Part shown: one piece after another, positions 1 to 64,000 of the stretch
Layout: each line of letters starts with the position of its first letter
Numbering within the stretch: position 1 is the first letter of the stretch
From: Chrysomallon squamiferum
Lineage: Eukaryota > Animalia > Mollusca
Assembly: GCA_012295275.1 (NCBI GenBank)
Contig: CM022673.1
Coordinates: forward strand, 14,880,001-14,944,000
DNA length: 64,000 nucleotides
Reading direction: 5' to 3'
Program-made: the position numbers and the translations under genes
Notes under the pieces: model-generated
What the model was told of the DNA's origin: nothing
Databases searched by the model: none
Seen by the model: the letters and a program-made list of their open reading frames with translations, nothing else

Positions 1-106
1 CTGATTCTGAAATTACAAAGTAAGTTGTGGAATGAATCTACTGTTTGGATGGTCTCAGTAATTTTTGACACTGTTTTCAATACCGTTTACTTGTGTAACA
101 AGTTAC

Positions 107-3100
107 CTGATTGGCCAGTTCACGACATTTCTGAATCTTCTCAGCTGTGACAAGTCTTTCACTGGCTGTGTCCCACAGAGTTTCCAGTTCCACCTGGTAC
201 TCCTTTATCTGAACAAAACTTGTTCTCAGGTGGTGCACAGCTTCCTGGACGAGACGAGGATGAACCAGACCAAGATTCGAGTTCTCGGGAGTCTCCAGAA
301 AATGCATCGTTTGTTTACACTGGTCTATGATGTCATTTAGATTTATCTCCCTGAAATCATTAAAATTTTATTACACTAAATAAAATATTTTCTTCTGTTT
401 ATTTAATACTAAAAACACTAAGTATTTAAAACAAATGTAAACAAGTTCCAAAAGGTATGTTTCTTGAAAGTATAAGATTTTAAATCAATAAAAACCAAAG
501 AAAAATCAAAAACAGAACAAACGTCATCAGACATCAGAGTGATGCATTTCTCTCCAAATCTGTCATTCCATGTTTTCACTGTTATATATTTAACTCACCT
601 CATTAAAGTCTGGTAGGTCTGAAGTAGTTCCTGTCTCAGACTTGTTAATTCCAATGAACTTTGACCTGCAAGGTCATATTCTTGAAGGAGTTCAACCCTG
701 TCACGGACGTCTGGCAGACGTTCCAGCAGCTCGCACACTGCCTGGATGCACGGCGTCACCGTCTGAAAATTCAAAACTCCACAATATTCTGTCACCTTTT
801 CAGTTATTTTCATGTGAAATTGTTATCTGCTGTATATACACGTAATTTTGTTGAGGTGTGTAATTTTACCATCAAAAACTTTATTTTCATCACAGTATTT
901 ATGAGCCATGCCAAGCTGTGGACTACATACTGCAAGCCACTAGAACACCGATTGTGTCTTGTTTCCAAAAAAATGCTAAAAAAAAGAATCTTGGAAAGTC
1001 TTCTGCTCCTCTATGAACAACAAAACGTATTAAGATGAAACTAATTAGTAAGAACACCCTAACTGGTCCGTAACGCTCTTGAAGCCGTCTTCAAAAATAG
1101 CTCAAGCACAAACAACTTTCCCCACAAATTTCAAAAAACAAAAATGCAAAATGCAAATAAAAATAGATGACCATTTAATACCACAATCTAGAGCTTTCAC
1201 GTTCTTAGGCAACATATCTGATAGTCCAATCTTGGCATTCAAGTAAATCAGACCTACTCAAAAAACCCATCTACGAAAGAAATTACTCTGAAAATCACTG
1301 AATGGCCACCAGCTTGTATTACTGGCAATGAACTTGCTGATCACAATGCTAAAGATTACTTAATATCAAAGATGTCTGTACAGATATACACTACTGAACA
1401 AAAATGTTATGAATGGAACACCACCAAAAACATCTGGCAGTTTAGTATCAAACCACTTATTAAAACCCCCAAAATCACTTAGATAAAAATCTTACCAAAC
1501 TTGGAATCAGCTATTCCACCAATCTAAATGCAAACATCCAACTAACTGGATTTCTTGTAATAATGGAGCATTATTTGACTGAATATTAGGCTAACAAATG
1601 CCTAATTTTATATTTAAAAAAAACAAAAAAACAAAATATCTACCAGCTCTTTATCAACTGCTACAACAATATATCACTACCAGCTCCTTGCTTTGTTTTA
1701 TATGGTAGCAAGGAAAATACCCTTCACATCCCCCCACTGGCTCTGACGGAGTGTATCTATCACAGACGTGCTTCACAAGTGCTCCCTCTTACTCAGTGGT
1801 TTTTCTATTGGCTAGCTGAATTAAGAACTGGTCACATTAGATGTAAGACACATCTGACCTTATGTTCTGACATTTGCGTGGATTGTGCCTTTGGCAAGTT
1901 ATTCTATTTGATAACCTCCTTTTAAGCAAACCGTATCCGAATTTCTGGAAGTACATTTCAGAAAAAACCAAAATGGAAAACAAGAATGGAAAACAAGAAT
2001 GTATTATCCTCAGAGGAAGCAGATGGAAATTTCCAAAAGGCAAAATGGAAATGCCCCCCCCAAAAAAAAACTGAGGAAAAAAAACAAAAAAAACAAGAAT
2101 GAATTATTCTGATTCAGATGATTCAGAGATGGAGAATAGATGGAACTCTAAAGCTCATCAAGACAAACTTACACATTTTCTGGCATCACAAAATACAAAC
2201 CCGACATGGTATGCATACAAGAAACATGGTCAGGACAAACAAAAAAAAAGCAAATAAGTTTTAACATTCTTGGGTATCAAAGCCACGATGTTAACCGATT
2301 CAGTAGTACTTGAGGGGGAATCATGACTCCTTAAACAAGATAAGACCACATACTAAACAGACTAAGTGCTAAGTCCAGGCCAACATGGAAATACTAAGTA
2401 TCACTGATACATCTATAGCCCTCCCACTTGAGCACTACATACTATCCAAACTGATGACCTAAACAAAGTTGTTTTTAGTTATAAACTAATTATAGTTGAC
2501 AATTTCAATTGTCATAACACATGGGTAGCACAAGATGACAGCCATGGAACCGTATTACAAAATTTCATTGAACAAAATCAACTGTGAATGACGGAACATT
2601 CACACACACCAGTGATATAAATGGTGCCCAGTCTGCCATGGATTCAACATTAACAAGCAAAGACACTGTAGCATTCAGCAAATGGGAAGTGCTTAATCAG
2701 CTAAACAGCGACCGTCACCTCATACTCACCAATTAAAACACTTTCTCAGACAAATCCATTTTTACACCCAAATAGAATTGTAACAAAACAGACCAGGAAG
2801 GCTTCTACAAAGCATGCAAAAATACTTAAAAGGTTTTCTATGAACACTGACACTTGCTGCACATTACTCACCAATATGAAACTCAGATGCCACTAGATTC
2901 AAACCCAAAACTGAAAAATGCACTAACAAAATATCCACTCCTTGGTGGAATGAACATGTAGGAAACAAATGTAAAGAAAAAAAACGAAGACCACAAAAAA
3001 GACAAAAATCATTCCACACATGAACAATATAAAATGGCTAACAACAGAAGTGTCTAATTCTTATTGCAAAGAACACTGGGAACATTTTTGTAATAATATC

Positions 3101-3149
3101 GACTACAGAAGATCACTCAAAGACATGTGGGCCAAAGTAAAAAATATAG

Positions 3150-3183
<34 letters not shown>

Positions 3184-6100
3184 CCACTCGTTATTGCTTT
3201 CACCGACAAAGATCTACTTTGTGAAACTTTTGCCAAATGAAGCAGCAATTAAAACTTCCCACCAAAATTTACACTAACAAAAAAATTAGACAACCTTGTA
3301 GTTAATGAATAGGAAAGTTGACAGTTTAAAATTATGGAAAGCCAAATACTGTCGTCTGAAAGGAACAGAAAGCATCACATATTGGACAATCAACAGATTG
3401 AAAAGCTGGAGAAAAAAAAAAAAATATCTGAAATGTATCATTAAACAGTTGTGATCTCAAATAAGAGCATTGAAGGAAACTAAATTTAAAAAATTGTTAT
3501 GCCCATGCTGAAACGGAAATGAGTAAGAAAACACAAAATGAGGTTCCTCAAGAGTTCAGTCACTATAGAAGTCAGAGATTGAGACAAATAAAAAGCTTCA
3601 ATTCACATACAAGACAGAGCTATTGCTAATTTTTTTTTTTTACAATGTTAAATGTGGCTGCAAACAGGATTTGGAGGTTTATCTGAAAAACAGCAGGATT
3701 CCAACAAGTATATTTTTAAAGGTTTACTGGAAATCGTCTTCATATATTATTTCTAGATGCTGGACTTGCATTTTATTACACAGAAATAGGTGGGGGTTTT
3801 TTTACAACTATTCACCAGCCAAACGATTTACAAATTCTTCTCGTATTCAAAAGGAAAATCAAAAAGGTAGGTAGAGGGCAAGAACAGCATTTAATCTTAT
3901 CTGTGAATTTACATTGAAATCTGACATACCTGAGAATTTATTAGCCTCAGGAGGACAAACAGAAAAAAAGCTTTTCAGGGTACCAAGTATGAAGCGGAAA
4001 AGAAGAGAACTTTTCCAATGGAATTCCAATTTCTTTGGCGAATTTCTTAAATGGTCACGTATTGTTTATTTTTGTCTTTCGCTGCGAAAAAAGCCGTGTG
4101 AAGACCGTTAGAGAACTTCAATCATATATCCACAATAATATTACTGGTCAGAGAAATACAGTTTTGAATTATATTACATCACAAATTCAGAAACTTGCTG
4201 ACAACACTTTGAACAAGTTCAAGAAACTCGGAGACACTGGAATTCAATATGTTTCATTCCATCTGCCATGAAAGTTTTGCTCAGCTGAACCTGACCAGCA
4301 CAAGTGCCATAGCAGTGAGATCATGAAAGTTTGCAATTTGCCAAACAGAAGCAGGATCTCTTAAAACATCAGAATTGGATTAAGGTAAGGAATATTATGG
4401 CCAAGTGCCATCAGAGAAGGTCTGAATCAGTAAAGAGACTAAATCAAAAAAAATCAGGATAATTGCCCTTCTTTTCTCTTAAGTAAAATCACAGCTGGAT
4501 TCTTCTGCTCTTGCTGAAGGTCTGGGGAAAGCTACAAAAATCATATGTTTAGAAAAGAAATATCAGCAAATTAAGAAATACCATAAAATGAAAAAAATGC
4601 AATGTTTCTATCCCAGACTGATGATGAAAGAATGGAAGTATTGGAAAGGAAACTGGCAGAAAGGGAGGAGGAAATCCTCCAGCTTCAAGATGACAAACTA
4701 ATGCTAGAAGATGGGGTAAAAGAGCTGGAGAGTTTTGTTGAACAAACCAAGTCCAATGGGAGGACTTATTCTCCTGAAATGAGACTGAAAGTTTTTGATG
4801 CTGTTGTTGCCCAAGTCCCAATGAACAACATACCATCACTGATTAGAAAGTTTGCCCTTCGCTCTGGAACAACCCTAACTGTTGTTCCACACAGGACTAC
4901 AGTAGAAGCAATGGTAAGAGAACTTGGGGCAATAAGTGATCTTCAAATTGCAGAAGCTATTTTATATAATAAGGACTCAACTATTGGCTTTGATGCCACG
5001 ACAGAAGAAGGCATTCATTTAAACAGCATACACATCACCACCCATGCTGATTGCTATGTTGTTGCTGCCGATCAGTTACCTGGAGATACAGCCAATGACT
5101 ATCACATCTGTGATTCAATTGATAATGTCATTTGTCATTTCTTTGATAAAGACTATCAAACCATATGACAGATTAATTTCAAATATATCCAACGGTCTTA
5201 CTGACCGTTGTGCAGCAAACCATGCTGCAATACAGCTAGTGAACATTTCTTGGGACAAGACTAAACGAGTTGAACTGTCATTTACACCCACTGGACTCCA
5301 TAGCCACAAAAGCTAGATCAGTACTGAAGGAATGTGAAGGAGGTGCAAAAGGCTATATTTGGTGAAATGATTGCTATGCTTCAAATATCACTGTCCAGAT
5401 GAACAAACTCAGGTTTAAGGACAATAAGGGAAATCGCCAGGGGTTCAAAACTTTTCTTGATGACCACCACCTGCCTTGTGGAATCATTCTATAGTAGTAT
5501 CGGGGTAATCATCTTTGTGTACTTTATTATTTGTGGCATATATATTCAGAAATATCTTGAACAAGGTACAGTGTGTGGTGGATTGCATGCTAGTGTCTTG
5601 GCCGACTGTCAGTAACAGGGCAGAAAAATAAAACTCGACCATCTAGATGGCTTGGAAAAGGAGAGGAGAGAAGATTCTCATGCAGGCCGTACAATTAGAA
5701 GAAAAGAACGAGTTGAGAGTAGAATTATCAAGGTGACAAGCTGACAAATATCAAGCAAGAGACATCTGTGAGAAGAAACTGAAAACTGTTCAGGTTGCCA
5801 AGATAGAAAGCTCAGGAAATTCCTTGCCAATTAGTAAGTAGGAGCAACTCCAGGAATTGTTGGAAGGCAAATATATTTGGTTTTCAGATGGGCACCAGAT
5901 TCTTTACAATGGCAGAATTGAAAAGATGAAAGCTAAAGGAAGTAAGTGTGTTGTAGCATATTGTCACTGACAGAAACATGATGATGCAACTGACTTTGAC
6001 ATGTGTTGTTTTGAGTTGGCAGCACACCTTATTTCCGATAATCCACCAATTATTCTGTGGAATACAGCGAGTGGACTGCCATGATTAATGTTGTTTCTGA

Positions 6101-9100
6101 AATATGTATGAAGTGTCTCTTTAAGGACTGGGTGACATCTATGATTCTTGTTGGAAAGATTTACCACCAAAACAACTGACCTACAGGGTGGTTCACAAAA
6201 AGCGGTGCAATTTTAAAAACTTATTTTCCAGAGAAATTAATAATTTATTTCCATTTTCAGGTAAATGAATAGTAGTGTATTGCTGTAAGTTTTATCTGAT
6301 CGCATGATAGCGGACCATACTGTACTTTGAACGAGAACAGGTGATTTTGTGGCATAGGCAATTTTGGCATGAATTCCCAGGGAGGAAAATTCCACATCGC
6401 AATACTATCAGAAGGCTCATTGAGAAGTTTAGAGACACTGGTAGTGTGGGTAACAACAAGGGCCACATTGGTCCACATTTCACTGCCAGGACACTGGCTC
6501 ATGTTCAGGATGGTAGGACTCATTTGGAACAGTCACCACAGAAGTCCAGCAGACATCTGTCACATGAACTAGGGATTTCACGGAGTTATGTGATAAAAAT
6601 TATTCATAGTTGACTTGAAATCGTTTCCCTACAAAGTGCAGATTCTGCAAAGCCAGGCCAACAGGAATGAACACTATTGAATTTTGCTAGACAATTAGTG
6701 AACGGACTGAGGACAATCCTGGCCTTTTGGATGTCGACTTCAAAAAAGTACGGATAATAGATGTGTTTTTTCTACACTTGGGGTGCTTGCACATGCTCAT
6801 GAGGCTGTTCTCTGGCCCAGAACCTCATGTTTTGCTTATTCACATGCCTACTCAATTTCAAATTTTGCATTTGTTTTTTTTTCAGTGTTTGGTTTGGCTC
6901 ACAGAGTTGCCATTTCATTTTGGTAATATTGTCTTAATTTCAACTTATTTCAGTTGTCTTTTTTTTTCAGTGAATGACCAAAAGATGCCCTTTGTGTAAG
7001 AAGAAACAAAAGGTAGGTAGAGGGCAAGAACAGCATTTAATCTTATCTGTGAATTTACATTGAAATCTGACATACCTGAGAATTTATTAGCCTCAGGAAG
7101 ACAAACAGAAAAAAAGCTTTTCAGGGTACCAAGTTTGAAGCGGAAAAGAAAATCCTCAATTCAAGGACTGGTATAGCCAAGCAACACTTGGAAGAGAACT
7201 TTTCCAATGGAATTCCAATTTCTTTGGCAAATTTCTTAAATGGTCACGTATTGTTTATTTTTGTCTTTCGCTGCGAAAAAAGCTGTGTGAAGACCGTTAG
7301 AGAATTTTGTCTTAATTTCAACGTATTTCAGTTGTCTTTTATTTCAGTGAATGACCAAAAGATGCCCTTTGTATAAGAAGAAACAGTGCCTAATCAGATG
7401 TAACCAACCAAGCTTAGCTAGACAGCATCTTCAAGGAAATTATTCCAGTGTTCCGGCAACAGATGAGTTTTTGAATGGACACATGCTTTATATTTACACT
7501 AGCTGTGGTAGTAGAACAAAAACAGTTAGTGAATTATGTAGTCATTTGTCACCTACATCTGCACTAATTCCTAGTCCAACTTTCTGCTGAAATGTTGTGT
7601 ACCAGTTTGATAAGTTTCGAAATCTGGCTTATGCTGTAAAATTTAACAAATTTCTTGATGTGTGTTTCAAAAAATGTTCCTGATGGAATTCAGTAATTTA
7701 CACAAAAAACAAGATGAGCACCAACCTGGATTGAACTTCAACCCACAATATGTTACTGCTTCCCCAGACCCACATAATTTTTGGATATCAGTTCATACTG
7801 GGGAGAAGATTCAGAAGAGTCTGCCATTCAGATATTGACGAAACCATCAGCTAGTAGTTCATCCATGAAAACCAGACAAAGAAACTGCCAGTCATGCAGG
7901 TTATTAAACAAATCCTTAACAAATTTGAGTGTAAAACAGCTACAGCTTCAAAAGGTCCAAACATACTGCAATCAAAGATGTGAGCACAGCAAAGAAAAAG
8001 GGATCTGTCAAATTACTAAACCAAACAATCAGACTGAAAGAGGAACAGATAGCAAAACTTAAAGAAAAAAGTACCATTTCAAAGGTTGAACAGGAGGCAA
8101 ATTCTTTAATAAAAAAAAAAAAAAAATACACATGAAGATTGAAGTACCACAATGAAAAAATTAAAACCGAATCGGGAACTCTGCTCTGTGCCAAAAAGGA
8201 AATTTCTGAACTTAAAAGAAAACTTGAAATAAAACAAATGGAGATAAAACCCTGCTGGAAGCAAAGCTTCATGAGTCACTTAACTAAAATCAACAAAATG
8301 CAATGGAAAGGTCTATTCTACAGATTTAAGAATGGTGGTGTTTGATGCAATTGTAAATCAGGTGCCAACCAGCAACATCCCTGTTATTCTCCAGAAGTTT
8401 TTTCTGTGATGTGGTGTTCCACTGAAGGACATCCCACACAGAACCACTACTGAAGCAAAGACTGCACACTTGGTTTTAATGCCACAACACAGGAGGGCAA
8501 TGTTGTGAACAGTGTCCACATTGCCACACCAGAAAATTGTTATGCTGCTGCAGTTGATGAACTGGCTGGTGGGACTGCTGATGATTACCATGAACACATA
8601 TCTGACTTCTGAATGAATCATGGAACAAGACACGCAAATGGCAATTTAATTCATTGAATCTATTGGACTCAATTGCAACAAAAACTTGTGCTGCTCCAAT
8701 GATCTGTGAAGCAGAAATCAGAATAGAAGAGAGACTTAAGGGACAGATTTTGACAGATTAGCTCAGACAATCAGGATTAGCTCACAGGTATTCTCGTGGA
8801 TTTCGTTTCATTCTTTTGTGCAGTTAACAGGAATATTTGTTCACTTTCTTTACTCGTACTTTTTTACTTGGGATTACGACGGAATCGAAAACCAATCGCC
8901 ATCAAGAGATCTTAGGACACATTCCGACCAATCAACTTCGAGAAGCACTGCAGCCAATCAGACTCCCATCACTCTCGAGAGCTCTTCGGACACAGCAACG
9001 GGAACCGACCAATCAGCTTCAAGACTCACGGCAGCCAATCAGACTCCAAACAGCGACCAGACTACGGAATCGGTCAGCAGCCAATTGCCTTTAAGCTCTG

Positions 9101-9359
9101 CAACACCTTTTTATTACGGAGGATTAGCTGTTTGTTTACCTTTTGCGCTTCTTCGCACTTAGGAATCTATGTGCAAATTCGAACTTCGAGCACTGACGAA
9201 CAACCGACATCAAATTGGGTAAGAAACGGAATACTATCCTCCTCCCAGCATGACAATTCACTTTCCCAGCATGAAATTTTAAAATCCCTCTTGTTACCTC
9301 CCTATATCAAACCCTCTCCCCCACTGTCCTTGTTAATACTTCAACGCTCATTAATTGTG

Positions 9360-9394
<35 letters not shown>

Positions 9395-12300
9395 GATCGT
9401 TATTTAAATGATATAACGTTTTTTTTTTGATTACTAAATTAAATAAAAATTTACTGAAATTAACTAAAATTCTACATCTTGTATTAAAATATTAATTATA
9501 ACTATACTAAAAATAAAACAAGCAAGTTAACATATCAAATTAACCATACAATGGTGGACACAACCAAACCAGTCGGAACATCCAACATCGAAGAGGTTTC
9601 CCCCAAAAACTAGGAGAAACAGAAAGGGAACTCCCAGACTTGTCTTCTGGGAAGCCAAGAGAGAACGGAAACACATCTGACAGTTCACTAGACGACATCT
9701 ACGTGGGGCTCGTACAGACAACACCGGACGGTTCTCCCTGCACCGACCTGTCCACTCCCCCAGAATGTCCCCAAACCTCTAACTGGGCCACAAATGTCCC
9801 AGCCGGACTGACCACCGTTCCGGAGTCCCCTCAGCCAAAAAATAAAAATAAAAAATGCAAAACCCACCCAACTGTCCAATCTCCCCCAGAACAGCTATCA
9901 GTCAGCACAGCAAATAGATTTTCGGCCCTGGACATGCTCAACATCACTGTCCCCCAACAGGGCTCCCATAAATCCCTCAAACTGTCCGCCAGCCCTCCTA
10001 GACCTGCTAAGGCACCAATCTCCGGGCTGAGGCGGGTATTGTTCAACAAAAAAAAACCCAACCCTGTATGAAGCTATCTTCTTCCAACAGTACATCTCAC
10101 GACTGGGCCGAATCGGACAGCTCACTCATCAAACTGGGTACCAGCATGAAAGGTGTGTGTCACACTCGCGAGGTGTACGGAGGAACCTAGAGAGAGGAGG
10201 GAACCCACCCAAGTGAAGACCCTGAGCCCCTCTGCCCCCATCGAACTAAGATACTTCCAAGACCAAGAGAGTAGCAAGGAAATCCATCAACAATTGGACC
10301 GTACGGTGGCCTACGGCACCTGGGGGGGACTGCACCTTCACTGCAGAACCCCTAACCCAGGTAAACACCAAATCAAAAAAAAAGAAACAGAAACCATACA
10401 CAGAAACAAAAGAAACACCACACAAAAAGGAATTTTTACAAGTAGCAACCAACACAAACCCGACAATACCCAAACAAAAATACAAATACCGCCAAGATAA
10501 CCCCACAAAACAAATCCCCCAAAGCCCCCACAAACTATCAAACAACACAGAGGAGTTTCCGCACCTCACCCTCAAACCAGGAAGAACCTGGCCCCGAGAG
10601 TTCTTTTACTCGAGCACAGGCAAAAGCCATTCCGCAACAACAAAACACCCCACAAAAAGACAATACACAACACCTAAGACACACATGACACCAACAGCAA
10701 CCACCACAGCAACAGATCACTCGCTAAGGCGACTGGTGAAAGCAAAACCAGTTTCTGAAACAGCTACACAAATCTTACAAATAGCAAAAGAAAACCCAGA
10801 CGATGATTCAGAACATCACGATCTGGAACAACGGCTACTGGGATGTGCTTCTGTCTGCCGCAACAAAAGCAGAGCACATCCTATTCCAGAAACAATTCAA
10901 ACTGCTGGCGTTTGAGGCACACCCCATAAAATGCGCCCAGTGCCAGAGATGGGGACATAATATAAAAAAATGCATGTAAAAGATCTGTGATAGGCGTGCC
11001 TGAACCTTCAATTGGACGTGGGCACGTAAAAAGAGTTAGAAGAAGATTCGCTCACCGATTTTCATCTTCAGTTTCGAACTTAGAACACTCGACATCAAAT
11101 TTGATTCGCTCCAGATTTGTTCGATTCCATACAGATTCACTTCAAAGTTTCTGTTTTACTACACAAGGAGTAATTGTTCAACTTTCTCACTTGGGATTGC
11201 CGTTCATTTGTTCTTGCAAATTCATTCCATTGGTTTGCACTTAGGAATACTTAGGAAAAGCTTTCTAGGATTATTGTATACACGATCGCCAAACAGCAAA
11301 AGGAATTGAGATCTAACCAATCAACGACGAGCTAGCGTCAATAAAAATCCAGTCTGAACAAGAACCTGTCGACCAATCAATTTAGAGACATCTTCAACCA
11401 ATCAGAATCCACAGTCTACCAGGGATTATCTGTTCATCTGTGAAACTTCCCAAATTAGGATTCCAATTCAATTTCTTAGAACATTCGACATCAAATTTGG
11501 TAAGAAACGGAATCCTATCATCCCAGCACGTCATACTCACTTTCCCAGCACCAAACTTTGAAACTTCCTCTTATCTCTCCCCTTACCAACCTCAAACCCT
11601 CTCCCCAGTGCTATTTTTGTCAAATATTTTAAATTTGTATTCTAACTGTATTAATTTCATACATATAAATATAAATATATAATTATTATTTAAATGTTAA
11701 ATTTTTCAGAAATTTAATAATTTAACTTTGTTTACTGCTCTCCTTCTGTAGTGTCATTAGTTGAAATTTTAATTATATTGAATATTTAATTTGTTCAATT
11801 ATATTAAATATTTAATTTGTGAAAAAAAATTTAAAATAATAATTAACCAATTGTATACTAAATAAAAATGGCCGATACAAACGAATCCGTCGGCACAGGT
11901 ATCACCGAAAATGGCAACCAGAACGAGGTTTCCCCCAAGAAACTGTGCGGAACGGAGGGGGAACTACCACACTTCTGCTCTTTTGGCTCCCCGGACGACA
12001 GGGACAACGGAAACCTATCCGACAACTCTGCGGGAGACACCATATATGCGGGGCTGGTAGAGACGACACCCGACAGCTCTCCCCGCCCCAACCTGTCCAA
12101 TCCCCCAGAATGTACCCAAATATGCAACTGGCCAACAAATGTCCCAGCCGGACTGACCACCATTCCGGAGTCCCCACAAGTGAAAAAACAAACAAAAAAA
12201 AAAGGAAAACCCACCCAACTGTCCAATCCCCCCCAGAACAGGCTCCAGTCAGCACATCAAACAGATTTTCAGCCCTGGACATGCTGAGCATTGCTGTTCA

Positions 12301-15300
12301 CCAACAGGCCTCGCAAAAATCACTGAAACTGTCAGACAGCCCCCTAGGCCGCTAAGTCCCCAATCCACGGGCTGAGACAGGTTTCTTTTATTAAAAAATA
12401 CACGTCTATATGAAGCCATTTTTTTTTTCCAACAGTCCGTCTCGCGACTGTTGGACGACACTATACCACACCCGGATGTCAGATGAGGCTACCTTCATCA
12501 GGGCCGATTTAGACCTTTCACTTATCAAACTGGGTACCAGTATTGAACTGATGCCCAACCCCATAGTGTCAAAAGGTGTGTGTCACACTAGAGGTGTACC
12601 AAGGAACCTCACGAAAGGAGAGGACCCTCACCCACAAAACTCTATATCCCAAACGGACAGGCTTACTCGCAGGACATAACAATTAGCCAAAGCATCCATA
12701 GACAAATGGACAAGACGGTGGCTTACGGCACCTGGGGGCAATGCACTTTCGTTGCAGAACCCCTAAAACAGACAACACCAACCAAAACAAGGCCGACAAC
12801 ACAACGACAGAAATACAAACAGCGACATGACGGCCATACGAAACAAATTCCCCAACACGCCCCCAAAGTAGCAATAGACACAGAGGAGTTCCCGCTCCTC
12901 AACCTGACGCCGGGACGACCCTGGCCAAGAGAATTCGTATACACCCATGTACCACCAACTGGACGGGCAGCCTCCACACCTCAACAACACCCCACAAAAA
13001 AACACCCACTACACAACACAAAGGGCACACAAAACAGCAACAACAACCACCACAACAGACCAATCCTTACGAAAACTAGTAAAAATACAACCTGGCAAGG
13101 AAACAACAAAACAAATACTAGAAGCGCCAAAGAAAGAAAACCCAGATGCGATGATTCAGAACATCACGATCTGGAAAAACGGCTACTGGGATGTACTTCT
13201 GTCTGCCACAACACAAGCAGAGCACATCCTATTCCACCAGAAACCATTCGCCCAGCCCACTCTCAGACAACAACAAAACAACTCAAACTTTAACCCGTCT
13301 CAGAGTTGGAGTGACCTTCGGACTAAATGACAGCAGACAGACTCGACAACACTGAGTGACAAGTGCGGCACATGCCATAAACTGGACAACGTCAGACACT
13401 ATATTTTTTACTGCATCAAATACGACAAGGACAGACGCAAACTAAACACAGCTTTAACAAACATCAAAGTCAGATTTACTCCAGCTGACATTTTCAACCC
13501 CCCCAAACACCTAAAAAAAGAAGTAGACAACCTGATAATGCGATTCGTGGAAGCAACAAAAGTCAAAATATAAACACAGACACATTCACAAAACACTACA
13601 TAAAATAAACACATCCGTATCCAACCCCAGAACCAACTGGCAACCTCTCCTCGATGTCTGAACTCCAAAAATTAACGCGACGCCAACAAAAAGCACGACC
13701 ATTTTTTTTTTTTTTTTATTATTAAATAATAGTACAAACTAAATAAATAAATAAACAAATAAATATAAATAAATAAAACCCCTTAAACAGTGCCCAATGC
13801 ATACCTACATATATATGTGTGTGTGCATGTATCTATGTGTATGGGTCTGTATATAGGTATCTACTGCACCCTTTTGGATCTTAATAAGTAAAAACCACTC
13901 AAAGGTTTATTCCAAATTGCCCACTTCAAATGCACCTGCACCCTTCCCTTCCCATTCCTTTTCCCCCTTTTCCCTTCCCCTCTCCTGTCCGGGAACCCAT
14001 CCCTGGCGATCCCAGAGACCGGATCCGTGATAGGCGTGCCCGAACCTTGAATTGGACGTGGGCACGTAAAAAGAGTTCTCCATCCATCCGATTAGCTCAG
14101 ACCAGATTAGCTCAGACGTTTCCGTAATTCAGTCGACAATTCGTGTTCTCGTTCACTTTCGCTCACATTAGGATTCGCGCAGTTTCGATCCAAGAAGTTT
14201 CCGTGTTTTTGTTAGAAGGAATAAGTGTTCAACTTCCGCACTGGGATTACCGTTTATTTCCTGCAAATTCGATAAAAGTGTGATAGGAATACTTCTAGGA
14301 AAGCAAAAGGAATTGAGTTCTAGCCAATCGTCGACGAGCTAGCGTTCAACCAATAACATTCCAGTTCCAACGAAAGTCTGCAACCAATCAACGATGAGCT
14401 AGCGCCAGCCACTAAAAAGCCAGTCTGCACAAAAAGCTGTCGACCAATCAACTTAGAGACAGCACCAACCAATCAGAATCCACAGTCCACCGGGAATTAT
14501 CTGTTCATCTTTGAAACTTCCCAAATTAGGATTCCAATTCAATTTCGAACTTAGAACACTTCGACATCAAATCTGGTAAGAAAAGGAATCCTATCATCCC
14601 AGCACGTCATACTCACTTTCCCAGCACCAAACTTTGAAACTTCCTCTTATCTCTCCCCTTACCAACCTCAAACCCTCTCCCCCAGTGCTAGTGTTGTCAA
14701 ATATTTTAAATTCGTGTATTGTAATTATTAATTTAATATTAATTGCATATAGACAAATATAAATATATAAATATTATCTTAACTTTTAATTCTTGGAATA
14801 TTATTAGCAAAACTAAATTTAATAATTTAACCTTGTTTGCTTTTTTGTAGTGTCATTAGTGAAATAAAAATAATTAATCAACTCGTATACTAAATAAAAA
14901 TGGCCGATACGAATAAATCCATCGGCACAGTTAGTGCCGAGGTTGCCCCTCAACAAATCTGCGGAACGGAGGCGGAATTACCACGCGTGGAATCTCTTGA
15001 CTCCCCGGTCGACAGAGACAATGGAAACCTATCCGACAACTCTGAGGGGGACACGATATACGTGGGACTGGTAGAGACGACACCCGACGGCTCCCCCCGC
15101 CCCACCCTGTCCCCAGACTGTAAACAAATCCTCAACTGCACCGCAACTGCCCCAACCGGAATGACCATCATTCCAGAGTCCCCACAACACAAAAACAAGA
15201 AAAGGAAAACCCACCCAACTGTCCAATCCCCCCCAAAACAGGCTCCAGTCAGCACATCGAACAGGTTTTCAGCCCTGGACATGCTGAGCATTGCTGTTCC

Positions 15301-18300
15301 CCAACAGGGCTCGCAAAAATCCCTCAAACTGTCAGCCAGCCCCCTAGGCCCGCTAAGTCCCCAATCCCCGGACTGAGACGGGTCTTTTTTAATAAAAGAA
15401 ACCCGTCTCTGTACGAAGCGATCTTTTTCCAACAGTCCATCTCGCGACTGTTGGACGATACCTTTTATCACACCCGGATGTCAGATGAGGCAACCTTCAT
15501 CAGGGCTGACTCGGACACTCCACTCATCAAACTGGGTACCAGTATTGAACTGATGCCCAACCCCATGGAGTGTCAAAAGGTGTGGGTCACACTGGAGAGG
15601 TGTACCAAAGAACCTCACGAAACGAGAGGACCCTCACCCCCAAAACAAACAAACCCATCTACCCCAAACGGACAGACATACACACAGGACAAAACAAGCA
15701 GCCAAGCCATACACAGACAAATGGACAAGACGGTGGCTTACGGCACCTGGGGGCAATGCACTTTCGTTGCAGAACCCCTAAAACAGACAACACCAACCAA
15801 AACAAGGCCGACAACACAAAGACAGAAATACAAACAGCGACATGACAACCCTACGAAACAAATTCCCCAACACGCCCCCAAAGTAGCAATAAACACAGAG
15901 GAGTTCCTGCTCCTCAACCTGACGCCGGGACGACCCTGGCCAAGAGAATTCATATACACCCATGTACCACCAACTGGACGGGCAAACTCCACACCTCAAC
16001 AACAAAACACCCCACAAAGAAACACCCACTACACAACACAAAGGGCACACAAAAAGCAACAACAACCACCACAACAACAGACCAATCCTTACGAAAACTA
16101 GTAAAAATACAACCTGGCAAGGAAACAACAAAACAAATACTGGAAACACTTAAAGAAAACCCAGACGTGATGATTCAGAACATCACGATCTGGAACAACG
16201 GCTACGGGGATGTGCTTCTGTCTGCCACAACAAAAGCAGAGCACATCCTATTCCAGAAACAGTTCAAACTGCTGGCGTTTGAGGCACACCCCATAAAATG
16301 CACCCAGTGCCAGAGATGGACATAATATAAAAAAATGCATGTAAAAGATTCGTGATAGGCGTGCCTGAACCTTCAATTGGACGTGGGCACGTAAAAAGAG
16401 TTCTCCATCCATCCATTAGCTCAGATCAGATTAGCTCAGACACAGATTTTGATCCTTTTTTTTCGTTCAGAACATCGTTGGGGACGGCACGCATTTTGAT
16501 TACTCTCGCTTTTCACTCGTTTTGCCTGGGATTTCGTTTCATTCTTTCGTGGAGTTATCAGGAATATCTGCTCACTATTTTGTACTCGTACTTCGTACTT
16601 GGGATTACGTGATTACCTATTCTTGTACCGTGTAAACGCGACGGAATCGAAAACCAGCCAATCGTGTAACAGATCTCTGCTCATAAACCATTGGCGTAGA
16701 ACGAACCATCAAGCAATCAATCGCCATCGAGAGATCTTAGGACACACTCCGACCAATCAACTTCGAGAAGCACTGCAGCCAATCAGACTCCCATCACTCT
16801 CGAGAGCCCTTCGGACAGCAATGGGAACCGACCAATCAGCTTCAAGACTCACGGCAGCCAATCAGACTCCAAACAGCGACCAGACTACTGAATCGGCCAG
16901 CAGCCAATCGCCTTTAAGCCCTGCAACCCCTTTTCAATACGGAGGATTAGCTGTTTGTTTACCTTTTGCGCTTCTTCGCACTTAGGAATCTATGTGCAAA
17001 TTCGAACTTCGAGCACCGACGAACAACTGACATCAAATTGGGTAAGAAATGGAATACTATCCTCCTCCCAGCACAACACAATACACTTTCCCAGCACGAA
17101 ATTTTAAACTCCCTCTTGTTACCTCCTTATACCAACCTCAAACCCTCTCCCCCACTGTCCTTGTTAATACTCCAACGCTTATTGTATATATATATATATA
17201 TATGTATCTGATCGTAATTTAAATGATATAAAGTTTTTATGTTGAGTACTAAATTAACTAAAATTCTACATCTTGCACTAAAATATTAACTATAACTATA
17301 CTAAAAATAAAAATAACTTTAAATATACTAAAAATAAAACAAGCAAGGTAATATATCAAACTAAACATACAATGGCGGACACAAACAAAACAGTCGGAAC
17401 AGCCAACACCGAAGAGTTTTCCCCCAATAAACAAGGAGTCACAGAAAGGGAAATCCCAGACTTCTCTCTCGGCTTCCCAGACGACAACGGAAGCACGTCT
17501 GACAGCTCACTAGACGACAATCTACGTGGGGCTCGTACAAACACCGGAAGGTTCTCCCTGCCCCGACCTGTCCACTCCCCCAGAATGTCCCCAAATAAAT
17601 GTCACAGCCGGACTGACCACCGTTCCGGAGTCCCCTCAACCTAGAAATACAATTAAAAACAAAAAACGAAAAACACACCCAACTGTCCAATCTCCCCCAG
17701 AACAGCTGCCAATCAGCACAGCAAATAGATTTTCGGCCCTGGACATGCTCAACATCGCTGTCCCCCAACAGGGCTCCCATAAATCCCTCAAACTGTCCGC
17801 CAGCCCTCCTAGACCCGCTAAGGCACCAATCCCCGGGCTGAGGCGGGTATTGTTCAACAAAAAAAACCCGACCCTGTACGAAGCTATCTTCTTCCAACAG
17901 TCCGTCTCGCGAAAGGTGAGGGTCGAAAGGTGAGTGTCACGCTTGCGAGGTGTACGGAGGAACCTAGAGAGAGGAGGGTCGCCACCCAAGTGAAGACCTT
18001 GAGCCCATCTGCCCCCATCGAACTAGGATACTCCCAGGACGAAAGGAGCAGCGAGGAAATCCATCGACATTTGGACCGTGCGGTGGCCTACGGCACCTTC
18101 ACGGCAGAACCCCTGGCCCAGGTGGACGCCAAACCAAGGAGAAAGAAACAGAAACAACAAAACAAACACCACACAAAAAGGACTTTTTAAAACTAGCAAA
18201 CACACACCCGACAATACCGAAACAAAAAAACAAATACCGCCAAGATAACCCCACAAAACAAATCCCCCAAAGCCCCCACAAACTATCAAACAACACAGAG

Positions 18301-21300
18301 GAGTTCCCGCACCTCACCCTCAAACCAGGAAGAACTTGGCCCCGAGAGTTGTTACTCGAGCGTGCCACCAACTGCACGGGCAAAAGCCATCCCGCAACAA
18401 CAAAACACCCCACAAAAAGACACTCATTACACAACACCTAAGATACACACGACACCAACAGCAACCACCACAGCAGCAGATCACTCGCTAAGGCGACTGG
18501 TGAAAGCAAAACCAGTTCCTGAAACAGCTATACAGGTATTACAGATAGCGAAAGAAGAAAACCCAGAGGTGATGATTCAGAACATCACCATCTGGAGCAA
18601 CGGCTACTGGGATGTGCGTTTGTCTGCTAACACGACAGTAGACCACATCCGCTTCAAGAACGAACACCTACAACTGTTGACGTTCACAACACAACCCATC
18701 AAATGCGCCCAGTGTCAACGATGGGGAAACAACACAAAAAAATGCAGGTCGTTGCGGGGACACCCAACGTGTTTCAGGTGTGGGGGCAAACACCCCAAGA
18801 AAACGCCGGACAACCCGTGCCGCCAACCCACCCAATGCGCAAACTGCAACGGCCGACACTACACACACAGCCACCTGTGCACGGCCTACCGCAACGCACT
18901 GAAACACCTGGAGACCATAAAAACCACACACAGCTAGCCCCCCTCACGCATCAGGCACACACTCATACACACCAGCCCCCACGACAGACGCAAAACAAGG
19001 ACAGCTGGGCAAAATAACCAACAAAGACAGCCCAGTGACAGCCCTCCAACTACTCAGGGTTGTCACTGGCCTATTCCTAGACAGATCCCTGCGAACCCCC
19101 AACCCCAACCCCAACTCCAATAGATCGGACGAAAACAAAGAAAGCCACTGTGGCAGCATGTCTAACCCTACAGCACCACCTGGGAATACTGCTCGACACT
19201 GTGCTCCCACACGCAATCAACTTTTACCAAAACAACACCAACACCGAAAACACTAAACAAATATAATAAATACAGTCAAAATACATGCAACAGAACCAAC
19301 CTCTAACACTATCAAACTCCTTCACATCACACATGGGAGACAAACAAAACATTAAACACAAACAAGCCAAAGGCCTTAACATCCTACAATGGAATGCCAA
19401 AGGCCTCAAAACAGGAGGCCATGGCGAAGAACTCAAACACTACATAACTAACTCTAATATACAGTTAGACATAATATGCATAAAAGAAACCTGGATCACC
19501 AACACACAAACACGGAAGAATCAACTCTTCCAAAACTCATTCTAGGTTTCTATGGTTTCTTTCACAACACCAACTGCACCACTAGAGGAGGAGTAGCGAC
19601 ATTTGTCAGAAACAGGTTTGGACCACATGGACCATAAGGAAGCAGCCAAAAAGGAACAACAGCAGCAAAAAAAGAAACATCAGAAGCCAAAAAGAAACAA
19701 CGACAGCAGCCAAGAGCAGAACAACCAGGACGGCAAACAACACAGACCCGGTGATGGCTGAGAGATTGTGCCGGATATCACGGGGGGCAAATTGCGGCTG
19801 CGATACATCCGTACCGACTCGTTACGATCCGATATGCTGGACACTTCCTTGTGTCCTGCAATCGTGGCGAGAATCCATTCTTTTCCCTACCCAAAACTTT
19901 TCTGCAACGGACACGCCCGCTGACCTGTCAGAAAGTGTGCCCGTCGCAGACGTGCTTCACAACAGCTTGCTCTGATTGGCACGTTAATTTTTTTCCATTC
20001 CATTCCATTCCAATTTTTGGACTCTCAGAAACCACAGATTAGCTCAGATTCACTTGCTCAGCATTCCCGTTCAACTTTCCGACAGACACAAGACGTCACA
20101 GATTCGCTCCACTTGCTCAGTTTTCCAGATTCGCTGTTTCGATCCAAAAAGTTCCCGGTTTCTAGAAGGAATAATTGTTCAACTTCCGCACTTGGATTGC
20201 CATTTAATTGTTCCTGCAAATTCGCTAAAATTGTGATAGGAATACTTCCAGGACCACGGTACACACGATCGCGAAAAACAAAAGCAAAAGGAATTGAGTT
20301 TCAGCCAACCATCGACGAGCTAGCGTTCAACCAATAACATTCCAGTTCCAACGAAAGTCTGCAACCAATCAACGACGAGCTAGCGCCAGCCACTAAAAAG
20401 CCAGTCTGCACAAAAAGCTGTCGACCAATCAACTTAGAGACAGCACCAACCAATCAGAATCCACAGTCCACCGGGAATTATCTGTTCATCTTTGAAACTT
20501 CCCAAATTAGGATTCCAATTCAATTTCGAACTTAGAACATTCGACATCAAATCTGGTAAGAAAAGGAATCCTATCATCCCAGCACGTCATACTCACTTTC
20601 CCAGCACCAAACTTTGAAACTTCCTCTTATCTCTCCCCTTACCAACCTCAAACCCTCTCCCCCAGTGCTAGTGTTGTCAAATATTTTAAATTCGTGTATT
20701 GTAATTATTAATTTAATATTAATTGCATATAGACAAATATAAATATATAAATATTATCTTAACTTTTAATTCTTGGAATATTATTAGCAAAACTAAATTT
20801 AATAATTTAACCTTGTTTGCTTTTTTGTAGTGTCATTAGTGAAATAAAAATAATTAATCAACTCGTATACTAAATAAAAATGGCCGATACGAATAAATCC
20901 ATCGGCACAGTTAGTGCCGAGGTTGCCCCTCAACAAATCTGCGGAACGGAGGCGGAATTACCACGCGTGGAATCTCTTGACTCCCCGGTCGACAGAGACA
21001 ATGGAAACCTATCCGACAACTCTGAGGGGGACACGATATACGTGGGACTGGTAGAGACGACACCCGACGGCTCCCCCCGCCCCACCCTGTCCCCAGACTG
21101 TAAACAAATCCTCAACTGCACCGCAACTGCCCCAACCGGAATGACCATCATTCCAGAGTCCCCACAACACAAAAACAAGAAAAAGGAAAACCCACCCAAC
21201 TGTCCAATCCCCCAAAAACAGGCTCCAGTCAGCACATCGAACAGGTTTTCAGCCCTGGACATGCTGAGCATTGCTGTTCCCCAACAGGGCTCGCAAAAAA

Positions 21301-24300
21301 ATCCTCAAACTGTCAGCCAGCCCCCTAGGCCCGCTAAGTCCCCAATCCCGGACTGAGACGGGTCTTTTTTTAAAAAAGAAACCCGTCTCTGTACGAAGCG
21401 ATCTTTTTCCAACAGTCCATCTCGCGACTGTTGGACGATACCTTTTATCACACCCGGATGTCAGATGAGGCAACCTTCATCAGGGCCGACTCCGACACCC
21501 CACTCATCAAACTGGGTACCAGTATTGAACTGATGCCCAACCCCATGGAGTGTCAAAAGGTGTGGGTCACACTGGAGAGGTGTACCAAAGAACCTCACGA
21601 AACGAGAGGACCCTCACCCCCAAAACAAACAAACCCATCTACCCCAAACGGACAGACACACACACAGGACAAAACAAGCAGCCAAGCCATACACAGACAA
21701 ATGGACAAGACGGTGGCTTGCGGCACCTGGGGGCAATGCACTTTCGTTGCAGAACCCCTAAAACAGACAACACCAACCAAAACAAGGCCGACAACACAGA
21801 CGGAAATACAAACAGCGACATGACGGCCATACGAAACAAATTCCCCAACACGCCCCCAAAGTAGCAATAAACACAGGAGTTCCTGCTCCTCAACCTGACG
21901 CCGGGACGACCCTGGCCAAGAGAATTCATATACACCCATGTACCACCAACTGGACGGGCAGCCTCCACACCTCAACAACAAAACAGCACCCCACAAAAAA
22001 ACACCCACTACACAACACAAAAGGCACACAAACCAGCAACAACTGCCACCACAACAACAGATCAATCCCTACGGAAACTCATAAAAAAAACAACCTGGCA
22101 TGGAAACAAAACATACTGGACGCATTAAAAAAAGAAAACCCAGACGTGATGATTCAGAACATCACTATCTGGAAAAACGGCTACTGGGATGTGCTTCTGT
22201 CTGCCACAACAAAAGCAGAGCACATCCTATTCCACAACAGAACATTCAAACTGTGGGCGTTTCAGACACACCCCACAAAATGCGCCCAGTGCCAGAGATG
22301 GGGACACAACACAACAAAGTGCAGGTCGTTGCAGGGGACACCCAACGTGTTTCAGGTGTGGGGGCAAACACCCCAAGAAAACGCCCGACAACCCGTGCCG
22401 CCAACCCACCCAGTGTGCAAACTGCAACGGCCGTCACTACACACACAGCCACCTGTGCGCGGCCTACCGCAACGCACTGAAACACATGGAGGCCAAAAAC
22501 ACACACACAGCAACCCCTCCTCACTCGTCAGCCATACACCCATACACACCAGCCTCCAGGACAAACACAAGACAAACACAAACAGGCTCAATCAACAACA
22601 AAGACAGCCCAGTGACAGCCCTCCAACTACTCAGGGTTGTCACTGGCCTATTCCTAGACGGAGCACTACAAACTCCCAACCCCAACCTAAATAACAGATT
22701 GGAGGCAGCGGTAAAAAAAGCCACGATGGCGGCATGTCAAACCCTACAACACCACCTGGGAATACCGCTGGAACTAGACACTGTGCTCCCACACGCAAGC
22801 AACTACTACAAAAACATCACCAACACCGAAAACACTAAACAAATAAAATAAATACAGTCAAAATACACGCAACAGAACCAACCTCTAACACTACCAAACT
22901 CCTTCACATCACACATGGGAGACAAACAAAACATTAAACACAAACAAGCCAAAGGCCTTAACATCCTACAATGGAATGCCAAAGGCCTCAAAACAGGAGG
23001 CCATGGCGAAGAACTCAAACACTACATAACTAACTCTAATATACAGTTAGACATAATATGCACACAAGAAACCTGGATCACCAACACACAAACACGGAAG
23101 AATCAACTCTTCCAAAACTCATTCTAGGTTTCTATGGTTTCTTTCCACAACACCAACTGCACCACGAGAGGAGGAGTAGCGACATTTGTCAGAAATGAGC
23201 TCTCCTACTCACGTATCACACTCACAAATCACCACATCAACATAGAGACACTTGGGATATCAATACATGGCCAGGATGAAGACATTAACATTTTTAACTA
23301 TTACACCCACCCAGGCAAAAATCAATGCAACATAACACTCGAACACTACACTAAAAGCATTCCCGCTAAATTTATCGACAACTCCATTGTACTAGGGGAC
23401 TTCAACAGCAGAAACCACCTATGGGGTTCCTCTAGTACAGGCAAACAGGGAATCATCGTCAAAAAATTTATGGAGCTTAACAAACACATGTCTGAACGAT
23501 GGCACGCCAACCTTCCTATCAGACATATACAACACCTGGTCATGCATTGATATCTCAACAGTGTCTGAAACAATAGCCTCTAAATGCGAATGGAAAGTCC
23601 TCAACAACCTCAACAGTGATCACCTACCAATACTCATCTCATACAACACACAAAACAACTGGAAAGAGGTAACAATAAACAAACACAAATGGAACTTCAC
23701 GAAAGCCAACTGGACTGAATTTAAAAAACAATGTCTGGACACAGACCCTAAACTCATTCGAAGCAATAATATCGACACTTTTAACCAAAATTTAACTGAC
23801 AAAATAATTAGCATTGCTTATAAAACTATTCCAATTTCTAATTATAAATACAAAAATAATTCAGTCCCTTGGTGGAGTGAAGAACTAAAACTCCTCACAA
23901 AGGCACGCAACAAACATCGCAAAACATACCAAAAACACAACTCAGCAACCAACCTCGCAAACCTCAAAATCAGTAAACACAAAGTCTCACAAGCCGTGCT
24001 ACATGCAAAAAGAGAATCGTGGAAAACCTTCTGCACATCTATCAACATCAACACATCTAGTAAGGAAATTTGGGCCAGAATCAAACGCATACAGGGCAAA
24101 CCAATTAGCAAGAACACACTACTCGTCCGCAACAAAACCTCCATACAAACAAAGAGAAGGCCGCTGCTCTGGGAGATGTCTTTAAACACAACTCGAGTAC
24201 AAACAACTTTCCCCCCAAATTTCGAAAAATTAAAAATAAATTAGAAACAGTCAACAAAATTCCACCTGACTCAAAAACCCCAGGAACAAAATATAATATT

Positions 24301-27300
24301 CCCTTCACACTCCCAGAAATGACAGCGGCCTTCTCCGACCGTAAAGGAACGGCCCCAGGGCCAGACAAATTCTCCTACCTATTCTTTCAAAACATGCCCA
24401 CAGACATGCTAAATCTATTTCTGGAACTCTATAACACTATCTGGAAGGAAGGATACCTTCCCCTCAAATGGAAGCATGCTGACGTCTTCAGCCTTCCAAA
24501 ACAGGGCAAGGATCTTTCCAACCCCTCCAACTATCGTCCTATCTCACTAACGTCCTGTGTCTGCAAAACCATGGAGGCTATGGTCAACAAACGCCTAACC
24601 CACTTTCTGGAAAAGAACCAACTCATTTCGGCCTTTCAAAGTGGTTTCCGAAAAAACCACTCCACAAGCGACCACATAACCAGATTACAATCTGAAATAT
24701 CCGAGTCTTTGTTTACTGGACAAAAAGTGTTTGTTGACATAGAAAAAGCCTATGATATGGTCTGGAGACATGGTCTTCTAATTAAAGTCTACAACATGGG
24801 CATAAGAGGCCCTATGTTCGGCTTTATAGAAGCGTTCTTGAAAAATAGATCCTTTACGGTCAATGTAAACGAAAACTTCTCAGACAGCTTGGATTTGGAG
24901 AATGGGATCCCCCAGGGTTCAGTTATCGCCCTACTCTTTTTTTAGCATTTTTATTAATGACCTAGCACATAAACTAGCCACTAACTCGAAAAACCGCAAC
25001 TAAGCTTAGCATAGGATTATTTGCGGATGATACAGCCTTTTGGCGTGCTGGAAACTGTCTTAAACAAATCGAAACAGATCTGCAAAAAGACTTAAATAAC
25101 TTACAAAATTGGGCGGAAACTTGGGGAGTCACCATCTCCCAATCCAAGACTGTCACCGTATACTTTGGGAGAAAAGTCAACATTAAACACAATAAAATAA
25201 ACCTACACTACAACAACACAAAAATCCCACAAGTAAACGCAGTCAAATTCCTGGGAGTCACCTTCGACAGGTGCCTTAACTTTAAACAACACATCACCAA
25301 CACAATCAACACATGCACACAATACATGAACCTACTGAAAGTGCTTTCGAACGCCAAATGGGGAGCTGACAGGTCATCTCTCTTGATGGTGTTCAAGCAT
25401 TAATAGTGTCGAGACTCCAGTATGGATCCCAGGCGTTCAGCGGTGTGTCTGAATACCAACTAAAACGGCTAGACACCGTCTACAACAAGGCACTCAGAAT
25501 TGTTGCAAGGGTATTCCCAGGCACACCGACGGACAGTCTGTTTGTGGAACTAAACATGCTGCCGCTGCGAATCCGACGCAGCACACAGTGTCTCAAACAC
25601 TGGTTCAAAATAAAAAATCTCATCCCCACCCATCCCATAAACACAATAATCCCAAACAACTTACCCTACATCAACGACAGAGAAGCATCACTCAACGACA
25701 CACACAGGACAGCAAAAAGACTAAACCTACTGGACCTAGAACTTGAAAACAACCCGTCACCCTTAGAACCCCCATGGACAATGAAACAACTTGACATACC
25801 TCTAACGCTTAGACAGGCAGTATCGACGACGGAACACGACCCATTTAAAAACGTAATTTTTAGAGCAGCACTAAGCGACAACTACTCGGACTTCGTACAA
25901 ATATACACGGACGGCTCCAAAGACCCTTTCACGGGAAGAACCGGCATGGCCTTTCATGTCAGGCCGGAACTACCCGACGTACCCTTCAACTACAAAGGTA
26001 GACTGACCAACAACCTATCCGTCTTCACTACGGAACTAATAGCTATTCTCTCGGCACTTAAATGGGTCTTAACTCAAACTTACGTCAATAGCCAAAAAAA
26101 GAAATACCTCATACTGACTGATTCCCTCAGCTCACTGCAATTCTGCACAAACTCAAATTCAGCAGCTCCCAGTACATTAGACAGATTATCGAACTCACAA
26201 ACTGTATCACCCACAGAGGACACAAGGTCACCTTCGAGTGGGTACCCGCCCACGTGGGTGTTACTGGAAACGAGCTGGCAGACAAAAACGCAAAACACTC
26301 GATAGAAGACAACACGATTGGCTGACTAAATACGTTAATGAAATCATGACCATAGCGCACAATAAGCTAATAAAATCATGGCAACAAGACTGGGACAACA
26401 AGACTAGACTATAGCACTACATAATCAAACCAAAAGTCAACTCGCCCAGCCCACTCTCAGACAACAACAAAACAACTCAAACTTTAACCCGTCTCAGAGT
26501 GGGAGTGACCTTCGGACTAAACGACAGCAGACAGACTCGACAACACTGAGTGACAAATGCGGCACATGCCATAAACTGGACAACGTCAGACACTATTTTC
26601 TACTGCACAAAGTACAACAAGGACAGACAAATTAAATGTATTCAGCAAATATCAAAGTCAGGTTTACTCCATTTGACATTTTCAACCCTCCCCCCAAACA
26701 CCTAAAAAAAACAAGTGGACAACCTCAGTGCGAAATGTGGAAGCAACAAAAATCAATTTTAAAACAGTTTACAAGTGGGGGTGTCTGCAGGGGGGCGGTG
26801 ATTGGGTGTGAGATGGGAGACGATACCTGACAGTGCCGACTCCCCTCCTCCATCGGTCGGGGTTAGGAGTTTCGGTATGATTCCCATATCCCGACTCATT
26901 TTCGAATTTTTCAGTTCGGTCAATTAGTTCGTTTCGGAGAAAAGTCCGAAAATTTTTCTCGTATTCAACACGTTAAAATCAGTCATTTTCAATATCGGAG
27001 GAAAATCTATCTAAGGGCAGGTAGAGGCGAAGAATAATATTTTATTATATGTGAATTTATATTGAAATCTGACATACCCGAGATAATTTATTAACCCCGG
27101 GAAGAATAGCTGTAAAATCTAAATGGTTTCAAAATCAAATATGACGGATGAAAATTCTAGTGAAACAGAAGTGATTTCTACCCTCGATTTCAGCCATTAT
27201 GTTTGATAAATGAGTGATAGAACACACTGATGCTGTATAAATATACAGTGGTACTATACGTCACACTTATTACCCGATGGATTGTAAATTGTGGATGATT

Positions 27301-30300
27301 GTGGATTTTGCGAGTGTCTTCAGCCAATTGGTATGAACTAATTTTGAAATTTAGTAATCATTATTATGTTGGCCTTCTTTTCAGGATGCCTAACTTGAAG
27401 CGGAAAATCCCCCAATCCATGGACTGGTATTGCCAAGCAACACTTGGAAGAGAACTTTTCCAATGGAATTCCAATTTCTTTGGCGAATTTCTTAAATGGT
27501 CACGTATTGTTTATTTTTGTCTTTCGCTGCGAAAAAAGCCGTGTGAAGACCGTTAGAGAACTTCAATCATATATCCACAATAATATTACTGGTCAGAGAA
27601 ATACAGTTTTGAATTATATTACATCACAAATTCAGAAACTTGCTGACAACACTTTGAACAAGTTCAAGAAACTCAGAGACACTGGAATTCAATATGTTTC
27701 ATTCCATCTGCCATGAAAGTTTTGCTCAGCTGAACCTGACCAGCACAAGTGCCATAGCAGAGAGATCATGAAAGTTTGCAACTTGCCAAACAGAAGCAGG
27801 ATCTCTTAAAACATCAGAATTGGATTAAGGTAAGGAATATTATGGCCAAGTGCCATCAGAGAAGGTCTGAATCAGTAAAGAGACTAAATCAAAAAATCGA
27901 GAACAGAAGGGCAGTTATCCTAAGTAAAATCACAGCTGGATTCTTCTGCTCTTGCTGAAGGTCTGGGGAAAGCTACAAAAATCATATGTTTAGAAAAGAA
28001 ACATCAGCAAATTAAGAAATGCCATAAAATGAAAAAAATGCAATGTTTCTATCCCAGACTAATGATGAAAGAGTGGAAGTATTGGAAAGGAAACTGGCAG
28101 AAAGGGAGGAGGAAATCCTCCAGCTTCAAGACGACAAACTAATGCTAGAAGATGGGGTAAAAGAGCTGGAGAGTTTTGTTGAACAAACCAAGTCCAATGG
28201 GAGGACTTATTCTCCTGAAATGAGACTGAAAGTTTTTGATGCTGTTGTTGCCCAAGTCCCAATGAACAACATACCATCACTGATTAGAAAGTTTGCCCTT
28301 CGCTCTGGAACAACCCTAACTGTTGTTCCACACAGGACTACAGTAGAAGCAATGGTAAGAGAACTTGGGGCAATAAGTGATCTTCAAATTGCAGAAGCTA
28401 TTTTATATAATAAGGACTCAACTATTGGCTTTGATGCCACGACAGAAGAAGGCATTCATTTAAACAGCATACACATCACCATCCATGCTGATTGCTATGT
28501 TGTTGCTGCCGATCAGTTACCTGGAGATACAGCCAATGACTATCACATCTGTGATTCAATTGATAATGTCATTTGTCATTTCTTTGATAAAGACTATCAA
28601 ACCATATAACAGATTAATTTCAAATATATCCAACAGTCTTACTGACCGTTGTGCAGCGAACCATGCTGCAATACAGCTGGTGATTCTTTCCTGGGCCAAG
28701 ACTAAACTGTAATTTGCACCCACTGGACTCCATAGCCACAAAAGCTAGAACAGCACCCAAGGAATGTGAAGGGGGTGCAAAGGGACAGATTTGGGGAAAT
28801 GATTGCTGTGCATCCAACATCATTGCACAGATGAACAAACTCCACTTTAAGGACAATAAGGGCGATCCCCAGGGGGTCAAGACTTTTTTTGACCACAACC
28901 TGCCTCAGAGGATCGTTCAGGTATCTGGGTAATCGCCTGCATGTTCTGTTTCATATATGTGGCATATATATTCGGCATCATGCATTGTTCAAAAAATATT
29001 TGAACAAGGTGAGTGTGTGGTGGATTGCATGCTAGTGTCTTGGCTGACTGTCAGTAACAGGGCCGGTTGAGATGCAGGCATTAGGCCTGTTAGGCAAGAT
29101 GTTAACTGGCCCTTGGATGAAAAAAATTTACACTGCTGCAGTGGACCATGTAGAGTGGATCCAAGTCATTAAACAGATTTGTCCAAAAACTGAAGGACCA
29201 GACGGACGCACCAATGGATCTCCTGGCATGTGAAACATTTTTTTGGCAACCAGCTTCATCAAGTCGAAGATAAAACTCTTCTCAAATTACAGGAGCCACC
29301 CAAGGATGGGACCATCTTCAGTGACATGATGAAAGCATGTCTTTAAGGCACTGTCGATGTCCTTGTGCAGCAATAAAAGAAATTGTTTTCAGATGACTGG
29401 AAGATCACGGAGAGGCTGAGAATAAAAACTAAAAGTGCTAGATCTCAATATGGATGATGAAGAGATAGCGGGCATGTTCAATGCTGCAAAACAGAAGGCG
29501 GCTAATGCAACTGTTTGCTATCTCAAGTAAGTTGAGGGCACAAAAAAATAAAACTGGACTATCTAGATGGTTTAGAAAAGGAGAGGAGACATATGATTCT
29601 CATGAAGGCTGTACAGGTAGGTCAGAAACAAAGGCAGGAGAAGAATGAAGCAGAATGAGTTGAGAGCAGAATTATCAAGAAGACAAGCTGACAAACATCA
29701 AGCAAGAGAGACATCTGAGGAAAAAACTAAAACTGAAAATTGTTAAAGTTGCAGAGATTGGTGAGGAATTTCTGAGCTTTCTGATGGTAAGCAGGAGCAA
29801 CTCCAGGAACTGTTGGAAGGCAAATCTGTTGGTTGTAACATTTGTCATGGATGGTTTGAAGATGGGCACCAGATTCTTTACAATGGCAGAATTGAAAAGA
29901 TGAAGGCTAAGGGAAGTAAGTGTGTTATAGCATATTGTCACAGACAAACACATGATGCAACTGACTGATATGTTTTCCAGTTGGCTGCAGACTTGACTAT
30001 ATAAATGATTTGACTATATAAATATTGGTTTGAGGAATAAGTCATTACATAGAAGAAAACTTAAGCTTAATTGATAACAAGCTGTAATTTAATCAATGTA
30101 TTCTCCGTTATTTACCACTTCTTCCCAACAGTCAAATTTTTGATGCCTCTGCAATAAATATGAAATAGTTATGAACTGCAATGACTTATTTATCAACACA
30201 GTACATTTTTTGGAATGAGGTAAGTAGATTGTCATGGACAACTTTGTTTCTGTATAAAATGTCTCATTAAGGACTGCGTGACATTATCTACAATAATTCT

Positions 30301-31337
30301 TGTTAGAACTTTTTCAGCTAATTGAAGTTGCCAAGTTAGGCTAATTAAAATCTGCTGTATTACTAATTATTTATATTGCACTTTCAATAGCTTGAATTGA
30401 GAGAACTAGCTACCATCTATCTTCAGTCCAAATTTCACTAATAAAATTTGATTAAGAAAGTTACATGCATTTTCGTGAAAAACAATAGGATTTTGGTCAC
30501 GCCATTGTAATGCAAATGCAGTAAATAATAGAACAATTAATTAGTGTTAATTGAAAACGTTAAAATGCTGTAATTTCCTTAATACTCAACAGAATCACGT
30601 GTTTGTTGTCTTTTACAGGGTTTTTTTTAGAGTTCTTTTCAGCAATGTTATTTATGTTGAAGTTGGGGGTGTTTGAATTTTTTGTCCACATACCTAATTG
30701 ACCAACCAACCCCAAAAGAAAACCACGTTGAAGTAAAAATATGATTTTGGTGTCATTTTAAAGGGGTTTACAAGCTCTACCCAACTGTCTTATTTGTTTT
30801 CAGATTTGTGGGGTTTGAAAACTTTGTCCACATACCTAGATTAAGCTTTGCTAGTTAAAACATTACTTAAATACAAATATTCTAAAGACCCATCAAACAG
30901 CTATACATTATTGTATAAATACTACTTAACTTATCTAGATGTCACAGAACGCTGCTCTGTACAATGCTTCGTGTTAACACCAACAGCCCAACCAAACAAT
31001 ATTTGCTTGTTATATATAATAACTTCTCCTTCCTCTGCACATGGCTTGCAGAAAGTACATGATCTTCACGAGCTGCCGCTTTCTTTCTTTTCAAAATTAC
31101 TCAATTTTCATTGGTTCACCAAACTTATTATCCTTTTAGTAAAACAAAGGAAAACCACGCATGCGTGATGCCCTCTGACATATGTTACACACATTTGCTT
31201 AATTAGTTAATTCCAGATTCGTCGTAATTCTGTAAGACTTGTATTCTAAATCCTTTATTTTACAGTTTCTGAACAACTGTTTTCCTTTTGGTACCTTTAT
31301 AATATTTAATAAATTTTATATTTATAAAGATTACAAA

Positions 31338-31374
<37 letters not shown>

Positions 31375-31755
31375 TATATATATATATAATAAATCATTAT
31401 AAATATGCTATTTTATAAATAGTATAAAGGTATATAAATAAATCTAATAATAATAATTAAACTCACTGTGTAAAAGTAAAGCCATGCCTGGTGATCGTAA
31501 CGTAACAACCCCCCTAACTCTTCTGGCAGTTCACTGATCTCAATGTATTTATGAAGCTCACGTCGGGTTTTCACCAAAAACACCTGAAAGTCATTTTAAT
31601 TAATGCCACACGATGTAAAAGGTTAATTATAGTCTCATGGTATTGGCCATTTTAATGTATGTTTCAAAAAGTTTATTACCTTCACTATAATATTTTTAAT
31701 TAATTACTACAGTGTGGTGATGTATTTTGTATGGATTATTATTATTATTATTATT

Positions 31756-31800
<45 letters not shown>

Positions 31801-32738
31801 GACCTTAAATAACTGGGACTTGTAGTATGTTTTCGCCGTCTTTAAACCCAACAGTCCCTTCAGGAGCCTGCCTCTGTCTTTGACCTTAGGTTTCAGCAGA
31901 TACAACGCTGTTATTCGACCTCTCACTGGTTTCTGAAATTAAAGTGCTCGTACACTTCACAAATCTGTTCATAACCACGTATATGTAAACATTTATTATT
32001 TATATAGGCACATATATAATAATATGTATGCTGTGTTTGTGTAGTTGGGTGAGTGAGTGGATAAATACTGTTCGTAGAACGCTATCATTATTTAACCCAA
32101 ATATTAATTATTTTAACAATAAACTATTTATTTATTTATTTATTTATTTATTAGATAACAAAATGTTTGTTTTACTTCCACTGATTCGAGAGCTTCCACA
32201 AGATCTACGATGTCATCTTTGCTGGATGCCTGCAGGTCGGCAACGCAGGTGATGGTAGGCGGGGACGTCTGCGACAAATCCATTATTTTTAGATAATGCA
32301 ACAACAACGACACCAGTTCACATTGCTGGACGCGACCAGGGTGTATTATTACGATAGGGTTGCCAAGGAGATCGACTCCACCTAAAGATAAACTCTTATT
32401 TCAAGACAAACTTTTAAAGTTTATTTCACTCTTTTGCGAAAATGATGGAATATATCATACTGAAGTATGTACAAAAATAATCTTTATGATAAAAATCTTT
32501 ATTAAAACAATTTTCTTGCTTCCTGCATTAATATGATTCTAAATATTAAAAAAAAAAAAAAATTATACAAATGAAACACTGATATCATCTTTTCAGAAAC
32601 ACGAAAATAGGTGTAGAAGTCGGAAATGTAAACAATTTCTGCCGACTGGTATTTTAGAAATAAATATTTTAGAAACTCACCTGTCAATACGGCCGCTTCG
32701 CTCTCCAAAAGATAATCAGAAACTTTACACTGATTCAT
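107..32738 (-). CDS. SEC14/CRAL-TRIO plus spectrin-repeat protein (SESTD1-like; could be the N-terminus of a Trio/DBS-type GEF), 3' partial. Exons 32738-32681, 32381-32176, 31932-31804, 31583-31467, 762-599, 350-107; a further exon appears to begin at position 6
   Basis: Phase-compatible GT-AG exons give MNQCKVSDYLLESEAAVLT|GGVDLLGNPIVIIHP..LLLHYLKI..LHKYIEISELPEELGGLLRYDHQAWL, matching the SEC14 start and end motifs of the SESTD1/Trio family, followed by helical spectrin-like sequence. The donor at 31803 (GTCAAC) is weak. Confidence 0.8.
880..1785 (+). mobile_element. Highly degenerate 3' part of a LINE (RNase H region and 3' end)
   Basis: About 1300-1355 translates to ITGNELADHNAK (RNase H C-terminal motif, compare VTGNELADKNAK in copy 5). 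1763-1778 CAGACGTGCTTCACAA is identical to 19947-19962 in a LINE-like 3' end. Boundaries approximate. Confidence 0.55.
1786..3300 (+). mobile_element. Degenerate 5' part of a LINE (APE endonuclease relic)
   Basis: Relic motifs DNFNCHNTW (about 2498), LNSD (2701), PWWNE (2940) and KEHWEHFCNNI..KDMWAKVK occur in the same order as in ORF2 of copy 5. Confidence 0.65.
3866..6180 (+). mobile_element. DNA transposon relic with a CxxH-type DDE transposase (hAT/P/MuDR/Kolobok group; superfamily unresolved), copy A
   Basis: ORF 4602-5168 has IGFDATT (first D), followed in broken frames by LTDRCAANH and NCHLHPLD. The central part is nearly identical to 27450-28700. Stops, frameshifts and deletions present. 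Confidence 0.7.
6184..6740 (+). mobile_element. Tc1/mariner (maT/DD37D-like) 5' fragment
   Basis: TA|CAGGGTGGTTCACAAAAAG terminus. The ORF reads PHRNTIRRLIEKFRDTGSV..EQSPQKSSRHLSHELGISRS and continues frameshifted as DLKSFPYKVQIL, typical of the N-terminal HTH region. No DDD core or right TIR seen. Confidence 0.75.
6929..8720 (+). mobile_element. Diverged relic of the same DDE transposon family, with a 300-bp piece (7009-7304) resembling 3866-4116
   Basis: 8315-8460 translates to LRMVVFDAIVNQVPTSNIPVILQKF..PHRTTTEA, parallel to MRLKVFDAVVAQVPMNNIPSLIRKF..PHRTTVEA. DELAGGTADDYH occurs near 8555. Confidence 0.6.
8757..11037 (+). mobile_element. LINE copy 1: type-A 5' UTR and ORF1 (ATG 9551), deleted after the first zinc knuckle, with a short 3' end (non-autonomous)
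   Basis: 5' UTR and ORF1 are colinear with copy 4. Ends in GTGATAGGCGTGCC..GGACGTGGGCACGTAAAAAGAGTT. Confidence 0.85.
11038..14089 (+). mobile_element. LINE copy 2: type-B 5' UTR, partial ORF1 (ATG 11868), about 4.2-kb internal deletion, ORF2 C-terminus, full 3' UTR and (CCAT)n tail
   Basis: At about 13248 the ORF1 sequence (equivalent to about 22247) joins TCGCCCAGCCCACTCTCAGACAAC (equivalent to 26442). Ends GGCACGTAAAAAGAGTTCTCCATCCATCC. Confidence 0.88.
14118..16414 (+). mobile_element. LINE copy 3: type-B 5' UTR and ORF1 (ATG 14900), same deletion and 3' cassette as copy 1, flanked by a 27-bp direct repeat
   Basis: Near-identical to copy 5 over about 14300-16100. Flanks 14091-14117 and 16415-16441 are ATTAGCTCAGA(C/T)CAGATTAGCTCAGAC. 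Confidence 0.88.
14320..14850 (+). promoter_or_regulatory. LINE internal promoter candidate, type B: CCAAT cluster, Inr-like TCAATT, donor and acceptor before ORF1 (also in copies 2 and 5)
   Basis: CCAAT at 14324, 14350, 14384, 14444 and 14469; TCAATT 14539; GT 14576; TTTAAC..polypyrimidine..TAG ending 14850. Same sites at 11500/11751 and 20556/20830. Confidence 0.55.
16415..20011 (+). mobile_element. LINE copy 4: type-A 5' UTR, ORF1 (ATG 17372) with three zinc knuckles, start of the ORF2 APE domain, then a different 3' end with a (CCATT)n tail
   Basis: Contains CAQCQRWGNNTKKC, CFRCGGKH..C, CANCNGRH..C and NILQWNAKGL..DIICIKETW. Homology to copy 5 stops at 19612. Ends GGCACGTTAATTTTTTTCCATTCCATTCCATTCC. 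Confidence 0.85.
16650..17047 (+). promoter_or_regulatory. LINE internal promoter candidate, type A: CCAAT cluster then donor G|GTAAG (equivalent region 8890-9224 in copy 1)
   Basis: RRCCAATC boxes at 16658, 16753, 16779, 16832, 16858 and 16904; GT at 17042. Confidence 0.55.
20880..22851 (+). pseudogene. LINE ORF1 (gag-like nucleic-acid-binding protein), frameshifted in this assembly
   Basis: MADTNKS.. start, STSNRFSAL motif, knuckles CX2CX4HX4C, CX2CX3HX8C and CX2CX3HX6C. Frameshifts lie mostly in homopolymer runs. Confidence 0.85.
22866..26762 (+). pseudogene. LINE ORF2 polyprotein (APE endonuclease, reverse transcriptase, RNase H, C-terminal Cys/His motif), frameshifted
   Basis: APE: LQWNAKGL, QETW, LGDFNSRNHLWG, NSDHLPI. 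RT: APGPD, YRPISLTSCVCK, QSGFR, DIEKAYD, GIPQGS, LFADD (about 25017-25031). RNase H: IYTDGSK, TELIAI, LTDSLS, WVPAHVGVTGNELAD. C-terminus: CGTCHKLDNVRH. Confidence 0.93.
26770..30838 (+). mobile_element. DNA transposon, CxxH-type DDE family, most complete copy (copy C); transposase pseudogene about 27386-30000
   Basis: ORF 28043-28609 is near-identical to 4602-5168, followed by LTDRCAANH and NCNLHPLDSIATKAR. TTTGTCCACATACCTA occurs twice (about 30681 and 30823-30838) as a candidate right terminus. No matching left TIR found. Confidence 0.7.
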
Positions 32739-35700
32739 TCTGAAAATAACAGACACCGTATTTCACATACATTTCATACGTTGATACATGTTGTTGTTAT
32801 CTCTGTTGTGTTTAAGTATTTCAGATATACTATTAAGTTTAAAAGAAAATCTAACAGACAAATTACGATAAATATGCAAAATAAAATAAAAATAATAGTG
32901 ATAATAATAATAATAATAAAAATAATAAGAAGAAATAAATGTGTGTGTCACGTGTATGTGTATATGAAAACTGTATCACAATTCCCAAACAAGCATAATT
33001 TTTGGCAGCTGCTTTGTAACTTAAAACCTGTGTTTGAAGTTGAAACACACCAGCTTCGGATGACAGATTTGGTTAAAAACTGACATTTTGTATTCTGAGT
33101 GAAAAAAAAAAAATAAATAATAATAATAATAATAATAATAATAAGAATAAGAATAATAATAAATAAAATATAAAAATCGTTTCAAACCGAATAATTAAAA
33201 AAATAAAAATAAAAATAAAATAATAATAATAATAATATCTGAATTCAATTTGTTAGTGAAAAGAAATGAGATATATTTGTATTTTGCTAGAGTGATAAAA
33301 TGCACGCGGGTTCAATAACTAAGACACGATCTAGACCGGAGGCCGTGCGACAGCCGCGCTGGTTGTAAAATCGATGTACTTGTCACTGTTAGCGAGAACT
33401 TTGGCAATTTCACTGAGAATATAATAACAACACAGCAACGTTTATGACTTTGGCTACACGTTCATTTAATAAATATTTTAAATTTAACAATAACAGAATA
33501 AAGATATGCAACTTGTAGATATGAATTCGTAAGTAAGAAGATACAAAATCTAAATATTGCTTATTATGACAACAGTACGTATGATAAAGGTATACAATTT
33601 GTATTGTCAATTTTACTATAAATGGATAGGTTAAGAATGCGTAGTTATATAAATTGTATGTTTTTATAACTGGAATTCACACACACACACACACGTATAG
33701 ATGTATTTAGTTTGTAACTTACTAATACTAGGTTTTCTACGTTGTAGTTTGATATATTTTTGTGTGTGCATTTGGGTGAGTACGTGTTTATTTGTGTATC
33801 TATATGCACAAACATAATGTAAAGAAATGAAATGAATTAATTATATACTAATACAGAAACGGATTTTAAATAAATAAACGTCAACACTGATAACTATTTA
33901 ATTTTTTTTTTTTACAAAATGTCTTTATACTAGAACAAAAACAGTTGTCAGTGACATGATGTTAAACTCTATTATTATTAATATCATCATCGTCATCATT
34001 TGATTTTTTTGTTTTATGTGAAAGTTCATCTCATTAGGTCTGGCTGAGGTGTATATGTCAACAAAAAAAAAGAAGAAAAAAAGGATGATATTTACAAAGT
34101 GAATATAGAAAATATACAACACTTACTCGTGAACATGCTCGTGAACGACGGCTCACTGAAACAAACGTCGTCGAGAGACAACGTCAGGTAACGAAGTGAG
34201 TCACATTCACATCGTGACCACCTGTTGCTTGTGACATACCGCGATCAATACCTGGATGCATACCACAGCAAAGTGAACGTATTGTTACTTAACAAGTGTA
34301 TTGTTAAATGTAAATGTAACGTAATTCACATTAGATAGAGTATTTCTCTAGTAACAGTATTACAACCATTTTTATAGTAACAATATTAGAACGATCAATA
34401 CAGATCAGATCGATAAAAGGATGTATATAAGCTTACTGACTTTGTTAATCGTCCTGTAATCAGCATTGTTTAAGTGCTCAGAAGTCACTTAATTGTACTC
34501 CCACACAGCACAATGTTTGAAGTTTATTCTCTACTATTTACTCATTTATTTAAATTCATAGCATATTTTAATTTTTTAAATGTATTTATAATCATAAAGT
34601 ATTTATATTTTAAAGTTTTAGTCATAGGAATTGTTGTGTTTTTTCTTTTCTAGCATTTTAATTTAAATTAATTTTATTTATTTATTTATTTTTAATAAGA
34701 AAAACGTTTAGTAAAGGCCACTGACTAAAACGGTATACACAACTAGAAATTTAGTTTATGTCTTTTCATTTTATCGTCTGCGCTGTTTTTGCCTTCTAAG
34801 TTCATCACTCTGTTTTACTTATCTATTCCGCACAGAACTGCAGTTGTAATTAACAAGTTTGTTGGAAAATCGATCGGTTATACAGTGCAATGTCTGCAAA
34901 GTATTCAAACCAGTGACTTCTATTTCGCTAAACTTCGTGAGTTTTAAACGCATACAGCTGTTGTTGTTTTTTTTTTTTTCATATAAATATCATCATGTAA
35001 AATCTAAAAAAAACTTTCATTAATTATAATGACTGTTTAATGTTTACATACAAGAGTAAAAAAATAAAAATAAAAATAAATAAATACAAAAGCAGTGTTC
35101 TTTGAGCCGTTTCAAATAAACAGACCGAAGATTAAGGGGTACGGACATTTAAACCAATTTGAACAATTTGCTATCTTGTTTTCGACAGTAGAAATTTATA
35201 ACATTTACATGAAATGTTTAGTTGCTTCAAATGTCAGTTTTACTATTTTTGTAATGTGTGTTGTCAAATCAAAGTGAGAGATGTGTATTGAATGAATGTC
35301 ATATTATAGCAGTTTTAATAAAATAGGTTAATACAAACAGTACAGCAGTAAAGTAATATTATGGACGATACAATCAGGTGTATCATAAAAAATGTATGGT
35401 ATAGTTACTAATAACGCCAGGATACGGCAATTCAAACAAAAGATAAGGAATTTTTTTTTTTATTATACTCTCGAAAGTGCAATTTCTAGAAAATCACTGA
35501 AATTTTTTATCACTAGATTGAATTCTATCATCCATTTACCTTTCTTCACAGCAGTTTTCATGAAGTATTTTTTAAATTATACGTTTTAAAGTTTTCCACA
35601 TTTTACCCGTAATGTAAGATCAGTTTGTCATTCTAAAAAAAAAAAAAAGTATATATATATATATATACACATACAAGAACAATTATGTTCATGGTCAGTG

Positions 35701-36240
35701 TTAAAAATGTTTGGTTGTTCGATAAATATTGTGTTACCATTAAAAAAAATGAAACTGAGAAAAAGGTCTGGTACATCTAAGTAAGTTCTCAGGTCATGTT
35801 ATTCCTCATCTAAAACCTATGCAATGCACAGAGTTATTGCAGATTCAACTTTTTGCTGAAAATGACAGAGGCTTTAGCAAGAGAATTTTATGTTGAAATT
35901 AATAACATCACCTGAACAAAACCCCAGTTACATGTTATCAATGATTTGTTTCCAATTCAAGCAAAGAGAAAGATTCTATACTCATAAGAGCTCATTTAAA
36001 TGTTCTTAGAAATAATTTAATCAGAGAATAAAGGATTATTTGCTTGTAACCATGGTTCCATACAGTCAATAAATAATATAAGAAAAAAGTTAGGCCAATA
36101 ATTTATTTTATGCCAAGGAATTTTTCACTTTCCAACATGTTTCAGTTAAATTGATAGAAACACGGAATACTGGTTGCACTGTGACAATAACAAGACAGTT
36201 CACTATTGACAAATGTTTATTACACAAGTGACAACAGTTT

Positions 36241-39200
36241 CTAGCTTGGTTCTCCTCGACCTCTACCAAATCCTCCTCTTCCTCTGCCAAACCCACCGCT
36301 AGCTCCTCCCCTCTGTAAAACAAAATTCATTGGTTTATTTTCTTACTTCACAAACACACGGATCTAACAATGTTAACATCTACTTTGCAACTGGATACTT
36401 TCTTGTAACCAAAAAGAAAATTATAAAAATGTTTATAAACTGAAAGATTTTCATTATGTTTTGTTGTTGTTTAATGTGTATAAAATTGTATATGACAACT
36501 GAATAAAAATAAATACAAATATTTTGAATAAATGTAAGTAGCTCCACAACATATTTCACTAGTTACTGTCCAAATTCACTTCTTTTTTAAATTATAAAGT
36601 CTTACTGACCAGATGACAAAAATAAAAACTTACAAACTGAAACGATTCCTGTGCACCTGCCCCAGCCTCAGCTTTCTTGTCTCCTGCCCCTGCTGAAATA
36701 GACAATAACAAAAACACACTTCAAAAACACATACCAGAACAAAACATGAAGTAGAATACAGAATGACATGTACCTCCAAAATAAATATAATATTCAGTTT
36801 AAGTTTTAATTATATCAATATATATTTATACTAATAGTACAAACACACTGACACATTGGTAAAAGTGGGAAAAAAAAGCAGCTAAGCATTGCTGTGTGTT
36901 TAAAATACAAGTCAGATATTACAACAGTCTACATCAGCATTTTCAAGGCAGGTACTTGACCTTTGGTGGGTAATGAGTATTCAGACTTAATAAATCAGTC
37001 ACAGCTCAGCAGTTTTCAGCAGTAACACTCAAGTGATGCCTCTTAAGGTTGTAACTAAAAAGCTGCCTTCATATGAATGTGTGTGTGTGTGTGTCTGTGG
37101 GTGTGGTACAAACTGCAGCGCCTTGAATCAAGGTGGGAGTGTACTATCTGTTTTGAAAATCAACAAGAGGCATGGGACAAAAATAAAAAAAAACTGAAGA
37201 ACACTTGTATACATGAAATGGTGTGTTTAAAATTAGAGTTTAAAAGTGAAAACATACGTGGTCCTGTTTTCCTGTATTCCTGTCTGTCTCTGTCCATACC
37301 AGGTCTTGCTGGGCCCTCAGGTCCTGAAAAATTAAAAAATTAAAAATTAAAATTTCATTTATTACTTAATATTTAACCAGGAAAATAAATTCTAGATATT
37401 ATAATTTATAAGACATGTATTCAGAGTAAATTACCATATTACAATAAACAGTCAAATCTTGGTAAGTTGAAATAGAAGAGGTAGCAAGAACTGCTCAAGT
37501 TTCGCAGTGTTTGAACATCCAAATTTCAAATATTTACTTAAGTTTTGAAGGACAAGCAATGTATGTTTCATATTGCAAGAAAAACACTTGTGTATTTGAT
37601 ACAGTAAACAAAATAAATGAAAGACAAATCAAATGAATGTGACAAATATTCATGCAAACGTATGTTCATGAATATGAAAAGATGCTTTCTGATATATACA
37701 TTATGAAAACAAACTGAAACCTGTAACTGGAAATAAATACCACATTCATGTATTTTCAGATTTCCAAAGTTCTTGGAATATAATTAATCCTTACTGAACT
37801 ATCAGAAGCACTAGCTGTACAGTATACATATTTGAAATCACATACACATATATGAAAAAACTATTATATCACAAACATTCTACCAAAAAAATAAAGATAA
37901 AAAGCACTAACTAAATTACTAATGAACAGAAGTATACTTATAATAGGTACTGGCAGCCTAAATTTTAAATCATTTAATTTTATATAAGAAAATAAGTATA
38001 AAATGAAAGTTGGAGAAAAAACAAACAAAACACACAAAGAATTATGGCTGTCTCTACTGGTTCAAAAGAAGCATGCAAATCAGTACAATAGGTAATTGGT
38101 CATTTTTTTTTTTACTGTGTTTTGGCAAATTGAAGGAAAGAGCAATTTTGGCCAACTGTAGTTTGAAAAATACTATGCTGGCATCAACTTCTTAAACAAG
38201 CTTATTTATTTGCAGTTGTAAGTTATCTGCAATAATATGTTGTGCATGTCCTATTTGTCAAAATGGAATTTGTCAGAATCCCCCTAAAATGATTAAAAGT
38301 GCAAACAGACACTGGTTTCAGTTTTGATCTTGTTTGAACAATTTCTCAAGATCTTTCAAATGACATATTCGAGTCTAACAAGATAAAGCCCATAAAAAAA
38401 AAAAGCCTTTTGAATTTGAAGTAAAAATGTGACCAAGTGCAGCCTTACATTCAGTCCACAGCAACCATATATCTTTTGGGCACCGTAAGTCCCAAAACAA
38501 GTCGGGGTAGTTTCAGCAAGAATTAATTAAAATTTAACATTTATTTGTTGTTTATAGTTTAAAAAGCAGCTGATATGCCATTGTCACTGAAAGAATTTTT
38601 TTAAATTTTTTTTTTTTTTTTATCATTTTTAATTTTTTGGTTATAGTTGAACATGTTTGAACATCCTATGCATTTTTTTTTATTGTCACATTGCATTTTA
38701 AAGGTGATTAAATGACACAGGGGTGACCATTTAAAATTTTAAAAATCAACAAGAAAACCAAACCGATAAGAGTCAAACACCTATATATAGCACAGCACAA
38801 CTTTATTTACACTCTTGTTAAATAATTAGTAGTAATAAGTTAAAATACCCTGTTGTGTACATATCTGTATTCATATATAAATGTTATTTAAAACAAATAT
38901 AAGCATTTGATGTTGAACTATAATGCTCTGCAATACATAAACTCAGCTAATAATAGGAGTCTACTCCAGAAACATGTTGCATTTACTAATTAAGGGCAAT
39001 AAAATGTACGTAATCATGACACTAAAGGCAATTAAAGTTGAAATTTTCTCTGATGCAGCTAATCAACAAGAAAGAATAATCTACATTTTAAAACTGATAA
39101 ATTTTATGATATTAAAAAGGTGATTAGTTTTTTAATTCAGCATGCTACCAATACCTCTGGTACTTGGATTCACAGAATACATCGTACTGTTGTGTAGTAT

Positions 39201-39958
39201 AGTTTGTTATGTTTACAATTCTTAACTCACCATTTATCACTGACCATGGGAAAATGTATACAAACTGGCATAAAGATGAAATAAATTACCAACCTTTGGG
39301 TCTTGGTCTGGCTGTTTCTGGGCGTGTCTGACGTTTGAGGGTGGCAGGGACAATTTCTGCAGGCAGATGTAAGAAGTCTCTCAGGTACTGAATTCCCTCG
39401 TTTGTCAAATACCAGTAGAAATGTCGCCAAGCAAACTGCTCTCTCACAAAGCCTCGCGACTTCAAACTCTGTAAAAAATTAGTAAATGTAATTACAATTT
39501 TAAAAATTGCTATTTCATTATAAATTTGTTATTATGCTTTTTACTTCTTATTCATCTCGATATTCTGAGATTAACAGGAACACTTTGTTTTTAAACACTG
39601 GACATCTGTGTCATATATGCTCTTATGAACACCATTTAGTGAAGATTTTTTTTTATTAAATGATTCATTTACACATTTTCTAGGTATTAAAGAGATTTAG
39701 AAAAATGATGGGTGGAAATGTTATGATTTCCCAACAAAAGATATGCAACATACTACTTCTCATAGCACACTTTTTAAACATTATCTGTACTAAAATGTAA
39801 ATGGACATGACACTCACTGTGCAAGCCTTAATAACATGGAGGTTTGGCACATCAACCTCAGGATGGCGCTGAGCAAAAAAATCTCTTTTAGCCACCATGA
39901 CACCCTCTTTGAAGAGGTACTCATAGATGGCAACTCGGTTCTTCTTGGGCATCAACAT
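36241..39958 (-). CDS. RPS10: 40S ribosomal protein S10 (eS10). Exons 39958-39818, 39468-39294, 37323-37258, 36692-36634, 36312-36241
   Basis: [86 protein letters not shown]; splice phases are consistent. Confidence 0.97.
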
Positions 39959-40636
39959 ACTGAGAAGAAAAAAATAATAATAATAAAGAAATACCTCTAT
40001 AATACAACAAGTTGTACATGCTAAGTGCTGGTAACATACTGCATAGTGCATACTGTTTTAAGTGTTTCAGTTATTATTTAAAACTGTTGTATACTTAATG
40101 CCTAATAACGAATTAAAATACACCACCTATTAGTATCAAAAAAAAATCTATTTCATAGTCAAATTAAGAGGAACAAGCTGTCCTTACCAGTATCATGATG
40201 TTATTAAAAATCGAATTTCGGAATTAATAATTTAGTGGCCATATTAAAGTTACTTAGTTATAATAACACCTCACTCATTTAGAATTTTAGTTACAATTTC
40301 AAAGCCCCTGTAAAACATAATCAAAGTAAAATATATATTTTTTTTATCATGCCCAATTTTTTTATTTTTTTTTCTGCTTAGCTGCTATTTCCTGATGTAA
40401 CTGTATAGAAGTTTTCTACATTAACACACATAGTCGAGATAGGTCTTAGACACCAACACCGATCTGTTAGTCTAGTTATTATCATCAAATATATAATTAT
40501 GTATTATAAATATGTGTACGAAATTGCAACATCATTTTTGAAAAACCGTTATAAATTCATTTTATTGACTTAAAACAAATGATGTTAGGGCTAATGGCAA
40601 AGATAGTTGAGATAACAAACTTGGTTTTGAACATAC

Positions 40637-40672
40637 ATGCTAACAGATAAGTCACCAAACCGGAAAAGGAAG
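40637..40672 (-). promoter_or_regulatory. RPS10: RPS10 non-coding first exon with a TCT/5'-TOP initiator
   Basis: Minus strand CTTCCTTTTCCGG from 40672, followed by a GTATGT donor at 40636. The coding exon has an acceptor 1 nt before the ATG. Confidence 0.75.
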
Positions 40673-40761
40673 CGTAAAGCTTTTACTCGTTACGCTTAAA
40701 TTAAAGTATACAACTGTGAACCAGTTAATCAACAAGTCCACCTTTTGCATGTTGACGTAAA

Positions 40762-43700
40762 ATGTATAACCACATATGTGATCGTGTTCAGCCCAAAACT
40801 CAGTTTTATTTCACAATATTAATTTTCTTTATATTTTCCTGTCCTCTTAATGCTGATACAATTTTGAAATTTTCGGAAAACGACTTCAATAAGTACAGGT
40901 ACATAATAATTAATATACTACTCTACTGGTACTACTATATAAATTATTATGTATATTTTTTATTGTCACAGGAGATGTCGTTGAGTTTAATGATTAATCT
41001 TCCCTTAAATTTAACATTATTGTTACTGCAGTTGACTAGAAAGGTTAATGGTAAGTCATTAATATATAACTGACAATAAAAAATGTCATGAAATGTATAT
41101 ATTATATATAAATTATAATTTGTATTTAGACGATGTAATATTGAAGTGTAAACTCGATACCCCTATGCACAAGAAAGCTAGACTTGTAATTTGTGTGAAC
41201 TGTCCTATTAAAATTCGGACATAATTTTTATTGTATGTTATTTTAAATTACAGGGATCGTGTTGTTAACATGTTCAATCATGCATATGAAGGTTATTTAA
41301 AACACGCCTACCCCTATGATGAATTAAAGCCACTGTCCTGCAATGGACATGATACCTGGGGAAGGTAAGTGGTTCCGTGAAGCTGAATAATTGTTTCAAG
41401 GGTCTTTTACTGATTATGTTGTGAGGAAGGCTAGAAATACATTATAAACAACTGAACCATTTATTAAAAATAAAATATATTTTGTTGCTAATAGATATAA
41501 TATAATTTTCAATATTTGTTTCATAGCAGATGATTAAAAAAAATATAAATAAAAATTAATAATAATATATTTTTTTTAAAAGAGTCTTCAGTGCACTCTG
41601 CTGTTGTTGTCAGTACATTTTTTTTTATCCAAAACATTATTATCTTCTTTTGTCATAAAATATTCCATGTGCAGTTTTATGGTTATTTGACATTTCAGTT
41701 TATTTGTAAATAATTATATTGTAAATAGAAATATTCTCTCATGTACACATTTTTCTTACAGTTACTCTCTCACTCTGATAGATGCTCTTGACACACTGGT
41801 GATCATGGGAAACAACTCTGAATTCCGCAGAATTGCCCAAGTTCTGATTGACAGCTCAGCTAATTTGTTTGATATAGATATCAATGCCTCTGTATTTGAA
41901 ACCAACATCAGAGGTTAGATAAAATTAATTTTCTTTTTAAAAACAACACCCAATATATTATTCTTGTTTCACCTAAATTACCATGATATTCTCATGGAGA
42001 CTGTTTGTTATATATTCATATTACATTTTGGATGCTTGAAAGTTGTAGTTGTGTGTTGTTTGCTATCAATATCTATTTGTAGTTGTGTGTTGTTTGATGT
42101 AAGAATATATGTTTAATATTTTTTGTTGTCTGTTGTTTGATGTCAGTATATATGTTTAATATTTGTAGTTATGTGTTGTTTTATGTAAGTGTATATGTTG
42201 TGTGTTGTTTGATGTAAGAATATATGTTTAATATTTGTAGTTATGTGTTGTTTTATGTAAGTGTATATGTTGTGTGTTGTTTGTTGTATATAGTTGTGGT
42301 TAGTTTGCTGTGAGTATATGTGTTTAATAATTGTAGTTGTGGGTGGTTTGCTGTCCGCTCACTTGTTTCAGAAGAGAGCTGGAATGGAGCTGGAGCCCGG
42401 CTGGCCTTGTTCTGGTCCTCTGCTCCGCATGGCAGAAAATATAGCAAGAAAACTTCTCCCAGGTAAACATCTACATACTTACATAATCACTGATGAAGTT
42501 CTAGACATGTTAAAATATAAATAGTCTTTTTATTAAATTATTTATTTGTTTACAACTTTATTTACTTAATTGAATACGTTAGTTTTATTTTTTTTGCAAA
42601 AGTGATTTTATTTGTAATTTCCAGTTTTTTAACGTTTTGTTCATTTTCTGTCTTACAGCGTTTGATACACCAACAGGTATGCCATACGGCACAGTTAACC
42701 TGCGATACGGGGTTCCTAGAGGGGAGACAACTGTGACGTGTACTGCAGGAGTTGGCACTTTTATTATTGAGTTTGCGTCACTGAGTCGACTCACTGGAGA
42801 TCCAATCTTTGAGAAAGTGGCAATGAGGGCTCTGCGAGCATTGTGGGATACCCGCTCTGAAATAGGATTAGTATGTGACCAGACTCAGTTTATCCAGATT
42901 TAGAAAATAATCTGTTACCTTTTTTTCTTTCTTGTTTTAAAAATTTAATTTCTTGTTCATGTAAAACAAAATCAACATTTTTTTTATTTTGTTTTTACAA
43001 CAGATTAAATCAAATAAATCGCTCAAATAATGTAAGCACAAAGTCACTGATTTAATGTAAACTGCTTGCTATATTAATGTAAAAGAAGTCGCGATAATAA
43101 TATAAGTTAGTCATTGTATTAATGTAAAAGAAGTTGATGTATTAATGTAAGCTAGTCACTATATAATGTAAAAGAAGTCACTATATTAATGTAAAAGAAG
43201 TCACTATATTAATGTTTTGATTCAGGTTGGAAATCACATTGATGTGTCAGATGGGAAGTGGACAGCACTGGACTCAGGTGTTGGGGGAGGAATTGATTCA
43301 TATTTTGAGTATCTCGTGAAAGGATCCATCATGTTCCACATTCCTGAACTGAGAAATGATCCATCATGTTCCAATATTCCTGAACTGCTTGAAATGTTTT
43401 AATAAAAGTAACATTTTCATAAATACCATCTGTAGTGTCTTGATAAATGTTGTCTGTTGATAAATGTTATTTTGATTTAACTGTTTTTTAGACTGTGTAT
43501 GGTGTAAACTGATATGTTAAAATGTATAGATGAAATGTTTTTTTTCTTACAGAGTATGAGAAAATAATCGAGAAACACTTGAAAAGGGACGACTGGTACA
43601 TGTGGGCACATATGAAGAAAGGGGGAATAACTCTTCCTCTGTTTACATCTTTAGATTGTTACTTACCTGGAATACAGGTAACACAGACAAGTTGTAATCA

Positions 43701-46319
43701 CATTACACAGAATATTTGTATTAAATGTGAATATTTTAATTCTGAGTTCACTAATCTTTTTATAATGATCAGCATTTTCTGAATTACTCTTATGTTAATA
43801 TGTAAGAAAGAAAAAATTATTTTAATAGTTTAACTTAGTAATTTTATTTATTGCAGTGTCTGCTGGGAGACATTGAAAAAGCAATGAAAACAATTCACAA
43901 CTTTCATCAGGTGTGGAAACAGTTTGGGTTTATGCCTGAATATTACAACATTCCAAAATCTGAGGTCCATCACAACAGAGAGGGTTACCCTCTTCGTCCA
44001 GGTATGTTTGTGTCTGTGTGTCAGTGTTCAGTTGTGGGTAATATATATGTGTTTCTATTTATATATAAATATATCTGTGTGTGTATGGGTAGGTTTCAGT
44101 GTGTATGTCTGTAAGTATATGTCAATGTATGTGTCTTTGTATTTATTTGCATGTGTCAGTGTTTTTTTTTATATGTTTATGAGTTTGGAAGTCAGTGTGT
44201 GTATGTTAGTAAATATATATGTGTGATTTTGTGAGTAATATATATGTGTGTGTAATATATATGTACATATGTAGGTGTTTGTATGTGCATGTGTTTCAGT
44301 GTGTATTTATATGAATGTGTCACTCTATTTATTTTCATGCATTTCTGTCTTTATATGTTTGAGCTGGAAGTCTGTGTATGTATGTCTAGGTGTTTTGAAA
44401 TAGGATTAATATGGGAATGTTGTGCATATGTGTAATTAATTTTATGATACATGTATGTTGAATTATTTTCTCTCATAATAATGGTCACATTAAAATTATT
44501 TGTATCACTAAGGTATATGTTATTTTATTATTTTAAACACATTTTTAATCTAATTAGCTGTTAGTTCATCATATTCAGTTTGTATAAAACACATCAGTGC
44601 ATATTTACATTTACTGGTGTAAAACATAATTTAATTGTTTTATTTTTACTATTTCAGAGCTAATAGAGAGTGTTGTGTATCTCTATCAGGCTACAAAAGA
44701 TCCATACTTACTTGAGATTGGAGTTGACATCTTGGAATCTATAGAACACAGTGCCAAAACTTCCTGTGGATATGCAACAGTAAGTGCAGATCTTTTATAC
44801 TGCATATTATTTTATACAAACATTTATTTCAAATTACTTTTGTTATTTTATATAGTAAATAAATTCATTATTTTAAACATTAAATAACAAAATATTTATT
44901 TCAAATTACTTTGTTATTTTATATAGAAATAAATGTATTACTTTAGACATTACTTATAAATATTAATTATGAATTACCTTTTTATTTTAAATAGGAATAA
45001 ATATATTATTTTAAGAATTAATTACAAATGTTTATTTTTATTAGTTTGTTATTTTACATACTAAGTAAAGATATTAAACTGAACAGCAAATTAAACTGTA
45101 AAATTTCTAACTTTTAAATTAGCTTATGTAGTAAAAAGAGAATTGTGATTATTTTTAGATTAAAGATGTCAGAGACCATCGCCTAGAAGACAGAATGGAG
45201 TCTTTTTTTCTGGCTGAAACAGCTAAATATTTGTACTTGTTGTTTGACAAAGACAACTTCATTCACAATTCTGGTGGTCGCGGCACAGTGATTGAGACCC
45301 CCAATGGAGAATGTATCATTGATACGGGTGGGTACATCTTCAACACTGAGGCTCACCCCCTCGACCTGGCTGCAGTTCACTGCTGCAGTGCTGAGAAGAA
45401 GGAGGAGAATTACATCATACAACAGTTCCACGACAACCTCAACCTCCTCGAACTGTTGGACATCTCCACAGAGAAACAGACGTCCAAACTTGGACGCAGA
45501 CTGAAAAGCAAGTTTGTAAGAAGTAATCAAGATGCAGACGAAAAAGGAAAAGATAACTCTGTGAAAAATGAAAAAACTGCTTCACTCAAGGAAAACAAAC
45601 TTGAAACATTAGACACTGGTTCACAAGAACAAAATAAACATGGAACATTAGAAGACAGTTCACTCAGTGAAAACAAACAAAAAACATTTGACTCTGGTTC
45701 ACAAAATGAAAATAATGATGAAACATTAGGTAGTGGTTCATACAGTGAACATAAACATGAAACATTAGACAGTAATCCACACAATAGAGATAAAACTTTA
45801 GAAGATAGTTCACACCATGAAAATAGAAATAATATATTAGAAGATAGTTCACAGAGACAAAATGAACAGCACACAGCGGACAGACCTATGACGCCACAAG
45901 TGACAACACAACACGAAGAGAGGAAACTGTCAGAAGACAAAACAGAGCTGGAGAAACCAGGAAAGATTTATCCACAAACCCCTGATGCTTCATTTAGTGA
46001 CAGGTCAACTTCAAAAGAAGGGATGAAAGTTCTTGTTAAAGAGGACAGAAGTGAAAAGTCAGTAATAAACCTACAGCAGAAGACAGAGGGAGGTTTCAAA
46101 CTCAGTTTCGCCAATCAGCTTATGGATCTGTTGTCAAGTCTGACATCGTCAAACACAAACACAACTCATCATCCAAACATGAATCACCTGTATTTGACTT
46201 TGAGAAACTACTCACTCAACTACTACTCAAAACCTGAAATCTTACACTGCCCTGCACAACCCTTCCACATGAGAATATCCGTACTAGGCGAAATGTTTGA
46301 CGATCAAACCGATATTTAA
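40762..46319 (+). CDS. EDEM2: ER degradation-enhancing alpha-mannosidase-like protein 2 (GH47). Exons 40762-40898, 41254-41364, 41762-41913, 42337-42462, 42659-42870, 43226-~43407, 43553-43677, 43857-44001, 44658-44779, 45159-46319
   Basis: [71 protein letters not shown] (EDEM2-like), [48 protein letters not shown]. Exon 6 carries a local duplication and stop. Confidence 0.93.
42040..42340. repeat. Degenerate minisatellite of about 40-45 bp units in EDEM2 intron 3
   Basis: Recurrent TTGTAGTTRTGTGTTGTTT..ATATATGTTTAATAT units. Confidence 0.7.
43070..43216. repeat. Minisatellite of about 23 bp units in EDEM2 intron 5
   Basis: Repeats of TATTAATGTAAAAGAAGTCACTA. Confidence 0.7.
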
Positions 46320-46395
46320 ATATTGTTTTTAAACTTAATATATAACGTTTGTCCTCTTTGATATTGCTCAGAGTGTCTTTGTGTGTGTGTGCAAG

Positions 46396-46630
<235 letters not shown>

Positions 46631-47160
46631 TAATAACATGACAAACATGGTTTCAGAATAATTGATTCTGTATGTGTGCTGTTTAGTTTTACAGTCTGTA
46701 TATACTATACAGCATGGTGCTACATAAATATATATAAATGATTTAATCTGTTGGTGTTGACGATGTCTCATTTATGTTAAGAATTTGTAAAATCTTCTAA
46801 ATGAGGAATTCAATTAGCTGAAAACGTGTTTCTAATCTAAATGTACGCAAATGATAATTTGATCAGTCGCGCTCTACTTGTCCGCCATTACTACAGAAAA
46901 GTACTTTCCTGACAAATTTGTCAATTATTCTCTTTCAGTTTGTAGCAATGTCAAATAAACACCACTAAGAAAAACAAATAATAATAAATAAATAAATAAA
47001 TAATAATTATAAATAATAATTAAAAAAATAAAATAAAAATGTGGTGTGTGTTTGTGTGTGTGTGTGTGTATGTGTGTGTGTACTTGAATAAAATTACTAT
47101 AATTTCTTTATATTAGTAAATTTTTCCCAAATTAATTTGGTTTAACTGATACTGCTTTTC

Positions 47161-47247
<87 letters not shown>

Positions 47248-48168
47248 TTATTAGTAGTAGTGGTTGTAAACGTATCATTATTCTTTGTTGTTGTTATTAC
47301 ACTAAATTATTATTATTATTACATTATCATTATCATTTATTTATTTTATTGATTTAATTTATTTTATTTTAGCATAACGAAGTTATGTTTAGTGACTGGG
47401 TTGACATACGTTAATTAGACTGTGACAAGACGAATGTTACGTTTGACAAGTAGTATGTCCTGCTCTGAGTTCGACATGTTAAAGTTTATCTCTCACTCCG
47501 TCTTTGTCCCACTTCGACAATCGACGCGTCTCCTTAATCACATCTCACAAACTAGCGACACCCAATCCACTGTTTTCTGGCCTTGCTGCTATGGAGTGAC
47601 GTTGAGAAATGGCATTCTGGGATACTCTAATGGAAAGCTCGATTGAACAGTTTTAGTAACTGATACTTTTACTTGATTAAGTAATTTGTTATCTATATAT
47701 AGATATCATTCCTTAACCCGTCAATATTTGTTACGATGATAGATAGCAAGAGAGAGAGAGAGAGAGAGAGAGCGCATTACTAAATCGTATTTTATTTTGT
47801 ATCCATCCCGACATTTCTTAATCAATGACGTCACAGGCACGCACCTTTATTATATCCGAAAGAAAGTATTTTCTACAAGGTATTTCAGTTTTAGTTCACC
47901 TCACTAACTCATAATGTGCATTGGTCCTGAAACAAAAAAGTCCACCCGTCCTCTGACGGTTGAAACGTCATAAAAGTAAATAAATTTAAAAAAAAGTAGA
48001 GTAATTTACTGACTGTTCTTGCTGTAAGAGAGGTTTAAATTATTTATTTAATTTTTAAAACTATCCCAGAATGCACTTCACGTTAGTTCTGATTTTGCTC
48101 ACTTTATTTTAACTTCTTTTTAGAAAACTAATTCAGACACAGTTATTTTTAACTTCAAAAGTAACTCG

Positions 48169-48216
<48 letters not shown>

Positions 48217-49325
48217 GAAATCAACAACAATAACGAAATCAATGTCATCAAAAACAGCTACGATAGTAGTAATAACAACAACACCACAACCAACAACAAT
48301 TATTACCAACGCTAATTTACTTTAAAAAAAATATAATTTCACGTATAACTATCATGCATTATTTGTCTGTCGATACGGGTAGACAGAGTCACACCGTCGC
48401 GAGATTTCTCTGCGGGATTTCACACAATTAACAACTCGAGTGGAGACTACTCACGTCAGACGAGTAGACGAAAAGTGTCTGAGGAGATATTTCAATTTTC
48501 CAATTAAGCGTAAAAGCGATGACAAATTAAATCTGAACGCTTTTGTAAAGCAAGTGAGAAACGACAGTCGTTAACGTGCGCAGTTTGATGTCACTGAAAC
48601 AGATTAACTCAATTATTTACTTATTTACAATGCATTTCTTTATTTAGATTTAAAACTGACGTCGCAAGGTAATGATTTATTAATGCACCAGGCGTTTAAT
48701 ATTTAGTAATAATACAATAATAGATATAATAAATAAATAAATAAATAAATAAATAACAACTTGGAATGAGTAAATAATATTTTTAAAAAGTTAAAAGAGA
48801 AATATATTTATCAGAGGACTCGCTGTTCCTGCTTTAGCACACCTATGCTTCCATGATTAGAATTTCAATGTTTGTCGTCAGTCCAGTCACAAATTATGCT
48901 GCCAGTGAACTGATTTGTTTCCGAAGCCAGAAAAGCTGAAAAGATGAAGTGTGGGATAATTACTCTAGATAGAGTTGTGAGACAGAAGTGTTGACAAATT
49001 ATGATTATTGCATAAGGAGAGTTTTGTGTCAGCATTATGACGAGATAACAGTCGCAGTAAATCTTTTCTTCTTCTTCTTCTTCTTCTTCGAACGTCTTTT
49101 CTTGTGAAATAAGTGTCAGGCTACGTCAGATGACTGTCAAAGTCTGTCACTGATAATCACTGTTTCTGACACGAAGCCAGACGAATCTGAGAGAATTACC
49201 AAAGACGATTGTTACCGTATTTGTTTGATCTCTGGCAGTCTCTCAAGATGCTGGAGAAGCATGTTTATATACAATAGATTTGTAAATTTTTATCAAACTG
49301 TTTGACATGGTTATTTTTTAAATGA

Positions 49326-50947
49326 TTACCAGAATGTTTGTAAAATGACTGTTTGCAAAATGATTAATAAAAGTGACAGTGGAGAGTGGCGTGAACTGTT
49401 GCACATGTCTACGCTGCAGAAACACAACGTCGCTGTAAAGTTGTCAGGGTCGTCGGGGATGGTCCAGTCGTGACAGCCGTCGCTCTCGTTGACGCCAGGA
49501 AGCGAGCTGATTTGATAGCAGCTTCGTATGACACCCACCCAGCCCCCTGCAAAAACAGAGAATTCAAATATTATACAAGTTTGTATACAGAGAATGTTTA
49601 TATAGTGAGTTTAGTGACACAATGTGTTTAGGACGGTATGTTTAGTGACAATGTGTATAGAGACAGTGTATTTAGTGACCCAGAGAATAGTGACACAGAG
49701 TGTAGTGACAGTGATTAGTGACAGTGTTTAGTGACACAGAGTGTAGTGACATTGTTTACTCTCACCTACTATTTAACAGAAATGTACATGTAGGTATTAT
49801 AATAATAATATAAATAAAGGTACAGGTATACATTATAATAATAATATAGTTATATGTACAGGTAGATATTATAATAATAATAATAATAATATAAATGTAC
49901 AGGTATTTTACCTGACAGTGGCGGCTGGATCTGCTTGCCACACTTGTAATCTGACCCCTGACACTCTACAGCCTGAAACTGATACGATTTGAAATATTCT
50001 CCACACGCGCCATTAGCAGAGTTATCGCACACGTAACATTTCAAACTGGAAACTGAAAACAGAGATAAAGGTTCATACGAGCACGTGTATATGTGTAAAC
50101 GAGTACATACACACACACACACACACACACAAACACACACATATAGATAGACAGACAGATGATAGATCTATAGATATAGACAGATGTAGATATTGATAAG
50201 ATAGAGATTTAGGTAAACATACAGATAGACAGACAATGTACGTTCTAACATACTTTTAAAACGTACGTACATGTAATACCTAAACATATTGACACATACA
50301 CCCACAGTTTCAGTTATAGTGAATACCCTTATATTTAAAAAGCAGATTTTAAGAATTACGTCATCACATAACCAAAATGGCGCGCTATGGCTGGTTGCTA
50401 GTTAAACTAAAGATGTGCATTAGGAGATTAATTTCTGTCTGTTTTTACTATATCATCACAACACTATTTTGATGTTTTAATATAATTCATTGTTTCTGGC
50501 ACGATTAAATATCCAAGAAATCGTTCATCTATTTAAAACTCAAACTATTTACAAACAGTTCACGTAAAAACTGTGACTTGGACTATGTAGGCAAAGTTTG
50601 TTATCAACGACGAAGGTAAACGATCTGGTCAAAGAGCTCTCGGAATTAAAGTGAAATGTAAATGACAAACTGGACGACTGTCGGAATTAGATTGAAGTAA
50701 TGAAATTCAAACACTTGATGAGTAATTGTCTATACCAGAACGTGATAAAACATGGTCGTCTTCTTGGTCTTTTGTTTCGTTTCGTGACGGGAACAAAACG
50801 AAAGAAAGAAAAACAAATTGTTCAGTATGTTATGTGGTAAATTTATACACCTTTTTATTGTATCTCTACTAATTTTCTTCTTCTTCCATAAACTTGACTG
50901 TGTGTGTGATTGTATTGAGAAATTTGATTTCATCATCGCATCTTTTA

Positions 50948-51035
<88 letters not shown>

Positions 51036-51990
51036 AGGGTTAGAGAGAGACAGGGAGACAGAAATGGAAGCACTGAGCGAGAAAGAGAAATAGAAAGAGT
51101 GAGCCAGAAACAGAGAGAGAGAAAAACAGAGGAACACTGACAGAAAGACGTGTCTGACCTGGTTTAGCATTTTACAAAATTCAGTGTTAATTCAGTCACA
51201 CAAATGTCTGTAATTATTTTTCGAGTTAAAAATAACCGATGAAATTGCACATAAACAGCGTCTTTTTTTACGAGACAGTTATATAATTACATCTTCCAGT
51301 TTAGCAGTCACTTTGTCACTGCATGTAAAAATTAATCACTAACATTTTTGAATGAAAATACACACAAATACACTCACATACATATAACTGATAAATTTAA
51401 TATAATAGAGAATAGGAAAAGAAGTGTGGGGAAAATGTAGTAAATAATTAAATGAATAAATAAACACGGAAAGACAGGCTAATTGCAGAGATAAGGAGAG
51501 AAAGATGTGAGAATTCACAACTGAGTGCAACACATCGGACAACGAACAACGTTCTGGCAACGTCAGGTAACTCCAACTAAAACACGAATTAACAGGAGCG
51601 TTTATCGATCTCGTTCGTAACGATTAGTTTGTAGGTTAATGATACCAGTAATCCTTTTATATGATTTAACAATAGATCGTCTCTGCTCAGAACTACAACG
51701 CCTGAATTTCTCTTCGTTTTCTGAAAACGGACTAAAGCGGTGCAGTGCTTTTTTTAAAAATACCTTTTCTTTGATATTTAGTGTGTTTTGTTAATTCTGT
51801 AATAAGTACACGCATACATATTCAGTGAATGTATGTTTTTGTGTTTGTGTGTGTATGTATATAAAAAACACACATACACACACATATGCATATGCAGCTA
51901 AATGTGTGAAATTCACAAATATAATTTACACGAAAAATTCAAAACATTATGCTCTCCTGTAAATAATAAAACATTAATAATAATAATAAT

Positions 51991-52040
<50 letters not shown>

Positions 52041-52341
52041 CGTTATCTACGTAATTAAATAAAAAAATAATTAAATAACTTCTTAGAGAATATTTAGGTA
52101 AATAATTTCTAATTAATTACAGTATTATTTTATTTACATTTTCTTTGATATAAATATTTTTTTCTTTCTTCATTTTTTTTAAAGAAGACAACATTCTTTT
52201 TCTTGCAGATCTGATACAAGTTTAAATTAATAAAATAAATAAGAAAATTAGTAAGAAAGAAAATAAATAAATTAATAAGTAAATAAATGACTTACCTGTA
52301 GGAAAGAGATAGAAACAGATAACTGCTATGAGCAGCGACAT
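49326..52341 (-). CDS. Quiver/sleepless-like Ly6/uPAR three-finger protein, predicted GPI-anchored. Exons 52341-52296, 50052-49912, 49546-49326
   Basis: Signal peptide MSLLIAVICFYLFPTVSS, then LKCYVC..C..C..KCGK..VIRSC..GC..LCFCSVDMCN and a hydrophobic C-terminal tail; both introns are phase 1. Confidence 0.85.
49605..49755. repeat. Degenerate AGTGACA-based minisatellite in an intron
   Basis: TAGTGAC(A) recurs about eight times. Confidence 0.65.
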
Positions 52342-52586
52342 CGTAACATCACAAACACATCGTAGTTGTTTGAATCAAAGCATGAAAACAGGTAGTGAAA
52401 GAAAATGCGGATTTCAAACACTTGTAATTAGTTCTCAGTTTTACTCCGAGACTGTTCTGTCTTCGTCATGTCTGCTCGTCGACTCTTCAATCGATTGTCG
52501 AAATTCGCCTTCGTCTCAGAACTTTTACTTGTGATGTTGTCATGCATTCGTTAATAGTAATGATTATTTTGACGTTTTGATGTCAT

Positions 52587-52691
<105 letters not shown>

Positions 52692-52924
52692 TTCATAAAA
52701 TACCTGTGGATAATTAATAGGATAGGTTTTTTTTTTTTCAAGTGAATGAAGAAATATTGAATCAAATTTTTTGCATTACTTTCGTTGCCATAGGTAACAT
52801 TATGCTTGGGAATGTATCAAAAAAGTTTTCCCCAACAGCAGAGAGTTGTTTCCACATCTACTAACCTCAGTTTAACCACACAAAACATTCAAAACATTTT
52901 GTGGTGGTTGTTTTCTTACCAATT

Positions 52925-54075
52925 TTTATAAAGCACTACGCATTATTGCCGAGGTCTCCCCAAGCACACCAACTGAGAGTCTATTTGTGGAACTAAGCAT
53001 CCTTCCTCTTAAATGGGCCCTGACTCAAACTAACGCGACAAACACCAAAAAAAAACAACCTAATACCGACTGACTCCCTCAGCTAACTGCAAGCTCTGCT
53101 AAAACTCAAATTGATATGCTCTCAGTACATTAAAGATGTTGACATTAGCAACTGTATCACTTACAGATGACACATAGTCATCTTCGAGTGGGTTACCCTC
53201 TCATGTGTGGTACTGGAATCTAGCTAGCAGACAAAAATGCTAAAAAAAAAAAAATCACTAGAACACAACACAAGTAAATATAACTAACGAAATTATGACC
53301 ATAGCGCACAACAATCTAATAAAATCTTGACAAAAAGACTGGGACAACAAAACTGGACTATGGTACTATATCATTAAGCCATAAGTAAACTCTCCCAGCC
53401 CACTCTCAGACAAAACAGGTAGGATGTGAGAAGAGAGTCGACGATTGGCAGTGCTGTTTCCTCTCTTCCACCAGCCACACCCCATACGGCGTCTTTCTGC
53501 TCGTCACTCCCCACCAGATGCAATCCCGCTTCTCCCTAAGTAAATATATCACTAACATCTCTCTAACCTCTGGTTCAGCTCTAAACACATTCAGAGGCTG
53601 AACTAACTGACAGGTTCCCGCTTCACAGACCACAGCAACTCCAAATACTTGCCTGGTTCTAGACGAACAACCTGCTAGTCACGCTAACCCACCTATGAAT
53701 CCTTCATCCAGGACAAGAATAAAATGAAATTAAAGAAAATAAATAAAAGAAAAAAAGCGAAAGAAGATATTTTTTTTCTCCTTCTCCTCTATACCTTTCA
53801 GAAAGTCCACTGAAAAACCTCAATGAGCGCCTACTGAGAAATAAATAATACAATAACCGTAATCAAAATAGCACTATTCCCATTTATAAATTAAACTCCT
53901 TTGGTTCTTGTTAACTGAAAAGCACTTAATGCTTATTGCAAATTACACACTTCAAACTTCACTCCCTCCCCTACCCCTCTCCTGTCCCGGAACCCATCCC
54001 TGGCGATGTCAGAGATCGGATTCGAGATAGGCGTGTTTCAACCTTTATTTGGACGTGTGCATGTAAAAAAAGTTC
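52925..54075 (+). mobile_element. Old, deleted copy of the same LINE family (late RT/RNase H relic 52925-53415; 3' UTR about 53890-54075)
   Basis: Matches 25480-25565 and 26060-26468. 53970-54075 matches the 3' end at 13975-14078 (CCTGTCC..CCCATCCCTGGCGAT..GATAGGCGTG..TGGACGTG..GTAAAAA..AGTTC). Confidence 0.8.
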
Positions 54076-54114
54076 ACTTGTGCTCAACCGTTTCAACAAT
54101 CTCTCTCCATCATC

Positions 54115-54380
54115 ATGTCCGGACGGTAAAGGAGGAAAAACAAAGGGAAAGAGCAAGACCAGGTCTTCCCGTGCCGGTCTTCAGTTCCCCGTGGGTCGTA
54201 TCCATCGTCTCTTGAGAAAGGGCAATTACGCAGAGCGCGTCGGAGGTGGCGCACCCGTCTACCTGGCCGCCGTTCTCGAGTATTTGGCAGCCGAAGTTTT
54301 GGAGTTGGCAGGCAACGCCGCTCGTGACCTCAAGAAAACACAACAACAAACACCCCAACGGTCCTTTTCAGGGCCACCCA
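54115..54380 (+). pseudogene. H2A: Replication-dependent histone H2A pseudogene (early frameshift, C-terminal part deleted) with 3' stem-loop
   Basis: ATGTCCGGACGGTAAAGGA lacks 2 nt relative to MSGRGKGG. Then [44 protein letters not shown] to 54340, followed by stem-loop GGTCCTTTTCAGGGCC-ACCCA at 54360-54380. Confidence 0.92.
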
Positions 54381-55095
54381 GATCTTACGAAAGTGATTGC
54401 AATCCCAGTTTGTTTATTACACATAACATTACAATAAGATTCGGTCGGAACTGTTACGTCCGTTGTTCAAGAGAATAAATAGGTTACACATTAAATGTTA
54501 CCTTGCTTCCTTTTCTATCCATCTCCGCCTGAAAAGTTCGAAACCAAGTATTTAAATATTGAATAAGCTATGAACCGAAATACATTTGACATTTTTTAAA
54601 TTTATAATTAAAATAATTGAATTTGATTGTTTACGTCCATGGAAAAGAATGGAATGGTTTACGGCATATAAAACAGCTGAAAAACTCTCTCAAATTTATT
54701 TTGTACTAAGGGAAATAACTCTAATATTATTGATTCTATTTTTGACAGCACAAGTCATCGTTAAGTTTATATTTTTCTTCGATAGACATCTTCGAAAAAT
54801 TAGCTGAATCAAATTTGTATTCTTCTATTTTCATTTAGTATTTCAGTTTGTGTGCTTATCCTTACATTCACATGTGTTTATTTATCAGTTCTATGTATGT
54901 CTGTCTATCCCTTCGTTCCTCTCTTTCTGCGTATGCATGTAAGTTGTGCGTTTTTGTTTTCAACTCATTCTGCCTTACTGCTTATCTATTCAGGGAGACG
55001 AATTATTTAAAATAATAATAATAAACAGTCTAATCCAAATATTGGTATATAAAGGTAAAAAGAAAAAAGAAGACGAAGACGGATTTGATCTCACT

Positions 55096-55278
55096 TTAAT
55101 GAACTGTCAAATTATAAATGACAAAATCAAGAGCTTTCATCATCCCATTATTTATGTAATGAAACGACACAGGAAAGTCACTGGGAAGACTGGTACTCTG
55201 AAAAAATGAGAAAGAAAAAATAAAATAAAATAAAATAATCTTTTTCCTTAACAAATATACAGATATAGGACTAGAATA

Positions 55279-55342
<64 letters not shown>

Positions 55343-56493
55343 AAGAAGAAGAATTATATTACCATTATTTTAAAATTTATTATTATTATTGATCTAGTGA
55401 CTAAGGACTGTCATACACACTGAATTCATACTCAAGGGAAACATTTCTCAATTACAATGTTAGTCATCCTTGGTCAGGATACGTAATGAAGGTGTATTCT
55501 AACCATTATTATTGTTGTTGTTGTTGTTATTATTATTATTGACCTAGTGTCTAAGGACTGTCATACACACTGAATTCATACTCAAGGGAAACATTTCTCA
55601 ATTACAATGTTAGTCATCCTTGGTCAGGATACGTAATGAAGGTGTATTCTAACCATTATTATTGTTGTTGTTGTTGTTATTATTATTATTTTTTTTATTT
55701 ATTTTTTTTTTTATTATTATTTCATTCGTTCACTCTCCGGCTATTTCTTTTCTCATAATTCGATTGCTTATTCTTACCTCGTTACTTTTGGTGTATCTTT
55801 TGGCCCAGGAAGGATTTCTGCCAGCAAACGTGGAAAATCCCGAGTCCCAATTAAATCTGTCTCTTCCTTTAGAATCTTTTGTCGTCTGCACCGTAACACC
55901 CAAAACACTTAAACATCTCCCAACAGCCACGTCCTCGGAACCTTTCTTTACGGTACACTTACTTTTCCCTGGTCCCTCATTGACGAATCTTTTCAAAGAC
56001 TCTCTACTCAGGACGTACCCTGCCCCTCCACTGTTGTACCCACCTTCAACGTATCTGTAAAAAATCTGACCGTAATAGACAGGAGCCGAAGTGTTCTTGT
56101 CTTTCAGAAACTGTCGAAGATTTTCCACGATGACGTAAGTGTCGTCGTCAGCTTTCAGAAACCAGTCCGCGTCGTTGACGTGGTGGTTATAGACGTACTC
56201 GAAAGCCTTGCTGGTTTTTAAGAACAGATATCTGCGGCCATCGGGTACGTCCACTCCGATGGTTGGGAAGCTGGTGTTGGTTTTTGAAGAGAAGTACAGA
56301 GTAATGTCGCATCGTTTTCCCCAAGTCTCTTTCACCATCTTTGCTTTGTTAGGTAAATTTGATTCTTGTGTCATCACCCAGCATAAAATACGAGGTTTGA
56401 CGTTTCTGTCATGTGACGTAATACTACTGTTTGATGCTGCAAAATTAAAATACTGAGATTAGGAAAAGTTTAATTTGTTTTATTGATATTAAT

Positions 56494-56532
<39 letters not shown>

Positions 56533-57903
56533 ATCAACAACAATAAATGTAATAATAACAAGAAAAGGAAAAAGAAGAATAAGATTTCGATTATTGTTTA
56601 TGTAAAAGTCGAATGTAATTGTTATTACTGTTATTGTTGTTATTATTATTATTATTATTATTATATTATTATTATAACTATTATTATTATCATCATCGTC
56701 GTCGTCGTCATAAATAATACCAATAAATAACGATAATAACAAAAACTACAACAACAAATATAATAATGACAAAAAGAAGAAGAAAAAATAGATGAATACT
56801 GTTTATATAAAAGAGCATATAAAATATTATTGTTTATGTAAAAGTCTCTATAAATATTACCATTTATGTAAAAGTGCGCAGAAAATATTAATTTATATGT
56901 AAAAAGTGAACATTAAATCTTACTGTATATATAAAAAACATAGAAAATATTACTGTTTAAGTAAACATAACATATTACTGCTTATGTAAACGTGCATATA
57001 AGATATTACTCTTTATGAAAAAGCGGAGTTAAAGCATTACGGCCCAAAAAAAAAAATCAGTGTTAAGAGTAGCCAGTCATATCGGATATCAATATATACG
57101 AAATTTATACGTGTGACATTTAAAAAGCTACCAGCAGAAAAACAAATTTAAAAAATACGTTAAACAGTTTACCTTCAATTTGTACAATATGTTACAACAG
57201 TATAAATTATTCATTGATTTTACAAGTTTAATATATATATATATATTTATTTACATGGAGAGAAGCATGAAACGATTGTAAGAAAGCGAGACAGACAGAA
57301 ATAAAAAGATAAAAGAGTTTGTACAGCCTTGTTTAAGACTGCACGTAATTATTATACTGTGATTTTTTTTCATGCCTTTCTGTATTACCTTCGTGTTATG
57401 TAAGTTAAATTTTATTATAAACGATTTTGGTTATATATTTTACACACCAAATTTACAGTCTCTTCGTTTTCGTAATTTGTATTAAAATGAAAGAGAAGAA
57501 ATATAAAATGTTAGAGAGAGAAAGACCGTGGGAAAAAAAAAGAAAAAAAAAAAAAAATTATACGTTGTGATTTGATTTGCTATGACACAATATAATATAA
57601 TATATTATAATGTAATGTAATATAAACAGAACGGTACGTAACGTAACGTAACATAACGTAATAATAAGAATAAGAAAATACTACACATTTACCATTTAGC
57701 ATTTGATCCCGAAGCATCCTGGTGGTAGTCACAACTGCATCATTTCTTCTGTTTCTCATTACGTTTGACGACACTTTCGTTTTATCATCATCAACTGTCA
57801 TTATTCTGTAGTTAAAAATAAACACTATTTCTACAAAAGCAAACACGAAACCTACAGCAAACGACAGAACCCGAGAACAGCACCATGATTTTGATCTTGG
57901 CAT
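55096..57903 (-). CDS. Core 1 beta-1,3-galactosyltransferase-like (C1GALT1/T-synthase family, GT31). Exons 57903-57693, 56436-55778, 55197-55096
   Basis: Type II TM segment; RILCWVMT..KETWGKRCD, DWFLKADDDTYVIVENLR, YNSGGAGYVLSRESL, EDVAVGRCL, DSKGRDRF, VSFHYI. Orthologue versus paralogue cannot be determined. Confidence 0.92.
55391..55690. repeat. 150-bp tandem duplication in the last intron of the C1GALT1-like gene
   Basis: 55391-55540 is repeated at 55541-55690 with few mismatches; the units are bounded by (TTA/TTG)n. Confidence 0.9.
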
Positions 57904-58288
57904 TCCCTGGAAAGAAACCCGGTCTCCATCCGAATGTGTGTGTGTGTGTTGTTCTTTTTACATCGGTTTCGTGCTGTGCAGAAAATATAATATAGATTTG
58001 TACAAAATAGAAATACTGGCTCTCTTATTTTGGCTTTGCTATATAAACGTATAATATAGATTACGAGATAATAAATATGCCGGTAAAGCATTTCATCGTT
58101 AATCAATTGAAGTGCACAGCTTGTAGAAGGCCGTAATTCTTTTTCTTTATTTGTGTGGTTGAATTTATTGTGTTAGATCTCGGTTCATGATTAGTAATTA
58201 TGTAGTGGAGTCAAACTAAACATATACGAACTGACATATCTGTAAAGGGATATGAAATAAATCGCCTAATTACGAAATGATATTTTTC

Positions 58289-58351
58289 CGTCAGTTCGTA
58301 CAGGTTTTAGTTTGATATTTAAATATCAAGCTAAAACCGTACGAACTGACG
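58289..58351. repeat. Near-perfect spacerless palindrome
   Basis: CGTCAGTTCGTACAGGTTTTAGTTTGATATTT|AAATATCAAGCTAAAACCGTACGAACTGACG. Confidence 0.85.
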
Positions 58352-59306
58352 TTCTTGTACAGTGATAATAAATATCACACTGAAAGCTTACGAACTGACG
58401 GAGTTGTACGGGGATGAAAATTGTTTAAAAATGTTTTGTATGTTTAAAGTGATTGCTTTACTTTCTTGATTTAAATACAGGCTTATGTCTCATATTTCCA
58501 GAACCGGATTTTGAGCTCAGATTCAGAGCTTGGGATTCTGTGATTTCATTTTACTGTTTATTCTTCCCTAACCGCTGTTAAAATTTATCAAAACTGACAT
58601 GATCATCTTTATACAGCGTAGAGGAACTTCTGACCCCCCCCAAAAAAAAATCCCAAAACAATTACTTATACTTTTTGTTCAAGTTTCTGTTTTATTTATT
58701 TGTTAATTAATTTGTTTGTTTGTAAGTATGTATGTTTGTTTGTTTACTTATTTATAACAAATAAATCATGATAGTAACATCAACAACAACGATATAAAAA
58801 TAAGCAGGTGCAATGAAATTTTATTGAGAAAAAAAGAAAGACATAAATTAATATATAAGCACACGATAAATACAGGCTTGTATCACATTTTTCTTACCAC
58901 TGAATACTGACAATGAACGTTAGTGTATATGTCTGTGCGTGTGCGTGCATGCGTTTGTGTGTTTGAACTGCATCAGTTTAATTTATGAACCTTTTTGCAC
59001 TAAGTGTAGTTTTTTATTACTTTATAAAGAAGTTAGACATCCTGACCCAAATACAAAAATAACTAATATACACAAGCTGAAAAAGGCACTTAATAATAAT
59101 CATAATAAATTTAAATATTTGCACCTTTGTATAATAATAATAATAATAATAAACTTAAATATTTGCACCGTTCATATGATAAACGTCCAAAACAAATGAC
59201 TGAAATCGAAAATAATTAAATTACATAAAATGTAAAAACATAGTTATATACATACACGCATAGCAAGAACAATACACAGACAGAGACATAGATATATATA
59301 TATACA

Positions 59307-59371
<65 letters not shown>

Positions 59372-59549
59372 TAAAAATAAAAACAAACGTGCACGAGAGA
59401 AAGCGATCGTAAATGTTATTATCTTAATCTAAAACAATAACATTATCGATACGAATAATCCACTTGTCATGTCTGTTTACACAGCACTTTGTATTTTCAT
59501 ACATGTCCTTTCTTTTCCTTCTTTTCTTTCTCGTCTTCCTACAGCGTAC

Positions 59550-59786
59550 TTAAGGATCATCGTCATTCGGTAACTTTTTATATCCGCTTCGATAGACGAC
59601 GCCATTTGTCCTGCGAGCTCGTTTGTGACATGCGCAGACGAGAATTGTTACACCAATCAGCGCCACTGCCGTACCAATAGCGACACCTACGACCAGGCTG
59701 GTAGAGTCGTTTCCCGTGACGACATAGAAAAACGACTGAAAATTAAATAATTTTTGAAAGTGACTCACTCATTCAGTATTCACTGT

Positions 59787-59863
<77 letters not shown>

Positions 59864-60152
59864 TATTTATAAACACACACATACACGCATACATATTTAT
59901 AAACACACACATACACGCATACATATTTAGAAACCTACATACATATACGCACGTAACATATACAAATATATCCATATATACAGAAATACAGAAATTACAT
60001 AACAATATTAATGAGAGCAAAAAAGGTACGCACAAATAAGAGTATGTATAAATATATTTAGATGAATATGTTTATTATTGATATTAATAAATCAAAGCAG
60101 GGCCATGTGATATACTGCTAGGAAAATCCATTTGCTTTAAAATGAGTAGAAA

Positions 60153-60183
<31 letters not shown>

Positions 60184-61242
60184 AGTTTTATTTTGAAAAC
60201 AGACATACATGTTCTTCTGGATTCAGCCCATTATTGGGTGCTGCCGGTGTCGCTGAGGTCCCAGGCCCTGACGTTGCCGAATGATGTGTTAAACCTTTAC
60301 CTTCACATGGATGTAGAAACTTGCACAGATCTAGAGGGCGTGGCTTCACTCGTAGAAACCAACCCCAGGGATAGAAGCTACAATACACAGTTTGTTTTAT
60401 TTTGTTAATGCTGTTATTGTTGTAGATATTGTTGTTGTTATTATTATTAATATTTTCAACAGCAACAACACAACAACAACAACTACAACACAATAATAAT
60501 AATAAATAATAATAATAATAAAATCAGGAATGATAGTAGTGATAGAAACAGCAGCAGTAGCTTCAGTAGTAATGGTAGTAGTAGTAGTAGTCGTACAATT
60601 GCTAGAGGTAGCAGTAGTGGTAGTTGTGATGGTGGTGGTTGAGACAGTATGTAATATTCCCACTGCCTCCGTCACTATTAAAAACAAACAAACAAACAAA
60701 ACAAACCAAACAAAATAAATAAATAAATAAATAAAAAAATAAAAAAAAAAATAAAAAAATAAAAAAATAAAAAAACTTACGTGTCAAGCATGATCTGTAA
60801 GCCAGGACATCGCTGTGTGTTACACAGAAAACTTTTCGTCAACTGAAACAGAAAATTATCGTATTATTATTATTATTATTATTATTATTGTTGTTGTTAT
60901 TGTTGTTGTTGTTGTTGCTGCTGCTGTTATTTTTATTATTATTATTTTCGAAAATGTTATATTACCTTCTAATATATTTTTAAAATAACATACGTGATCG
61001 AATAATACAATAATAAAAACTAATGAATAAAGGATGAATGAGATTTACCTTTGCTCGTGCAGTATGGCAAAAAGCAGACAAATCCATCCCTCTGTGAGTT
61101 TGGTGCTGTAATTAAAAATTATAAATGATATGGATCTTAAAATCTCAGATATAAAAACTTAAACACACATACGCATACATACTCACCAGCATATGCATGT
61201 TGTCATTCACAAACACAGCAACAATCAATTTAATAATAATAA

Positions 61243-61340
<98 letters not shown>

Positions 61341-61647
61341 GTTACACATTCACACATTCATACACAGGTGTGCAATATACACGCAGCCACAGTGCAATAT
61401 ATTTAAATGGTTGACTCCCATTTCGTACACGTCCTGCGTTGTTACATGGTGTGTGATTAACAGGATGTGTAGCGAATGGGAGGACACTGTTTAAGCTACG
61501 TACAGTGTCGTGTTCTATGTGGAGGACTGCAGCTCTGCTGAGATGTAGAGTTGCTACTGTTTCGCCAAAACACTGGTCTGTGAGAGACGGCTCAAATTTC
61601 TTCATTTGACACAGCAGTCCTATTGAGTTAGCCAGATAGCGTATCAT
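59550..61647 (-). CDS. Uncharacterised single-pass membrane protein, probably 5' partial. Exons 61647-61504, 61105-61049, 60842-60781, 60377-60209, 59735-59550
   Basis: Five phase-compatible GT-AG exons: Cys-containing ectodomain, S/T/P linker, TM LVVGVAIGTAVALIGVTILVCAC, basic stop-transfer HKRARR, tail GYKKLPNDDDP. Confidence 0.7.
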
Positions 61648-62044
61648 CTGAAATATGTAAAAAAAAAAAAAAAAATAATAAAAATAATAATAAAAAAAAA
61701 AAAAAAAAATAAATAAAATAAAAAAAAATTGAACAAAAGGAAAACGAAATTAAAAAAAAAAAAAAATAAAAAAAATAAATAAAAAAACAACAAAATAAAA
61801 TAAAATAAAATAAAATAAAATAAAAAAAATAAATTATTAAAAAAAAAAAAAAATAAATAAAAAATAAAAAAAATAAAATTTAAAAAACAAAATGCAAAAT
61901 GATGAAATGCAAAAATACATAATAAAATATAAATTTGTTCAAATGGATGGACGTAATATGTATATATGTATAAATGTATGTATATAAGTGTATGGGTGTG
62001 TGTACAGGTATGTATAGATGGAAACAAGGATGCATATAGGTATA

Positions 62045-62170
62045 CAGTATACCCTCACCTGTTCGCGGTTCCCATTCGCCCGCATATTCGCGGGTTGGGC
62101 TCTTAACCCTTTCGCATCGTATGCTGGTATACCAGGCGAGCGTCATAACGTCATAAAACAAATGCTCGGT
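62045..62170 (+). mobile_element. Possible nested DNA transposon/MITE ends
   Basis: TA|CAGTATACCCTC (Tc1/pogo-like start) at 62045 and TTAA|CCCTTT (piggyBac-like start) at 62103. Partner ends not found in the window. Confidence 0.3.
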
Positions 62171-62682
62171 AAACCGCAAAACAATTTTTTTTCAATTATT
62201 ATTGCAAAAGTACGTATTTTTTATAAAAATGTTCGTTTAAGTTTTTTTGTGACCGTTTTTAATTTGTTTTAATTGCATATTATTACTGAATTGTATTATT
62301 ATTATGAACTGTGCGTAATTTATCTGTCTGTTTGCCTTTAAATTTGTTCCAGTCAATTCTAATACATATGTTGTAAACATAACAAATGACTTTACGGTAC
62401 AGTTCTATGCTATGCGGTATTACTGTCCTCCCTGGACGTCTTTCTGATTAAAATATTGTTTCAGTACAAAATTAAAATGCGTTTACATATTATTATTACA
62501 TTAGTGAAATACATAACTGCATGCAATATTACTACATTATTACTGTATTAATGAGTAAGAGTGTCTTTAGAAAGTGTTTGGGAAGCATTTAGTACCGTAT
62601 ATAATCTCATAATAGACGTTTTAAAACTGCATCCAATATTCGATTCATGGGGGGTAAACAACGAACCCCCAAGGAATATAGG

Positions 62683-62717
<35 letters not shown>

Positions 62718-63241
62718 TGTATGTGTGTATATGTGTGTCAAAAAAATAGAAACAAATAAACTGTTGTAAAAGTGTTTCTTTTTTATATGTGTATATCAAA
62801 GATATCGTAATCTAAGAAAAATATTTCCGCCTCCAAGCAGCCTCATTACACTTTATTATCAGCAAAGGTTAGACAAATCAACCAGAATGAACAAATAATT
62901 GAATATCTAAAAATAGTTGTACTTCCCAAGGACAAAATATAGATTTAAACATAAATGCATTTGTGTGGATATTTTTCATAAACATCTGAATACATATGTA
63001 TATGCACACCCACAATATGTATATGTATGTATGTATATAAATACGGTTATTAATGTCGATCAATGTTTAGTTGCTCGAATCTTTTGTATATTTATTGCTG
63101 TTATTGTTGTTGTTTTCGTTTCTGTGTTTCTTGTTTTTGATGATATAATATTATTATCTCTCATCATTATTTATTTGTTTATTTATTTTGCCTAAAGAAT
63201 AACGATTAGAACAAAGTCTTTAAACGCACACGCACCCCCAT

Positions 63242-63303
<62 letters not shown>

Positions 63304-63610
63304 TAAAGACACTGAACAAATTTTATATTGTTGGTATTTTTGAACTGAAACAACACCCAAATATTCATGGGTAGACCTAATTGGCTTGAAAAAAGACCAA
63401 CCTATTTAAAGTTTGAACTGAGGAATATTGATGTTCTGTTGATGACAAAGCAAGCTGTGACAAATGCTTTCTTTGTGTAAGTTCGATTATTGGGCCAGTA
63501 GGCACCAATGTTTATAGGCTGTGTAGTGTTAACGGCTATATCAAATTTCTTATTATATTTGTGGTGACATTTAAATTTAAATAACTTTATTTCATTTTAT
63601 TATTTATTTA

Positions 63611-63722
<112 letters not shown>

Positions 63723-64000
63723 GTTGTTATTATTATTGTTGTTGTTGTTGTTGTTGCTGCGTTGAGTTGTTGTAGTTGTATAAATGCGTAATAATCAATT
63801 CAAATTTATATAAAGTAAGTGGACTCCAGATGCAGTAAAGTTTGTTTTTTTTAGTGAAAATAGTAAGTTGTTGTTCTTGGCGTTGTCGTTGTGACAGTAT
63901 AGTAGCAGCAGCAGTAACAGCAGTAACAGCAGTAATAGTAATAGTAGTAAAAGCAGTTATTATTAGTAGTAGCAACAGCAGCAGCAGCTGCAGATGTTAT

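What the first reader, a model, noticed from the sequence alone, without database searches (positions are those of the whole stretch)
11067..11113. A LINE copy begins with what looks like a spliced-on copy of the family's own internal leader exon
Seen: near its 5' end, copy 2 carries TTCAGTTTCGAACTTAGAACACTCGACATCAAATTTG (11067-11103). This matches 34 of 37 nt of the internal segment 20519-20555 and its equivalents ending at 11499 and 14575. The match starts at an Inr-like TCA(G/A)TT and stops exactly at the G|GTAAG donor. It is joined to ATTCGCTCCA, and the same 10-mer in copy 5 (20102-20111) directly follows CACAG, an acceptor-like AG. Known: LINEs must carry their promoter in the transposed RNA, and Drosophila HeT-A borrows the promoter of its upstream neighbour. 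Inference: the promoter of an upstream copy fires and the leader of about 35 nt is spliced, in cis across that copy or in trans, onto the start of a downstream copy. The resulting RNA holds the complete element with its CCAAT promoter and was reverse-transcribed. I do not know of a described LINE family that does this, but it rests on one junction here.
Basis: partly seen in the sequence, partly recalled or inferred. Interest (0 to 1): 0.88.

Follow-up and report, generated by a model that had tools for sequence, protein, structure and literature searches.

The report
LINE copy carrying its own leader
In what is likely a snail genome, one copy of a jumping gene (a LINE retrotransposon) carries near its front a 37-base duplicate of the family's own internal leader that ends exactly at a conserved splice-donor motif; it was likely spliced on from a sister copy's RNA and then copied into DNA, which, if routine, would be an unusual way for such an element to keep its promoter.

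Summary
Bases 11067-11103 match the internal segment 20519-20555 at 34 of 37 and stop at G|GTAAG, the most conserved spot in the 5' UTRs of five head-to-tail LINE copies, just downstream of a CCAAT array. Contigs from two other studies cross the junction, though with only 30 and 11 letters on its left. The tag fits the commonest subfamily's leader, not the upstream neighbour's or copy 2's present one.

The cited AG in copy 5 is a poor acceptor. The tag is preceded by 29 unexplained bases and flanked by a 9-nt repeat. Copy 2 lacks about 4.2 kb. No RNA contig crosses the junction, and no start site was mapped.

Best reading (0.5): the leader of a sister copy was spliced, in cis across a tandem neighbour or in trans, onto a copy's front and then retrotransposed. 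This is a self-derived version of the first-exon/L1 chimeras described in mammals. Weak leader-like remnants at the fronts of copies 4 and 5 (p about 0.03-0.07) and a second tail-to-leader locus hint at recurrence but do not show it.

The parts
11067..11103 (+). Tag: duplicate of the family's internal leader, ending at the donor position
   Evidence: 34 of 37 to 20519-20555; inferred 36 of 37 to the most deeply covered leader contig in runs X1 and X4
11104..11113 (+). 10-mer joined to the tag; one of the ATT(A/C)GCTC units at the copies' fronts
   Evidence: Only at 11104 and 20102; 10 such units on the + strand, all in the five fronts
11038..11066 (+). Unexplained 29-nt piece before the tag, holding a 9-nt repeat (11045-11053) of the junction sequence
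   Evidence: 4 nt longer in a contig of run X9
10982..11037 (+). 3' terminal piece of copy 1 (the family's 3' end, here without its CCAT tail)
   Evidence: Repeated at 14027-14077, 16352-16402 and 53969-54075; very deeply covered, with CCAT-type loose ends
11317..11402 (+). CCAAT boxes of copy 2, downstream of the tag
11467..11499 (+). Copy 2's own internal leader, 4 nt shorter than the tag, followed by GTAAG
20331..20454 (+). CCAAT array of copy 5, likely the promoter
   Evidence: function inferred
20519..20555 (+). Internal leader of copy 5 (equivalents 14538-14575, 9172-9218, 16995-17041)
20556..20610 (+). Donor plus conserved 55-nt block ending in a pyrimidine-rich CAG at +49 to +53
   Evidence: 44 of 55 columns identical in all five copies; AG list
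20070..20101 (+). Weakly leader-like segment in copy 5's front, at the same position as the tag in copy 2
   Evidence: Top 0.5-0.7% of 63,414 background positions; 34-72 of 1000 shuffles reach the score
16456..16498 (+). Weakly leader-like segment in copy 4's front
   Evidence: 25, 66 and 209 of 1000 shuffles reach the score for three leaders
14091..14105 (+). Candidate target-site duplication left of copy 3 (partner 16415-16429)
   Evidence: 14 of 15 identical
8757..11037 (+). Copy 1: type A front, last ~180 nt 97% like copy 3, internal deletion from ORF1 to the 3' end
11038..14089 (+). Copy 2: type B, about 4.2 kb deleted, long 3' region with two hairpins and CCAT tail
14090..16414 (+). Copy 3: type B, same deletion junction as copy 1
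16415..20010 (+). Copy 4: type A, broken in the endonuclease, joined to a sister-type 3' end with the same two-hairpin shape
20011..26756 (+). Copy 5: near full length but frameshifted (ORF1 zinc knuckles, endonuclease, RT, RNase H)

Best explanation
Copy 2 of a head-to-tail array of LINE copies carries, 29 bases from its front, a duplicate of the family's internal leader that ends exactly at a conserved GGTAAG motif; it likely arose when a sister copy's transcript, predicted to start just downstream of the CCAAT array, was spliced from that donor onto the front of another copy, and the chimeric RNA was likely retrotransposed. Shown: the tag, its end at the motif, the conservation of that motif, the CCAAT array, the 3'-tail-to-front junctions, and that the tag fits the commonest subfamily's leader. 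Inferred: the start site, the use of the donor, the acceptor, and cis (across an upstream tandem copy) versus trans. On present evidence this is an occasional chimera; a routine step of the family's life cycle is not shown.
For: There is one GTRAG in the 850-nt 5' UTR of copy 5 and two in the 6727-nt copy, so a random breakpoint lands on it about 0.2% of the time within the UTR (my arithmetic, 2 positions of 850; 33 of 850 if any GT counts). The donor is kept in 5 of 5 copies of two types and centres the best-conserved window. The leader starts about 70 nt (type B) or 90 nt (type A) after the last CCAATC box, a usual NF-Y spacing (recalled). Type A copies have no pyrimidine-rich YAG between +53 and the ORF1 start, which could leave the donor free for distant acceptors. 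At 3 of 4 junctions the upstream tail gives 68-74% pyrimidines before an AG in the next front. The tag has the 4 nt that copy 2's leader lacks and the two variant letters of the deepest leader contig. The junction is in DNA contigs of studies P2 and P3. A 63-nt contig in X1 and X4 (one study) joins a sister-type 3' tail to the leader region 14 nt before the tag's start, as a copy of an RNA begun there would. Precedent: of 17 L1/mRNA chimeras, 6 exons end precisely at donors, some with no acceptor found in the L1 (PMC13174262 section 13).
Against: It rests on one clear junction. The acceptor context at 20101 is poor. The 29 nt before the tag do not belong to the known leader, and a 9-nt repeat flanks the piece like a target-site duplication. 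The array shows recombination or conversion: copy 1 switches from type A to 97% copy 3, and copy 4 is 99% like copy 5 over 19265-19565, so a DNA route exists. A conserved CAG at +49 to +53 could close a short ordinary intron. Copy 1, the present neighbour, is not the donor. Copies 1 and 3 show no leader-like piece at their fronts. In 20 related loci from other hosts with long upstream sequence I saw no CCAAT-array-plus-donor layout, and none of 80 loci matched the 5' UTRs beyond a 23-nt chance-level hit; those relatives are only 23-54% identical.
Confidence: 0.5

Rival explanations
1. No RNA-RNA splice: the reverse transcriptase copied a free leader exon (a splicing intermediate ending at the donor, or a short capped RNA), either by jumping onto it from the 5' end of copy 2's RNA or by inserting it separately at the family's preferred front motif.
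For: A 9-nt direct repeat flanks the piece. A 15-bp duplication (14 of 15) round copy 3 suggests insertion into a sister's front; Nimb-2_DR makes 10-15 bp duplications and 5' extra nucleotides (PMC4245944 passages). All 4 junctions in the array are 3' tail to front. The same 3' end abuts a histone H2A 5' UTR at 54075. The acceptor at 20101 is poor. Template jumping by R2 RT is recalled, not read.
Against: A free first exon is normally held in the spliceosome (established knowledge). It needs two or more jumps to explain the 29-nt piece. Repeated ATT(A/C)GCTC units occur in all five fronts, so the 9-nt repeat is not special.
Confidence: 0.2
2. DNA-level event: gene conversion or recombination copied the internal leader over an older leader-like segment already in the front, or a local duplication ended at the donor by chance.
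For: The fronts of copies 2 and 5 are collinear (score 73; 0 of 300 shuffles) and copy 5 has a weakly leader-like piece at the tag's position. Copies 1 and 4 are mosaics of both types. Four of five copies carry large internal breaks, as in the rotifer element Hebe (PMC2861651 passages).
Against: A chance end at the donor is about 0.2%. If an older paralogue fixed the end, that paralogue still needs an origin at the donor. The leader-likeness of the older piece is weak (34-72 of 1000 shuffles) and was noticed after the fact.
Confidence: 0.18
3. Back-splicing within one copy: the donor joined an upstream AG in the same RNA, and reverse transcription of the circle or of a wrap-around RNA gave the duplicate.
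For: Donor downstream and joint upstream in the same element. It needs no neighbour.
Against: The tag differs from copy 2's own leader by two substitutions and a 4-nt indel. Copying would have to stop near the predicted start by chance, and a circle of about 400 nt lacks the 3' end needed for priming.
Confidence: 0.07
4. The leader and the conserved block are a spliced-leader (SL) RNA mimic dedicated to trans-splicing.
For: Length 34-37 nt, a TTG end and a GGTA junction fit listed SL traits (PMC3795323 passages). The 55 nt after the donor are more conserved than the leader.
Against: No stable fold (z +1.22 and +1.40); 0 of 15 pairs with a compensatory change; AT4-6G within 150 nt of the donor in 1 of 5 copies; the type A leader is about 10 nt longer and ends TGG. 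The passages seen list molluscs among phyla with unconfirmed candidates only.
Confidence: 0.03
5. Assembly artefact.
For: Repetitive array; neither supporting contig meets the 31-letter bridging rule.
Against: Contigs of two further studies run through the joint, and an X9 contig runs from copy 1's end through the tag to 11101.
Confidence: 0.02

Closest known systems
Mammalian L1 first-exon chimeras, e.g. MAP3K13-L1PA5, FHIT-L1PA4, RAP1GDS1-L1PA2 (Law and Burns 2026, PMC13174262; passages and section 13 read)
   Same: A first exon ending precisely at a donor is fused in sense to the front of a LINE and retrotransposed; cis- or trans-splicing is proposed; an acceptor is sometimes missing.
   Different: There the exons come from host genes. 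Here the exon is the family's own, the copies form a tandem array, and the carrier is internally deleted.
Drosophila HeT-A and TART (PMC1636488 and PMC2377424, passages read)
   Same: Head-to-tail arrays. HeT-A starts in the upstream copy. TART's main start lies just before ORF1, inside a longer 5' UTR, and read-through or a template jump was proposed to explain the full-length copies.
   Different: HeT-A's promoter is in the 3' UTR and needs no splice; these elements are telomeric. Chains of 5' tags in HeT-A are recalled only (paper not held).
Penelope of Drosophila virilis (PMC2377424, passages read)
   Same: Partial-tandem copies supply the promoter; a conserved 75-bp intron begins 46 bp after the start and is kept in genomic copies.
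   Different: A different class of element (GIY-YIG endonuclease). The intron is spliced locally, and no leader duplicate was seen in the passages read.
L1 SpIREs (PMC5860796, abstract and outline read)
   Same: Splicing in a LINE 5' UTR is fixed by retrotransposition.
   Different: SpIREs lose promoter sequence; here sequence is gained at the front and the CCAAT array is kept.
Polyomavirus leader-leader splicing (PMC9007360, passages read)
   Same: A leader donor splices across a whole genome unit to the next unit, duplicating the leader.
   Different: A circular virus genome, shown in RNA and not retrotransposed; an analogy only.

Membership tests
I-group LINE (I/Nimb) | ORF2 with endonuclease, RT and RNase H | tested here: met
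   RVT_1 E=6e-20; RNase_H E=1e-4 and Exo_endo_phos_2 E=0.006, both under Pfam cut-offs on frameshifted pieces; relatives of about 1230 aa with all three domains
I-group LINE (I/Nimb) | ORF1 with three zinc knuckles | tested here: met
   Three knuckles in copy 4, the first lacking its His
I-group LINE (I/Nimb) | RT tree placement in the Nimb or I clade | not testable with these tools
   No clade-labelled reference sequences among the 120 listed hits
I-group LINE (I/Nimb) | Target-site duplication of 10-15 bp | tested here: inconclusive
   One 14-of-15 candidate round copy 3, inside repeated units; none clear for the other four copies (by eye)
First-exon/LINE splice chimera | 5' piece ends precisely at a splice donor, in sense | tested here: met
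   (donor by sequence and conservation; its use is not shown)
First-exon/LINE splice chimera | 5' piece begins at a transcript start | not testable with these tools
   Only contigs were available; Inr-like motif and CCAAT spacing only
First-exon/LINE splice chimera | Acceptor at the LINE side of the joint | tested here: inconclusive
   CAG present in copy 5, but 37% pyrimidines and AGs close upstream
First-exon/LINE splice chimera | Target-site duplication flanking exon plus LINE together | tested here: inconclusive
   11045-11057 resembles 14090-14105 only loosely (by eye)
HeT-A/Penelope-type borrowed promoter | Head-to-tail copies | tested here: met
   4 of 4 junctions are 3' end to front
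HeT-A/Penelope-type borrowed promoter | Transcription of a copy starts in the upstream copy | not testable with these tools
   An RNA-library contig covers 10996-11101, but contigs show no start or strand and DNA can be in the library
Spliced-leader RNA | Stem-loop fold around the donor | tested here: not met
   z +1.22 and +1.40; 0 of 15 pairs covary
Spliced-leader RNA | Sm site (AT4-6G) after the donor | tested here: not met
   1 of 5 copies; a variant motif recalled from memory in 3 of 5, type B only
SpIRE | Genomic copy lacking a 5' UTR intron | tested here: not met
   All 5 copies keep the donor and what follows; none of the 6 joints listed starts at 11499

The most novel reading that the evidence does not exclude
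The family's promoter fires downstream of itself, so a lone copy cannot pass it on. The family inserts at the fronts of its own copies, and an upstream copy's leader is routinely spliced across that whole copy onto the next one's front, giving an RNA that contains the downstream copy's promoter. The mosaic fronts, with fresh and decayed leader pieces, record repeated rounds.
Probability: 0.17. Interest if true: 0.82.

Novelty: new variant of a known kind. Interest (0 to 1): 0.48.

Why it matters
LINEs must carry their promoter inside the RNA they copy. Known solutions are downstream internal promoters, borrowing from an upstream copy's 3' UTR (HeT-A, Penelope), and self-cleaving ribozymes on read-through RNA. 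Treating a whole upstream copy as an intron would be a further solution. It would explain why this family keeps a conserved donor unspliced in its DNA, why copies sit head to tail, and why their fronts are mosaics. As a one-off it still extends donor-precise exon/LINE chimeras from mammals to a likely mollusc and to the element's own exon. It is directly testable with a genome assembly and long-read RNA.

Tried and rejected
No whole genome is held, so genome-wide tag counting was impossible.

Public runs: 11 listed, all contigs, one RNA; 5 of the 11 were laid. The RNA run X9 has no cover over 11120-11279 or 11472-11631 or past 20553; a hole proves nothing. Its tag-bearing contig is deeper (8.9) than its internal-leader contig (3), the reverse of the DNA runs, but contig depth cannot rank expression, so I give it no weight. 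I first read X9's bin depths as a hidden spliced contig; one search showed an ordinary internal leader contig, so I dropped that.

One search was meant to count other tags as loose ends at the donor and found none in 4 runs. It also showed no loose end for copy 2's own junction, which X6 holds, so the test was blind and is not evidence of absence.

Leader patterns gave 0 matches in metagenome contigs and viral contigs. The 80 related loci were too distant to test the 5' layout.

Rfam over 8000-27500 gave 4 matches at E 0.7-2.8, all far below gathering scores; no ribozyme or snRNA. The SL-RNA reading was tested and largely rejected. Splicing as the cause of the large internal deletions was rejected: none of the three junction types shows a clean GT..AG (by eye).

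I considered that the 50-nt piece before copies 2-4 is a histone promoter or an insertion target. I prefer the family's 3' end, because it follows ORF2's end at two places, folds like the sister 3' end and is followed by CCAT-type tails.

Earlier findings: nothing in 3 look-ups.

Full report
Setting. Window 8757-26756 holds five head-to-tail LINE copies. Only copy 5 is near full length: RT matches RVT_1 at 6e-20, with weaker RNase H and endonuclease matches. Relatives are proteins of about 1230 aa with all three domains, the best at 62% and 60%, the rest 48% or less. ORF1 ends in three zinc knuckles. This is I-group architecture; the clade was not placed. The host is likely a gastropod: for a galactosyltransferase exon in the window the most identical named hit is Gigantopelta aegis at 67%, most named hits are molluscs, and the top row by E-value is a coral protein at 53%. 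Copies 1 and 4 form type A, and copies 2, 3 and 5 type B, about 70-85% apart.

Observation. The tag matches 20519-20555 at 34 of 37 and stops at G|GTAAG; the chance is about 2e-11. Against copy 3 it is 35 matches plus one extra base. Copy 2's own leader lacks 4 nt. The 10-mer after the joint recurs only at 20102. The junction G is shared by both sides.

Is the junction real? Of 11 runs listed, 9 hold part of the array, from 3 studies, all as contigs. An X2 contig covers 11074-11429 with 2 substitutions and 1 gap, and an X6 contig covers 11093-11254. Both cross the joint, with 30 and 11 letters on the left, under the tool's 31-letter rule. A contig of the RNA library X9 covers 10996-11101 with no substitution and 4 extra letters just before the tag. 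It stops 2 nt before the joint and may be DNA.

Is the site a donor? GGTAAG is present at the same place in 5 of 5 copies. The best-conserved 30 columns of the 5' UTR alignment are 20544-20573 (26 of 30, against 31% on average), and the 55 nt after the donor are 44 of 55 identical. It is the only GTRAG in copy 5's 850-nt UTR. Each copy has 4-6 CCAAT within 450 nt upstream, against 0.65 expected, and the last CCAATC lies about 70-90 nt before the leader. That fits a promoter firing downstream of itself (NF-Y spacing recalled). A pyrimidine-rich CAG at +49 to +53 is conserved in all copies. Type B has further candidates at +110 and +252 to +284; type A has none. The donor could therefore close a short intron, serve U1-dependent functions without splicing (recalled), or reach a distant acceptor. 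None of the 6 joints listed over copy 2's UTR starts at the donor.

Where did the tag come from? Not from copy 1, whose type A leader is about 10 nt longer. The 4 nt missing from copy 2's leader are present in 904 of 1183 depth units in X1, 96 of 96 in X2 and 559 of 1241 in X6. The deepest leader contigs in X1 and X4 carry the tag's letters at 20540 and 20553. The tag thus fits the commonest subfamily at an inferred 36 of 37, and was acquired before or apart from the present arrangement.

The joints between copies. The piece before copies 2-4 is the family's 3' end. It follows ORF2's end in copy 2 and again at 53008-54075. Its summed contig depth is about 26,000 in X1 against about 60 for a locus-specific contig (not a copy number), and it has CCAT-type loose ends. 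It folds into two hairpins (z -1.75), as does the different piece before copy 5 (z -3.56; 0 of 200 shuffles); the copy at 53965 folds no better than shuffles (z -1.09). Copy 3 is flanked by a 14-of-15 repeat, in the 10-15 bp range of Nimb-2_DR duplications (PMC4245944 passages), which suggests insertion at a sister's front. A 63-nt contig in X1 and X4 joins the sister-type tail directly to 20505-20540 with 3 other letters: a second locus whose front lies at the leader region. What follows it is unknown.

The acceptor. The AG at 20101 has 37% pyrimidines upstream and AGs at 20085 and 20092, so it is a poor acceptor. The 32 nt before it align weakly to the leader when anchored at the 3' end: top 0.5-0.7% of 63,414 positions for 4 of 4 leaders, but 34-72 of 1000 shuffles of the same segment reach the score. 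Copy 4's front gives 25, 66 and 209 of 1000. Two sites in copy 3 give 269-915 of 1000, and copy 1's sites are at background. Nine sites were scored and these two were noticed after the fact, so this is a hint. The fronts of copies 2 and 5 are collinear (0 of 300 shuffles) and those of 2 and 4 weakly so (6 of 300). Better acceptor contexts arise where an upstream tail precedes the first AGs of a front (68-74% pyrimidines at copies 3, 4 and 5; 21-37% at copy 2).

Mechanism. The precise end at a unique, conserved donor points to splicing chemistry. I put spliceosomal joining of a sister's leader to a front, then retrotransposition, at 0.5; copying of a free exon by template jump or separate insertion at 0.2; conversion or duplication in DNA at 0.18, given the mosaics in copies 1 and 4; back-splicing at 0.07; an SL-RNA mimic at 0.03, since fold and Sm tests failed; and artefact at 0.02. 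Copy 2 keeps its CCAAT boxes but lacks about 4.2 kb, so a complete chimeric element is not shown.

Known systems. Law and Burns (PMC13174262; passages and section 13) describe 17 mRNA/L1 chimeras, 6 ending exactly at donors, and one co-opted promoter that gave several insertions. I did not read their Table S5, which holds the junction details. HeT-A starts in its upstream neighbour and TART mostly starts just before ORF1 (PMC1636488 passages). Penelope uses a partial tandem and keeps a 5' intron (PMC2377424 passages). SpIREs lose promoter sequence (PMC5860796 abstract). Hebe decays by internal deletions (PMC2861651 passages). Polyomavirus leader-leader splicing is an analogy (PMC9007360 passages). 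PMC4758252 (passages) reports Nimb elements in molluscs and a shared 70-bp LINE 5' domain, which I did not test here. In the listings of searches I saw no LINE described as splicing its own leader onto a sister copy; only listings were seen for most papers, and the library lacks most subscription papers.

Verdict. A real and unusual junction, best read as a self-derived first-exon chimera: a new variant of a known kind. The family-wide mechanism stays open at about 0.17.

Noticed in passing
window 53969-54400: The family's 3' end abuts an Inr-like start of a histone H2A 5' UTR. The H2A lacks its C-terminal part but keeps the stem-loop. The merged loose end of 11 X1 contigs behind the 3' end shares 10 letters in register with this UTR (agreement 0.48), hinting at more such joints and perhaps at a preference for start sites.
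   Followed up: partly
window 10970-10990 and 16335-16355: Copies 1 and 3 share one deletion junction from the first ORF1 knuckle to the last ~55 nt of the 3' end; a possible short non-autonomous derivative or a recombination product.
   Followed up: partly
window 19612-19990: About 380 nt of unknown origin join copy 4's broken endonuclease to a sister-type two-hairpin 3' end; a 16-nt part of it recurs near 1760, before another decayed LINE.
   Followed up: partly
window 14166-14190 and 14522-14549: Copy 3's front holds a short diverged likeness of the region just before its internal leader (by eye).
   Followed up: no
window 20575-20608: Two TCCCAGCA motifs in the conserved block after the donor resemble ZNF143/Staf sites (recalled), so the block may be a downstream promoter element.
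   Followed up: no
window 3852-8750 and 26999-29992: The array lies among decayed copies of another repeat with a broken ORF and no Pfam match, possibly a DNA transposon.
   Followed up: no
protein clusters of P0001 and P0002: Members of the two closest sister families lie on contigs of equal length (67407), and some lengths recur within a cluster, hinting at co-clustering in a related genome.
   Followed up: no
window 39280-39960 (-), 45159-45370 (+), 55733-56458 (-): Host exons: ribosomal protein S10-like (by eye), glycosyl hydrolase 47 and a Fringe-like galactosyltransferase.
   Followed up: no
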